In this document: one piece after another, positions 1 to 64,000 of the stretch
How positions within the stretch are numbered: the first letter of the stretch is position 1
Layout: every line of letters begins with the position of its first letter
Source: Alphaproteobacteria bacterium
Lineage (GTDB): Bacteria; Pseudomonadota; Alphaproteobacteria; Micavibrionales; UBA2020
Direction: 5' to 3'
Length of the DNA stretch: 64,000 nt
NCBI GenBank assembly: GCA_021413445.1
Contig: JAIOQI010000056.1
Span: 5,730 to 69,729 of the forward strand
Position numbers and translations under genes: made by a program
Notes under the pieces: generated by a model
Told to the model about the DNA's origin: nothing
Databases searched by the model: none
Seen by the model: the letters and a program-made list of their open reading frames with translations, nothing else

Positions 1-35
1 AAGCTGCTACGGCAGAGGACGCAGCCAAAAAGAAA

Positions 36-383
36 ATGAAGACCCAGCTGATCTATACGCTCCTGTTCAGCATATTCAACGCCCTGCTGCTGACTTGCCT
101 GCTGAAGAAGAGCTGTTACGGCGGCGGTTGCCCTGTCAAGTTTTCGATGACGGTCGGCCTTCTGGCCGGCGCTGTCAGCTATCTCCCCAACCTAGTCTGG
201 TTTGGGGCGCCCCTGAATTACACGCTGCTGGGCATGGCGGATAACCTGATCGCCTTTACGCTGGCGGGCGCTGTCATTTCCAAGTGCCTGTTCAAGGGTT
301 CCTGCGAGGCGGGCGCCGGCGTTTGCGAGACGACGGCTAAGGGCGCGGCCAAAGGCGCAGACAAGAAATCCAGCTGCCATTAA
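36..383 (+). CDS. hypothetical Cys-rich small membrane protein
   Basis: 115-aa ORF with hydrophobic segments and Cys clusters (SCYGGGC, SCEAGAGVC, SSCH). Followed by a hairpin terminator. No family recognised. Confidence 0.45.
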   Translation: MKTQLIYTLLFSIFNALLLTCLLKKSCYGGGCPVKFSMTVGLLAGAVSYLPNLVWFGAPLNYTLLGMADNLIAFTLAGAVISKCLFKGSCEAGAGVCETTAKGAAKGADKKSSCH

Positions 384-403
384 CTGGAGACTGAATAGAG
401 AAA

Positions 404-430
404 GGGGGCCTGACCGGGCCCCCTTTTTTT
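404..430 (+). terminator. rho-independent terminator hairpin
   Basis: gggggcc (404-410) / ggccccc (417-423) stem followed by a T7 run (424-430). Lies between convergent ORFs. Confidence 0.6.
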
Positions 431-788
431 ATGGCCCGATCATGCGCCCCAGCCGGGCGCCGCCCACCAGGTGCAGGTGGAGGTGCGGCACTTCCTGCCC
501 GCCGTTCAGGCCGCAATTGACAATGACCCGGTAGCCGCCCTGATCGAGCTTGTGGTCGCGCGCGATCTGGCCGAGGGCGCGGAACAGCGCCGCGATTTCC
601 TCGATGCTGGCCCGTTGGCTGAAATCATCCATGTCGGTATAAGCGCCCTTCGGCAGCACCAGGATATGCACCGGCGCTTTCGGCGCGATGTCATGAAACG
701 CCAGCACGTGATTGTCTTCATAGGCTTTTTTGCAGGGGATCTCGTTGCGCAGGATTTTGGCGAAAATATTGTTGCTGTCGTAGGCCAT
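429..788 (-). CDS. HIT-family (histidine triad) nucleotide hydrolase
   Basis: 119 aa. C-terminal histidine triad HLHLHLVGG. Size is typical of HinT-like proteins. Confidence 0.9.
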   Translation of the reverse strand: MAYDSNNIFAKILRNEIPCKKAYEDNHVLAFHDIAPKAPVHILVLPKGAYTDMDDFSQRASIEEIAALFRALGQIARDHKLDQGGYRVIVNCGLNGGQEVPHLHLHLVGGARLGRMIGP

Positions 789-1028
789 GTCTGTCTCCTT
801 TTCATGCTCCGTATATTAACAGTTTATTCATTTTTTACTGCTAGGCTACAAAATGCACCTGTTATGCAATTTTTGTTTTCGGGCGCGCATTTTTTTGCAT
901 GCGCCCGAACCTCAGGCGCTGTCTTGGTTTGCCCTTGCGTCAAGCCGAAATCGGACGCGGCATGAAAATATTTTTTGAGAGGTTTGGTGGAACGTAACCC
1001 AACATGTGGTATGTTGAGACATGGGGAA

Positions 1029-1044
1029 TAACTATCTCTAGTGT
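1029..1044. promoter_or_regulatory. possible NrdR-box-like palindrome upstream of nrdA
   Basis: taaCtAtcTcTaGtgt matches about 12/16 positions of the remembered NrdR box acaCwAtATaTwGtgt. A convincing second box was not found. Confidence 0.25.
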
Positions 1045-1130
1045 GTACCTATGACCTTAAGAAAGCACACGAAGGGCATATAAAGAAACGAGAAACGGTC
1101 TAAAGAGCTATTTTTGGGGAGGCAGAATCC

Positions 1131-2933
1131 ATGTTTGATGTCGCGCAGCTTGCCAAGGGAGCCAAGGTCAACATCGACCGCACCCGCGATTCAAATTTGA
1201 CAGAATTTGGCAAGGATACCCTGAAGGACCGTTACCTGCTGCCGGAAGAATCGTTCCAGGATTTGTTTGCGCGCGTGGCGATGTTTTACTCCGATGATTC
1301 TGCCCATGCGCAGCGCCTCTATGATTACATCTCGAAGCTGTGGTTCATGCCCGCGACCCCCGTTCTCAGCAACGGCGGCACCGACCGCGGCCTGCCGATC
1401 TCCTGCTTCCTCAACGAGTGCGACGACAGCCTGAACGGCATCGTCGATTTGTGGAACGAGAACGTCTGGCTGGCCTCGCGCGGCGGCGGCATCGGCAGCT
1501 ATTGGGGCAACCTGCGCTCGATCGGCGAAAAAGTCGGCCGCAACGGCAAGACCTCGGGCATCATCCCCTTCATTCACGTGCAGGATTCCCTGACGCTGGC
1601 GATCAGCCAGGGCAGCCTGCGCCGCGGCTCCGCCGCCGTCTATCTGCCGATCTCCCATCCGGAAATCGAGGAATTCATCGAGTTGCGCCGTCCCACCGGC
1701 GGCGACCCGAACCGCAAGGCGCAGAACCTGCATCACGGCATATTGGTCACCGACGCTTTCATGCGCGCCGTCGAGAAGGACGAGGAATGGGGGCTGACCA
1801 GCCCGAAAGACGGCAGCGTGATCGAGCGCATCTCCGCCCGCAGCCTGTGGATCCGCATCCTGACCGCCCGCATCGAGACCGGCGAGCCCTATCTGGTTTA
1901 TATCGACCACGTCAACCGCGCGATACCGGAGCATCACAAGCTGGCGGGTCTGAACGTCAAGATGTCGAACCTGTGCAGCGAAATCACATTGCCCACCGGC
2001 AAGGACCACCACGGCCAGGAACGGACGGCGGTGTGCTGCCTGTCCTCCCTCAACCTGGAAAAATTCGAGGAGTGGGAAGACCATCCCACCATCATCGAGG
2101 ACACCATGCGCTTCCTCGACAACGTGCTGGAGGATTTCATCCGCCGCGCCCCCGACAGCATGATGCGCGCCAAATACGCCGCCATGCGCGAGCGCTCGGT
2201 CGGCCTCGGCGTGATGGGCTTCCATTCGTTCCTGCAATCGAAGATGATCCCCTTCGAAGGCGTGATGGCGAAGGTCTGGAACAAGCGCATGTTCAAGCAC
2301 ATCAAGCAGCAGGCGGACAGCGCCTCGGTCAAGCTGGCGCATGAGCGCGGGCCCTGCCCGGACGCCAAGGAATACGGCATCATGGAGCGCTTCTCCAACA
2401 AGATCGCGATCGCGCCCACCGCGTCGATCTCCATCATCACCGGCGGCACCTCGCCGGGGATCGAGCCCAATACCGCCAACGCCTACACGCACAAGACGCT
2501 CTCCGGCTCCCACGCGGTGCGCAACCCGTACCTCGAAAAACTGTTGCAGCTAAAAGGGCAGAACAACGAGGACGTCTGGACCAGCATCACCATCAACGAA
2601 GGTTCCGTCCAGCAGCTTGATTTCCTCACGCAGGAAGAGAAGGACGTATTCAAGACCGCCTTCGAGCTCGACCAGCGCTGGCTGATCGAGCATGCGTCGG
2701 ACCGCACGCCCTATGTCTGCCAGGCGCAGTCGCTCAATGTCTTCGTGCCCGCCGACATCCACAAGAAAGATTTGCACCAGATCCACTGGATGGCCTGGAA
2801 GCGCGGCGTGAAATCGCTCTACTATTGCCGCTCCAAATCCATCCAGCGCGCCGAAAGCTCCACCGGCAACGGCAAGCTGAAGCAAACGAAAGCGTCGGAC
2901 GGCAAGTATGATGAATGTTTGTCGTGCCAGTAA
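1131..2933 (+). CDS. nrdA: class I ribonucleotide reductase alpha subunit (short, no long N-terminal ATP-cone region)
   Basis: 600 aa. Motifs NLCSEITL and CCLSSLNL, plus a C-terminal redox pair CLSCQ. nrdB lies downstream. Confidence 0.95.
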   Translation: MFDVAQLAKGAKVNIDRTRDSNLTEFGKDTLKDRYLLPEESFQDLFARVAMFYSDDSAHAQRLYDYISKLWFMPATPVLSNGGTDRGLPISCFLNECDDSLNGIVDLWNENVWLASRGGGIGSYWGNLRSIGEKVGRNGKTSGIIPFIHVQDSLTLAISQGSLRRGSAAVYLPISHPEIEEFIELRRPTGGDPNRKAQNLHHGILVTDAFMRAVEKDEEWGLTSPKDGSVIERISARSLWIRILTARIETGEPYLVYIDHVNRAIPEHHKLAGLNVKMSNLCSEITLPTGKDHHGQERTAVCCLSSLNLEKFEEWEDHPTIIEDTMRFLDNVLEDFIRRAPDSMMRAKYAAMRERSVGLGVMGFHSFLQSKMIPFEGVMAKVWNKRMFKHIKQQADSASVKLAHERGPCPDAKEYGIMERFSNKIAIAPTASISIITGGTSPGIEPNTANAYTHKTLSGSHAVRNPYLEKLLQLKGQNNEDVWTSITINEGSVQQLDFLTQEEKDVFKTAFELDQRWLIEHASDRTPYVCQAQSLNVFVPADIHKKDLHQIHWMAWKRGVKSLYYCRSKSIQRAESSTGNGKLKQTKASDGKYDECLSCQ

Positions 2934-2942
2934 AAGAGGTTT

Positions 2943-3103
2943 CCCCACAGATGAACACAAATAGACACGAATTTTCCCCTATTTGTCATCCCGAGGCTCT
3001 TTGCCGAGGGATCTTCTCCGGTACCGCAATAACAAGATTCCTCGCATACGCTCGGAATGACAGTTAAAGAAGAAGTTCGTGTTTATTCGTGTTCATTCGT
3101 GGG
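2943..3103. repeat. nested palindromic (MITE/REP-like) element, GTCAT..GAG family
   Basis: Outer 28-bp inverted repeat cccacagatgaacacaaatagacacgaa (2943-2970) vs ttcgtgtttattcgtgttcattcgtggg (3076-3103), about 24/28 complementary. Inner arms are tgtcatcccgagg...gagggatc and gattcctcg...ctcggaatgaca. Confidence 0.7.
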
Positions 3104-3151
3104 CACCTAAACTGGCCGGTCTTTGCAGGGGTGAAGAGGGAGTAGGATAGA

Positions 3152-3547
3152 ATGAGTAATGTTAATAAAATTATAAAAAAGAGCGCTATTAATCTATTAG
3201 CGCTGATTTCGACATTACTAATAGCTTTGATTCTATCTTTCTTCTTCCTAGAAGAACCACTGGCGGGAAATCCCTTAATCTTAAAAATCGAAATTGTTAT
3301 GGGACATTTTATAACGGGCTGGTTTCCTATGATGATATTGGGAAAGTTTTTTCCAAAAGCTGACCCTCTGTTTATTTTTTGTGTATTCGTTATAATGTGT
3401 CTATCGTCTTTATCTCTGAAAGGATTAATGACACACCCCGAAAATGTGGTGTATTTAAAACCCTTTATATGGATTTTCGGCGCTTATATAGGCTATAAGT
3501 TTCCTAAGCCACTTAAGTTTACAATAAATAAAAAAACGAAAGAGTAA
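3152..3547 (+). CDS. hypothetical AT-rich multi-pass membrane protein inserted between nrdA and nrdB
   Basis: 131-aa ORF with a gggag RBS and 3-4 hydrophobic helices. Composition is clearly AT-richer than the flanking RNR genes. Confidence 0.5.
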   Translation: MSNVNKIIKKSAINLLALISTLLIALILSFFFLEEPLAGNPLILKIEIVMGHFITGWFPMMILGKFFPKADPLFIFCVFVIMCLSSLSLKGLMTHPENVVYLKPFIWIFGAYIGYKFPKPLKFTINKKTKE

Positions 3548-3567
3548 GATCAGAAGGAGCCCTAACC

Positions 3568-4551
3568 ATGTCGCGTCTGCTCGCTGAAAATCATATCTAC
3601 AAGCCGTTCCATTATCCCTGGGCCTATGAGGCGTGGCTGACGCAGCAGCGCATTCACTGGCTGCCGGAAGAAGTGCCGATGGCGGAAGACATCCGCGACT
3701 GGAAGAAAAAACTCACGCCTTCCGAGAAAAACCTGCTGACGCAGATCTTCCGCTTTTTCACCCAGGCCGACGTCGAGGTCAACAACTGCTATATGAGCCA
3801 CTATTCGCGCGTCTTCAAGCCGACCGAGGTGAAGATGATGCTGGCGGCGTTCTCGAACATGGAGACCATCCATATCGCCGCCTACAGCCACCTGCTCGAC
3901 ACCCTGGGGATGCCGGAAACCGAATATTCCGCCTTCATGCAATACAAGGAGATGAAGGACAAATACGACTACATGCAGGGCTTCAACATGGATTCGAAGC
4001 GCGACATCGCGCTGACCATGGCCGTCTTCGGCGCCTTCACCGAGGGCCTGCAGCTGTTCGCCTCTTTCGCCATGCTGATGAACTTCACCCGCTTCAACAA
4101 GATGAAGGGCATGGGGCAGATCATCACTTGGTCGGTGCGCGACGAGACGCTGCACACCCTGTCGATCATCAAGCTGTTCCGTTCCTTCATCGAGGAAAAT
4201 CCTGAGCTGTGGACGGAAGAGCTGCAGCAGGATCTCACCAAGGCCTGCAAGACGATTGTCGAGCACGAGGACGCCTTCATCGACCTCGCCTTCGGCTTGG
4301 GCGGCGTCGAGGGGCTGACCGCGCAGGAGGTCAAGGACTACATCCGCTACATCGGCGACCGCCGCCTGACGCAGCTCGGCCTGCAGCCCATTTTCGGCGT
4401 CGTTAAAAACCCGCTGCCGTGGATGGACGCGATTCTCAACGGCGCGGAACACACCAATTTCTTCGAAAACCGCGCCACCGAGTATTCCAAGGCCTCCACC
4501 CAGGGTTCATGGGAAGAAGCCTTTGAAGCTGATGTATTTAGGGCGGCCTGA
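3568..4551 (+). CDS. nrdB: class I ribonucleotide reductase beta subunit
   Basis: 327 aa. Di-iron ligand motifs (METIHIAAYSHLL, VRDETLH) and a typical ferritin-like R2 pattern. Confidence 0.95.
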   Translation: MSRLLAENHIYKPFHYPWAYEAWLTQQRIHWLPEEVPMAEDIRDWKKKLTPSEKNLLTQIFRFFTQADVEVNNCYMSHYSRVFKPTEVKMMLAAFSNMETIHIAAYSHLLDTLGMPETEYSAFMQYKEMKDKYDYMQGFNMDSKRDIALTMAVFGAFTEGLQLFASFAMLMNFTRFNKMKGMGQIITWSVRDETLHTLSIIKLFRSFIEENPELWTEELQQDLTKACKTIVEHEDAFIDLAFGLGGVEGLTAQEVKDYIRYIGDRRLTQLGLQPIFGVVKNPLPWMDAILNGAEHTNFFENRATEYSKASTQGSWEEAFEADVFRAA

Positions 4552-4650
4552 CCACAAAAAGCCATATGTAAACCAAAAATTAACCTTATTGGGGTCTAAT
4601 GGCAATATGGGCTGAAACGGGCCCTGGGAGCCATTGAATAAGGAGTTGTC

Positions 4651-4824
4651 ATGACGAAATTAATGGAGAGTGCGGCCGTCGGCCAACGGACTGGCAAGGA
4701 TGCAGCGGAAATCCTGCAGTCGTATATCGCGACCGGGCCGGCCATGGTGTTCAACCATACGCAGGAGACCCCTCACGTGCGGGCGCCGTCGAGAGGCCCC
4801 GATGCGGGCGGTAACCGCCGCTAA
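4651..4824 (+). CDS. small hypothetical ORF (57 aa)
   Basis: Below the ORF-track cutoff. ATG is preceded by an aaggag RBS at good spacing. No family recognised. Confidence 0.3.
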   Translation: MTKLMESAAVGQRTGKDAAEILQSYIATGPAMVFNHTQETPHVRAPSRGPDAGGNRR

Positions 4825-4851
4825 TACACATTAAATTTTTTTGAGGGGATC

Positions 4852-5151
4852 ATGGCAGGAGCAGATTCAGTCGTCGTCGAGTACGAAGTGTTCAGGAACG
4901 ATAAGAACGCGCTGGCGTTCTTTTTTTCCCGCCTTCCCGTGCTCGACCAGAACCCTGCCGAAGGGCCGTTCTGGTTTACCGTTGAGGACAGCTGCATTCT
5001 CGCCGGCACCGTTGATTTTCATGCCACCTTCGAGGATGTGCAGCCGGACATCATCGATATTGCAAAACAGCGCGGCGTGCTCATGATGATCGAGTTTGAA
5101 AACCAGCAGCCGGTGCGCTGCACGCCGTGTTATTTCTCGGAAAACTTCTGA
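4852..5151 (+). CDS. hypothetical protein (99 aa)
   Basis: ORF with a gagggga RBS, 27 nt after the preceding small ORF. No family recognised. Confidence 0.4.
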   Translation: MAGADSVVVEYEVFRNDKNALAFFFSRLPVLDQNPAEGPFWFTVEDSCILAGTVDFHATFEDVQPDIIDIAKQRGVLMMIEFENQQPVRCTPCYFSENF

Positions 5152-5186
5152 GACGAAAAATCTTTACACTTTCTTAACGATTTCTA

Positions 5187-5215
5187 ATGACAAGCGAATC
5201 ACCTTGCGCTATATT
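5187..5215 (+). promoter_or_regulatory. sigma70-like promoter (ATGACA-N17-TATATT)
   Basis: -35 atgaca (5187-5192), 17-nt spacer, -10 tatatt (5210-5215). Confidence 0.4.
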
Positions 5216-5221
5216 GTCCTT

Positions 5222-5376
5222 AGGGTTTGGTTGTTTTGGGAGTGTCCATTGGATCTCATCAGGCTTCGCGTCTTCCCCCCGATTTCAGGTTCGCCTGGTT
5301 TAGCGCGCCATATCATCATCAGCCCTTCCACCCGCATCGTGAAAAGTTACATGACCTCCCCCTGGGAGGTTTTTTT
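5222..5376 (+). ncRNA. candidate ~155-nt sRNA or phoH leader
   Basis: Bounded by the promoter above and a perfect 7-bp hairpin acctccc/gggaggt plus a T-run (5354-5376). No credible ORF inside. Class not recognised. Confidence 0.35.
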
Positions 5377-5465
5377 ACGCCCGGAACACGCCGCGAGGTT
5401 TTCCATCCACTACAACCGTCCACGCCATCGTCCGTCGTCTTAACAGAAAAGGGAGAGATTGTTAC

Positions 5466-6218
5466 ATGGGGAAGAAATACAAGGTTTCCAGCAGCCGCAA
5501 TGACCGTGCCTCGAATGTGCAGACCGTGCATCCGTTGTTCGGCTCCACTAACGGCTGGGATCCGATGGAAGCGCTTGATGGCCGCCGCGACCAAAGCTAC
5601 GTGAAGAACGTCCGGCCCCGCACCGAAGGCCAGAAGAGGCTGATGGAGGCGATTGACACGCACAACCTCGTCCTGGCTATCGGCCCCGCCGGCACCGGCA
5701 AAACCTATCTCGCTATTTCCGCCGCCGTCGCCGCCTTCGAAAAAGGCAAGGTGGACCGCATCATCCTGGCGCGGCCCGCCGTCGAGGCCGGGGAGAGAAT
5801 AGGCTTCCTGCCCGGGGATTTGCAGGACAAAATGGCGCCCTACCTGCGCCCGCTCTATGATGCGCTGAACGACCGCATCGGCATCAAGCGCCTCAAGAAC
5901 CTGCTTGATACCGGCGAAATTGAAATCGCGCCGATCGGCTACATGCGGGGACGCACGCTGAACAATGCCTTCGTGGTGATCGACGAGGCGCAGAACTGCA
6001 CCTATAGCCAGATCAAGATGATCGTCAGCCGCTTAGGGTGGAACGCCACGATGGTCATCACCGGCGACCCCGACCAGAGCGATTTGCTGGACGGCATTTC
6101 CGGCCTCGGCGACATGGCGAAAAAGCTGGACACGGTCGAAGGCATCGCCGTCGAATACCTGCGCGACACCGACATCGTCCGCCACCCGCTGGTGGCCAAG
6201 ATGCTGAGCGTGATTTAG
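5466..6218 (+). CDS. phoH: PhoH-like ATPase
   Basis: 250 aa. Walker A GPAGTGKTYLA and Walker B VVIDEAQN. Confidence 0.9.
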   Translation: MGKKYKVSSSRNDRASNVQTVHPLFGSTNGWDPMEALDGRRDQSYVKNVRPRTEGQKRLMEAIDTHNLVLAIGPAGTGKTYLAISAAVAAFEKGKVDRIILARPAVEAGERIGFLPGDLQDKMAPYLRPLYDALNDRIGIKRLKNLLDTGEIEIAPIGYMRGRTLNNAFVVIDEAQNCTYSQIKMIVSRLGWNATMVITGDPDQSDLLDGISGLGDMAKKLDTVEGIAVEYLRDTDIVRHPLVAKMLSVI

Positions 6219-6246
6219 GGCTCAAACTTACTGATTCATTGCAAAA

Positions 6247-6281
6247 AGCCGCCCCGGACACAAAGCCGGGGCGGCTTTTTT
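6247..6281 (+). terminator. rho-independent terminator after phoH
   Basis: agccgccccgg / ccggggcggct stem followed by a T-run. Confidence 0.7.
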
Positions 6282-6377
6282 AATGCTGTTGAACGGCGGG
6301 GCCAGTTGTGCCAGAGTCCGGCTCTATTTCTTCCCGGATTCTTTTGTGAATTTCCAGGGTAATCAAGGGTTTAGGCG

Positions 6378-8945
6378 ATGCGTTGGACGCGGTTTTATAC
6401 ACAGGCGGGGCGTGACATCTTCAACGGTGTGCGGTTTCGCAGCGTGTCGAGCGAACAGCAGCTGGAATATATCGTGCCCCAGCGCTGGAACCAGGCCGCC
6501 GTCGATGTCCTGCTGGAGAAGGTTTTTTACCCGGAAGCCCTGCCATCCCTGACGAAAAAGGTGGCAGAGGCGGGGGTTCCCGCCTGGCTCTGGCGGAGCG
6601 AGGTCGATGACACGGGGCTCGACAGCATTTCGGCGGAATGGCGCTACCGCCACGAGCAGGACATCCGCGAGGTCTTGCACCGCATGGCCGGGGCGCTCAC
6701 CTACCGGGCGTGGAAAAACGGCCTGTTTCCCGCTGAGGCCGACGCCGAAGTTTTCTATGACGAGCTGCGCTATATTTTTCTCCACCAAATCGCCGCGCCG
6801 GAGCTGGAACAGTGGGGATTGCTGGGGCTGGACTGGGCTTACGGCCTGACGGATGCCGCCGCTTTCATTCCCCGCCATCGCATTGTTCCCTTTGAAACCG
6901 ACAAGCCCCATGCCCTGAAGCGCATGAAAATCCTGGGCGATACGCTGGCGCTGGAGAACACCACCCTCTCTGCGTCGCCGAAAACCGGCGTGACCCTGCC
7001 GATTGAAAATATCGACAGCCCCGCCTTCATCGCCTGGAAAAGGGACTGCGACCTCCGGCAGGTCGCGGAAAGCCTCGGCCAGCGCATGCTGCAAACAGCA
7101 GCTTACCATGTGATGGATGCCTGCGACCGCGACAGCTTTTTCGGCTTCGACCCGGCGCACAACCCGAGGCTTTCCCGGGCCATGGACGAGGCGCGGCAGT
7201 CGGGGCTGTCCGAGGCGGCGATCCGCATGGCCATCAGTTACGCGGAGCAGGGCTATGAGGAAATTTCTTTCCCCGTTCCCGAAGAAGACCAGGCTGCTGG
7301 CCAATGCCTCAAGACCGTCCTGTCCGTGCCCGATGACTTTGTCGAGGCGGCGCTGACGGGGCACAGCATTTTGCTGTATGAAGCGGGCGAGCCCCAGCGC
7401 CATTATCCGGCGCAGAAGTTATGGGACGGGCTGGCGGAAGCCGTCTGGTCGTCGGGCGAGCCGGCGGTTTCCTTCCGCAGCAGCATCGAGTCCGCCAATG
7501 TTACCGGGCAGCCTTTATTCTGCGATACCACCGGCGGGTTTGTTTTCGTGGCCGGCAGTGAAGCGCCTTCCGCGACGGTCAATCTGCTCGCTTTCGCCCG
7601 TTTTGAGGGAGAGAGCGTCATCGACACGGACGCCCTACAGCATGTCGCGCGTATCCTAACTGTGGCGCTGGATGCCGTCTCCGGCGGCGGGGAATACCGC
7701 CCGCTCATGCTCGGCCTGACGAATATCGCAGCCGTGCTGATGGGCAGGGGGATCGCCTATGACAGCGATGCCGGACGCACGGCGGCGGCGCTGGCGGCGG
7801 CGCTGCTATCGGGCTGCGCTTATCAAACCTCGGCGGAAATAGCGGCGGAGAAGGGGGCCTTCCCGGCTTATGCCCCCCGCGCCAAAATATTCTTGCAGAA
7901 CATCAAGGACAAGCTGGCGGCGCTGGCCGGTACGGCTTTTTTGCAAAAGGGGATGACGCGCCGACCGGCGCAGATCCGGACGACGCTCTGTCCTGATAGC
8001 GCGCTGGTCGATGCGGTGAAACAGGCATGGGAGAGCGCCTATCGCACCGGCAAGGAGACCGGCTTCCGCCACGCGCACCTGACGGGGATCGACACGGACC
8101 CGGCGGTGCAGGCGCTCCTGAACGGGCAGACGCAGGACATCATGCCTTCATCCGCGCTGGTGCGCTTTGAGGGGTATTTTTCCGATACGCTCGAAGGGGC
8201 GCAGCTCTACGGCAAGAAACTGAACCCAATGGCGCCCCGCGCGCTTTCCCGTCTCGGCTATACGGTCGCCGAGCGCGAAGACATCCATTTTTACGCGGTC
8301 GGGCACGGCACGCTGCTGGATGCGCCCCATATCAACCACAGGAGCCTGCGTGAAAAAGGCTTTCATCAGGCGGCGCTGGATGCGGTGGAATCCGCTCTCG
8401 CCGCGGCGCTGCATATCCGTTACGCCTTCAACAAGTGGACGCTGGGCGAGGAGTTCTGCCGCCGGGTCCTCGGTTTTTCGGCGGAAGAGCTGGACAGCGG
8501 CACCTTCGACATGCTCGCGGCCTTAGGCTTTTCGGAAGACCATATCGAGGCGGCGAATATTTACTGCTGCGGCACGATGACGTTTGAGGGCGCGCCGCAC
8601 CTGAAGCCGGAGCATCTCGCCGTTTTCGACTGCGTGGCCCCTGCCGCCGCCTTCGGCGTGCGCCGCGTTTCCGCGCAAGCGCAGGTCAAGATGCAGGCGG
8701 TGCTGGAAACCTTCCTCTCCGGCGCCGTTGCCCATACTGTCCTGCTCAGCCATCCCGCCACGATTGAAGATGTGCAAAAACTGCTGCTGACGGGCTGGGA
8801 ACTCGGCGTGAAGTGCTTAAGGCTCTACCGCGATAGCTGTTCCCTGCTGCATCCGCTGGTGCTGCCGGCAATCAAAACTGAAACAGTGAAAGTGAAAGAA
8901 GAAGAGGAGTCCCTGCCATGTCCCAAGCAATCCATAACCGCCTGA
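6378..8945 (+). CDS. class II (B12-type) ribonucleotide reductase-like protein, divergent and truncated, active-site motifs not conserved
   Basis: 855 aa. Colinear with remembered NrdJ blocks: FYDELRYIFLHQIAAPE, AVGHGTLLDAPHINHRSLREKGF, EAANIYCCGTMTFEGAPHLKPEHLAVFDC, RLYRDS. The NPCSE, ACNL and SKTIN positions are substituted, and the usual C-terminal ~300+ aa are absent. Confidence 0.75.
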   Translation: MRWTRFYTQAGRDIFNGVRFRSVSSEQQLEYIVPQRWNQAAVDVLLEKVFYPEALPSLTKKVAEAGVPAWLWRSEVDDTGLDSISAEWRYRHEQDIREVLHRMAGALTYRAWKNGLFPAEADAEVFYDELRYIFLHQIAAPELEQWGLLGLDWAYGLTDAAAFIPRHRIVPFETDKPHALKRMKILGDTLALENTTLSASPKTGVTLPIENIDSPAFIAWKRDCDLRQVAESLGQRMLQTAAYHVMDACDRDSFFGFDPAHNPRLSRAMDEARQSGLSEAAIRMAISYAEQGYEEISFPVPEEDQAAGQCLKTVLSVPDDFVEAALTGHSILLYEAGEPQRHYPAQKLWDGLAEAVWSSGEPAVSFRSSIESANVTGQPLFCDTTGGFVFVAGSEAPSATVNLLAFARFEGESVIDTDALQHVARILTVALDAVSGGGEYRPLMLGLTNIAAVLMGRGIAYDSDAGRTAAALAAALLSGCAYQTSAEIAAEKGAFPAYAPRAKIFLQNIKDKLAALAGTAFLQKGMTRRPAQIRTTLCPDSALVDAVKQAWESAYRTGKETGFRHAHLTGIDTDPAVQALLNGQTQDIMPSSALVRFEGYFSDTLEGAQLYGKKLNPMAPRALSRLGYTVAEREDIHFYAVGHGTLLDAPHINHRSLREKGFHQAALDAVESALAAALHIRYAFNKWTLGEEFCRRVLGFSAEELDSGTFDMLAALGFSEDHIEAANIYCCGTMTFEGAPHLKPEHLAVFDCVAPAAAFGVRRVSAQAQVKMQAVLETFLSGAVAHTVLLSHPATIEDVQKLLLTGWELGVKCLRLYRDSCSLLHPLVLPAIKTETVKVKEEEESLPCPKQSITA

Positions 8946-17669: not shown

Positions 17670-18383
17670 TCAGACACCGGGCCTGACGGCTGGCTTCTTG
17701 TGGGGTTTGGCCGGGGGGATGTATTGCTCGACGGTCTTCTTGAGCAGGGCCCATTCCCTGGGTACCGCCCGGTCGGGATGCCGGGCGATGTTCTTTTTCA
17801 TGGCGGAATAGGTCGCAACGATTTCCGCCTGCTGCTCGATGTTGTAATCGACGAGGGTTTTCTTGCTGTCCAGCGTATAGGAATATATGTTCTCATGCTG
17901 CGAAGAGAAAAGGTTCTTCGCCCAGAGCGTGACGGCCCCGGTGACGCCGGTGCCCTTGATGTTGTGCTGGTTCTGCCAGACATGCGTCATCTCGTGAATG
18001 AACAAGTCGCTCTCCGCCTTGGGCGTGGGCGCATAGCCGATGGTGATGACCGGCGGCTTCGGTTCGCTCGGTTTGCTGTCCGGGTTTTTTTTGTCGTCTT
18101 TGGTCTTTTTGGGTTCCGGGGGCGGCGGATAATGTATGGTATTGCCGATCACGACCACCGTGCCCGGCGACTGGAAGTAGCTCACCTTGCCGAAGGCGAT
18201 GCGCACTTTGGAATAATCGATGGTGTTGCCGAAGACGGCTTTGGCCTTTTTTTCCTGGTCTGCCGACAAAGGCTTGCTTTCCTGCGACAGCAGCCTGACC
18301 CCCATATCAATGCCGGCGAAGGCGGCAAAGGAAAGGACCAGTCCCAGAGTCACTCTTCTTATGATTTTGAATACGCGCTTCAT
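17670..18383 (-). CDS. secreted HExxH protein, copy 2, with Lys/Pro-rich insertion
   Basis: Paralogue of the previous gene (VFGNTIDYSKVRIAFGKV, HEMTHVWQNQ). Has an extra PPPPEPKKTKDDKKNPDSKPSEPKPP insert. Start likely MKRVFK. Confidence 0.6.
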   Translation of the reverse strand: MKRVFKIIRRVTLGLVLSFAAFAGIDMGVRLLSQESKPLSADQEKKAKAVFGNTIDYSKVRIAFGKVSYFQSPGTVVVIGNTIHYPPPPEPKKTKDDKKNPDSKPSEPKPPVITIGYAPTPKAESDLFIHEMTHVWQNQHNIKGTGVTGAVTLWAKNLFSSQHENIYSYTLDSKKTLVDYNIEQQAEIVATYSAMKKNIARHPDRAVPREWALLKKTVEQYIPPAKPHKKPAVRPGV

Positions 18384-18540
18384 CCGGACTCCGTTGTTGA
18401 GCATCGACGAATTGTAGGGTAATCCATCAATTATGTAAAGGTTAAAATGGTTAATTTGATGATGTCACCAATCAATAACCTAGACAATGCGTTATTTTTC
18501 CTTATTTTGGGGGCGGTTGAATGAATCGATATTGATAATT

Positions 18541-19869
<1,329 letters not shown>

Positions 19870-19934
19870 TTATCCCGTACATCATCCCGGCTTCATGTGG
19901 GGGTTCAGATGCCTGCTCAAATTGGGCATGACGT

Positions 19935-20291
19935 TCAAGGCTTTTTTCCGAAAGGATTTTTTGGCCTCTGCACAGCAGGACCTGATTTCTGCGCCGGGAA
20001 TTTTGGAATTATGTCGAGCCCCCTCCCTCTGTAGAGAGCGGAACCGAAAGCATTGACGTCATTGTAGCCGTCATCCCCTATTTTTTCAATTTCTTCTGCC
20101 ACTTTTGAAAGCACAGGATGGATATTTTCGCGTCCTTCCCGCTCAATGAATTTCGCTAGCCTGCAAGCAATATCCCTGAAGCTTGTGAGGCTGTTGGGAT
20201 TGAAGCTGCAAACACCATTTTCCTTGCTGATAAGAGAATCTTCAAGGGCGCGGGCAATTTGCGCAAGGAACAACGAATCGATATTAGACAT
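19935..20291 (-). CDS. hypothetical AT-rich orphan protein
   Basis: 118-aa ORF in an AT-rich gap. No family recognised. Confidence 0.35.
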   Translation of the reverse strand: MSNIDSLFLAQIARALEDSLISKENGVCSFNPNSLTSFRDIACRLAKFIEREGRENIHPVLSKVAEEIEKIGDDGYNDVNAFGSALYRGRGLDIIPKFPAQKSGPAVQRPKNPFGKKP

Positions 20292-20564
20292 GATGATCCT
20301 CCATTATCTTCATCATGTTATAGAAAACAAGTTAATAACTACTGAAGAATTTAAAAAATGCTTTAATATCTAGGGGCTAGTTTCATAAAATATTGCCATC
20401 CCGTCGAAGGGCGGGGTCTGGCCGCGCATGCAAGGCATGCGCCTTTATAAATCGCGGCAAAGCCTCGAGCCGGATGCCGCTCGTCAGCGGCATGGCGATG
20501 CATTTTAACGAGTCCGCCGCAACTCTTCATTGTTCGCACGGACAAAGCGCTTTAACATGAAGGC

Positions 20565-22931
20565 ATGATCTATGCCGACTCCAACATTCCGTTGAGACAA
20601 GCGAAGCCGTCGGCTCTGAGCAAGCTGCTGGATATGTTGCTCCCGTCCCGCCGCCTGACCCGCAGGTTGGTGCAGGAAAACCAGCAGCTGGAGGCTTTCC
20701 TGCACGCCGTGCCGATTGAATATTGCAGCCTGGACCCGTCCGGGGTGCAGGCCATTTCGCCCGGGTTTTGCTCCCTGCTGGGCATCAAAAAAGCCGATGG
20801 GCTGCAGGATATCCAGGCGGCGATCACCGCCGGCGACGCCGCCGCTTTGGAGGGCCTGTTCGACCGGCTGCGGCAATACGGCGAAAATTTCGAGATCAGC
20901 GTCAATACCGCCGCCGGCGGGAGGACGCTGAAGATTTCAGGCAAGCGCGGCGCGGTGAGCGACGGCTCGCAGGTTTTCTCGGTGATCTGGATTTACGACA
21001 TCACCGACTTTGCGCGGGCGGCCATGCGCGGCATGGAAGCGGTTTCCGCCGTCGAAAAACGCGAGAATGAGCTGCGCGGCGCGCTGCATGCGCTGCCCTT
21101 TCCGCTGTGGATGCGCAACCAGAAGCTGGACCTGACCTGGTGCAACAAGTTTTATGCCAAGATCGTCGATGATACCGGCGCCTCGGTGATTGCCGAGCAG
21201 AAAGAGCTGCCCATCACCGGGGTCGGCAAGAATGACCTGAGCCAGCGCCTCCTGGCGCAGCGGGCGGTGACCAAGCAGGCGCCGCAGTCGTCGCGCGGCC
21301 ACGTCATCATCGACGGCCAGCGGCGGCTGATCGAGATGATCGAAATCCCCCTGGCCGCCGAAAAGCGCGGCGTGGGGATCGCGATTGACGTGACCCGGGA
21401 AGAAGAATGGGAATCCGCCTATAAAAGGCTGGCGGCTTCCCACCGCGAGGCCATGGAGCAGCTGCGCACCGCGATTGCGATGTTCGATGTCGAGACCCGG
21501 CTGGAGTTTTATAATTCCGCCTACGAGCAACTGACGGGAATGTCGGGGGCCTGGCTGGACACGCGGCCCAAGCTGGCCGAGATCATCGACAAGATGCGCG
21601 AGCTGCGCAAGCTGCCCGAGCAGGCCGACTACAAGCAGTTCAAGCTGGGCTGGATCGACAAATTCACCACGCTGATCGAGCCCTACGAGGAAATGCAGTA
21701 CCTGCCCGACGGCACCGTCATCCGCATGATCGTCGTGCCGCGCCCGATGGGCGGCAGCCTGCTGACGCTGGAAGACGTCACCAGCCATCTGCAGCTGGAA
21801 ACGTCCTTCAACACCCTGATGGCGGTGCAGCAGGAAACCATGGACAACCTGCTCGAGGGCATCGCGGTCTTCGGCGAGGACGGGCGCCTCCGGCTTTCCA
21901 ACCAGGCTTTCGCGAAGACCTGGAGCCTGACGCCGGAAGACCTGACGCCGGCGACGCATATCTCGAAGCTGGTGGAAAAAATCAAGCCCATGTTCGACGA
22001 AAAATCATGGCCGGAGGCGCGGAAAATCATCCTCAGCAACGGCCTGGAGCGCGAGCCCCGGCGCGGCCGCCTGCAGCGCAGCAACGGCTCCATCCTCGAA
22101 TATTCGATTCAGCCTTTGCCGGACGGCAACATCCTCAATGCCTATTCCGACATCACCGACACGGTCAAGGTCGAGCAGGCGCTGCTGGAAAAGAACGCGG
22201 CGCTGGAAGAGGCGGAGCGCCTGAAAACTGATTTCCTCGCCAATGTGTCCTACCAGCTGCGCACGCCGCTGAACGCGATCATGGGTTTCGCCGAGATGCT
22301 CAACCAGCAGTACTTCGGCAAGCTTAACGAGCGCCAGCTTGAATACACCACCAGCATGATCGAGGCGGGGCACCGGCTGGTCTCCCTCGTCAACGACATT
22401 CTCGACCTTTCGACCATCGAGGCCGGCTACCTCAAGCTTTATCCTTCCGAAATCAACATCAAGGAGCTGATCGAGCGCGTCGTCGCCCTGACCGAGGAGT
22501 GGGCGCAGAAGCAGCGGCTGGAAATCGAGATCCGCTGCCCGGACGCCGCGCTGTCGCTGGTGGCGGACGAGCGGCGCATCAAGCAGGTGCTGCTCAACCT
22601 CATCAGCAACGCCTTCAACTACAGCCCGCACGGCGGCAAGGTGATATTGTCGGCGGAAAAGGCGGGGGACTACGTGTTGCTCGGCGTCCGCGACACCGGC
22701 ATCGGCATCCCGGCGGAGGACATGGCGCGCGTTTTCACCCCCTTCGACAAGATCAGCAGCCGCAAAGTGCAGCGCCGCAGCGGCGCCGGCCTCGGCCTGA
22801 CGCTGGTGAAAAGCATCGTCGAGCTGCACGGCGGCCAGGTGACGATCGAGAGCAAGGAAGGCGCCGGCACCTACGTCGCCTGCCGCCTGCCGCTGCGCAT
22901 GGCCGTGGCGGAGAAGCTTCCGGCGGCTTAG
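20565..22931 (+). CDS. multi-PAS sensor histidine kinase
   Basis: 788 aa. H-box FLANVSYQLRTPLNAIMGF and G-box GAGLGLTLVKSIVELHGG, with several PAS-like segments upstream. Confidence 0.85.
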   Translation: MIYADSNIPLRQAKPSALSKLLDMLLPSRRLTRRLVQENQQLEAFLHAVPIEYCSLDPSGVQAISPGFCSLLGIKKADGLQDIQAAITAGDAAALEGLFDRLRQYGENFEISVNTAAGGRTLKISGKRGAVSDGSQVFSVIWIYDITDFARAAMRGMEAVSAVEKRENELRGALHALPFPLWMRNQKLDLTWCNKFYAKIVDDTGASVIAEQKELPITGVGKNDLSQRLLAQRAVTKQAPQSSRGHVIIDGQRRLIEMIEIPLAAEKRGVGIAIDVTREEEWESAYKRLAASHREAMEQLRTAIAMFDVETRLEFYNSAYEQLTGMSGAWLDTRPKLAEIIDKMRELRKLPEQADYKQFKLGWIDKFTTLIEPYEEMQYLPDGTVIRMIVVPRPMGGSLLTLEDVTSHLQLETSFNTLMAVQQETMDNLLEGIAVFGEDGRLRLSNQAFAKTWSLTPEDLTPATHISKLVEKIKPMFDEKSWPEARKIILSNGLEREPRRGRLQRSNGSILEYSIQPLPDGNILNAYSDITDTVKVEQALLEKNAALEEAERLKTDFLANVSYQLRTPLNAIMGFAEMLNQQYFGKLNERQLEYTTSMIEAGHRLVSLVNDILDLSTIEAGYLKLYPSEINIKELIERVVALTEEWAQKQRLEIEIRCPDAALSLVADERRIKQVLLNLISNAFNYSPHGGKVILSAEKAGDYVLLGVRDTGIGIPAEDMARVFTPFDKISSRKVQRRSGAGLGLTLVKSIVELHGGQVTIESKEGAGTYVACRLPLRMAVAEKLPAA

Positions 22932-22964
22932 GCTTGCAATAGACTTCTTGAACAACTCCCTCCT

Positions 22965-23071
22965 CGTCATCGCGAGCGGGCGGAGCCCGCGTGGCGATCC
23001 AGAAAAAGGTCGTTGTGCAAACAGCCCTGGATTGCTTCCCGCTTCGGCTTCGCCTCGCGGTCGCAATGACG
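22965..23071. repeat. palindromic GTCAT..GCGAGCG...GCAATCCAG element (two inverted units)
   Basis: cgtcatcgcgagcgggcggagcccgcgtggcgatccag (22965-23002), inverted relative to ctggattgcttcccgcttcggcttcgcctcgcggtcgcaatgacg (23027-23071). Confidence 0.7.
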
Positions 23072-23283
23072 GAAAAGCGGGTAATGCAAGAAGCCCAGTA
23101 TGACGGCATGACTGCCTTTTGCACCCCGCAGCCTATCCCCGCGAAAGGCGGGGTGGCGGTTTATAGTTATTTTTTCTATTTATTTTCAATGAGATATGAT
23201 TATTTTGAAGTTTTACCCTGATTGTTTTATGGAGAATCTCCTACAATACGTTCCATAATATTTAACAAAGGGGGATACAGATC

Positions 23284-23734
23284 ATGACTAAAGAGAGCGC
23301 GAAGAAAATCGGCGATGTGATGAAGGATGGCACCATTTATGCTGGTATTTCACCTGACACAGGGAAAGAAATGTACGCAGCGCCTGTCGATGCCCCCCAA
23401 GAGCATGACATTTAATCAAGCAGCGAAATACGCCAAAAGCCTCAAAGTTGGCGGCAAAAAAGGCTTCCATGTTCCTTCGGAAGCGGAACTGAAAGTCCTT
23501 TTTGATAACCGCAAAAAGGGCGCCTTGAAAGGGACGTTTAATTTAACCGGCGCCAATCGCTCCGGTTGGTATTGGTCATCCGCGCCCGGCTCCCAGCACA
23601 CCCCCACGGGCAAGAAGCTGACACGCGCCGACGATGATTTCGGCGCGAGCGTCCAGCGTTTTAGTGACGGGCTTCAGTTCAGTGTCGGTAAGGATGAAAC
23701 TTTCAGTCTGTCCGTCCGCTGCGTCCGGTGCTGA
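23284..23734 (+). pseudogene. DUF1566 (Lcl C-terminal-like) protein, frameshifted at a C6 tract
   Basis: The N-terminus MTKESAKKIGDVMKDGTIYAGISPDTGKEMYAAPVDAP (frame of 23284) stops after the C6 run at 23393-23398. The homologous remainder (KSMTFNQAAKYAK...GWYWSS...VRCVRC) is in the +1 frame. Deleting one C restores a single ORF colinear with 61558-61980. Confidence 0.75.
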
Positions 23735-23747
23735 TCAACTATAATAC

Positions 23748-24665
23748 TTAAATCCGCTGCTCTTCCATCCACGCCAGAACCTTCTCCGGCGCGGGGGCAT
23801 CCACCGTCAGGTCCGCCGCGATCTGGTGGCGGAACCAGGTGACTTGCCGCTTCGCGTAGTGGCGGGTGGATTGTTGGGCGGCGATGGTGGCTTCTTCCAG
23901 GCTGATTTTACCGTCGAGATAGGCGGAGAGCTCCGGATAGCCGAGGGCTTTGCTGAGCGCCGCATTGGCGGGGCAGTGTTCCCTGAATTGCTTGACTTCC
24001 TCCAGCGCGCCCGCTTGCAGCATCTGTCCGAAACGGGCGTTGCAGGCGGCGTAGAGTTTGTCGCGCGGCGGCAGCAGGGTGATAGTCAGGAAGCGCAGGT
24101 CTTCCGGCGGCGGGACGGGCGGCAGCGCCTGCCATTCCGCCAGGCTTTTGCCGGTGGCTTCCAGCACTTCCCAGGCGCGGACCAGCCGCTGGGTGTTGAA
24201 AGGCGGCAGCCTGACCGCCATCACCGGATCGCGTTTCGCCAGTTCCTGATGGAAGGCGGGGTTGCCGAGTTCTTTTTGCAGGGCGGAGATTTTGTCGCGC
24301 AGGCCGTGCGGTATGTCGGGGATGGGGCTGATGCCCTTCAGCAGCGTCTTCAGGTAGAACCCGGTGCCGCCGACGATGATCGGCAGCTTGTTTTCCGCCT
24401 GCGCCTTGTTGATTTCGTCAAGGGCGCGCTCCCGCCATCTTGCCGCCGAACAGGTGTCTTCCGGGGGCAGGGCGGCATAGAGCTTGTGCGGGATTTTGGC
24501 GCAGTCTTCCGCCGGGGGCTGCGCCGTCAGGATCGGCAGGCCCTGATAGATCTGCATCGAGTCGCCGTTGATGACCACGCCGGACAGCGGTGAAGCCAGC
24601 GCCAGGGCGAGTCCCGATTTGCCGCTCGCGGTGGGGCCGCCGATGATCAGGACGGGTTTTTTCAC
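23748..24665 (-). CDS. miaA: tRNA dimethylallyltransferase
   Basis: 305 aa. P-loop GPTASGKS in an IPP-transferase layout. Confidence 0.9.
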   Translation of the reverse strand: MKKPVLIIGGPTASGKSGLALALASPLSGVVINGDSMQIYQGLPILTAQPPAEDCAKIPHKLYAALPPEDTCSAARWRERALDEINKAQAENKLPIIVGGTGFYLKTLLKGISPIPDIPHGLRDKISALQKELGNPAFHQELAKRDPVMAVRLPPFNTQRLVRAWEVLEATGKSLAEWQALPPVPPPEDLRFLTITLLPPRDKLYAACNARFGQMLQAGALEEVKQFREHCPANAALSKALGYPELSAYLDGKISLEEATIAAQQSTRHYAKRQVTWFRHQIAADLTVDAPAPEKVLAWMEEQRI

Positions 24666-24674
24666 CAGCTGCTG

Positions 24675-26168
24675 TTATTTCTTCAGCTTCAGCGCCACGA
24701 AGCGCATGTCGTCCTTGCGGGCGATGAAGAGCAGCACCGAGGCGCGTTTGGCTTTTTCCGCCGCGGCGATTTTAGCGGCGGCATCTTCCGGCGTCGCCAC
24801 TTCCTGCTGGTCGATTTCAACGATCACATCGCCTTCCTCAAGTCCTTTGCTGGCGGCGGCGCCGTCCTTCCTGACCTCGGTAATCAGCACGCCGTCGGTG
24901 GAGGGCGGGATCTTGTAGGTGTCGCGGAGCTGGTCGGTGAGCGGCGCCAGGCTGAGGCCCACGCTTTCCACGGCGGTCGAGGGGATGCCCGCTTTTTTCT
25001 CTTCTTTTTTCCCGGCGATCATCCCGGTCTCTTCGGCTTTTTCAAGCTGGCCGAGATCGACGGTGACGGTGAGCTCCTTGCCTTTGCGCCAGAGGGTGAG
25101 GGCGGATTTTTTTCCGACTTCGGCATCGGCGACAAGTTTGGGCAATTGGCGCATCTGGTCGATGGCGACGCCGTCGAATTTCAGGATCACGTCGCCGGAC
25201 TTGATGCCGGCCTTTTCCGCCGGGCCCTTGGCGGTGACGCCGGAGACCAGCGCGCCCACCGGCTTGTCGAGGCCGAGGCTTTCGGCGATTTCGGGGGTGA
25301 TTTCCTGGATGCGCACGCCCAGCCAGCCGCGTTTGGTCTTGCCGTATTTTATCAGCTGTTCGACGACGCCTTTGGCCAGGGTGGAGGGAACGGCAAAGCC
25401 GATTCCGACCGAGCCGCCCGAGGGCGAGAAAATCGCCGTATTGACGCCGATAACCTCGCCGTTCATGTCGAACATCGGGCCGCCGGAATTGCCGCGATTG
25501 ATCGAGGCGTCGGTCTGGATGAATTCATCGTAAGGCCCGGCGTTAATGTCGCGGTGGCGGGCGGAGACGATGCCGGCGGTGACGGTGCCGCCCAGGCCGA
25601 AGGGGTTGCCGATCGCCAGCACCCATGAGCCGACGCGCGCCTTGTCGCTGTCGCCCCAGGTTGCGGCGGTCAGGGGCTTGGGCGATTTCACCTTGAGGAC
25701 GGCGATGTCGGTTTTTTCGTCCGTGCCGACCAGCGTGGCATCGAGGCTGGCGTTGTCGTTCATGATGACCTTGATTTCATCGGCATCCTTGATGACGTGA
25801 TTGTTGGTGACGATGTAGCCGTTGGCCGCATCAATGACAAAGCCCGAGCCGAGCGAAGCGGCTTTTTCCTCGGTCTGCGGCCGGCCGTTCTGGTACTGGT
25901 CGTAGAAATCCTTGAAAAACTCTTCGAACGGGGAGCCCGGCGGCAATTCCGGCATCGGCGGCAGTTCGCCCTTGGCCGGCGCTTCCAGTTTCATGGTGGT
26001 GGAGACGTTGACGACGGTGGGCACCAGCTTTTCAGCCATGTCCTCAAATCCGGGACGGCTTTCCGCCACGGCTCCGGTTTGCGCACATGCAGGTATCGTG
26101 TGCGACAGAATGCTGACACATACCAGCACCGTCGCAAAACAGGTTAAAGGTGAAATGCGTTTTTTCAT
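24675..26168 (-). CDS. degP: periplasmic serine endoprotease DegP/DegQ family
   Basis: 497 aa. Signal peptide, catalytic TNNHV / GNSGGP motifs and two PDZ-like regions. Confidence 0.9.
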   Translation of the reverse strand: MKKRISPLTCFATVLVCVSILSHTIPACAQTGAVAESRPGFEDMAEKLVPTVVNVSTTMKLEAPAKGELPPMPELPPGSPFEEFFKDFYDQYQNGRPQTEEKAASLGSGFVIDAANGYIVTNNHVIKDADEIKVIMNDNASLDATLVGTDEKTDIAVLKVKSPKPLTAATWGDSDKARVGSWVLAIGNPFGLGGTVTAGIVSARHRDINAGPYDEFIQTDASINRGNSGGPMFDMNGEVIGVNTAIFSPSGGSVGIGFAVPSTLAKGVVEQLIKYGKTKRGWLGVRIQEITPEIAESLGLDKPVGALVSGVTAKGPAEKAGIKSGDVILKFDGVAIDQMRQLPKLVADAEVGKKSALTLWRKGKELTVTVDLGQLEKAEETGMIAGKKEEKKAGIPSTAVESVGLSLAPLTDQLRDTYKIPPSTDGVLITEVRKDGAAASKGLEEGDVIVEIDQQEVATPEDAAAKIAAAEKAKRASVLLFIARKDDMRFVALKLKK

Positions 26169-26241
26169 TGTCAGAACCTTTCGTTGCGAAATAAAACGTG
26201 GACGGACTCTAGACCTGCTTTAAAAGACGGTCAACCTCTGG

Positions 26242-26275
26242 TAAATATCTCAGATTAAGGAAACCTAAATATCTC
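26242..26275 (+). promoter_or_regulatory. direct repeat TAAATATCTC-N14-TAAATATCTC upstream of icmB
   Basis: Two perfect 10-mers at 26242-26251 and 26266-26275, about 95-125 nt upstream of the icmB start. Function is inferred only. Confidence 0.3.
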
Positions 26276-26368
26276 TTATTCTGAAGAAGCCTGTTTTTTA
26301 ACTGGTAAGCTTTTGGTATAAATAAAGAAATCGGTGTCTTGAGCGTCCGAAATGCATCAGGGAATTTC

Positions 26369-29300
26369 ATGGGTATCCTAGACGGGTTTTTTAAGCCTTT
26401 TATCAAAGCGCTCCGGCAGCCGGTCGAGTCGTTCATTCGCCTGGAAACCTCCGATGACAAAACCACCTTCGCGGCTGAAGACGGCTCCCTGGTGACGCTG
26501 GTGCGCGTGGACGGTTCCTATCAGCTGATCGGCGATCAGGAATACAAGAAGATCATCGAGGATTCGGTCATCAAGTTCGGAACGCGGTTTGACAAGCCGG
26601 GGCATGCGATCCAGGTTTACTTCGTGCGCAACTACGACCGTATCGGCGAGGAAGTCCGCCGCCTGCTGCGCCCCAACCAGCAGGCCGCCAAAAACATCGG
26701 CCTTGAGATCGACGATATTTTTGCGGAGCGCGCCACGCATCTCAGCAATTACCTGGCCTGGGAAGAAATTTATTTTGTGCTATGGACGCGCCCGTCGATC
26801 CTCAGCAAGTCGGATTTTGCGCGTGAAGCGGAAGGCGCCCGCAAGCGCCGGTGGATCAAGGCGCTGGATGCGCAATATCCCTTTGCCGCCGTCGAGGGCC
26901 TGCGCACCCGGCAAAAAAGTTTTTCGACGGCGATTATCACCGCCCTGAAGGAAATGGGCCTGCGGGCGGCCGAGGTGGAGGTGCATGAGGCGATGCGCAT
27001 CATCCGCGCCAATCTTTTTCAGGGAAGCATGGACAGCGAATGGAAGCCCTGCCTGCCCGGCGATCCTATACCGGCGCGCTCGCCGGAGCATGCCACGGAT
27101 CTTTCCGAGTTGTTGTGGCCGCCGCTGCGCCAGCAGCTTGCCTCTGTTTCCGCCCGCGTCATCAACGACCATATCGTGGAGATGGGCAAGTACGTCTGGG
27201 GCGGGGTCGATATGGTGCTGGGCCCGCAGGATCCACTGCCGTTTCCGGCGCTGCTGAACCGCCTGTCGGAAAGCAAGACGCCGTTCCGCATCTCTTTCCT
27301 GATCGAAGGCGGCGGCGTCCAGGGGATGGCGATGCAGTCCTTCCTCGCCTCCGTTCTGGCCGTCACCAATGCCGAAAACAAGCAGGTCGGGGATTCGCTG
27401 AAGGGCCTGGCGGTGATGTCGCGCAGCGAGCCGATCGTCAAGCTCAGGATTTCCTTCTGCACCTGGGCGCCCAAGAATAACATCACCCTGCTCGAAGACC
27501 GCCTGTCCACCCTGATGCAGGCCGCGGAAAGCTGGGGTTACTGCCAGGTGTCGCAGCTGACGGGCGACCCGCTCGATTGCGTCATGTCGTCGGCGCTGGG
27601 CATCGCCTGCGCCTCCACGGCGCCGCCCGGCATCGCGCCGCTGTATGAAATGATGAAATTGCTGCCGTGGCAGCGCGCGGCGAGCCCGTTCGAGCGGGGG
27701 TCCATCCTGTTCCGCACGCCGGACGGCCGGGTGTGGCCGTACCAGACCGGCACCAACGTCACGACGACGTGGTTCGATTTGATCTTCGCGCAGCCCGGCG
27801 GCGGTAAATCGGTCCTGATGAATACGCTTAACCTCGGCACCTGCCTGACGGCCGGCATGTCCAGCCTGCCGTTCGTGGCGGTCATCGATATCGGCCCGTC
27901 GTCGGCGGGGCTGATCTCGCTCATCAAGGACGCGCTGCCGCCGAACCGCCGTCATGAGGCGGTCTCCTTCCGCCTGCAGATGAACCAGCAATTCGCCATC
28001 AACCCCTTCGACACCAAGCTCGGCATGCGCGTTCCGCAGGTCACCGAGCGCAGCTTCCTGGTCGAGCTGCTGACGCTGCTGTGCACCCCGCCCGGGCAGT
28101 CCGACCCCTATGACGGCATTTCCCAACTGGCGGGTATGGTCGTGGATGAAATGTTCCGCTGGCGGGACGACAGCATCGCCAACGCCGAACCGCGCCCCTA
28201 TCTGCCGCGCATCGACCAGGCGGTCGATGACGCCCTGCGCAAGCATGAAGTCACCTTGCCGGCGCGGGCTTACTGGTGGGATGTGGTGGATATCCTGTTC
28301 GACAAGGATTTGACCTTCGAGGCCAGCCTGGCGCAGCGCTATGCGATGCCGACGCTGGGCGACGCCGTATCGGCGGCGCGGCGGCCGCAGATCCGCAACC
28401 TGCTTGACGAAACCTCCATCGGCGCCAGCGCCGAGGGCGTCATCCACGCTTTCGAGCGGATGATTACCTCCGCCGTGCGCGAATTCCCGATTTTGTCGTC
28501 GGTGACTAAATTCTCCCTCGCCGAAAACCGCATTTGCTCCCTTGACCTCGCCGACGTCTGCCCGCAGGGCGATGCGACCTCAGACCGCCAGACCGCGATC
28601 ATGTACATGCTGGCGCGTTTCGCGCTGGTGACGCCGTGGTGGATCAACGAGGAGGCCCTGGCGCAGATGCCGGCCAAGTACCGCTCCTATCACGAGGCGC
28701 GCCTGCGCAGTTTCGCCGAAACGCCGAAACGCCTGTGCTATGACGAGTTCCACCGCACCAGCAGTTCCAAATCCGTGCGCGGGCAGATCGTGCGCGACGT
28801 GCGCGAGGGCCGCAAGCGCGGGATCCAGATCGTGCTGTCCTCGCAGATGCTGGGTGACTTTTCCAGCGACATGGTGGATCTGGCGACCGGCGTCTGGGTA
28901 TTGGGTACGGCCATTTCGGATAGCGCCGTGGATGCAACGCAGAAATGCTTTGGTTTGACCGACACCGCGCGCTGTATCATCCGCCACAAGCTGACCGGCC
29001 CCAAAGCCGGCGGCGCGCCCTGCCTGCTGATCCTGGGCACGACCGACGGCAAATATGAACAGCACCTGATTAATACGCTGGGGCCGATCGAGCTGTGGGC
29101 TTTCTCGACGACGGCGGAAGACGTGGCGATCCGCTCACGCCTTTATGCGCTGCTGGGGGCCTCGGCGGCCCGCCGCCTGCTGGCGGTGAATTTTCCCGGC
29201 GGTTCGGCGCGTTCGGAAATCCGCCGGCGCGTCACGATGCTATCGGACAAAGGCGTCGATCCGGAAAAGGCGACAGTGGGCGCCGTGACCGACCAGATCG

Positions 29301-29428
29301 TCGAAGAGCTGACCAGCGGCACAAAAATCAAGACGGCCGCCGCTTTGACCGCGCCGGAAGCGCCGCCCCCCCCGGCCCCGCCACCGCCACCGCCACCGCC
29401 GGCTGCGCCGGCCAAGGCTGCAAGCTAG
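26369..29428 (+). CDS. icmB: IcmB/DotO (TraU)-type type IVB secretion ATPase with polyproline C-terminal tail
   Basis: About 1020 aa. The N-terminus MGILDGFFKPF...ESFIRLETSDDKTTFAAEDGSLVTLVRVDG resembles the remembered IcmB N-terminus. Walker A AQPGGGKSVLMN. Tail PEAPPPPAPPPPPPPPAAPAKAAS. Start taken at ATG 26369 (the ORF opens at TTG 26339). Confidence 0.75.
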   Translation: MGILDGFFKPFIKALRQPVESFIRLETSDDKTTFAAEDGSLVTLVRVDGSYQLIGDQEYKKIIEDSVIKFGTRFDKPGHAIQVYFVRNYDRIGEEVRRLLRPNQQAAKNIGLEIDDIFAERATHLSNYLAWEEIYFVLWTRPSILSKSDFAREAEGARKRRWIKALDAQYPFAAVEGLRTRQKSFSTAIITALKEMGLRAAEVEVHEAMRIIRANLFQGSMDSEWKPCLPGDPIPARSPEHATDLSELLWPPLRQQLASVSARVINDHIVEMGKYVWGGVDMVLGPQDPLPFPALLNRLSESKTPFRISFLIEGGGVQGMAMQSFLASVLAVTNAENKQVGDSLKGLAVMSRSEPIVKLRISFCTWAPKNNITLLEDRLSTLMQAAESWGYCQVSQLTGDPLDCVMSSALGIACASTAPPGIAPLYEMMKLLPWQRAASPFERGSILFRTPDGRVWPYQTGTNVTTTWFDLIFAQPGGGKSVLMNTLNLGTCLTAGMSSLPFVAVIDIGPSSAGLISLIKDALPPNRRHEAVSFRLQMNQQFAINPFDTKLGMRVPQVTERSFLVELLTLLCTPPGQSDPYDGISQLAGMVVDEMFRWRDDSIANAEPRPYLPRIDQAVDDALRKHEVTLPARAYWWDVVDILFDKDLTFEASLAQRYAMPTLGDAVSAARRPQIRNLLDETSIGASAEGVIHAFERMITSAVREFPILSSVTKFSLAENRICSLDLADVCPQGDATSDRQTAIMYMLARFALVTPWWINEEALAQMPAKYRSYHEARLRSFAETPKRLCYDEFHRTSSSKSVRGQIVRDVREGRKRGIQIVLSSQMLGDFSSDMVDLATGVWVLGTAISDSAVDATQKCFGLTDTARCIIRHKLTGPKAGGAPCLLILGTTDGKYEQHLINTLGPIELWAFSTTAEDVAIRSRLYALLGASAARRLLAVNFPGGSARSEIRRRVTMLSDKGVDPEKATVGAVTDQIVEELTSGTKIKTAAALTAPEAPPPPAPPPPPPPPAAPAKAAS

Positions 29429-29493
29429 GCGGCGGCCTGGAGTTTTGACGGCAGTCCGGCGGTGTTGTTGTTGCTACGGAGAGGAGAGAGGAC

Positions 29494-30054
29494 ATGCCGG
29501 TTTCATATATTGTTCTAGCAATTATTGTTCTTCTTATTTTTGCCGTCGTGGTTATCTATAACGGACTGGTGAAGTTCAAGAACCTTGCGCTGGAGGGGTG
29601 GAGCGGGATCGATGTGCAGTTGAAGCGCCGCGCCGACCTTATCCCTAACCTGATTGAAACCGTGAAGGGCTATATGACGCACGAGCGGGGCGTGCTGGAG
29701 ACGGTAACGGAAATGCGCGCCGCCGCGATGAAAGCGACCGACCCGGCCGGCAAGGGCAAGGCGGAGGGGATGCTTTCCGGGGCGCTCGCCAATTTATTCG
29801 CCGTGGCGGAGAACTATCCGGATCTCAAGGCCAGCCAGAATTTCCAGGAACTCCAGAAGGCCCTTGCCGAGATTGAGGACCAGATCCAGCTTTCAAGACG
29901 CTATTACAACGGCGCGGCGCGCAATCTGAATATTCAGATCCAATCCTTTCCTAATAATTTGATCGCGGGGATGTTCCGGTTTCAGGAAATGAAATATTTC
30001 GAAATGGAAAACTCTGCGGACAGAAACGCGCCGCAAGTGGCTCTCCGGCCGTGA
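29494..30054 (+). CDS. lemA: LemA-family membrane protein
   Basis: 186 aa. N-terminal TM helix and a LemA pattern (YNGLV...RRADLIPNL...ENYPDLKA...RRYYN). Confidence 0.85.
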   Translation: MPVSYIVLAIIVLLIFAVVVIYNGLVKFKNLALEGWSGIDVQLKRRADLIPNLIETVKGYMTHERGVLETVTEMRAAAMKATDPAGKGKAEGMLSGALANLFAVAENYPDLKASQNFQELQKALAEIEDQIQLSRRYYNGAARNLNIQIQSFPNNLIAGMFRFQEMKYFEMENSADRNAPQVALRP

Positions 30055-31787
30055 ATGCGTTCAGGTTAGCCCTGGTTTTAGCCTTTCTATTGCTCATTCC
30101 GGCAACCCAGGCCTTGGCCGGAAGCGAAAAGATAATCAGCTTCAAAAGCTACATTACGATCAGGCCGGACTCGGTTGCGGAGGTGACTGAAACGATCGCT
30201 GTCATGGCGACCGGAGAGCAGATCAAGCACGGCATTTACCGCGACTTTCCGACGACCTATCGCGACAAGCTGGGAAATATTATCGAAGTGGGTTTTCGGG
30301 TAAAAAAAGTCCTGCGCGACAACCGGCAGATACCGTATAGCATTGAATCGCTCTCCAACGGAAAAAGGATTTACCTGGGCGACCCGCATGTCCTGATAGC
30401 GCCCGGCACGTATAGCTTTGTCCTCAACTATGAAGTTGACCGGGAACTGGGGTATTTCAGGGACTATGATGAGTTTTACTGGAACGTGACCGGCAACGGC
30501 TGGGTTTTTCCGATCGACCATGCCGAAGCGACAATCGAGATCCCCACCAACGCAAAGATACTCCAGCAATCCGGCTATACCGGCTATAGCGGTTCCACCA
30601 CGCGCGATTATGCCGTGACGGAGAACAGCGGCGATAAAATCACTTTTGCAACGACCCGGGGCTTAGGTCCGAAAGAAGGCCTGACGGTGGCAGTCGGCTG
30701 GCCGAAAGGCTTTGTCAAAGAGCCGTCCGCCCTTGATGGAATAATATTTCTTGTCAGGGACAATGCCGGTATCGCCTCGGGTCTGGGCGCTTTCTTCCTG
30801 CTGCTGATGTATTATACCGCCATCGTATGGAGGGTGAAAGCAAATGAGCCGCTAAAAACGGTTATACCCTTATTTGCCCCGCCCAAGGATATCCCGGTGG
30901 CCGCAGTGAGTTACATTTATCACAAGGGCATCGACGATAAAACGCTGCCAGCGACGATCATCAGCATGGCCGTCAGCGGGTATTTAAAAATTACGCAGCA
31001 AGAGGGCATAAGAAGTTTTTCCGGAATGGTGAATATACCGGGCCAGTTCCTGCTTGAGAAAAGCAAGTCTCCCGCCGTGCTGCCCGATATTGAAAAAATG
31101 ACCGGTGATGCGCTGTTCAGCGAAGGGGATGCCCTGGCCCTGAAGAAAAGCTATTGCGGGATTTTACAGCGCGCCATGCAGAAACTGACAGCAGGATTGC
31201 AGGCTGATTTCCGGGACGGTTATTTTTGCGATAACTCCCTGTTTATCAAAGGCGGGCTTGCCTTCACCCTATTGTCAGGCATCGTTGTCTTTGCCCCGGC
31301 GCATTGGGCGGTGACGCCATTACCCGCCATCATCATCGTGCTGACTTTTTTGCTGAACGGATTCTTCCGGCGGCGCGTAAAATCATATACCAGCCGGGGC
31401 AAGGATGTGGCGACGGAGATAGAGGGGTTCAAGATGTTTCTCTCCGTCACGGAGACAGAGCGCTTCAACCTGCTCAATCCGCCGGAGGTCACGCCCGAGC
31501 TGTTCGAGAAATATTTCCCTTATGCGGTCGCCTTGGGGGTTGAAAACAAGTGGGGCGATAAATTCAGCAGCCAGTTGATGGCGAGGGGCCGGGATCCGCA
31601 GAGCTACCATCCACGCTGGTACGGCAGCCCTCACCCCCTGTCTCTGAGCCAGTTATCGTCCAATCTTGGCAGCGGACTCTCCTCCGCCATTTCCTCATCT
31701 TCTTCGCCCCCTGGCAGGTCTTCCGGCAGCCGCGGCGGCGGCTCTTCCGGCCGCGGCGGAGGCGGTGGAGGCGGCGGGGGTTTTTAA
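30051..31787 (+). CDS. DUF2207-family membrane protein with Gly-rich tail
   Basis: 578 aa. Signal peptide, extracytoplasmic N-domain, several TM helices and a C-terminal SGSRGGGSSGRGGGGGGGGGF. GTG start overlaps the lemA stop. Confidence 0.7.
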   Translation: MNAFRLALVLAFLLLIPATQALAGSEKIISFKSYITIRPDSVAEVTETIAVMATGEQIKHGIYRDFPTTYRDKLGNIIEVGFRVKKVLRDNRQIPYSIESLSNGKRIYLGDPHVLIAPGTYSFVLNYEVDRELGYFRDYDEFYWNVTGNGWVFPIDHAEATIEIPTNAKILQQSGYTGYSGSTTRDYAVTENSGDKITFATTRGLGPKEGLTVAVGWPKGFVKEPSALDGIIFLVRDNAGIASGLGAFFLLLMYYTAIVWRVKANEPLKTVIPLFAPPKDIPVAAVSYIYHKGIDDKTLPATIISMAVSGYLKITQQEGIRSFSGMVNIPGQFLLEKSKSPAVLPDIEKMTGDALFSEGDALALKKSYCGILQRAMQKLTAGLQADFRDGYFCDNSLFIKGGLAFTLLSGIVVFAPAHWAVTPLPAIIIVLTFLLNGFFRRRVKSYTSRGKDVATEIEGFKMFLSVTETERFNLLNPPEVTPELFEKYFPYAVALGVENKWGDKFSSQLMARGRDPQSYHPRWYGSPHPLSLSQLSSNLGSGLSSAISSSSSPPGRSSGSRGGGSSGRGGGGGGGGGF

Positions 31788-31850
31788 TGCGGGATGCCTG
31801 CTTCTTTGCCCTTTCGACGCTGATAATTCCCGGCAGTCTTTACAAGCTAG

Positions 31851-31884
31851 AAAGAATATGTGTAGATAAAGAATATGTGCAGAT
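31851..31884. repeat. tandem 17-bp direct repeat upstream of the REC-EAL gene
   Basis: aaagaatatgtgtagat / aaagaatatgtgcagat (1 mismatch), followed by a related gaaatatgg. Candidate response-regulator binding site. Confidence 0.5.
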
Positions 31885-32013
31885 TTGAAATATGGATCTA
31901 TTACTCCGCGGATCGAATTAAAGAAATAAAGCAAGTATAAGAAATCAAAGAAAAATCTCCTGCGCGCATAGCTGCTGATCGATACGGGCAATATGTAAGG
32001 AAGAGGGGGAGGG

Positions 32014-33231
32014 GTGATGATCGCGAGCGGATTGAATTTTCTGGTGATAGATGATGATGACTTTCTGCAGCTGGCCACCAAAAATATGCTGCGTTCGTTT
32101 AATGCCGCCAAGATATTGGCGGCTCCCAATGGCATAAAAGCATTAGAGATACTGCAGGTGTCGAATGCTGAGCCGATAGATATAATCCTCTGCGACCTGA
32201 ATATGCCGGGGATGGACGGCATGGAGTTTCTCCGCCATTTGGGCGAGTCGCACTACGACGTCTCGGTCATTGTCGTCAGTTCGCATGACGATGCGCTGAT
32301 TGCCGCAGTCAAAAAGATGGCGCTGGCATACGGTATCAGGCTGTTGGGGTCCATACAGAAACCTATTTCACGGGCACAGCTTGAAGCCCTTATTTTGCAG
32401 CACAAATCCGCGCGGCCCAAGACGCCGCCCACGGCTGCCGCTGCGCCGGTCTTTACGCTTGAGGACATCTTGCGGGGCGTAGAGGAGCGGCTGTTCGAGC
32501 CCTTCTATCAGCCCAAGATAGAGTTTAAAACCGGGCTTATCAGCGGTGCGGAGGCGCTGGCCCGCTGGATTCATCCCCGGCATGGCGTCATCGCTCCCTA
32601 TGCCTTTATAAGGGCCCTTGAGACGAGCGGGAATATCGACGGGCTTACTTTCCTGATCCTGGAAAAAGCCTCCGCCGCCTGCCGCTTATTACACGATAAA
32701 GGCCATGCGATCCCCATTTCGGTCAATTTATCGCTGACATCGCTCAGCAACCCCGCGCTGGCGGACAAGATCACGCGGGTGGTGCGGAATGCGGGCATTG
32801 ACCCGCAGTATATCATTCTTGAAGTGACCGAATCTGCGACCATGACCAATGTCGCCCCCGCTTTGGAGAATCTGGCGCGTTTGCGCATGCACGGCTTTGG
32901 CCTGTCCATTGACGATTACGGCACGGGGTCTTCCAGCCTGCAGCAGATTACGCGCATCGCCTTCAGTGAACTGAAGATCGACCGGTCTTTCGTGAACGAT
33001 TGCTCCAACAACAGGGAGCTGTCTGTCGTCGTCAGGTCGAGTATCGAAATGGCGCACAAACTGAAAATCAAGTGCATCGCCGAGGGGGTGGAGACGCGGC
33101 AGGATTGGGAGACGCTGAAGGGGATGGACTGCGATACGGCGCAGGGCTATTTTATCGCCAAGCCGATGAACTTGGCGTCGTTCCTCGAGTTTTGCGCCGG
33201 ATATTCTCCGGAAGCTCTCCTTGCCCCTTGA
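32014..33231 (+). CDS. response regulator receiver + EAL domain (c-di-GMP phosphodiesterase)
   Basis: REC motif DIILCDLNMPGMDGMEF. EAL motifs EALARW, EVTES, DDYGTGSSSL and KIDRSFV. Confidence 0.85.
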   Translation: MMIASGLNFLVIDDDDFLQLATKNMLRSFNAAKILAAPNGIKALEILQVSNAEPIDIILCDLNMPGMDGMEFLRHLGESHYDVSVIVVSSHDDALIAAVKKMALAYGIRLLGSIQKPISRAQLEALILQHKSARPKTPPTAAAAPVFTLEDILRGVEERLFEPFYQPKIEFKTGLISGAEALARWIHPRHGVIAPYAFIRALETSGNIDGLTFLILEKASAACRLLHDKGHAIPISVNLSLTSLSNPALADKITRVVRNAGIDPQYIILEVTESATMTNVAPALENLARLRMHGFGLSIDDYGTGSSSLQQITRIAFSELKIDRSFVNDCSNNRELSVVVRSSIEMAHKLKIKCIAEGVETRQDWETLKGMDCDTAQGYFIAKPMNLASFLEFCAGYSPEALLAP

Positions 33232-33239
33232 GCCGGCCC

Positions 33240-35723
33240 CTACGTCTTGTCGCCGGACAAAGCGGCGAGGAGGCCGCTCTTGACTTCATCGTAGGCAGCC
33301 TGGATTTTATCCAAAACGGCCTGACGCTCTATAGCGGCAGCGTTCTCCATTTTCCGGGCCTGTTCACACAGGGCTCTCAACTTTTCAGCCTTGAGCGTGG
33401 CAGCGCCGCCTTTCAGCTTATGCGCGGCTTCGGCCCAGGCTTGGTTATAACCGTCGCTGCAATTTTCCCTGAGCTCATTCAGGTTTTCCTCGGTCTCCTG
33501 CGTGAATACCGTGACGAGTTTGCGCATGTCGGCCTCGTTATCGGCGAATTCCCTGAGCGCCGCAAGGCCGCCGGAAGGCGTACCCGCCGATACCGACGAT
33601 TTCTCCCCGGCGCCTGTATCGTCGTTTTCGCCTGGGAAAGTTATCCACCGGCTCATGATATGCCGCAATTCGTCCGGGTTAATCGGCTTGCTGATGTAGT
33701 CATCCATACCGGATAACAGGCACCGTTCCCGTGTTCCCGCCATGGCATCCGCCGTCATGGCGATGATCGGTATATGACGGCTGGTCCCTTTTTCCCCGGC
33801 GCGAATGCTATCGGTCGCCTCATATCCGCTCATCACGGGCATATGGCAGTCCATCAGGATCAGGTCATATGCCTTTTTACCCAGGGTATCTACAAGCATC
33901 TTGCCATTGTCGGCAATATCACAGTCCTTGAACCCCAGTTGAGGGAGCAGTCTTTTTATGTAGGCTTGGTTAAGCGGGTGATCCTCCCCCACCAGAATCT
34001 TGACATCTTCCGCTTTTCTTCTTTCTTCCGGAGGAAGCTGACGGGCGTTTTCGTATTGAAACAAGATCTTGTCTATTTCCGGCCTGACCTCGGATGTCGG
34101 GAAGGTAATGGTAAACCAGAAACGCGACCCTTTTCCGAAGGCGCTTTCAACACCTATTTTTCCGCCCATATTCTCGACCAGACGCTGGGCGATGCTCAGT
34201 CCCAGGCCTGTACCGCCATATCTGCGCGTGATTGAGGAATCCACCTGCGCGAATTCCTCAAAAATATTGTCCAGCTGGTCTTCTGGTATGCCAATCCCCG
34301 TGTCTGTTACGCTGCATTTCAGTATCATATGCTTCGGGTCGCCAGGATCAGGAAGGCATGAAATATCGATCACGACGGATCCTTTTTCTGTGTATTTTAT
34401 CGCATTTCCGACAAGATTGACCATGATGCGTCCCAACCGCATGGGGTCGCCAATAAGATAAGGCGGGTGATCTGCAGGAAAGTTGCATCTTAACGATAAG
34501 CCTTTCTGGTGGCATAGAGGCAGAAAGACTTCCATGACGTTGTTTACCACTTCCTCCAGCGCAAAAGTTACCTTCTCAAGCAGAAGAGCCTCTGCCTCGA
34601 TTTTTGATAAATCCAGAATATCGTTGACGATATTCAAGAGGTTGTTAGCGGCCCGGTATGCAATACCGATCATTTCTCTATGATCTTCTGCAACATTTTT
34701 GTCCTCGTAAATCATGCGGTTCAGGCCGATAATGCTGTTCAGCGGCGTCCTGAGTTCATGCGACATATTGGCGAGAAATTCTGATTTGACCTTACTGGCT
34801 TTTTCAGCGGCTTCTTTTTCTTTTTGCAGCCGCTCCTCCGCATAGAACCTCTTCTGGTCGGATTCTTCCATTAAGGCCGCACTCCACCAGATTAATACGG
34901 TAAAGAAAAAGATGTTAAGCAAAACAAAAAGCGACAGTTCCCTTATCTGGTCTAAGGCACCCGCACGCCGCGCAAGATATTCCAGCCAGAATAGGCCTGC
35001 TGGTATGATGATCGCCATGGGTAAAAGCCTGCGGGCCTGAACACCGCCTGCACCCGTGCCGCTTATAACGGCAATTATCCCACGGTCCGGGCGTGCGCAA
35101 AGAATGGCGGTGTTCACAAGAAAAAAGGCAACTGCAGTATTCAGGGCCATCGGGATATCAGTATATTTCATGTCGGACAGCATCATAAAACTGTAAGCAT
35201 AACTAATCATGGTCAGGAGCGCTATGAACCCGCTTCCCAAGGCTAAAAACTGGGCTGGCCAGAAACGGCCGACTTTAATATCAAGAAGCTGCAGGGAGAA
35301 ACTGACGAGAAGAAAGGTTACAGCAGTATTGAGTTCCATCCGATTAGGATAACCAGCGAACAATGCTGCCTGATTCAATTTATCCAGAAATAACATCTGC
35401 TCCGGGCCGCTGCCCCAAAGGAACAGGTCGCTGCAAAGACGCGTCAAAGCAATAATAAGAACTACATAGGCAGCGGCGCGGCCGAAAAGGCGCATGCCCC
35501 GGTTCTCCAGTTTGATTTGTTGCGCCAGAAGGGATATGCCTGTGAATAAAAAAGCCAGCGCCGTGCCGCTCGGATTCATTGCCGTCGCCCCGGTTTTTAG
35601 CGCAATGATATTAAATTCCCATCGCACAAACACGATGCAGCTTATAAGGATCAAGACAATGCTTGCTGCTTTCGCATAGTGCGAAAACCTGGTCAGCATA
35701 TATTGATGGTATAGTTGAGGCAC
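33240..35723 (-). CDS. hybrid sensor histidine kinase (multi-TM sensor, HisKA-HATPase, REC, HPt)
   Basis: 827 aa. H-box NMSHELRTPLNSIIG, REC DLILMDCHMPVMSGYE and HPt HKLKGGAATL. Confidence 0.85.
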   Translation of the reverse strand: MPQLYHQYMLTRFSHYAKAASIVLILISCIVFVRWEFNIIALKTGATAMNPSGTALAFLFTGISLLAQQIKLENRGMRLFGRAAAYVVLIIALTRLCSDLFLWGSGPEQMLFLDKLNQAALFAGYPNRMELNTAVTFLLVSFSLQLLDIKVGRFWPAQFLALGSGFIALLTMISYAYSFMMLSDMKYTDIPMALNTAVAFFLVNTAILCARPDRGIIAVISGTGAGGVQARRLLPMAIIIPAGLFWLEYLARRAGALDQIRELSLFVLLNIFFFTVLIWWSAALMEESDQKRFYAEERLQKEKEAAEKASKVKSEFLANMSHELRTPLNSIIGLNRMIYEDKNVAEDHREMIGIAYRAANNLLNIVNDILDLSKIEAEALLLEKVTFALEEVVNNVMEVFLPLCHQKGLSLRCNFPADHPPYLIGDPMRLGRIMVNLVGNAIKYTEKGSVVIDISCLPDPGDPKHMILKCSVTDTGIGIPEDQLDNIFEEFAQVDSSITRRYGGTGLGLSIAQRLVENMGGKIGVESAFGKGSRFWFTITFPTSEVRPEIDKILFQYENARQLPPEERRKAEDVKILVGEDHPLNQAYIKRLLPQLGFKDCDIADNGKMLVDTLGKKAYDLILMDCHMPVMSGYEATDSIRAGEKGTSRHIPIIAMTADAMAGTRERCLLSGMDDYISKPINPDELRHIMSRWITFPGENDDTGAGEKSSVSAGTPSGGLAALREFADNEADMRKLVTVFTQETEENLNELRENCSDGYNQAWAEAAHKLKGGAATLKAEKLRALCEQARKMENAAAIERQAVLDKIQAAYDEVKSGLLAALSGDKT

Positions 35724-35826
35724 GGCCTATCCCTGAATAAGATTCAAAATACAACGGTTGATTATACGAACACCATGATAAAGTACCAATGGGGAGTATT
35801 CAGTTGAAGGATTGAAGCGCAATAGC

Positions 35827-35877
35827 TTTCCATATGGGGTGGGTGACGGGTTTGAACCGCCGACCTTTGGTTTACAA
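35827..35877 (-). repeat. duplicated 3' half of tRNA-Thr plus flank (att-like direct repeat)
   Basis: tttccatatgg...gtgacgggtttgaaccgccgacctttggtttacaa matches 38928-38978 (27 nt identical in a row), then diverges exactly at the anticodon loop. Confidence 0.7.
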
Positions 35878-36209
35878 GGCGACTTGACATAGCATCGGCG
35901 AAGTTCGCTAGGTATCGTGAAGTATCGCTAGTCTCATGATCGGACTCGGTAATCTCGTCTCTTCCAGGTTCGTGGAGTTTCGGAGCGTTTCGCTGAAAAT
36001 CGGCCTTTTCGTTACCCCGGCGTTACCCTGAGATAGCGAGGATGCTGACGTGAAATTGAAGCCCTGATTCCCGTAGCGTTTTTTGAGTAAGGCATACTTG
36101 AAGGAATTCAAAAGTTACTCCCCATTTCTCTGTGAATTCATTTGGTTACTGTATTTAAACTGCGGTAGAGTTGTTTATCAGAACATAGAATGGCCAATCA
36201 GGGTGCGGC

Positions 36210-38897
36210 ATGACAAAACTCTCGACGTTGAAAAACAAACTGGTGGTGACCACGGCGCTGGCGGCGTCGTTGCTTGGCGGCTATGGCCGCAGGGCTTATG
36301 GCGCGTGTAGCGTCACGGTATCGCCGAGCTATTCGTGCAGCGGCGGCGCCAATATTACGACGCAAACCATCGCCGCTGATAATGCAGTTGTTTCTACGGT
36401 TGCAGGTTTCGGCGTCATCACCCCTTCCGGTAATGCCATTACCATCACCGGTGACGGCATCGGCACTGACGATGGCGCGCTCAGCTTTACGGATATTTTT
36501 TCTTCGACTATAACGGGAAAAAATAACGGCCTGTATATGAGGGTGAATGGAGACAATGGCGCCACACTTGGCTCTATAACGATCGATATAAACAGCACCA
36601 TCACCGGTCTAAGCACGTTAGGCACTGGTATCGATGCCCGCAACGCTGGCGGCAGCGGCGCGCTCACGATCACCGCCAATGGCGATACCACAGGAGGCAT
36701 TCGTGGAATCTATGCTTCCAATGCCAACAAAAGCACCGGCGCCCTCACCATCACCACGGGGGTGGGCAGCACAGTCACAGGTCTCGGCGTCGACAGCATC
36801 TCTGCCCGCAACAGCGGCAGCGGCGCGTTGTTGCTCAACATTGGGGGCGATGTTACAGGCTACGGCAACGGCATCAACTCCCGCAACTATGGCACCACTC
36901 TCACTGTTATCACAGGGACAGGCACAGAGGTTAGGGGCGCTTCTGCCCGCGGCATATATGCCCGCGACTTCGGTAGCGGTGCGCTCACAGTCACCGCTAA
37001 TGGCAATGTTACGGGTTATACTCACGGCATCTTTGCCCGCAACGCCAATGGCGGCAACCTCGTCATCACCACGGGGGCTGGCTCGGTCATTACGGGTACA
37101 AGCGCCGCAGGAATCTGGGCCCGTAACGACGGTCCCGGCTTGCTCTCGATCGACGTCGATGGTGATGTTACGGGCCACATCCACGGCATCTTTACCCGCA
37201 ACTACGGCGGCAGCGATCTGGCCATCACCAATCAGGCGGGCGGCGTCATTTCCGGCGCGACCGGCATACATGTCACGGGTGATGCCCTTGCCGGAGGCAG
37301 CATCGACAACAAAGGCACCATCAAGGGGCTCGATGGCACCGCAATCTTCCTGGAGGGCCTGTTGGACCCGATGGAGATCACGGCGGACGGCGGACGGATC
37401 ATTGGCGATGTGCAGGATGCCAATTATGCCTCCGGGTTTTCCACCGTAAAGGTCATCAACAATTTCACTACCGAGGGCAATTTCCTGGTCAGCGACCTGA
37501 CTGTTGACTCCGGCAAGATTTTCACCGTCAGCGCCGGAAACCAGATTATTCTGGATACCATGTCGAAAAGCGGCGGCGCGGACAATGCCGTGTTCAATAT
37601 CGGCGTCACAGATGACCTTACTTTCGGGAAGCTGGTGGTCACCAGCGATAACGTGGATTTGACTAAGGTCGATATCACCGTCAAGGTCACGCCCGTTGAC
37701 TCTTTATCCGATGGCGCTGCGATGCTGATTATGGATGGCGCCGCCCCCATCACCGGTGGCCCGGGCGGCACATTGACAGCCGTGGAAGACGACTCTCCGT
37801 TCTGGGATTTCTCCATTGTGGACGGAACTTTTGGGGATCTGGCGGGAGATAACTCCGATCTTTACCTGATTGCCGGCGCCGCCCTGTCTGATGATACTCT
37901 CGCTTCCCTGCTGCCGGGGGCTGACATCCCCGCACAGGCGTTGACCATGGATTTAACCACTCAGGGGTATGATATTGTCGAGGGGCAGATCAGTGCGCTG
38001 CGCTCCGGCGAAGAGATGAGCGGGATGTCGGCCGGGGTCTCGGCCAACGGGGTGAGCGCATGGCTGCAGACTTTCGGCCAGACCGCAAAACAGGATGAAC
38101 ACGGCGGCGTTGCCGGATATGACTCCGACACGCTGGGGGTTATGGCAGGCGCGGACTCCACCGACCTGATCAGTGACGGTGTGCTGGGTGTTTCCTTCAA
38201 CTACGGCAGGATCCATGCCGAATCCAAAAATATCAATACCACCGAAACTGACATCGACAGCTATGGCTTTATCCTTTATGGCAGCCGCAAGCTGGGCAGC
38301 GAGACGTTCATGGATGCCCAGCTCGGCTATGCCTGGAACGAGATCGGCAGCGAACGCCACGATGTCGGCGGTCCGGGCGCGACGGCGAGTGCCGATTACA
38401 GCAGCGGTCAGTATTCGGCGAAACTGCTCCTAGGCCGCGATTACCTCGCCGATAATCTGCCCGGAGCGGTGCTGACACCCACCGTTTCGGCTGCATATAC
38501 CCACCTGAAGACGGAGGGCTATACTGAAACCGGCGCCCCCGGCGCCCTTGCCGTTGGCAGCGAAAACTTCAACCTGCTCAAGCTGGGTATCGGCGCCAAT
38601 GCGGCGTGGAAACTGCAGAATACCGAAGGCAGCCTGATGAAGCCGATGATCCGCGCCGGTTATGCCTACAACGCCATCAACGACAAAGTCGAGACGACCG
38701 CCAGCTTCGCGGGCGATCCGTCCGGCACGACTTTCAGCGCCAGCGGCCCTTCCCCGGCCCGCAGCACCTTCAATGCCGGGGTCGGCCTGACCTATACCAC
38801 CGCCGCCAATTTCGACCTGTCGGCGAACTATGATTACGTCTTCAAAAGCGACTATCGCTCGCATGCCGGCGTCCTGCGCGCAACGGCGCATTTCTAG
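36210..38897 (+). CDS. autotransporter (type Va) with repetitive beta-helical passenger
   Basis: 895 aa. Signal peptide. At least 6 repeats of the type GSGALTITANGDVTG..GI.ARN. C-terminal beta-barrel ends in the aromatic ...LRATAHF. Confidence 0.85.
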   Translation: MTKLSTLKNKLVVTTALAASLLGGYGRRAYGACSVTVSPSYSCSGGANITTQTIAADNAVVSTVAGFGVITPSGNAITITGDGIGTDDGALSFTDIFSSTITGKNNGLYMRVNGDNGATLGSITIDINSTITGLSTLGTGIDARNAGGSGALTITANGDTTGGIRGIYASNANKSTGALTITTGVGSTVTGLGVDSISARNSGSGALLLNIGGDVTGYGNGINSRNYGTTLTVITGTGTEVRGASARGIYARDFGSGALTVTANGNVTGYTHGIFARNANGGNLVITTGAGSVITGTSAAGIWARNDGPGLLSIDVDGDVTGHIHGIFTRNYGGSDLAITNQAGGVISGATGIHVTGDALAGGSIDNKGTIKGLDGTAIFLEGLLDPMEITADGGRIIGDVQDANYASGFSTVKVINNFTTEGNFLVSDLTVDSGKIFTVSAGNQIILDTMSKSGGADNAVFNIGVTDDLTFGKLVVTSDNVDLTKVDITVKVTPVDSLSDGAAMLIMDGAAPITGGPGGTLTAVEDDSPFWDFSIVDGTFGDLAGDNSDLYLIAGAALSDDTLASLLPGADIPAQALTMDLTTQGYDIVEGQISALRSGEEMSGMSAGVSANGVSAWLQTFGQTAKQDEHGGVAGYDSDTLGVMAGADSTDLISDGVLGVSFNYGRIHAESKNINTTETDIDSYGFILYGSRKLGSETFMDAQLGYAWNEIGSERHDVGGPGATASADYSSGQYSAKLLLGRDYLADNLPGAVLTPTVSAAYTHLKTEGYTETGAPGALAVGSENFNLLKLGIGANAAWKLQNTEGSLMKPMIRAGYAYNAINDKVETTASFAGDPSGTTFSASGPSPARSTFNAGVGLTYTTAANFDLSANYDYVFKSDYRSHAGVLRATAHF

Positions 38898-38936
38898 ACC
38901 AGCTTGTAGCTGGCTGAAACACTGTAGTTTTCCATA

Positions 38937-39011
38937 TGGTGCCCGGTGACGGATTTGAACCGCCGACCTTTGGTTTACAAAACCACTGCACTACCGCTGT
39001 GCTAACCGGGC
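38937..39011 (-). tRNA. tRNA-Thr (anticodon UGU)
   Basis: 75 nt folded by hand: acceptor GCCCGGT/ACCGGGC, D-arm GCAC/GTGC, anticodon loop TTTGTAA, T-arm GGCGG-TTCAAAT-CCGTC, encoded CCA. Confidence 0.85.
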
Positions 39012-39114
39012 CTGCCTGTGCTGTTCAGGACTATAGAAAAGTCCCTCTTTTATAAGGAGGTTTCTGGAATTTTCAAGAAAAATTATTCGTCTGTATTCTG
39101 GGGCTCGCCATATA

Positions 39115-39123
39115 TGTTATAAT
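39115..39123 (+). promoter_or_regulatory. extended -10 promoter element (TGtTATAAT) upstream of dotM
   Basis: tgttataat lies 44 nt upstream of the GTG at 39167. Confidence 0.35.
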
Positions 39124-39166
39124 CAGGGTTAGGCTTTTTAATGCTTTAAACGAGGGTCGCCGCAGC

Positions 39167-40345
39167 GTGTCACAACCGCAAAAGAGTCCGCATGAAGATA
39201 TGATCCTGGCCGCCATCGTGTTTGGGCTGCTCTTCGTGATCGTGTGGGCGATCTGGCATTACTTTCACGCACAGCTGACGGACGCCCTGCGCTGGGTGCG
39301 GGTTGGCGAAATGTGGCTCGCGACATTGCTGGTCAAGAGCAACTATGCCGTGGTGGTGCCCAATGCCGGCACGCAGTCCATGCAGGTCTGGCGCGATTGG
39401 CTGCCGAAGGCCAATGTAGGCAATATCGGCATTCCTGAAATCATCGTCACCACTTACCTGGCGGTCCTGCCGCTGCGGCCTATTTTTGTCGGCCTGATCG
39501 GGGTCATGATGCTGTGGGCCATTTTATTCGGGCCCGGCACCAAGTATCGCCGCCGCATGAGCCTTGAAACCCTCATTCAGGAACAGGCGCGCTCTTTTCC
39601 GGCGATTGCGCCGTTTGTCAAATTCGACCCGCGCAAAATGCCCCACCGCGTGCTGGGCGGGGCGGTGCCCTCCAAGCTGCCGATGTTTTCCGAGGCCCTC
39701 TCTCCGGAAGAATGGATCGCCTTCCATGAAATCAAGGTCCAGAACAACCAGATCGACCTGAACCGCGCCCATCAGGCATTGGCGCTGCAATTGGGGAAAC
39801 GCTGGCAGGGCCCGCTCAAGCTGCCGATGCACGCGCAGGCCTTTTACGCGGCCTGCGCCTTGCGCCACGCACGCAAGCGCAAGGAATCCGAGGCTCTCCT
39901 GAACGAGTTGTCCTTGAACTGGACGCCGGACGGCGGGCTGAACCTTCCGTCAAATGTCAAAAGCCAGGTCCGGAGCATCATCAAGGACCCGAAACTGGGC
40001 GGTGCCTTGCAAAAATACGCCGACAAGCACGCCTTTGAAGCGACGGCGCTGCTGCGTTCCCTCGCGCGCGCGCGCGAGGAGGGCGGCGTCCTGGCGCCCG
40101 CTTCGTTCCTGTGGATGCGCGGGCAGGACCGCACGCTGTGGTACCCGATGAACAACCTGGGCCGGAAATCCTATCATCCGGAGGCCGTGGGCGCCCTTGT
40201 GCACTATACGAATGAACTGATCGCCGGGCAGAAGATCCCGACGCCGCGCTTTGACGACGTTATCAAGGGGTTTGAGGCTTTTTTACGCAGCCCGGGTGCG
40301 AGAACGATCCCGCCGCTTGACAAGACCGGCGGCGGCAAACGGTAA
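39167..40345 (+). CDS. dotM: DotM/IcmP (TrbA)-type T4BSS coupling-complex membrane protein
   Basis: 392 aa. N-terminal TM helices plus a ~240-aa cytoplasmic domain. The FLWMRGQDRTLWYPMNNLGRK block resembles remembered DotM. Lies immediately upstream of dotL, as in icmP-icmO. Start is GTG 39167 or ATG 39200. Confidence 0.65.
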   Translation: MSQPQKSPHEDMILAAIVFGLLFVIVWAIWHYFHAQLTDALRWVRVGEMWLATLLVKSNYAVVVPNAGTQSMQVWRDWLPKANVGNIGIPEIIVTTYLAVLPLRPIFVGLIGVMMLWAILFGPGTKYRRRMSLETLIQEQARSFPAIAPFVKFDPRKMPHRVLGGAVPSKLPMFSEALSPEEWIAFHEIKVQNNQIDLNRAHQALALQLGKRWQGPLKLPMHAQAFYAACALRHARKRKESEALLNELSLNWTPDGGLNLPSNVKSQVRSIIKDPKLGGALQKYADKHAFEATALLRSLARAREEGGVLAPASFLWMRGQDRTLWYPMNNLGRKSYHPEAVGALVHYTNELIAGQKIPTPRFDDVIKGFEAFLRSPGARTIPPLDKTGGGKR

Positions 40346-40366
40346 AAGAACCAGAGGGAGTAAGGG

Positions 40367-40780
40367 ATGTTTTTGTTTGCATTGACTTTGGCCATCGTGG
40401 CGGCTGTCCTGGTTTATTTTTTACCGGCGATGGTCGCGATTTCACGGAACCATCTGAACGCCATGGCGATATTCCTGACCAATTTGCTTTTGGGTTGGAC
40501 GGTTCTCGGCTGGGTTGTCGCTTTTATCTGGTCTTTCACAAATAACCCGCTCGCCGCCGCCGATAAGGATGAGCCGGCAATCAAGCTGTGGAAGTTCATA
40601 TTGCTGCTGCTGGTGTTTCTGGTGATGCCGGCATTGGTGGTGATCGGGATTAAAATCAAGCCGGCTAATCATGGTGACGCGACAAGCGCGCCGGTTTCAG
40701 CGCCGGCGCCGGCTGTCGCCCCGGCGCCGCCGGTAAAGATGGGCGTGCCGGTACCGGCGGATGAGTTGTTGGGCAAATAG
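40367..40780 (+). CDS. superinfection-immunity (Imm_superinfect)-like membrane protein with extra TM and Ala/Pro-rich tail
   Basis: 137 aa. The core YFLPAMVAISRNHLNAMAIFLTNLLLGWTVLGWVVAFIWSFTN matches the remembered family signature YFLP..A..R.H.N..AI...NLLLGWT..GW..A..W. Confidence 0.65.
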   Translation: MFLFALTLAIVAAVLVYFLPAMVAISRNHLNAMAIFLTNLLLGWTVLGWVVAFIWSFTNNPLAAADKDEPAIKLWKFILLLLVFLVMPALVVIGIKIKPANHGDATSAPVSAPAPAVAPAPPVKMGVPVPADELLGK

Positions 40781-40798
40781 GGGATAGGGTGGCATTCG

Positions 40799-43279
40799 GT
40801 GGCATTAGACTCTAAATTTGAGTATAAACATGCGGACATCCTCCGCGACGCCCGCCCGTGGCCCGCCCGCTTCGCGGATTCGGCCCGGGATTCTTCCACC
40901 GCGGCGATGGTTTTCGCCATGGGGGGGATCGCCGTCCTTACGGATCCGACCGTGGCCCTCCTGGCGGATCTGATTTTCTTTGTGATGTTCGTTTATTTCC
41001 TGTGGCTGTTAAAACAGAAAATGACGCTGCCATTCAAGCTGCCGAAATCCGCTGGCATCAAGGATAACAATTACAAGCGTCCGGACGGATCCTTCGGCAT
41101 GGCGGACGGCATTCTTTATCTCGGCAACGACAAGAAAACCGGCGAAGAAGTGTGGTTCACCAACAACGATGCGCGGACGCACTGCCTTTATCTCGGCACC
41201 ACCGGGTCGGGCAAGACCTTCGGCCTGAAGTCCTTTTCCTGCAACGCCCTGTGCTGGGCTTCCGGCTACATCTACATCGACGGCAAGGCCGACACCGATT
41301 TGTGGAGCACGCTCTCCGCCCAGGCGCGGCGTTTCGGCCGCGACGACGACATACTAATCATGAACTACATGACCGGCGGGGTCGGCGGGCAGGTGCCGTC
41401 GAATACCCTGAACCCGTTTTCGGCAGGCTCCGCCTCCTACCTCACCAACATGCTGGTGAGCCTGATGCCGGATTCCGAAGGCGATAACGCGATGTGGAAA
41501 GACCGCGCCGTCGCCCTGGTCAGCGCCATCATGCCCTGCCTGGTGTGGAAGCGCGACAAACAGAATCTGCCGCTCAACATCGGCACGGTGCGTACCTATC
41601 TTGTCTTCAAGGCGGTCATCAAGCTGTCGCGCGACCAGTTCGTTCCGGATCACCTGCGACGCGGCCTGCAAGGCTACCTTAATGAACTGCCCGGCTATGT
41701 CGATACCGCCTTTGACGATGAGGGCAACGAAAAGCCGCAGGCCGACGGCAGCATGCCGGATACCTCCACGCCGCGGCAGCAGCACGGTTACCTGTCGATG
41801 CAGTTCACGCGCGCCATGTCGTCGCTGGGGGACGATTACGGCTTTATCTTCGAAACGCCGGCGGCGGACGTCGATATGCTCGACGTGGTGCTCAACCGGC
41901 GCATCCTGATTGTGCTGATCCCCGCGCTGGAAAAATCCAGCGATGAAACGGCCAACCTCGGTAAAATTATTTCCTCGACCCTGAAGGGGATGATGGGCCA
42001 GACGCTCGGCAGCACGGTGGAGGGCGATTCGGCGACCGTCATCGAGAACAAGGTGACCACTTCCTCGACTCCGTTCATGGCGATCTTTGACGAGGTCGGC
42101 TACTACGTCGCGCAGGGTATGGCGGTGATGGCCGCCCAGGCCCGAAGCCTCGGGTTCTCCCTGGTCTTCGCCGCGCAGGATATGCCGGCGCTGGAAAAGC
42201 GCGTCAAGGAAGAAGCGCGATCCATCACGGCGAACTGTAACATCAAGCTGTTCGGCAAACTCGAGGATCCGACCTCCACCAAGGAATTCTTTGAAAAGAC
42301 CGTCGGCCAGGCGATGGTGACGGAAGTCTCCGGCTTCGAGCGCGACAAGGGCGGGGGTTCCGGTTATTCCAGTTCGCAGAACGCCAGCGTGCAGGTGCGC
42401 GCGCGCGCCAGCTATGAGCAGTTGAAGGGTTTTGTCGAGGGTCAGGCGGTCTGCGCTTTCGGCAAGAGCGTGAAGGAAATGCAGCTGTATAACTCCGACA
42501 TCGGGCACGCCAAGGCGATGCGCGTGCACCGCTTCCTGCCCGTGCCGCCGCCGTCCGGGGACGAGCTGATGAGCCTGCACCAGATCGACGACGTGCTGAC
42601 CCGCTTCCGCAACCCGCAGTGGAACCCGGAGCAGACGCCGCTGGCCGCCCATGCGGATATCAAGGCGATGGCGCATGGGTTTTCCGATGCCAAGAAGGCG
42701 AATTCAACGCTGCTTGAATGCGGGGCCCTGTCCGTGGCTGCCGTGGCCGAGGCGCATGGCACGATCAGCCCCGGTGATGTTTCCGAGGAGGCGCCGGCCG
42801 TCCCGGCAGCGCCGGAAGCGGGCATGACGGCGACGCGACCGGTATCCGCCGGACGCCGCGTTGCGCCGCCGGTGGAGGAAGCGGAAAAGGCTGCTGCTGC
42901 GGCTGTGGCCAAGGCCGGCGGCCCATTGAGCTGGAGCGAATTGATCGGCTCCGCCGAGGCATCGAAACTCGAAGCCCCGGGTGCGCCGCCGCTGCGGCGC
43001 GACCCGCCGGTGCTGGAATCGCCTGCGCCGGAATCGTCGGCGCCGCCGGTGGCGATGGCTGAGGAAGAGGCCGCATCACAGATCGGCGCGCCGATCAGCT
43101 GGGGGGATATTATCGGGATGGCCTCGGCCGAAGCGCCGGCAGCGCCGCCGCCGGCGGAGAAGAAGAAGGCGGCGCCGCCGCTTGAGGAAGAAGGGCCCCT
43201 GTTGCCGATCAGCTGGGCCGATGTGCTGGGCATGCCGCCCGGGGATAATTCTGGCGAGAATGCCGCAGGAGGTGGATGA
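40799..43279 (+). CDS. dotL: DotL/IcmO (TrbC)-type type IV coupling protein ATPase with long repeat-bearing tail
   Basis: 826 aa. N-terminus ...LRDARPWPARFADSARD..., TM helices, Walker A LGTTGSGKTFGLK and a ~200-aa Ala/Pro/Glu-rich C-terminal tail. Confidence 0.8.
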   Translation: MALDSKFEYKHADILRDARPWPARFADSARDSSTAAMVFAMGGIAVLTDPTVALLADLIFFVMFVYFLWLLKQKMTLPFKLPKSAGIKDNNYKRPDGSFGMADGILYLGNDKKTGEEVWFTNNDARTHCLYLGTTGSGKTFGLKSFSCNALCWASGYIYIDGKADTDLWSTLSAQARRFGRDDDILIMNYMTGGVGGQVPSNTLNPFSAGSASYLTNMLVSLMPDSEGDNAMWKDRAVALVSAIMPCLVWKRDKQNLPLNIGTVRTYLVFKAVIKLSRDQFVPDHLRRGLQGYLNELPGYVDTAFDDEGNEKPQADGSMPDTSTPRQQHGYLSMQFTRAMSSLGDDYGFIFETPAADVDMLDVVLNRRILIVLIPALEKSSDETANLGKIISSTLKGMMGQTLGSTVEGDSATVIENKVTTSSTPFMAIFDEVGYYVAQGMAVMAAQARSLGFSLVFAAQDMPALEKRVKEEARSITANCNIKLFGKLEDPTSTKEFFEKTVGQAMVTEVSGFERDKGGGSGYSSSQNASVQVRARASYEQLKGFVEGQAVCAFGKSVKEMQLYNSDIGHAKAMRVHRFLPVPPPSGDELMSLHQIDDVLTRFRNPQWNPEQTPLAAHADIKAMAHGFSDAKKANSTLLECGALSVAAVAEAHGTISPGDVSEEAPAVPAAPEAGMTATRPVSAGRRVAPPVEEAEKAAAAAVAKAGGPLSWSELIGSAEASKLEAPGAPPLRRDPPVLESPAPESSAPPVAMAEEEAASQIGAPISWGDIIGMASAEAPAAPPPAEKKKAAPPLEEEGPLLPISWADVLGMPPGDNSGENAAGGG

Positions 43280-43596
43280 TGGATGTATTACGGACCCTGA
43301 GCCGGATTTTTGTGGTGCTGACGCTGTTGCTGGCTTTATACGACCTCGTCTATCAGTGGGCCGTCAAGGCGCAGATGAAAATCCGCACGGTCCAGGAGAT
43401 GTGGACCGACGGCCTCGGCAAGGAGAGTTTCGAGGCGGGGGAAAAATCCCTCCAGTCCTTGCTGTCGCAGGAACATGTTCACTCCCTGATGCAAATGCCC
43501 ACGCCGGTCGTAACCGGCATCGCGGCGGTGTTCTTTTACGTTATTTACCGCGCCCTGTTGTTCGTGACCGGCAAGGACAAAAGCCAGAGAATTTAG
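43276..43596 (+). CDS. small two-TM membrane protein translationally coupled to dotL
   Basis: 106 aa. ATGA overlap with the dotL stop. Hydrophobic helices at both ends. No family recognised. Confidence 0.5.
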   Translation: MMDVLRTLSRIFVVLTLLLALYDLVYQWAVKAQMKIRTVQEMWTDGLGKESFEAGEKSLQSLLSQEHVHSLMQMPTPVVTGIAAVFFYVIYRALLFVTGKDKSQRI

Positions 43597-43608
43597 GGTT
43601 GATCCTTT

Positions 43609-46819
<3,211 letters not shown>

Positions 46820-46957
46820 CTAACACTTCTGAACGGATGTGGCATCTGTGTGTTTTCGCGCCCCAGTTTTACATAGTGGGAAAGCAGATTAGAATGCTGA
46901 GTTTCTTCGTGAATGATAGTAATATAATCCTACCGTTTTTGCGGGTGCAGGGGCGAC

Positions 46958-48385
46958 ATGAGCGACAGCATAAAATTCATTCTGAACGACAGCGTGCGGG
47001 AAGTTTCCGGCCTGCCGCCGACCACGACCATTTTGCAATACCTGCGGATGCAGGAGCGCCTGACGGGAACCAAGGAAGGCTGCGCCGAGGGGGATTGCGG
47101 CGCCTGCACCGTGATCGTCGGTGAACTGGCCGGGGATAAAGCTTCCTATCAGGCCGTCAACGCCTGCATCGTCTTCCTGCCGACGCTGGACGGGCGGCAC
47201 ATCATCACGGTCGAGCACCTAAAAATGAACCCGGTGCAGAAGGCGATGGTCTCCTGCCACGGCTCGCAGTGCGGATTCTGCACCCCCGGCTTCGTGATGT
47301 CGTTGAGCGCCCTGCTGCATAACAAATCAGATGCCAGCGAGGAAAATATCCAGGACGCGATTGCCGGAAACCTCTGCCGCTGCACCGGCTACCGCCCGAT
47401 TTTGGACGCGGCCCGTGCCGCCAATAAGGCGGAAGAGCGTCATCTGGCTTCGGACGTCAAAACGCTCAAGACAGTGCAGCGCCAGAAAATGTTCGCTTAT
47501 GAAGATGCGGGCAAAAAATTCTTTTCCCCCCGCACGGTGAAGGAGCTGGCGGAGATTCTGGCGCTTTACCCCGAAGCCACGCTGCTGGCGGGCGGCACTG
47601 ATGTCGGGCTCTGGGTCACCAAGCAGCATCTGGCGCTCAATACCATCATTTATACCGGCAACGTGGTCGAGCTGCGGCAGATCGGCAAAACCCCGGCGGG
47701 GCTGGAGATCGGCGGCGCGGTCAGCTACGCACGCGCCTTTGATGCGCTGGCGGCCTATGACGAAAGCCTCGAAGAATTGCTGCGCCGGCTGGGCTCGACG
47801 CAGGTCAGGAACCTCGGCACCGTCGGCGGCAATATCGCCAACGGCTCGCCGATCGGCGACGGCATGCCGCCCCTGATCGCGCTTCAGGCGAAGCTGGTCC
47901 TGCGCTCGAAAGAGGGCGCGCGGACCCTGCCGCTGGAAGATTTTTTCCTTGCTTACAGGAAACAGGATAAGAAACCGGGCGAGTTTGTCGAAAAAATCAT
48001 TGTGCCGGCGAAGCCGAAGAATGTGCTGTTCAAGACTTATAAAATTTCCAAGCGCTTCGATCAGGATATTTCCGCGGTCTGCGGCGCTTTCGCGCTGACG
48101 ATGAAGGGTAATATCATTGAAAGCGCCCGCATCGCGTACGGCGGCATGGCGGCGACGCCGAAACGCACCGCTAAAACTGAAAAAGTTCTGCTGGGAAAGA
48201 AATGGACGGAAGAAACCGTGCGGCAGGCGATGGCGGCTATGCCTGAGGATTTTTTGCCGCTGAGCGATATGCGCGCCAGCGCCGAATACCGCGCCACAGT
48301 GGCGGCCAATCTCCTCTACCGCTTTTATCTTGAAACGACGGACGCAAAAACCGCAACGAGGGTTTATAATTATGCCGAGGATTAA
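46958..48385 (+). CDS. xdhA: xanthine dehydrogenase small subunit (2Fe-2S + FAD)
   Basis: 475 aa. Motifs CAEGDCGACTV and CRCTGYRPI, followed by an FAD-binding domain. Confidence 0.9.
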   Translation: MSDSIKFILNDSVREVSGLPPTTTILQYLRMQERLTGTKEGCAEGDCGACTVIVGELAGDKASYQAVNACIVFLPTLDGRHIITVEHLKMNPVQKAMVSCHGSQCGFCTPGFVMSLSALLHNKSDASEENIQDAIAGNLCRCTGYRPILDAARAANKAEERHLASDVKTLKTVQRQKMFAYEDAGKKFFSPRTVKELAEILALYPEATLLAGGTDVGLWVTKQHLALNTIIYTGNVVELRQIGKTPAGLEIGGAVSYARAFDALAAYDESLEELLRRLGSTQVRNLGTVGGNIANGSPIGDGMPPLIALQAKLVLRSKEGARTLPLEDFFLAYRKQDKKPGEFVEKIIVPAKPKNVLFKTYKISKRFDQDISAVCGAFALTMKGNIIESARIAYGGMAATPKRTAKTEKVLLGKKWTEETVRQAMAAMPEDFLPLSDMRASAEYRATVAANLLYRFYLETTDAKTATRVYNYAED

Positions 48386-50654
48386 GGGCGGCATCGGCGA
48401 TCCCCTGCCGCATGACAGCGCCGAGCTGCATGTCACCGGCGCGGCGACCTATACCGACGACATCCTGGAGCCGGCGGGCTGCCTGCACGCCTATATCCTG
48501 AAAAGCCCCCACGCCCATGCGCATATCAAGAAAATCGACACGTCGGCCTGCCGTATTCCCGGTGTGCATGCGGTACTGACGGCGGAGGATATTCCCGGCG
48601 TCAACGACGTGGCGCCGGTTTTTGCCGGCGACCGCCTCTTTGCCGTGAGAACGGTGCTGTTTGCGGGTCAGTCGGTGCTGGCGGTGGCGGCGGAGAGCAT
48701 TGAGCTTGCGCGGCAGGCGGCGATGAAAGCCGTTGTCGAATACGAAGAGCTCCCCGCCATCCTGACCGTGCATGAGGCGCTGAAGAAAAAGAAATTCGTC
48801 GGCGAGCCTTATGTGATGCAGCGCGGGAACTGCGACAGCGCCATCGCCAATGCCAGCCACAAGCTGAGCGGCGCGCTGGACATCGGCGGGCAGAACCATT
48901 TTTACCTCGAAGGCCAGATCGCGCTGGCGACCCCGCTGGAGAATGGGGAGATGCATTGCTGGTCCTCCACCCAGCATCCTTCCGAAGTCCAGCACCTGAT
49001 CGCCAAAGTGCTCGGCATCGCCGATCACAACGTGACGGTCGAAGTGCGGCGCATGGGCGGCGGCTTCGGCGGCAAGGAGAGCAAGGCGTCGCTGATCGCC
49101 TGCGCCGCGTCGCTGCTGGCGCGCAAGACCGGGCGGCCGGTCAAGCTGCGGCTCGACCGCGACGACGACATGATTATGACCGGCAACCGCCATGACCTGC
49201 ATGCTGCCTACGAAGTCGGGTTCAACGATGACGGCGTGATCGAGGGTATCGACATCACCCATGCCATCAACTGCGGCATGTCGGCGGATTTATCGAATGC
49301 GATTGCCGACCGCGCCATGTTCCATTCCGACAACGCCTATTATTTGAAAAACGCCCGCATCACCAGCTACCGCTGTTTCACCAACAAGGTGTCGAACACC
49401 GCCTTCCGCGGCTTCGGCGGGCCGCAGGGGATGCTGTTCATCGAATATATCATCGACGACATCGCCCGCGCTCTGGGCAAGGACCCGCTCGCGGTCCGCA
49501 AAGCCAACCTTTACGACCCCAAGGGCAAGACGGGCAAACGCTGCCTGACTCCTTATTACATGAAGGTCGAAGACAGCATCACCGACAAGATTTTCACCCA
49601 GCTGGAAAAAAGCGGCAGCTATGCCAAGCGGGTGAAAGAAACCAAGGCGTTCAACGCCAAGAACAAAATCCTGAAAAAAGGCATCGCCCTGACGCCGGTC
49701 AAGTTCGGGATCAGCTTCACCCTGACCCCGCTCAATCAGGCGGGCGCTTTGATTCACGTCTATAAGGACGGCAGCATCCATCTTAACCACGGCGGCACGG
49801 AGATGGGGCAGGGGCTTTATACCAAGGTGGCGCAGGTGGTCGCCGATGAATTCAAGGTCGGTATCGACCGGGTCAAGATCACGGCGACCAGCACCGGAAA
49901 AGTGCCGAATACCTCGGCGACAGCCGCTTCCAGCGGTTCCGACCTGAATGGCAAGGCGGCGCAGGCGGCGGCGCAGACCATCAAGCAGCGGCTGATCGAT
50001 TTCTCCGCCGGACATTTCAAGGTGAAGAAATCAGCGGTCGTCTTTAAAAAGGACGGCATCCATATCGGCAGGAAGGTCTTGTCACTGAAAGAATTGGTGC
50101 AACTGGCCTATGCCAACCGCATTTCCCTGTCATCGACGGGGTTTTACAAGACGCCGGACATTCATTGGGACCGCAAGGCGGCGAAGGGCAGGCCGTTCTT
50201 CTATTTCGCCTACGGCGCGGCGCTGTCGGAGGTGATCGTCGATACGCTGACCGGGGAATATAACATCCTGCGTTGCGACATCCTGCATGACGTCGGGCGC
50301 TCGATCAATCCGGCCATCGACATCGGCCAGATCGAGGGCGCATTTGTGCAGGGCGCCGGGTGGCTGACCTCCGAGGAGCTGTGGTGGGATGCCAAGGGCG
50401 TCATGAAAACCCACGCGCCGAGCACTTATAAAATTCCGACCGGGCGCGACATCCCTAAGGATTTCCGCGTCCAGCTTTTTGACGGCGAAAATCAGGAAGA
50501 CACCGTTTACCGCTCCAAGGCGGTCGGTGAGCCGCCGCTGATGCTGGGAATTTCCGTCTTTCTGGCGATCAAGGATGCTGTTGCCTCGGTGAAGGGCCGG
50601 CCGCAGCTGAACGCGCCCGCCACGCCGGAAGAAGTTTTGAGGGCTTTGCGATGA
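48372..50654 (+). CDS. xdhB: xanthine dehydrogenase molybdopterin-binding subunit
   Basis: About 760 aa. Typical XdhB blocks (GGGFGGKE, AFRGFGGPQG). ATG 48372 overlaps the xdhA end. Confidence 0.9.
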   Translation: MPRIKGGIGDPLPHDSAELHVTGAATYTDDILEPAGCLHAYILKSPHAHAHIKKIDTSACRIPGVHAVLTAEDIPGVNDVAPVFAGDRLFAVRTVLFAGQSVLAVAAESIELARQAAMKAVVEYEELPAILTVHEALKKKKFVGEPYVMQRGNCDSAIANASHKLSGALDIGGQNHFYLEGQIALATPLENGEMHCWSSTQHPSEVQHLIAKVLGIADHNVTVEVRRMGGGFGGKESKASLIACAASLLARKTGRPVKLRLDRDDDMIMTGNRHDLHAAYEVGFNDDGVIEGIDITHAINCGMSADLSNAIADRAMFHSDNAYYLKNARITSYRCFTNKVSNTAFRGFGGPQGMLFIEYIIDDIARALGKDPLAVRKANLYDPKGKTGKRCLTPYYMKVEDSITDKIFTQLEKSGSYAKRVKETKAFNAKNKILKKGIALTPVKFGISFTLTPLNQAGALIHVYKDGSIHLNHGGTEMGQGLYTKVAQVVADEFKVGIDRVKITATSTGKVPNTSATAASSGSDLNGKAAQAAAQTIKQRLIDFSAGHFKVKKSAVVFKKDGIHIGRKVLSLKELVQLAYANRISLSSTGFYKTPDIHWDRKAAKGRPFFYFAYGAALSEVIVDTLTGEYNILRCDILHDVGRSINPAIDIGQIEGAFVQGAGWLTSEELWWDAKGVMKTHAPSTYKIPTGRDIPKDFRVQLFDGENQEDTVYRSKAVGEPPLMLGISVFLAIKDAVASVKGRPQLNAPATPEEVLRALR

Positions 50655-51466
50655 CCCATGACTGGCTCCCAGCTTTGGCCGAACTGCGGGATAAAAGCGT
50701 TCCCTGCGTGCTGATTACGGTGATGGCGGCCAAAGGCTCGACGCCGCGCGAAGCGGGAACCAAGATGGTGGTGACGGCGGATAAGCAGTTCGGCACCATC
50801 GGCGGCGGCAATCTGGAGTTTCAGGCCATCGACGAGGCGCGCAAGCTGCTCGCCGCCGCCGCATCAACGGCCAAAACAAAAAGCTATCCCCTCGGCCCCG
50901 CGCTGGCGCAATGCTGCGGCGGGGCGGTGACGGTTTTTCTGGAGCCCTTCATTCCTTCCGGCAAGACGCTGCTGCTGTTCGGCGCCGGCCACGTGGGGCG
51001 CGAGGTGGTGAAAGTGCTGGAAGGGCTGCCCGTCAAGATACGCTGGGTCGATGAGCGGGCGGAAGAATTTCCGGTGGAGTTGCCGCAGAACTGCGAAAAG
51101 ATCGTAACGGCGCGGCCGGTGGCGAAGCTGCAGGATATTTCCGCCAACACTTATATCGTCGTGATGACGCACAGTCACCAGCTTGATTTCGAAATTGTGA
51201 AAGAGGCTTTGAAGAAGGGCAGTTTCGCCTATCTGGGGCTGATCGGCTCCGACACCAAGGCGGCGCGCTTCAGGAAACGCCTGCGCGACGCCGGGCTTGA
51301 TGCAAGCAGGCTGACCTGCCCGATCGGCATCGAGGGCGTCAACGGCAAGCATCCGCGCGAGATTGCGGTTTCCGTCGCGGCGGAGCTGCTGCAACTGGGG
51401 CTGACGCAAACAGCCGCAACCAAGAGGGAAGAAGATGACTGTCACGGTCAACGCGCCAAGGGTTAG
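50651..51466 (+). CDS. xdhC: xanthine dehydrogenase accessory protein XdhC
   Basis: 271 aa. XdhC/CoxI layout (GGGNLE, GAGHVGR). ATGA overlap with xdhB. Confidence 0.85.
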   Translation: MTHDWLPALAELRDKSVPCVLITVMAAKGSTPREAGTKMVVTADKQFGTIGGGNLEFQAIDEARKLLAAAASTAKTKSYPLGPALAQCCGGAVTVFLEPFIPSGKTLLLFGAGHVGREVVKVLEGLPVKIRWVDERAEEFPVELPQNCEKIVTARPVAKLQDISANTYIVVMTHSHQLDFEIVKEALKKGSFAYLGLIGSDTKAARFRKRLRDAGLDASRLTCPIGIEGVNGKHPREIAVSVAAELLQLGLTQTAATKREEDDCHGQRAKG

Positions 51467-53003
51467 GGGGCAGGAGAGGATCCTTTCCCCCGCCGCCCTT
51501 AAATTCCTGGAGGGGATCGAGAGGAAGTTCGGCGCGCGCCGCCGCGCCTTGCTGGATGATCGCGTCAAACGGCAGCAGGAGCTGGACAAAACCGGCACGC
51601 TGGATTTTCCGGCAGAGACGGCGGGGATCCGCGCCGCCGACTGGTCGATCCGCCCCATCCCCGACGAGCTGCAGGACCGCCGCGTGGAAATCACCGGCCC
51701 GGTCGAGCGCAAGATGGTGATTAATGCCCTCAACTCGGGCGCCAACGTCTTCATGGCGGATTTCGAGGATTCCAACACCCCGACCTGGGCCAACCAGATC
51801 AACGGCCAGATCAACCTGCTCGACGCCAACCTCGGCACGATCAGCTTTCACGATCTGTCCTCCGGCAAAGATTACCTCCTGAAGCAAAAGCACGCCATCC
51901 TGATGGTGCGGCCGCGCGGACTGCACATGGAGGAAAAACACCTGACGCTGGAAGGGAAATATTTTTCGGCGTCGTTTTTCGATTTCGGCCTTTACCTGTT
52001 CCACAACGTCCAAGTTTTGATGGATAAGGGCTCCGGCCCTTATTTTTATCTGCCCAAGCTGGAAAGCTATCATGAGGCGCGGCTGTGGAATGATGTCCTG
52101 TCCTATGCGGAAGACACTTTGGGGCTGGCGCGGGGGACGATCCGCGTCACGGTGCTGATCGAGACGATCACCGCCGCCTTCCAGATGGACGAAATCCTGT
52201 CCGAGCTCCGCGACCATATCACCGGGCTGAACTGCGGGCGCTGGGATTATATTTTCAGTTTCATCAAGTGTTTTGCCAGCCATAAGGATTTCGTTTTTCC
52301 GGACCGCGACGATCTGGCGATGACCTGCCCTTTCCTCCACTCTTACAGCCTGAACCTGATTAAAACCTGCCACCGCCGCAAGGCGCATGCGATGGGCGGC
52401 ATGGCGGCGCAGATTCCGGTCAAGAACGACGAAGAGGCGAACCGCGCCGCCATGGAGAAGGTGACTGCCGACAAGGAGCGCGAGGCAGCGGACGGTCACG
52501 ACGGCACCTGGGTCGCGCATCCGGGCTTGGTGCAGAAGGCGCGCGAGATCTTCAGTCACGCCATGCCGGGCGCCAACCAGATCGGCAAGCCGAGGCGCGA
52601 TCCGCATATCACCGCGCAGGACCTGCTGGCCATCCCCTCGGGGTCGATCACCGAGGAGGGGGTGCGCAGGAACATCAATGTCGGGCTGCTGTATTTGCGC
52701 GCCTGGCTGAGCGGCAACGGCTGCGTGCCGATCCATCACCAGATGGAAGACGCCGCGACGGCGGAAATTTCACGCACCCAGCTCTGGCAGTGGCGCCGCC
52801 ACAAGGCGAAGCTGAAGGACGGCCGGGTGATCGACGACGCGCTGATGGAAACCTTCCTGAAAGAAGAGGAGGACAAGCTGGGCGGCGATAGGTATTCGCG
52901 CGATGCGGCATCCCTGTTCCATCATCTGGTGATGTCGCCGGCGCTGGAGGATTTTTTAACGACCAAGGCCTATGACATGGTGCTTAATTATGAAGGGGAG
53001 TGA
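51435..53003 (+). CDS. aceB: malate synthase A
   Basis: 522 aa. Block VLIETITAAFQMDEILSELRDHITGLNCGRWDYIFS is typical of malate synthase A. Confidence 0.85.
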   Translation: MTVTVNAPRVRGQERILSPAALKFLEGIERKFGARRRALLDDRVKRQQELDKTGTLDFPAETAGIRAADWSIRPIPDELQDRRVEITGPVERKMVINALNSGANVFMADFEDSNTPTWANQINGQINLLDANLGTISFHDLSSGKDYLLKQKHAILMVRPRGLHMEEKHLTLEGKYFSASFFDFGLYLFHNVQVLMDKGSGPYFYLPKLESYHEARLWNDVLSYAEDTLGLARGTIRVTVLIETITAAFQMDEILSELRDHITGLNCGRWDYIFSFIKCFASHKDFVFPDRDDLAMTCPFLHSYSLNLIKTCHRRKAHAMGGMAAQIPVKNDEEANRAAMEKVTADKEREAADGHDGTWVAHPGLVQKAREIFSHAMPGANQIGKPRRDPHITAQDLLAIPSGSITEEGVRRNINVGLLYLRAWLSGNGCVPIHHQMEDAATAEISRTQLWQWRRHKAKLKDGRVIDDALMETFLKEEEDKLGGDRYSRDAASLFHHLVMSPALEDFLTTKAYDMVLNYEGE

Positions 53004-53005
53004 AC

Positions 53006-54202
53006 ATGGATATTGATTTTTCAGCCTGGCTGGGCCTAGCGCTGCGCTGGTTTCATCTGATGGCCGGGATCATGTGGATCGGCACGTCGTTTTATTTCAT
53101 CTGGCTGCAGAATGCCCTGAAACCCCCTCAATCAAAAGAGGACAAGAAGGCGGGCGTCGCGGGCGAGGCATGGCTGGTGCACGGCGGCGGTTTTTACCAC
53201 AACAAGAAATACGCCGTCGCCCCCGAGCACATGCCGGAGGACCTGCATTGGTTCAAATGGGAAGCCTATTTCACCTGGATCAGCGGCATGTTGCTGCTGG
53301 GGCTGGTTTATTACTACGGCGCCAGCCTCTACCTGATCGACCGCACCAAGAACAACCTCGACCCGTCAGAGGCGGTGCTGATCGGCCTCGCTTTTATTAT
53401 CGGCGGGTGGTTTTTTTATGACGGCTTGTGCAAAACGAGTGTCGGCAAGAATAACGGGCTGTTCGGCCTGATCTGGTTTGCGGCGCTGACGGCGGCGGCC
53501 TATGCGCTGAACCAGTTCTTCTCGGGGCGCGGCGCGTTTATCCATGTCGGCGCCATTATCGGCACGGTGATGGCGGCCAATGTTTTCGCCATCATCATTC
53601 CCAACCAGAAAAAAGTCGTCGCCTCCCTGCTGGCCGGGGAAAAGCCCGACCCCTATCTCGGTAAAAAGGCCGGACAGCGTTCGCTGCATAACAACTACAT
53701 GACCTTGCCGGTGCTGCTCATCATGATCAGCAACCATTATCCGATGTTGTTCGGCAACCCCCATAACTGGCTGATATTGGCAGGGTTGAGCGTGGCGGCC
53801 TGGCTGATCCGCCATTTCTTCAACCTGGATGAAATGGGGATTAAAAATTACTGGTACGCGGCGGCGGGGGTTGCCGGGTTTGTCCTGGTGATGCTGCTGG
53901 TGTCCGGCGGCGGGAAGCCCCCGGCCTCCGCGACCGGGCAGGTTTCGCCCGCGGAAGTGCGCCAGATCGTCCGCACCCATTGCAGCGCCTGCCACAGCGA
54001 CACACCGACCTATGAAGGTATTACTGAAGCGCCGACGGGCGTGATGTTCGACACCATGGAAGAGATTAAGAAGTATGCCCCGCGCATCATCGTCCGCGCT
54101 GTTCAGGACGGCACGATGCCGCTCGGCAATACCACAAATATGACGGACGAGGAGCGGAAGAAACTGGGGGTTGGGTTGAGAGAGCTGTCTCCCTCACCCT
54201 AG
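53006..54202 (+). CDS. puuD: urate hydroxylase PuuD (membrane, cytochrome c domain)
   Basis: About 398 aa. Multi-TM DUF989-like N-region and a C-terminal haem site CSACHS. The ORF opens at GTG 53000. Confidence 0.8.
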   Translation: MDIDFSAWLGLALRWFHLMAGIMWIGTSFYFIWLQNALKPPQSKEDKKAGVAGEAWLVHGGGFYHNKKYAVAPEHMPEDLHWFKWEAYFTWISGMLLLGLVYYYGASLYLIDRTKNNLDPSEAVLIGLAFIIGGWFFYDGLCKTSVGKNNGLFGLIWFAALTAAAYALNQFFSGRGAFIHVGAIIGTVMAANVFAIIIPNQKKVVASLLAGEKPDPYLGKKAGQRSLHNNYMTLPVLLIMISNHYPMLFGNPHNWLILAGLSVAAWLIRHFFNLDEMGIKNYWYAAAGVAGFVLVMLLVSGGGKPPASATGQVSPAEVRQIVRTHCSACHSDTPTYEGITEAPTGVMFDTMEEIKKYAPRIIVRAVQDGTMPLGNTTNMTDEERKKLGVGLRELSPSP

Positions 54203-54237
54203 GTCGTATGGACAAAGGATTGAGTGTAAACTGACGA

Positions 54238-54891
54238 TTACATCCGCAGGCGTTTTGCTGCCTGTTTCATGTCTGCTGAAGTCTCATTCAACATCGCTGA
54301 CCTCTCTTGCATGGCTAAGTGTGTATTTTCAAGGGCTGTTTGAATCCTCCCGAACGACTCCGTTAGTTTTTCAATATCCAACGGCTTTTTAAGGTTGGAA
54401 AGATATTTATTAAGAGCTTCTGTATTTTCAGTTTGGCGTTCTTCCGGGGTCTTTTCCCTTGTAAAAAAATCTTTTATAGAAAGAGACGTCGCTTCGTCAA
54501 AGCCTTTGCAAAAATTAAAAACAGAGTCCTTCTTTCGCAACTCAACGCTCTCATCGACGCCCTTCAGTGTCGTTTTGACCGCGCGCCCGGCATTTTTGCA
54601 CCATTCGCCCAAGACTTTAACCCCGCCTTTAAGGCCGAATTGAGATACTAAACCGCCGACTGACATGACGCCGGTACTGATTGCCAAGATTGGTAAGACC
54701 GCAGAGGCGATCATGAAAGGGGTGGAAAGCGCAACCGCTAAACCGCATACGGCAGCCATACCAAAGACAGCTCTAACAAGCATACTGGCTATACTCCCGT
54801 TATAGGTAGAGAAATGGTATTGTTCTATCAGCTCGCCAAAGTTACTTTTGTATTTCTCAACGGACAGATTGTTTCTGAATTTCTTAAACAT
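54238..54891 (-). CDS. Inc-like membrane protein, paralogue D (AT-rich)
   Basis: Start at MFKKFRNN (aaggggag RBS). Same architecture as 9406-11607: N-helical region, ~55-aa bilobed hydrophobic domain, coiled C-terminus. Confidence 0.55.
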   Translation of the reverse strand: MFKKFRNNLSVEKYKSNFGELIEQYHFSTYNGSIASMLVRAVFGMAAVCGLAVALSTPFMIASAVLPILAISTGVMSVGGLVSQFGLKGGVKVLGEWCKNAGRAVKTTLKGVDESVELRKKDSVFNFCKGFDEATSLSIKDFFTREKTPEERQTENTEALNKYLSNLKKPLDIEKLTESFGRIQTALENTHLAMQERSAMLNETSADMKQAAKRLRM

Positions 54892-55007
54892 GATCGGCTC
54901 CCCTTTGATTGAAAGTATAAAAGAGCCTATCATGATTTATGTAATATGTAAATATATATTTTATAAATCATTGTTTAAATTGAATTTTTTCAGTGTGATG
55001 GCAGTGC

Positions 55008-55079
55008 TTTCATCCTGAGCTGAAGGCGAGAATCTCGTTGCTATGACTGGAGATTCTTCGCTGCGCTCAGAATGACAAG
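55008..55079. repeat. palindromic GTCAT..GAGC element
   Basis: ctttcatcctgagctgaaggcgagaatctc, inverted relative to gagattcttcgctgcgctcagaatgacaag. Confidence 0.7.
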
Positions 55080-55100
55080 TCAAAACCGCGAAAACCCGGT

Positions 55101-55451
55101 TTAGCTCCCCCGGTAGGTGCTATACCCGAATGGCGAGACCAGCAGCGGCACGTGATAATGCGCCCCCGCGTCGGCGATGCCGAAGTTGATGACGACCGTG
55201 CCGAGAAACGGCGTCTTGGCGAGCTTGACGCCTTTGGCCTTGAAATAGGCGGCGACGTCGAATTCGAGGCGGTAGGTTCCGGCCTTCAAATCCTTGCCCG
55301 CAAGAATGGGCGCGTCGCAGCGCCCGTCGGCATTGGTCTTGGTCTTGACCAGCAGGGTATCTTTTTTGCCGCACTTATAAAGGCGCAGGGCGATGCCCGC
55401 AGCCGGACAGCCGTGAGCGGTGTCCAGCACATGCGTTGTTAACTTGCCCAT
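55101..55451 (-). CDS. hiuH: 5-hydroxyisourate hydrolase (transthyretin-like)
   Basis: About 116 aa from MGKLTTHVLD. C-terminal signature YSTYRGS. Confidence 0.9.
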   Translation of the reverse strand: MGKLTTHVLDTAHGCPAAGIALRLYKCGKKDTLLVKTKTNADGRCDAPILAGKDLKAGTYRLEFDVAAYFKAKGVKLAKTPFLGTVVINFGIADAGAHYHVPLLVSPFGYSTYRGS

Positions 55452-55504
55452 TTCTTCACTCCTTGCTAAAATCAACCATCATTTTCCTCCATTATAGGGC
55501 TTTC

Positions 55505-56410
55505 ATGGAAAAAAACACCCCCAAAGATACGCGCGATTATGCCGGCTATGGCGAAAATCCCCCCGACCCGAAATGGCCGGGCGGGGCGCGGATCGCGGTG
55601 CAGATCGTGCTTAATTATGAGGAGGGCGGGGAGAACTGCGTCCTGAACGGTGACAGCGGCTCGGAAACCTTCCTCTCGGAAATCATCGGCGCGGCGAAAT
55701 ACGAAGGCGCGCGGCACATGAGCATGGAATCCCTCTATGAATACGGCAGCCGCGCCGGAGTGTGGCGGCTGCTGCGGCTGTTCAAGAAATATAACATTCC
55801 GGTGACGATTTTCGCCGTGGCGCTGGCGCTGGAAAAATATCCGGAGCTTGCCAGGGCCTTTGTTCGCGACGGGCATGAAATCTGCTCGCACGGCTACCGC
55901 TGGATCAACTATCAGGACATCGACGAAAAGACCGAGCGCGAACATATGCGCAAGGCCATCGAGATCATCCAGCGCCTGACCGGCGAGCGTCCGCTCGGCT
56001 GGTACACCGGGCGCACCGGCCCCAACACGCGGCGGCTGGTGGCGGAGGAGGGCGGGTTCCTCTACGATGCCGACGATTACAGCGACGACCTGCCGTTCTG
56101 GGTCAGGACGGAAAGCAAGAAGCAGTTGATCGTGCCCTATACGCTGGACGTCAATGACATGCGCTTCGCCACCATGCAGGGCTTCAATTCCGGCGAGCAG
56201 TATTTCACCTACCTGAAAGACACCTTCGACACGCTCTATGCCGAGGGCGGGAAGATGATGTCGGTGGGGCTGCACTGCCGCATCGTCGGCAGGCCGGGGC
56301 GCATCGCGGCGTTGGAGCGGTTCCTGAAATATATCCAGAGCCACGACAAAGTCTGGATCTGCCGCCGCATCGACATAGCTAAGCACTGGCACAAGCATCA
56401 TGCGGGATAA
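55505..56410 (+). CDS. puuE: allantoinase PuuE (polysaccharide deacetylase family)
   Basis: About 301 aa starting MEKNTPKDTRDYAGYGENPPDPKWPGGARIAVQIVLNYEEGGE. Confidence 0.85.
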   Translation: MEKNTPKDTRDYAGYGENPPDPKWPGGARIAVQIVLNYEEGGENCVLNGDSGSETFLSEIIGAAKYEGARHMSMESLYEYGSRAGVWRLLRLFKKYNIPVTIFAVALALEKYPELARAFVRDGHEICSHGYRWINYQDIDEKTEREHMRKAIEIIQRLTGERPLGWYTGRTGPNTRRLVAEEGGFLYDADDYSDDLPFWVRTESKKQLIVPYTLDVNDMRFATMQGFNSGEQYFTYLKDTFDTLYAEGGKMMSVGLHCRIVGRPGRIAALERFLKYIQSHDKVWICRRIDIAKHWHKHHAG

Positions 56411-56870
56411 GCAGGAATTTTTGAAAAAATACGGCGGCATCTACGAACATTCGCCGTGGATCGCCGAAGCGGGTTTTGCGGCGGGGGCGGAAACGCTCGA
56501 TGACATCCATGCCGCGATGAAAGCCGCCGTCACCGCCGCCAGCCGCGACAAAAAACTGGCGCTGATCTGCGCCCACCCCGACCTCGCCTGCGCCGAACGG
56601 AACCTGACGGCGGAATCAACCTCCGAACAGCAGGGCGCGGGGCTGAAAGAGTGCTCACCGGAGGAATTCGCGGAATTTCAAAAGCTGAACGCCGAATACA
56701 AAAAGAAATTCGGCTTCCCTTTCATCATCGCCGTGAAAGGTCTCAACCGGATGGACATCCTGCAAGCCTTCCGCAGCCGCATCCACAACGATGCCGCCGC
56801 TGAGTTCGACACAGCGCTGGAGCAGATACACAGAATCTCTTTGTTTAGGTTGAGGGACTTATGCAAGTAA
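56400..56870 (+). CDS. uraD: OHCU decarboxylase
   Basis: 156 aa. Block YGGIYEHSPWIAE and ...AHPDL.... Confidence 0.85.
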   Translation: MRDKQEFLKKYGGIYEHSPWIAEAGFAAGAETLDDIHAAMKAAVTAASRDKKLALICAHPDLACAERNLTAESTSEQQGAGLKECSPEEFAEFQKLNAEYKKKFGFPFIIAVKGLNRMDILQAFRSRIHNDAAAEFDTALEQIHRISLFRLRDLCK

Positions 56871-57934
56871 ATTCAATTCATGGTATTCCAAGGAAGGGAG
56901 CTTTTTCATCAAAAGAGAATGCTTCTACATGGGTACACATATTTACCAGTTATGGAATACCCGCCAGCGAGTTCCAAACTCTTTATAAAAAGCTTATGAC
57001 GAGTGGTGATGGGCAGTTACATCTGCCGAGACCTATTTGGATGGCCTTCTCCGACTTAGAAAACTTTTCTGTACCTCAAATACACTTTGAAGCCTTTTCA
57101 GGACAGCATGGAGAAATGATTTTATATCAACATAATTATGATGTTATTTTACCCAAATCCAATTTTGTTTATCTAAGCACCCCTTATCGAGACGGTGAGA
57201 AAATTTATGATGATGCAGAAGCTATTCTCGAAAAAATAAGAGGGATATCCTGCTTACTCTTCGGCAGAAATTTTCTTTATCAGAAAATAATGTCCGCTGA
57301 AATTTATAATCATCCATCAAACCGAATCGAACAAATCTCAAAAAGTACTAAAATTTTTGCAATAGCGGATGGTCCGTATGTAGGTGTTAACAATCTTCAT
57401 GAATTGGAAGAAATTGCTAAAGCCATTGCTGAAATTCAAGATGAAGATGAACGTAGAAGGGTGGATAGCGCCATACATTATTTTGTTCGTGGCATCGAAA
57501 ATAGCGATACATTTCTATACTTTTGGACCGCAACAGAAATTTTATGTGGAAAAAAAGAAAATAATGTAAAATTTATCCAGAATGCTTTGCAAGCTATTTA
57601 TCCTGGTTTTGATGTTAATCAATTTTTTGGTTTTAAGCAGTTGAAGGGTTTAAGAGATAATTGGCTTCATCGGGGAATAATTCCAGATATTAGTTCTGAT
57701 ACAATTCGTTATTTGCAATTAATGTTTTTGGATCTTTTGCGTTATAAGGCTGGGCTGGCTACCAAGAACCATCTTCAGGCGATATGTTCTTCCGCCGATT
57801 TTAACTTATCAGATATTGGATTATCTTCGAATGGTCTTGGACGGGATCGTGGAGCTTTCAGGTGGGCTAGTCCTGAAGAAAGAAAAATTAGAAGCTCCCT
57901 ATGGTGTAAAGCTGCGATAGAGTCCGAGACTTAG
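56861..57934 (+). CDS. AT-rich hypothetical protein with C-terminal HEPN-like helical domain (Rx4H)
   Basis: 357 aa. The helical C-half carries LKGLRDNWLHRG (R265-x4-H270, nt 57653-57670). Strongly AT-richer than its neighbours. Confidence 0.5.
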   Translation: MQVNSIHGIPRKGAFSSKENASTWVHIFTSYGIPASEFQTLYKKLMTSGDGQLHLPRPIWMAFSDLENFSVPQIHFEAFSGQHGEMILYQHNYDVILPKSNFVYLSTPYRDGEKIYDDAEAILEKIRGISCLLFGRNFLYQKIMSAEIYNHPSNRIEQISKSTKIFAIADGPYVGVNNLHELEEIAKAIAEIQDEDERRRVDSAIHYFVRGIENSDTFLYFWTATEILCGKKENNVKFIQNALQAIYPGFDVNQFFGFKQLKGLRDNWLHRGIIPDISSDTIRYLQLMFLDLLRYKAGLATKNHLQAICSSADFNLSDIGLSSNGLGRDRGAFRWASPEERKIRSSLWCKAAIESET

Positions 57935-58992
57935 GTTTCCATCCCATGCACCTTCAACCCATGAATCCCGCCGTTCGGGTAGTGCATATAGAGGATATGC
58001 GTCACGGGAGCGGCGTCAGGCAGCGGAAAGCGGTGGAAGGTGTCCGGCGTCAGGGCGGCGAAGGGCAGCAGCGGCTGCCACGGGCAGCCATCAGGCAGAT
58101 GCAGCTTGATCCTGAAGTTTTTTTCCGGCAGGTATTTCTGCTCCAGCATATAGGTCTGGAAATTTTCGGGCATGGCTTCTTTGCCGCTGCTGAAAACCAG
58201 CTTCCAGCGCGGGGCGAGTTTCATCAGCGCGTCGATTTTATCTTCTGAAGTGTTAAGCGCGAAAACATGGCAGCTCAGCGGCGCATTCAGCCGGTGCAGG
58301 TAGGTATCGACAACAATCTCTTCCAGCTTTGCGGGTTTTTTGAGGTGGAACAGCGCCTGCTCGCCGAAACCGGTGCGGGCGCTTTCCCAGCCGAACATGT
58401 GCATTTCCTTGCGGTTGCCCGCGACAGCGCGTGCCGGGTCGCCGTAATGGACATTCGAGATGTGGCTGATCTTTGCTCCTTCGAGCAGGTTGACTTGTTC
58501 GATCGGAGTTCCCATCGGCGTGCCGAAGAGATTGACCCTTGCGATGCCGCCTTCGTAGTAGCATTCGACCAGGCATTCCGTCGCCGGGGTCGGCGGAATG
58601 TCAAAGCTGTGTTCTGAATCGGGCTTCAGGGCTGCACGGTTGATGACTTGTTTGTTCTGTCCGGTGGTTTCGTCCTTCAGGTACACGGAAACGGCGCGCA
58701 CCTGGTTGCCGGTGTACCATTTGGTGCTGATGGTGAGGCTGCTCACTTCCGCGCGCGTCTTGAGCCCGATCAGGAACCAGTTGTGGGCGTCATGGTCGTA
58801 AGAGAACGCCTGTTCCTTTTCCAGCACCGTCGTCGCCTTGTGGCGGCGCGATTCGATGCCCCAGTATTTCGCGCCCATGTGGGTGAAATCGCCACGGCAA
58901 TCCTTCGGCTCGTCCGGCAGCACCACTTCGTGCGGGTTGGTGAAGGACGAATCCGAATAGGCGATCAGGAAGGCGGGCAGAGGATGTGTCAT
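57931..58992 (-). CDS. alc: allantoicase (divergent)
   Basis: 353 aa with two allantoicase repeats: GIESRR...WYTGN...EGGIARVNLFG, and GWESAR...NGGIHGLKVHG. Confidence 0.7.
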   Translation of the reverse strand: MTHPLPAFLIAYSDSSFTNPHEVVLPDEPKDCRGDFTHMGAKYWGIESRRHKATTVLEKEQAFSYDHDAHNWFLIGLKTRAEVSSLTISTKWYTGNQVRAVSVYLKDETTGQNKQVINRAALKPDSEHSFDIPPTPATECLVECYYEGGIARVNLFGTPMGTPIEQVNLLEGAKISHISNVHYGDPARAVAGNRKEMHMFGWESARTGFGEQALFHLKKPAKLEEIVVDTYLHRLNAPLSCHVFALNTSEDKIDALMKLAPRWKLVFSSGKEAMPENFQTYMLEQKYLPEKNFRIKLHLPDGCPWQPLLPFAALTPDTFHRFPLPDAAPVTHILYMHYPNGGIHGLKVHGMET

Positions 58993-59054
58993 GCCGCCAT
59001 CTTAGCGTCAAAAATGGGGGTTGACCATACTCGAAATTATGTAATGATAGCGCC

Positions 59055-59546
59055 ATGAAAACCCGAATTTTAAAACCCGAGCCGCTGACCGCCGCCGCTT
59101 TCGCGCCTTACGGCGACGTGATCGAATGCGCCGAGGGCAAGGTGCAGAGCATCAACTACGGCAACACGGCCTGCTTCCATGATCTGGCGCAGCTCAACCT
59201 GACGGCGGAAGGCGGGCGGCCGATTGTCCGCATTTTCCGTTCGACACCGCTGCCGCGCCCCATCCAGATTAAAATCATGGAGCGGCATCCGCTCTCCAGC
59301 CAGGCGTTTTACCCTTTGAGCGGCCGCCCCTATCTGGTGGTGGTGGCGGAAAAGGGCGACTTTGACCCGAAAAAAATCAGGGTGTTTCTGGCGGGGCCCC
59401 ATCAGGGCGTAAACTACCATGCCGGAACCTGGCATCATTTCAGCCTCGCGCTGGATGCTGTTTCGGAATTCCTGGTCATCGACCGCGGCGGGCCGGGAAA
59501 AAACTGCGACGAAGTAACACTCGACTCCATCTCTATAGACTACTGA
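59055..59546 (+). CDS. allA: ureidoglycolate lyase
   Basis: 163 aa. N-terminus ...LKPEPLTAAAFAPYGDVIE, typical of AllA. Confidence 0.85.
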   Translation: MKTRILKPEPLTAAAFAPYGDVIECAEGKVQSINYGNTACFHDLAQLNLTAEGGRPIVRIFRSTPLPRPIQIKIMERHPLSSQAFYPLSGRPYLVVVAEKGDFDPKKIRVFLAGPHQGVNYHAGTWHHFSLALDAVSEFLVIDRGGPGKNCDEVTLDSISIDY

Positions 59547-59548
59547 CC

Positions 59549-64000: not shown

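Follow-up and report, generated by a model that had tools for sequence, protein, structure and literature searches.

A probable coupling-complex operon of a Dot/Icm-type secretion system in the chromosome of an uncultured Micavibrio-related alphaproteobacterium

Which machine is served by genes resembling dotM/icmP and dotL/icmO when they lie in an apparently alphaproteobacterial chromosome, apart from most other secretion genes? The analysis of a 64-kb stretch of DNA (the window) suggests that the locus is probably an operon for the coupling complex of a Dot/Icm-type (IVB) protein secretion system that is chromosomal and inherited vertically, and that its host is an uncultured relative of Micavibrio. 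An earlier note, made from the sequence alone, had pointed to such a system, and its claims are taken up below together with three alternative readings.

Open reading frames were found at all four positions where the earlier note had placed genes of the module, and they form a tight operon (window positions 39167-43596; Table 1) with intergenic gaps of 21, 18 and -4 nt, in which dotM/icmP is followed by a gene for a 137-aa protein with three transmembrane (TM) segments, dotL/icmO, and a gene for a 106-aa protein with two TM segments (orf106). The dN/dS ratios of these genes and of icmB range from 0.06 to 0.28 (icmB 0.06 and dotM 0.10 against the 97%-similar relative L083, dotL 0.22 against L039, the 137-aa gene 0.20, orf106 0.22), so that all five genes are real and constrained. 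The GC content of the module is 0.611, close to that of the flanking core genes. A candidate promoter of the operon, TGTTATAAT, may lie upstream of dotM; it was missed by a simple sigma-70 scan because it lacks a -35 match.

Table 1. Positions of the operon, icmB and neighbouring features in the window
Feature	Position	Strand	Evidence or remark
icmB/dotO, VirB4-class T4BSS ATPase	26369..29428	+	homologue identity, Walker A, DEFH
Variable cargo, icmB to tRNA-Thr	29494..38897	.	Pfam matches, GC, differing content in relatives
43-nt copy of tRNA-Thr(TGT) 3' half	35842..35884	-	direct repeat D3, 91% identical to 38945-38987
tRNA-Thr(TGT), divergent from dotM	38937..39011	-	ARAGORN
Candidate operon promoter TGTTATAAT, extended -10-like element	39115..39123	+	44 nt upstream of dotM GTG, read from sequence
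dotM/icmP, 392 aa	39167..40345	+	DotM_C, DotM_IcmP_IVB, PDB 6sz9_B matches
137-aa three-TM protein gene	40367..40780	+	Pfam Imm_superinfect, TM segments
dotL/icmO, type IV coupling ATPase, 826 aa	40799..43279	+	PDB 6sz9_A, TrbC_conju, Walker motifs
DotL C-terminal tail, aa 660-826	42776..43276	+	beyond end of 6sz9_A alignment (~residue 659)
orf106, two-TM hairpin protein, 106 aa	43276..43596	+	TM segments, family HMM, alignment
P-type copper ATPase	43609-45795		downstream flank of module

The identities that had been proposed for DotM, DotL and IcmB were confirmed by profile, PDB and homologue matches, although the NCBIfam scores of DotM and DotL stay below the equivalog cutoffs; the family matches of the predicted module proteins lie far beyond chance. 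DotM scores 150.7 bits with Pfam DotM_C (cutoff 27), matches positions 6-349 of the 356 in NCBIfam DotM_IcmP_IVB (E 4.6e-43; 147.7 bits, cutoff 230) and matches PDB 6sz9_B, IcmP(DotM), with an E value of 5.7e-19. Its gene starts with GTG (an alternative ATG is at 39200), and the N-terminal TM region (aa 12-30 and about 92-121) is followed by a cytoplasmic DotM_C domain. The position that corresponds to R314 is invariant across the family (69 of 69 members), while the other residues that contact the Glu-rich signal in Legionella (R196/R197, R217 and R315) are not conserved. DotL matches PDB 6sz9_A, IcmO(DotL), over residues 3-659 (E 5.6e-140), and its best NCBIfam match is TrbC_conju (378.8 bits, cutoff 800). 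Two N-terminal TM helices (aa 37-70) precede an NTPase/all-alpha domain that extends to about aa 659 and contains Walker A GTTGSGKT at aa 133 (nt 41195-41218) and Walker B MAIFDE at aa 427. The tail beyond this domain is rich in Ala, Pro and Glu, lacks similarity to the Legionella segment DotL(656-783), which binds IcmSW-LvgA (PMC7251119), and carries three P[LI]SWx[DE]hhG motifs (nt 42923-42949, 43091-43117 and 43205-43231), two of which are matched by the DNA-level repeat D5.

The 137-aa protein consists of an Imm_superinfect domain (aa 16-57; 64.3 bits with the Pfam family, cutoff 27.9), an Ala/Pro linker and a conserved C-terminal peptide, GVPVPADELLGK (nt 40742-40777). Its gene is the positional equivalent of a gene of about 183 aa, termed c2, which is present in 66 other loci; the middle-gene products of the lineage always end in GVPxPADxLF/LG, and it is this C-terminal motif that the 137-aa protein and c2 have in common, only the last 23 aa being aligned by hhalign (probability 95%). 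The start of orf106 overlaps the stop of dotL by 4 nt (ATGA). Its product matched no Pfam or NCBIfam family, and an HMM of its own family matches 23 loci, all from the window's side of the tree, so that orf106 is conserved 3' of dotL only on that side of the lineage.

About 10 kb upstream of the operon lies icmB, whose mechanical reading frame (26339-29428) begins with TTG at 26339, while its homologues begin at the ATG at 26369, the probable start. The protein had no match in Pfam, NCBIfam or PDB, but it is 68-97% identical to proteins named IcmB by NCBI and JGI (120 best matches), which places it among the most conserved proteins of this analysis, and its full-length alignment with an annotated plasmid DotO shows 30% identity over 1030 aa (E 4e-156). 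It has a Walker A motif, AQPGGGKS, at aa 484 and DEFH at about aa 802. The gene is preceded by degP and miaA, as it is in L083, L088 and L089. The cargo between icmB and the tRNA gene comprises lemA, DUF2207, an EAL response regulator, a hybrid histidine kinase and an autotransporter and is not part of the T4BSS; GC is 0.528 for 29494-35723, compared with 0.579 for the window. At the same interval, L083 has a two-component system and an IS3 transposase, and L039 has a shorter stretch of different composition, the reading frames of which were not annotated.

ARAGORN and gene matches agree with the flanks that had been described, namely tRNA-Thr, copA and purine catabolism, the last represented by genes for adenosine deaminase, xanthine dehydrogenase and urate oxidase together with the remaining purine pathway. 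The window also contains an EpmA-ankyrin fusion and two Lcl_C (DUF1566) proteins. Its accD-folC and ahcY-kinase neighbourhoods, which had been taken as alphaproteobacterial, both recur in the gene list of M. aeruginosavorus ARL-13; ahcY in the window has an in-frame stop. The alphaproteobacterial source is borne out by the related loci, all 80 of which belong to Micavibrio or to MAGs of Micavibrio-like alphaproteobacteria. Between 69 and 79 loci have the arrangement dotM-x-dotL. In the neighbour-joining tree, the DotL proteins from the 16 loci included form a single clade (100/100), within which the window's DotL is 57% identical to that of M. aeruginosavorus. Thus, the module is inherited vertically across the whole Micavibrio-related lineage.

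This distribution bears on the possibility that the module is the remnant or a part of an IncI/IncL-M conjugative element, either an ICE or a plasmid integrated at tRNA-Thr, whose TrbA and TrbC serve DNA transfer. The best NCBIfam match of DotL is indeed a conjugative family, homologues occur in 3942 plasmid records, mostly conjugative, a tRNA gene abuts the module, and 3 kb away there is a partial tRNA-Thr copy resembling, by its sequence, an att-site duplication. However, the partial and the intact tRNA bracket the autotransporter gene and not the dot genes. The intact tRNA-Thr was also considered as the mark of a module-bearing island and rejected: in 18 of 19 related loci, M. aeruginosavorus included, it is the immediate upstream neighbour of dotM, and it is conserved synteny across the lineage. 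In Micavibrio proper the module adjoins argS-gyrB-recF-dnaN-dnaA, and its GC content in the window is that of core genes. DotL is only 25-28% identical to TrbC of IncI and IncL/M plasmids, compared with 41.6% (trimmed alignment) to Legionella DotL, and the tree sets it apart from both groups with 100/100, so that it does not belong to the IncI conjugative clade. No relaxase, pilus or further dot/icm gene was detected with Pfam and NCBIfam in most of the window's reading frames of at least 80 aa, and tblastn of the 64 kb with a relative's icm-cluster proteins matched icmB only; the earlier claim that conjugation genes are absent near the module therefore stands, with TrbB and pil genes likewise absent from the window, and dotM, dotL and icmB are the only three T4BSS genes visible in these 64 kb, none of DotA, B, C, D, H, G, I and N being among the proteins encoded there. 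In addition, DotN was found in the window's lineage, which may point the same way. The conjugative reading is thus largely refuted and highly improbable. None of the outcomes that the earlier note had named as contradicting it was found, be it grouping with IncI-type TrbA/TrbC beside a relaxase cluster, a genome of the Legionellales, or a lack of profile support.

The rest of the system exists in relatives. Their second locus has the order icmL(x2)-icmK-icmE-icmG-icmC-icmD-icmJ-icmB, that of Legionella (region II), and encodes two proteins of the IcmL/DotI family (one scoring 192.8 bits, cutoff 175), DotH/IcmK, a TrbI-type DotG, and TraP/DotF-like and TraQ/DotE-like proteins; next to IcmB is DotN (97 bits, E 1e-27), whose homologues, named DotN by NCBI, number 1582 matches. 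DotA, DotB, DotC, DotD, IcmT, IcmX and IcmS/W were not identified in relatives by the searches applied. The dispersed T4BSS that had been proposed is supported in that icmL...icmJ-icmB forms a separate locus in relatives, from which icmB has split off in the window's subclade. In ARL-13, expression values (GEI, attack/attachment phase) are 4.3/3.5 for icmO, 2.3/3.7 for the c2 gene and 1.7/3.0 for dotM, compared with 1.2/2.8 for gyrB and 0.2/1.3 for argS. The novelty of the finding is limited, and weaker than the earlier note had implied: the proteins of the lineage already bear the names IcmB, DotN and IcmJ at NCBI and JGI, a pT4SSi was detected in seven Micavibrionales (Needham et al. 2022, PMC9418006), and the 2011 gene table of ARL-13 lists 'icmO' as GMV_383 (PMC3189940, Additional file 4), although according to the main text of that paper evidence for a type IV secretion system is lacking. 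Neither of the two papers (PMC9418006, PMC3189940) analysed the system.

The separation of icmB from icmL...icmJ, seen in the window, L083, L039, L088/L089 and independently in L093, could also reflect decay. Loss of the T4BSS channel might be complete or under way in the subclade, with icmB, dotM and dotL as leftovers or put to a new use, such as that of a stand-alone translocase or a regulator. The mobile or variable DNA between icmB and dotM and the swapped N-terminal domain of the middle gene would fit such a course, and the stop in ahcY may reflect a degree of gene decay or a sequence error. Nevertheless, the five genes are intact, catalytic motifs are present, purifying selection is evident, and the conservation of IcmB is high, all of which argues against a relic and makes it unlikely. 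Dispersal of secretion genes need not mean loss, because the dot/icm genes of Legionella are themselves encoded in two regions. Likewise, the Legionella T2SS genes are spread over five loci (PMC4793230).

If the operon serves the coupling complex of a working system, DotL would be a hexameric ATPase of the inner membrane, recruiting substrates and powering their entry into the T4BSS channel, and DotM, membrane-anchored and with a net basic cytoplasmic domain, would bind DotL and form part of the substrate-docking surface. DotN, beside icmB in relatives, and DotO/IcmB would complete the cytoplasmic machinery, and the envelope-spanning part (DotI/J, DotH, DotG, DotF, DotE/P and others) would be encoded elsewhere, so that the full machine would be present in the window's genome. 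The two small membrane proteins may be lineage-specific accessory subunits. In place of the adaptor-binding tail of Legionella DotL there would be a disordered Ala/Pro tail in which P[LI]SWx[DE]hhG motifs recur, and recognition of substrates or adaptors would therefore differ from Legionella, the mechanism of substrate choice of which is not transferable because most DotM contacts with the Glu-rich signal and the IcmSW/LvgA-binding tail are absent.

The system would translocate proteins rather than DNA, into bacterial prey or into a eukaryote. The latter target, which the earlier note had favoured, is a variant of the preferred explanation that differs from it on the target only: a functional T4BSS would be aimed at eukaryotic cells (protists), as in Legionellales, by a host-associated clade and not a bacterial predator. 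Homology and gene order place the system with the Dot/Icm type, whose known occurrences are confined to bacteria that interact with eukaryotes and to conjugative plasmids (PMC11338181). Ankyrin-repeat genes adjoin icmB in four relatives (L081, L082, L092, L094), an ankyrin-repeat cluster (c20) adjoins dotL in three (L007, L012, L018), and together with the EpmA-ankyrin and Lcl_C proteins of the window these are circumstantial signs of eukaryote interaction. However, these candidate effectors are only predicted, ankyrin repeats also occur outside eukaryote-targeting effectors, and the IcmS/IcmW/LvgA-binding tail of DotL and the E-block-binding patch of DotM are missing. Furthermore, those relatives that have been cultured are all epibiotic predators with bacteria as prey (PMC3189940), association with eukaryotes is not known for any cultured member of the radiation, and Micavibrio proper, which preys on Gram-negative bacteria, bears the same dotM-x-dotL module. 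A eukaryotic target is thus conceivable but rather doubtful.

Among known systems, the IncI1 and IncL-M plasmids (for example pN581, L085) have homologous TrbA/DotM and TrbC/DotL proteins and an MPF_I ancestry in common with the module, but in IncI the trbA-trbB-trbC-nikB genes are contiguous, with a DsbC-like trbB between trbA and trbC and the nikB relaxase adjacent, both lacking here, whereas the window's module is chromosomal, core and vertically inherited. The closest protein in the plasmid collection is a DotL-like T4CP of the 709-kb Bosea sp. RAC05 megaplasmid pBSY19_1 (identity 39-40% across some 640 residues), which, unlike that of the window, is surrounded by toprim and hypothetical genes and has no neighbour annotated as DotM; its placement relative to the Micavibrio clade reaches a bootstrap of no more than 50/100, and it shows that DotL-type T4CPs occur in other Alphaproteobacteria. 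The X-T4SS of Xanthomonadales is described in one account (PMC12428579) as injecting toxic effectors into bacterial cells on contact. The likeness to it is a functional analogy only, since it is of type IVA (VirB/D4) and not homologous at the level of DotM, DotN and DotO; its effectors have XVIPCD signals, and there is no evidence of toxin-immunity pairs in the window.

The coupling complex of Legionella pneumophila comprises DotL-DotM-DotN-IcmSW-LvgA-DotY/Z (PDB 6SZ9/7OVB). The locus shares with it dotM immediately upstream of dotL, the icmP-icmO order that had already been recognized, the N-terminal TM helices and Walker A/B motifs of DotL, the TM-plus-DotM_C architecture and R314 of DotM and, as seen in relatives, DotN beside IcmB and the order icmM-L-K-E-G-C-D-J-B. 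It differs in its alphaproteobacterial host, the small membrane genes between dotM and dotL and after dotL, the tail with SW motifs, the unconserved DotM contacts, and the unlinking of dotML from the icmL-icmB cluster; in addition, the searches applied recovered no IcmS, IcmW, LvgA, IcmQ/R or DotY/Z. The pT4SSi of Micavibrionales and icmO of M. aeruginosavorus ARL-13 belong to the same lineage-wide system, with the same tRNA-Thr-dotM-x-dotL arrangement, within which the window represents a sister subclade distinguished by an Imm_superinfect N-terminus in place of the c2 domain, the presence of orf106, three SW motifs in the DotL tail instead of one, and the relocation of icmB next to the module.

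The four ORFs of the proposed coupling-protein module, dotM, a small middle gene, dotL and orf106, were recovered at the coordinates given for them in the earlier note, and its naming of the first and third as DotM/IcmP and DotL/IcmO is backed by profile and sequence searches (Pfam, NCBIfam, PDB 6SZ9). The finding is real and was correctly identified: the genes encode a coupling complex, with some variant features. Together with icmB, which lies about 10 kb upstream, they are listed in the table.

Genes of the module and the separate icmB in the window, with the evidence for each assignment
Gene and product	Position	Strand	Evidence
dotM/icmP, 392 aa	39167-40345	+	Pfam DotM_C; NCBIfam DotM/IcmP; PDB 6SZ9 IcmP
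Middle gene, 137 aa, three TM helices, the first two = Imm_superinfect	40367-40780	+	Pfam PF14373
dotL/icmO, 826 aa	40799-43279	+	PDB 6sz9_A; Pfam TraG-D_C and TrwB_AAD_bind; Walker A/B
orf106, 106 aa, two-TM hairpin	43276-43596	+	matches no Pfam or NCBIfam family
icmB/dotO	ORF 26339-29428; homologues start at ATG 26369	+	homologue names; BLASTP to DotO; Walker A

DotM matches Pfam DotM_C (PF23127) with 150.7 bits and NCBIfam NF033890 (DotM/IcmP) with an E value of 4.6e-43 over profile positions 6-349 of 356, its score of 147.7 bits lying below the equivalog cutoff of 230 bits. It is a divergent member of the DotM/IcmP family, with the DotM_C cytoplasmic domain, an N-terminal membrane region and a gene placed directly upstream of dotL. 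Acidic Glu-rich effector signals are bound in Legionella DotM by the basic residues R196/R197, R217 and R314/R315, and broad conservation was noted for R314 only (Meir et al.). The equivalent of R314 is invariant in the lineage (69/69 members) and the other contacts are not kept (R217 is K/H/A, R196 is D, R197 is variable and R315 is T/A), which is consistent with that remark; the cytoplasmic domain is net basic (36 K+R versus 22 D+E).

DotL aligns with Legionella IcmO/DotL (6sz9_A) over residues 3-659 with an E value of 5.6e-140 (phmmer), has two N-terminal TM helices (aa 37-70) in addition to its Pfam matches to TraG-D_C and TrwB_AAD_bind, and retains intact Walker A (GTTGSGKT, aa 133) and Walker B (MAIFDE, aa 427) motifs. 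The intergenic gaps of the operon are 21, 18 and -4 nt, and a copper P-type ATPase gene follows in convergent orientation 12 nt away, the flanks (tRNA-Thr(TGT), copA and purine catabolism genes) being those of the earlier account. An extended -10 element, TGTTATAAT, was spotted by eye 5' of the operon at 39115-39123; a simple promoter/terminator scan gave no promoter candidate above shuffle expectation. All five genes of the table are under purifying selection, with dN/dS values of 0.06-0.28 against the close relatives L083 and L039.

Besides DotM, the variant features concern the DotL tail and the two small genes. Similarity to Legionella DotL stops at about residue 659, and the C-terminal extension of Legionella type that binds IcmS-IcmW/LvgA is absent; in Legionella, DotL(656-783) is the IcmSW-LvgA binding region (PMC7251119). 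The tail of the window's DotL is instead rich in Ala, Pro and Glu and carries three P[LI]SWx[DE]hhG motifs, and that of Micavibrio proper has one [LI][SN]W[ED][ED]L[VI] motif plus PMSFF. It should be noted that the tails of type IV coupling proteins (T4CPs) differ widely according to reviews, so that the missing extension concerns the Legionella-type adaptor mechanism and not membership of the T4CP family.

The middle gene exists in two forms. The window and five to seven further loci have the Imm_superinfect form (cluster c24), in which the 42-residue two-TM domain is matched with 64.3 bits at aa 16-57, the full profile being covered; a superinfection-immunity function of the protein is not implied by its context. 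The other form (cluster c2), found at 66 loci, is about 183 aa long and combines a soluble domain at the N-terminus with a single TM helix and a linker. The two forms overlap only in their last ~23 residues (hhalign probability 95%), where they share a C-terminal peptide, ...G[VE]P[VMI][SP]AD[DEQ][FL][LF]..., and their N-termini are unrelated. The swap of the N-terminus is recent or patchy, since the close relative L039 retains the c2 form. Against the PDB, the best E value of the c2 profile was 0.44, and thus there is no link to IcmS, IcmW, LvgA or DotY/Z; no Pfam or PDB relatives of c2 or orf106 were found. The latter occurs at 23 loci, all of them on the window's side of the lineage. Both small membrane proteins may be accessory subunits, and the short motifs might dock on a common partner. 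One idea is that such peptides, PLSWSELIG and others in the DotL tail and GVPVPADELLGK, take the part of an adaptor.

A DotL search of one genome per GTDB species returned 80 loci with 50-82% identity, complete M. aeruginosavorus chromosomes included, and nearly all were labelled Micavibrio, Alphaproteobacteria, Rhodospirillaceae or Bdellovibrionales, where NCBI's outdated taxonomy puts Micavibrio. The Micavibrio lineage, made up of obligate epibiotic predators, is a deep one within the Alphaproteobacteria (PMC3189940). The flanking housekeeping genes are also close (NrdA, 87-92%), and the accD-folC and ahcY-kinase neighbourhoods are present in the gene list of M. aeruginosavorus strain ARL-13 too. 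Thus, the window belongs to an uncultured member of the Micavibrio-related radiation, and the alphaproteobacterial source proposed from gene order is supported. The nearest sequence found was a JGI metagenome contig (L083; IcmB 97%, DotM 93%).

According to ORF clustering, the 80 loci share a fixed unit of dotM (69 loci), a small ORF, dotL (79 loci) and often orf106. A divergent tRNA-Thr(TGT) gene lies upstream of dotM in 18 of the 19 loci examined, again including M. aeruginosavorus. Downstream of the module, Micavibrio proper has argS-gyrB-recF-dnaN-dnaA, at most one or two ORFs after dotL where ORF calls are complete (L053, which is ARL-13 GMV_380-385, and the loci L037, L040, L042, L050, L075 and L078). 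The sister clade has ankyrin-repeat genes at this place, along with a gene that looks alpha/beta hydrolase-like by eye, phoH and nrdAB, and these genes stand at 1-6 kb in the window. The module is lineage-wide, core-chromosomal and vertically inherited. Recurrent ORF clusters upstream of dotM (c27, c19, c14, c28 and others) were considered as further dot/icm genes and rejected, their N-terminal sequences looking flagellar or housekeeping.

Type IVB coupling proteins are also found in conjugative systems of the IncI type, and membership there would place the window's proteins with TrbA/TrbC and a relaxase on the same element. In the DotL tree (neighbour joining, 657 trimmed columns, 16 DotL proteins of the lineage plus those of Legionella, Bosea, Yersinia, IncI and IncL/M), the lineage forms a single clade (100/100) that divides into Micavibrio proper and the window's side as its two subclades, and the IncI and IncL/M TrbC proteins make up a clade of their own (100/100). 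Pairwise, the window's DotL shows 41.6% identity to Legionella DotL, 40.1% to the T4CP of a Bosea megaplasmid, 32.8% to that of a Yersinia plasmid and 25.1-28.2% to TrbC. It groups with the Dot/Icm type and not with IncI TrbC, in a tree that sets no order among Legionella, Bosea and Yersinia. Scans of most window ORFs agree with the earlier observation that relaxase, pilus and further dot/icm genes are absent from the surroundings, and no relaxase was found among the called genes of the loci L081-L095 either. In the IncI/IncL-M reference plasmid locus (L085, pN581), trbA-trbB-trbC-nikB are contiguous, whereas the window has neither trbB nor a relaxase; together with the core-chromosomal synteny, this led us to reject a conjugative system of the IncI type.

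The only T4BSS genes within the 64-kb window are dotM, dotL and icmB. Searches of Pfam, NCBIfam and PDB sequences with the icmB ORF (1029 aa) gave zero matches, so that its identity rests on the names of homologues and on BLASTP to DotO: the 120 best matches listed are 68-97% identical and many are named 'type IV secretion protein IcmB' (NCBI/JGI), and an annotated plasmid DotO aligns end to end (30% identity, 1030 aa, E 4e-156). A Walker A motif is present at aa 484. The orphan icmB of the earlier note is thereby borne out. ARAGORN places a 'tRNA-???' with a two-base anticodon inside its coding sequence (29146-29233), which is almost certainly a false positive.

In several relatives (L081, L082, L090, L094/95), icmB is the last gene of an icm cluster, which comprises one or two IcmL/DotI-family genes, DotH/IcmK, a TrbI-type DotG/IcmE and a TraP/DotF-like gene, and then a TraQ/DotE-like gene, a small DotP-like gene, DotN/IcmJ (97 bits, E 1e-27) and icmB; this order equals Legionella icmM-L-K-E-G-C-D-J-B. 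Homologues of DotN gave 1582 matches, DotN being the NCBI name. The dotM-dotL module and the icm cluster are unlinked within one genome, as L081 and L007 stem from the same MAG and L090 and L015 from another. None of the icm cluster genes other than icmB occurs in the window. In the window's own subclade (the window, L083, L039 and L088/L089), icmB follows degP-miaA instead, at a distance of 4-10 kb upstream of tRNA-Thr-dotM, and L093 has a second, independent orphan icmB. The proposal of a dispersed T4BSS is supported: relatives carry the module and the icm cluster apart, and the window's subclade has icmB elsewhere again. A complete pT4SSi would combine the T4CP and the DotO ATPase with the MPF_I envelope components (DotI/J, DotH, DotG, DotF, DotC, DotD, DotA, DotB and others) in a single genome; DotA, DotB, DotC and DotD were identified neither in the window nor in the loci of relatives.

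Ankyrin and DUF6782 genes often border the icm cluster of relatives, the DUF6782 genes recurring in L081, L082 and L094, and in L081 (17048-20386) several paralogous proteins beside the cluster share a C-terminal domain of ~90 aa (...FNF.A[RQ]RVNE[IV]F...GG.P). It is plausible that these paralogues and the DUF6782 and ankyrin families are T4BSS substrates. No homologues of these three cluster-adjacent families were found in the window.

The tRNA-Thr gene could have been taken as the sign of a genomic island carrying the dot module. This was rejected: the junction is kept in 18 of 19 loci and a partial tRNA copy brackets an autotransporter gene instead, so that the tRNA reflects ancestral synteny and is not an island scar. 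The copy, 43 nt at 35842-35884, has 91% identity to the 3' half of tRNA-Thr(TGT) and lies 3.1 kb from the intact gene (38937-39011); the two bracket only the gene of an 895-aa autotransporter (36210-38897). This arrangement suggests a small insertion at the tRNA, and the segment looks like an integrase-less islet. The interval from icmB to the tRNA is variable between close relatives and has a lower GC content (0.528), and it contains an IS3 transposase in L083. A tandem 17-nt direct repeat in this interval (AAAGAATATGTGTAGAT / AAAGAATATGTGCAGAT, 31851-31884, intergenic, upstream of an EAL response-regulator gene) may be a regulator binding site.

Several other features of the window deserve mention. 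The ahcY gene (S-adenosylhomocysteine hydrolase, 18487-19869) has an in-frame TAG at 19489-19491, reading ...NIGHFDS*IQIE..., where the conserved HFDxE motif of the enzyme family presumably calls for Glu; the gene is intact in L083 (442 aa), and the TAG stems from a nonsense mutation or from a sequencing error. Next to the complete class Ia nrdA-nrdB pair lies an 855-aa ORF similar to B12-dependent ribonucleotide reductase (6378-8945), which scores 561 bits against an NCBIfam cutoff of 1737 and covers only model positions 282-939 of 1222; it could represent NrdJ in a truncated or divergent form. Within the purine/allantoin catabolism cluster, a 357-aa ORF (56861-57934) without a Pfam or NCBIfam match has a third-position GC of 0.28 versus ~0.75-0.8 for its neighbours and is probably foreign DNA; an ORF between nrdA and nrdB (3152-3547) is similarly AT-rich.

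As to the candidate effectors of the earlier note, its 'Inc-like' proteins are probably the products of three consecutive ORFs of 229-240 aa on the minus strand (9406-11676), which have no family matches, and one of its 'secreted HExxH' proteins may be that of a 219-aa ORF (16991-17650) with a weak match to eCIS_core (DUF4157; 23.8 bits, cutoff 22). The ankyrin fusion (59549-61114) joins an N-terminal EpmA/GenX domain (EF-P lysine aminoacylase, TIGR00462, 364 bits) to ~200 C-terminal ankyrin-repeat residues and may be conserved in the subclade, given a partial match in L039. Two small Lcl_C (DUF1566) proteins, encoded at 23327-23734 and 61558-61980, lie one just under and one just over the Pfam cutoff; the collagen-like adhesin of Legionella has Lcl_C as its C-terminal domain.

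The M. aeruginosavorus genome paper of 2011 reports no evidence of a type IV secretion system in Micavibrio, and the expression table of the same paper lists GMV_383 'icmO' beside hypothetical genes of 582 and 1215 bp and argS/gyrB (PMC3189940). The expression values (GEI) of ARL-13 icmO are 4.3 in the attack phase and 3.5 during attachment, most housekeeping genes being near zero in the attack phase (PMC3189940). A search of the same RNA-seq table for icmB by gene length and flgK neighbourhood (genes to GMV_2037) gave one hypothetical gene of ~3 kb, GMV_1708, with neighbours unlike the icm pattern. In reviews, the T4BSS counts as a hallmark of intracellular Gammaproteobacteria that branch deeply, and a review on contact-dependent predation from 2025 makes no connection between Micavibrio and a T4SS. 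No mention of Micavibrio was found among the papers listed on icmB, dotL, T4BSS or type IVB. Needham et al. 2022 (PMC9418006) report in one sentence a MacSyFinder pT4SSi in seven marine Micavibrionales, and the NCBI/JGI pipelines already name IcmB, DotN and IcmJ in MAGs of the lineage. The presence of the system in the order has been recorded before and never studied.

There is also a lesson for annotation: Pfam and NCBIfam models miss icmB/dotO and the small subunits, and detectors based on co-localisation can miss a system that is split over several loci.

The host association of the window's lineage proposed earlier is unproven. Ankyrin genes near T4BSS loci in its clade point towards eukaryotic targets, and bacterial ones are suggested by the cultured sister clade, which lives by predation and carries the same module. 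We regard it as possible, though less likely than not, that the T4BSS is a core organelle throughout the order, which would deliver proteins on contact into Gram-negative prey (Micavibrio proper) and possibly into protists (the ankyrin-rich sister clade including the window), short motifs (P[LI]SWx[DE]hhG in the DotL tail and the C-terminal GVPxPADxLF of the intercalated protein) replacing the IcmSW/LvgA adaptors. This injection device is the most interesting open reading and is testable in a cultivable organism; if true, the 2011 statement on Micavibrio would be overturned. If protists were targeted, it would mark an unrecognised host-associated group of Alphaproteobacteria.

Dot/Icm type IVB systems count as the signature weapon of Gammaproteobacteria with an intracellular life, among them Legionella, Coxiella and Piscirickettsia. 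The window contains a bona fide coupling module of DotM and DotL, which lies on the chromosome, is inherited vertically and is under selection. Its source belongs to the alphaproteobacterial Micavibrio radiation, whose cultured members are obligate predators, feeding on other bacteria while attached to them. If the machine acts in predation, it would be a concrete and testable candidate for the mechanism of 'leeching', and it would take T4BSS biology beyond eukaryotic hosts to targets among bacteria, as the first type IVB system with a demonstrated action on bacterial cells.

Follow-up and report, generated by a model that had tools for sequence, protein, structure and literature searches.

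The locus between uraD and alc

The window, the whole stretch of 64,000 nucleotides analysed here, carries a complete ORF of 357 aa between the purine-catabolic gene uraD and the convergent allantoicase gene alc (Table 1). With a GC content of 0.368, against 0.546 and 0.591 in its 3-kb flanks (about 0.58), and with the minimum over 400-nt intervals falling to 0.333 in its region, the ORF is far AT-richer than its neighbours, as a sequence-only reading of this DNA had claimed; the overlaps given there, 10 nt with the end of uraD and 4 nt with the end of alc, proved exact. The stop codons of the ORF and alc are interlocked as TTAG, and the AT-rich tract takes up the entire interval from the uraD stop codon to that of alc, leaving no non-coding DNA at all. 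The host genome is small (an assembly of ~2.1 Mb, 87% complete) and tightly packed.

In a sequence scan, neither a promoter-like site ahead of the ORF nor a terminator behind uraD was found; the sole upstream promoter-like site on the forward strand lies before puuE (55444-55472). The GAGGGA site within the last uraD codons and the 10-nt overlap suggest that the ORF is co-transcribed and translationally coupled with puuE-uraD.

Table 1. Features of the uraD-alc junction and of the 357-aa protein, in window coordinates.
Feature	Coordinates	Strand	Remarks
uraD	56400..56870	+	PF09349
AT-rich tract	56838..57934	none	GC ~0.33-0.41; marks the foreign segment
Shine-Dalgarno-like GAGGGA	56852..56857	+	3 nt before the ATG
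Complete ORF, 357 aa	56861..57934	+	ATG start; stop within the coordinates
N-terminal alpha/beta domain, residues 1-150 (~20-150 in AlphaFold)	56861..57310	+	six strands, two helices
Linker, residues 151-172	57311..57376	+	low confidence; ends in conserved P166...G171-P172 (F at 166 in the window protein)
All-alpha C-terminal domain, residues 173-322, probable HEPN type	57377..57826	+	from AlphaFold and profile matches
Helix F218-L228 (FLYFWTATEIL)	57512..57544	+	family consensus F-x-x-Y-W-x-A-x-E-x-L
R265-D-N-W-L-H270, putative catalytic R-x4-H	57653..57670	+	family consensus [W/L]-R-[H/N/S/D]-[D/N]-phi-phi-H-x-G
Helix after the motif	57707..57745	+	conserved R283, Y284, Q286, D291; family consensus ERYxQLxFLDLLR
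alc (allantoicase)	57931..58992	-	PF03561

A two-domain family and its distant relatives

The window protein belongs to a sparse, real family of 307 cluster representatives (E ≤ 1e-3), nearly all 320-360 aa long and aligned end to end, relative to which the window gene is intact and full-length; an alignment-based word search gained one extra member. The family is unannotated in every library tested. The window protein is unmatched by Pfam, NCBIfam, PADLOC and PHROG models in hmmscan, even at E ≤ 0.1-1, and a phmmer search of the PDB with it returned noise. The 113 diverse members aligned are at 16-30% identity, and R265, present in all 113, is the only fully invariant residue of the whole family. 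H270 is found in 106 members (Lys in the other seven) and G272 in 111; these two, like W222, D291, P172, G135 and P108, are conserved in at least 90% of the members.

AlphaFold models the whole protein with a pLDDT of 88. The N-terminal domain (pLDDT mostly 83-97) carries conserved family positions at W14 (Ala in the window protein), F15, Y28 (Phe), G84, Y102 (Phe), P108, G135 and N137. Its profile finds no relative in the PDB, only noise (filamin), which leaves standing the earlier description of the N-terminal ~170 aa as unassigned. The hhalign comparison with ApeA NTD1 gave no alignment, and Foldseek searches of the PDB and BFVD with the whole-chain model returned only noise (AcrB and Cmr, TM 0.1-0.15). 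Since this domain has no detectable relative, it is presumed to be a sensor or regulatory domain.

The C-terminal domain is all-alpha in the model (pLDDT 89.6 on its own), with helices spanning residues 176-310, in agreement with the helical C-half described from the sequence. The segment LKGLRDNWLHRG (residues 261-272) contains R265 (57653-57655) and H270 (57668-57670), and the family motif follows the classical HEPN pattern R-[H/N/D]-x3-H, with H, N, S or D at the +1 position. Taken from a single sequence, the motif is not beyond chance, since 45% of shuffles of the window protein hold an R-x4-H and 84% an R-x4-6-H; it matters only because it is conserved across the family. The sequence-only reading had made its case depend on that conservation of R265 and H270, and here the case has become stronger.

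Evidence for HEPN kinship comes mainly from profile searches. Searched against 177,635 PDB sequences, the family profile has Ec4ApeA (E=1.2e-4) and Ec3ApeA (5e-3) as its top two matches, each through two colinear segments in the same order, one at the start of the HEPN domain, the other over the R-x4-H; these HMMER links are short, about 45 plus 30 aligned residues. The profile of the C-terminal domain alone again retrieves Ec4ApeA (1e-3), followed by Ec1ApeA. In these alignments the F218-L228 helix falls on the first of the conserved helices in the HEPN domain of ApeA (Ec4ApeA residues ~370-386), and R265-H270 falls on the ApeA R-x4-H; hhalign also places R265-H270 on the R-x4-H of MauJ. The stretch AIHYFVRGIE...FLYFWTATEIL (residues 204-228), whose helices had been likened to those of Abi/ApeA-type HEPN proteins, ends in this F218-L228 helix. 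Among Pfam matches of any member at E ≤ 0.01, two of the three families are HEPN families, namely HEPN_Apea (4.6e-4, matched by one of the 113 members) and RiboL-PSP-HEPN (PF18735; four members, best 7e-4, below threshold). Among PADLOC matches of members, HEPN-bearing models take the best row and three of the top four, namely Csx1 (matched by two members; best single match E=4.7e-4) and two CARF_HEPN models, the sole exception being PDC-M02A in second place; the four members that match Csx1/CARF_HEPN models all do so below threshold.

Structure comparison gave no significant match. Foldseek of the C-terminal domain against the PDB yields nothing at E ≤ 0.001; the best HEPN matches have E values of 2.6-9 and TM scores of 0.27-0.40, the top-ranked chains, non-significant, are HepT and Csm6, and ApeA structures are absent from the output for both the whole chain and the C-terminal domain. 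The hhalign comparisons with self-built ApeA profiles were likewise not significant (E=0.23 and 0.19), probably because those profiles hold only four sequences each, and the full-length alignment to ApeA covers the catalytic helix region only. Of the HEPN similarity proposed from the sequence, the profile likeness stands, weakly. The C-terminal domain is probably a HEPN-type RNA-cutting domain.

ApeA, which combines HEPN_Apea (PF18739) with ApeA_NTD1 (PF18862), is a single-protein anti-phage tRNA anticodon nuclease with structures 9hxm, 9hxj and 9hxn (bioRxiv 10.64898/2026.01.26.701840). Like ApeA, the window protein is encoded by a partnerless single gene of patchy distribution and places a non-catalytic region before a C-terminal HEPN-like domain with R-x4-H; the first HEPN helix reads F..YW.A.E.L here and F..YW.ALE.L in Ec4ApeA, with both this helix and the catalytic one colinear. 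Unlike ApeA (~430-620 aa), however, it has only 357 aa, its 150-aa alpha/beta N-terminal domain is unrelated to ApeA NTD1 or Mid (these ApeA regions take up ~300 aa), and the two conserved HEPN segments are separated by ~30 aa rather than by an insertion of ~110 aa. HEPN_Apea gives genuine ApeA proteins 44-103 bits, whereas neither PF18739 nor PF18862 matches the window protein in Pfam. PADLOC, which had been suggested as a check, leaves the gene uncalled: no PADLOC family matches the window protein at E ≤ 1, and the ApeA model is not among the matches of other members. The window protein is thus not an ApeA family member; it is ApeA-like in layout.

The uncharacterised family MauJ (PF17419) is the most frequent weak Pfam match of the members (7/113, best E=0.014). 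An hhalign comparison (E=0.007) aligns 151 colinear columns covering the last N-domain helix, the linker, both conserved helices and the R-x4-H, and MauJ proteins carry both an R-x4-H (GRCAIAHAN) and an F..F/Y..IE helix. At 215-285 aa they are nevertheless shorter, their N-region being smaller, and no member of our family reaches the curated cut-off of 28 bits; the hhalign match suggests a distant kinship only. The present family also marks the MauJ Pfam family as probably HEPN-related. Literature searches on MauJ returned nothing relevant.

Other HEPN proteins resemble the window protein in part. RiboL-PSP-HEPN and the CARF/Csx1/Csm6 HEPN proteins share with it an R-[N/H]-x3-H catalytic helix, but the window protein has no CARF domain and no CRISPR neighbourhood. 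HepT, the toxin of HepT-MntA (PDB 7ae6/7ae8), is a minimal four-helix HEPN and the rank-1 Foldseek chain (E=2.6, TM=0.27, not significant); it belongs to a two-gene toxin-antitoxin (TA) system with an MNT antitoxin, whereas the window gene has neither MNT nor any other partner. DARNA (PD-T7-3) is a single-protein, ssDNA-activated HEPN tRNase (bioRxiv 10.64898/2026.02.22.705581). Like DARNA, which aborts infection via tRNA cleavage, the window protein would join a HEPN RNase and a sensing domain in one polypeptide and, by analogy, might act in the same way; in DARNA, by contrast, the HEPN domain is N-terminal, the protein is all-helical and 456 aa long, and no sequence relation between the two was detected.

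Acquisition and genomic contexts

The gene is missing from all 11 congeners and present in only two of 401 genomes of the phylum. In two congeners the same uraD-alc junction holds different content, and relatives align through the final residues of both uraD and alc. A replacement of the uraD C-terminus by the insertion was considered and rejected, because the alignment with the uraD of relatives reaches residue 151-154 of 156 and the tails are alike. At six of the seven family loci measured, the gene is AT-richer than its host. The absence from congeners, the differing junction content and the AT-richness together support horizontal acquisition, as had been proposed for the window gene.

The vehicle does not appear to be a discrete mobile element. 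An insertion sequence, transposon or integron cassette was rejected because a TIR/TSD search found no flanking repeats bracketing the insertion; tandem and terminal repeats are likewise absent, and the window locus has no attC and no adjacent integrase or transposase, both neighbours being metabolic genes. Transposases flank one relative only (L018). When two family members served as tblastn queries, neither 72,556 plasmids nor 50,697 phage records gave a match.

No partner gene is conserved across 11 genomic contexts of the family, whose themes differ (purine catabolism, metH, cobalamin, mutL, hisD/aroA and defence islands). Eight are ordinary housekeeping neighbourhoods and three are PADLOC-confirmed defence neighbourhoods: one with PDC-M38A/B (1e-100), a DrmC-like protein, MazE-PIN and transposases, one with AbiEii (2e-81), and one with a dCTP-deaminase defence gene (8e-126) and an E1/E2 operon. 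Because the contexts differ, the family has no link to purine metabolism, a link that would have spoken against the defence reading first proposed. Genes abutting two of the relatives (L001 and L002) were considered as a conserved upstream partner; they encode a MetH C-terminus and an amidohydrolase, and the idea was dropped because the two are unrelated to each other. Neither a conserved adjacent antitoxin gene nor an RNA repeat array was found in the 11 contexts and the window. The neighbours differ in all 11, and with no spare DNA beside the window gene and no repeats there, the initial impression that the gene lacks an antitoxin-like partner is upheld.

Proposed function and competing explanations

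We lean, by a little, towards regarding the gene as a horizontally acquired single-protein sensor-effector of the HEPN RNase kind, lodged at the 3' end of the puuE-uraD unit. The paradigm of a single protein joining a sensor to a HEPN tRNase is provided by ApeA (bioRxiv 10.64898/2026.01.26.701840) and DARNA (bioRxiv 10.64898/2026.02.22.705581). We infer the RNase activity, dimerisation, substrate, trigger and defence (abortive-infection) phenotype of the window protein as follows. By analogy with other HEPN proteins, whose RNase activity is metal-independent, two copies of the C-terminal domain (residues ~173-322), each carrying the putative catalytic R265-x4-H270, would pair to build a composite RNase site. 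The N-terminal domain (1-150) would keep the nuclease inactive until it meets an infection cue, be it a small molecule, a nucleic acid or a protein of the phage. Once activated, the enzyme would cleave RNA of the cell, with tRNA anticodon loops as the likeliest target by analogy with ApeA, DARNA and PrrC, and tRNA cutting would halt translation and abort the infection. More tentatively, the family as a whole (~300 clusters) could constitute a new stand-alone anti-phage immune family, built on a minimal ApeA-type HEPN RNase under the control of an alpha/beta sensor not seen before; MauJ, until now taken for an accessory protein of methylamine utilisation, would in that case be a diverged offshoot of this HEPN-sensor superfamily.

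An alternative that seems unlikely is a HEPN-like or MauJ-like protein with a non-defence role, RNA-processing, regulatory or accessory, drifting between genomes; in the window genome its expression may accompany that of the ureide pathway, and infection would not be aborted. MauJ, which takes its name from a gene of the methylamine-utilisation cluster, provides the most frequent weak Pfam match and the hhalign alignment described above, and the prevalence of housekeeping contexts as well as the suggested translational coupling to uraD of a gene that lacks a promoter-like site of its own point the same way. The MauJ relation, however, supplies no mechanism because MauJ is uncharacterised, and the contexts share no common metabolic theme. 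The extremely patchy distribution, the mixed contexts and the foreign composition in six of seven hosts are more readily explained by an accessory conflict gene than by a conserved cellular function.

It is doubtful, more so than a non-defence role, that the C-terminal domain is a non-HEPN helical bundle in which the conserved R, H, G and D serve ligand binding or structure and the HEPN/ApeA matches are convergent helix similarities. Such a bundle would account for the Foldseek and hhalign results, the shortness of the HMMER matches and the frequency of R-x4-H in shuffles. It fits poorly with three ApeA proteins as the top PDB matches of two profiles, both conserved segments in order, with other HEPN families as the best weak matches in independent libraries (Pfam and PADLOC), and with the motif arginine as the family's single invariant residue. 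Very unlikely is a selfish TA or addiction-module toxin, rather than an immune gene, whose antitoxin is an unrecognised small RNA or peptide or has been lost: HEPN toxins are common in TA systems (e.g. HepT-MntA, and AbiF with an RNA antitoxin), an HI1420-type antitoxin-like gene follows the gene in one relative (L032) and L018 adjoins MazE-PIN, but no adjacent gene is conserved in the 11 contexts, the window gene is flanked by no free DNA that could hold an antitoxin gene or an array of RNA repeats, tandem and terminal repeats are absent, and the fusion of the nuclease to a conserved N-domain of 150 aa is usual in self-regulated sensor-effectors.

Should the protein prove inactive, the finding would be that of an ordinary orphan gene from horizontal transfer. 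As a single-protein HEPN sensor-effector, the reading we favour, it would join ApeA and DARNA, the current models of how one polypeptide detects infection and kills translation, in which each new sensor domain has so far led to a new infection cue (ApeA senses deoxydinucleotides, DARNA ssDNA bound by SSB). The family is directly testable because it is compact (~330 aa) and confidently modelled, with an unassigned, presumed sensor domain and clear putative catalytic residues to mutate. On the same reading, the locus shows that defence-type genes can settle where a metabolic operon meets a convergent gene, leaving no DNA to spare, in a small and tightly packed genome.

A horizontally acquired gene at the uraD-alc junction

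The 357-aa ORF lies among the genes of a ureide-pathway cluster (Table). As the sequence-only reading had stated, it shares 10 nt with uraD and 4 nt with the convergent alc and is AT-richer than its neighbours, with a GC content of 0.368 (minimum 0.33) versus 0.55-0.59 alongside; overlapping genes are frequent across the window, so the tight fit is in keeping with the compact style of this genome. GAGGGA occurs 3 nt 5' of the ATG, neither a promoter-like site ahead of the ORF nor a terminator following uraD was found, and the closest same-strand promoter-like site upstream precedes puuE; co-transcription with puuE-uraD is therefore likely.

Table. The focal ORF and other features of the window
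Feature	Position	Strand	Basis
PuuD-type urate oxidase	53000-54202		Pfam-confirmed
Second AT-rich ORF, 231 aa	54238-54933	-	
HIU hydrolase	55101-55475	-	Pfam-confirmed
PuuE-type allantoinase	55436-56410		Pfam-confirmed
OHCU decarboxylase, uraD	56400-56870		Pfam-confirmed
Focal ORF, 357 aa	56861-57934	+	
R265/H270 of the focal protein	57653-57670		
Allantoicase, alc	57931-58992	-	Pfam-confirmed
Ureidoglycolate lyase	59055-59546		Pfam-confirmed
Synthetase-ankyrin fusion, 521 aa	59549-61114	+	PF00152, Ank_4, Ank_2

The focal gene is present in a single copy in its own genome; its protein is absent from all 11 same-genus genomes, while homologues turn up in one of another 49 relatives (29% identity) and in one further genome out of 400 from the phylum. 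In two congeners uraD and alc are likewise convergent, with other content between them: in G007 (locus L011, 517-1493) the gap is ~970 bp long and holds two small, unrelated ORFs, one of 161 aa and a second, AT-rich-stretch ORF of 100 aa; in G010 (locus L014, 1939-2336) it is ~400 bp long and holds one small membrane ORF. This differing content marks the junction as a variable spot. The uraD and alc of the relatives align up to the final residues of their counterparts in the window, so the foreign DNA is essentially the ORF alone; no terminal repeats or duplications were found flanking it. The ORF is thus a foreign insertion, and the proposal of horizontal acquisition is supported by its absence from the congeners, the junction content of G007 and G010 and the foreign GC. 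The convergent junction itself behaves like an accessory-gene hot spot, with other cargo in these two genomes.

The second AT-rich ORF (GC ~0.40-0.47 versus ~0.58) lies between the urate oxidase and HIU hydrolase genes, which are only ~3 nt apart in G007, so it too is an insertion. Its product, hydrophobic in the middle and helical at the C-terminus, matches no family in Pfam, NCBIfam, PADLOC or PHROG, where only sub-threshold noise was returned (Latexin, E=0.017; Rz-like spanin PHROG, E=0.29). In the 521-aa protein encoded at 59549-61114, an EpmA/GenX (PoxA)-type class II aminoacyl-tRNA-synthetase core (PF00152, 2.6e-53, residues 15-322) is fused to C-terminal ankyrin repeats (Ank_4, 3e-13; Ank_2, 3e-11), which is unusual for an EF-P lysylation-type enzyme.

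The focal family and its probable relation to HEPN proteins

No model in Pfam, NCBIfam, PADLOC or PHROG matches the focal protein, and a word-indexed search gave five relatives only (29-62% identity). Exhaustive phmmer against 1.84 billion representatives retrieved 307 proteins at E<=1e-3, 104 of them at E<=1e-10, nearly all 320-360 aa long and aligned end to end; the family is real, and every library used lacks an annotation for it. The peptides quoted in the sequence-only reading, R265 and H270 are present in the translation. Since R-x4-H arose in 45% of shuffled focal proteins, a lone motif is within chance and was weighed by conservation in the 113-member alignment, whose sequences share 16-30% identity with the query. 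Only R265 is invariant, and H270 is kept in 106 members and replaced by Lys in the remainder, both being residues of catalytic type; conservation is 90% or higher at G272, W222, D291, P172, G135 and P108. The consensus [W/L]-R-[H/N/S/D]-[D/N]-phi-phi-H-x-G has the classical HEPN form.

The two best matches of the family HMM among all PDB sequences are Ec4ApeA (9hxm, E=1.2e-4) and Ec3ApeA (9hxj, 5e-3). In both, one segment ('R..LAL.....A...F..YW.A.E.L') falls where the HEPN domain of ApeA begins and a second, colinear one spans R-x4-H; the C-domain profile alone retrieves Ec4ApeA (1e-3), then Ec1ApeA. Scanned one by one against Pfam, the 113 members match three families only at E<=0.01, two of them HEPN (HEPN_Apea and RiboL-PSP-HEPN), and at E<=1 MauJ leads with 7 members, followed by RiboL-PSP-HEPN with 4. 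Among the PADLOC models weakly hit by single members, Csx1 scores highest; HEPN-bearing models (Csx1, two CARF_HEPN) fill three of the first four rows, and PDC-M02A ranks second. Membership in ApeA itself is rejected, PF18739, PF18862 and PADLOC ApeA all being without a match; ApeA has a different N-domain and a ~110-aa insertion between the conserved HEPN segments that the focal protein lacks. Against two self-made ApeA profiles of four sequences each, hhalign was non-significant (E=0.23 and 0.19) and paired R-x4-H with R-x4-H.

Genome-derived MauJ-family proteins also carry R-x4-H (GRCAIAHAN), hhalign aligns them with the focal family over 151 colinear columns (E=0.007, query residues 126-297), and the start of the MauJ model weakly matches the first C-domain helices. 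A non-defence HEPN- or MauJ-like function, which this resemblance would favour and the patchy distribution, foreign composition and lack of a shared metabolic theme would not, is rather unlikely. In MauJ (PF17419) proteins from three other genomes the conserved R-x4-H follows an 'F..F/Y..IE' helix, and from these features the MauJ family itself looks HEPN-like; in one of the loci (L030) the adjoining ORF resembles an FMN-dependent glutamate-synthase-type enzyme.

AlphaFold with the family alignment (pLDDT 88.2, pTM 0.87) predicts an alpha/beta N-domain (strands 22-29, 59-64, 69-80, 86-97, 102-111 and 142-149; helices 35-45 and 119-134), a linker of low confidence that runs up to G171-P172 and an all-alpha C-domain (residues 176-310; pLDDT 89.6 when modelled separately). 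The N-terminal part, left unassigned previously, is a domain without a detectable relative. Foldseek searches of PDB and BFVD with the full-length model returned only noise; with the C-domain no match was significant, the top-ranked HEPN proteins included (HepT 7ae6, E=2.6, TM 0.27; Csm6 5yjc and 6tug, TM 0.37-0.40). The claimed HEPN similarity has weak support from profiles (ApeA, RiboL-PSP-HEPN, Csx1), with no significant match in the structure search; a non-HEPN helical domain, consistent with the Foldseek result and at odds with the profiles and the conserved motif, is quite unlikely, and the C-domain probably belongs to the HEPN superfamily.

Genomic contexts of family members

Eleven contexts were read, the window's purine catabolism included. 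Members lie after the metH C-terminus (L001), after an amidohydrolase gene near mutL (L002), among small unknown ORFs (L007), beside serpin and MerR genes (L023), on the hisD/aroA side (L031), after cobalamin genes with an HI1420-type antitoxin-like gene next (L032) and among housekeeping genes (L034). Defence neighbourhoods account for three of the 11: L018 with PDC-M38A/B (1e-100), DrmC-like PLD, HNH, MazE-PIN and three transposases; L022 with AbiEii (2e-81) and a DUF4365/Aga-REase-like gene within 5 kb; and L033 with a dCTP-deaminase defence gene (8e-126) and a Multi_ubiq-E2-E1/JAB operon. No common metabolic theme emerged, so homologues are not linked to purine metabolism. No partner gene is conserved either; the sequence-only reading had seen no antitoxin-like partner in the window. 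A toxin-antitoxin or addiction module whose antitoxin is hidden, for which the L032 neighbour would speak, is improbable.

In 6/7 measured loci the family gene has a lower GC content than its host (e.g. 0.39 vs 0.61, 0.41 vs 0.64 and 0.29 vs 0.47). Its upstream gene is co-directional in 10/11 contexts (one-sided binomial p=0.006) and its downstream gene convergent in 7/10 (not significant), which suggests that, as a rule, it takes the last position in a host transcription unit. In tblastn, two family members used as queries detected no copy on plasmids or phages. In L033 (2711-6812) the dCTP-deaminase-type gene, a PADLOC match, adjoins the family member, and the Multi_ubiq/Prok-E2_E/ThiF-JAB operon beside it is a ubiquitin-like conjugation system of a kind implicated in phage defence. 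In L022 (genome G416) two high-GC ORFs of 892 and 861 aa without a Pfam match, 6483-9161 (+) and 10620-13205 (-), lie either side of the member.

A working model

The reading of a single-gene abortive-infection or toxin module is supported as a candidate, and none of the refuting findings which that reading had set out (no HEPN-like profile or structure, R/H residues unconserved, consistent linkage to purine metabolism) was obtained. Sensor and HEPN in one protein is a kind of system already known; the family is unannotated in the libraries used, and its N-domain lacks a detectable relative. ApeA is a tRNA anticodon nuclease whose activating ligand binds a pocket between the N-terminal and HEPN domains (bioRxiv 10.64898/2026.01.26.701840), and DARNA is a HEPN tRNase switched on by SSB-bound ssDNA (bioRxiv 10.64898/2026.02.22.705581). 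By analogy with these single-protein defences, the likeliest working model for the focal protein is a dormant, sensor-gated HEPN RNase, dimeric or oligomeric, in which the alpha/beta N-domain would sense an infection cue and free the R265/H270 site; the freed site would then cut cellular RNA, probably tRNA, and the infection would be aborted.
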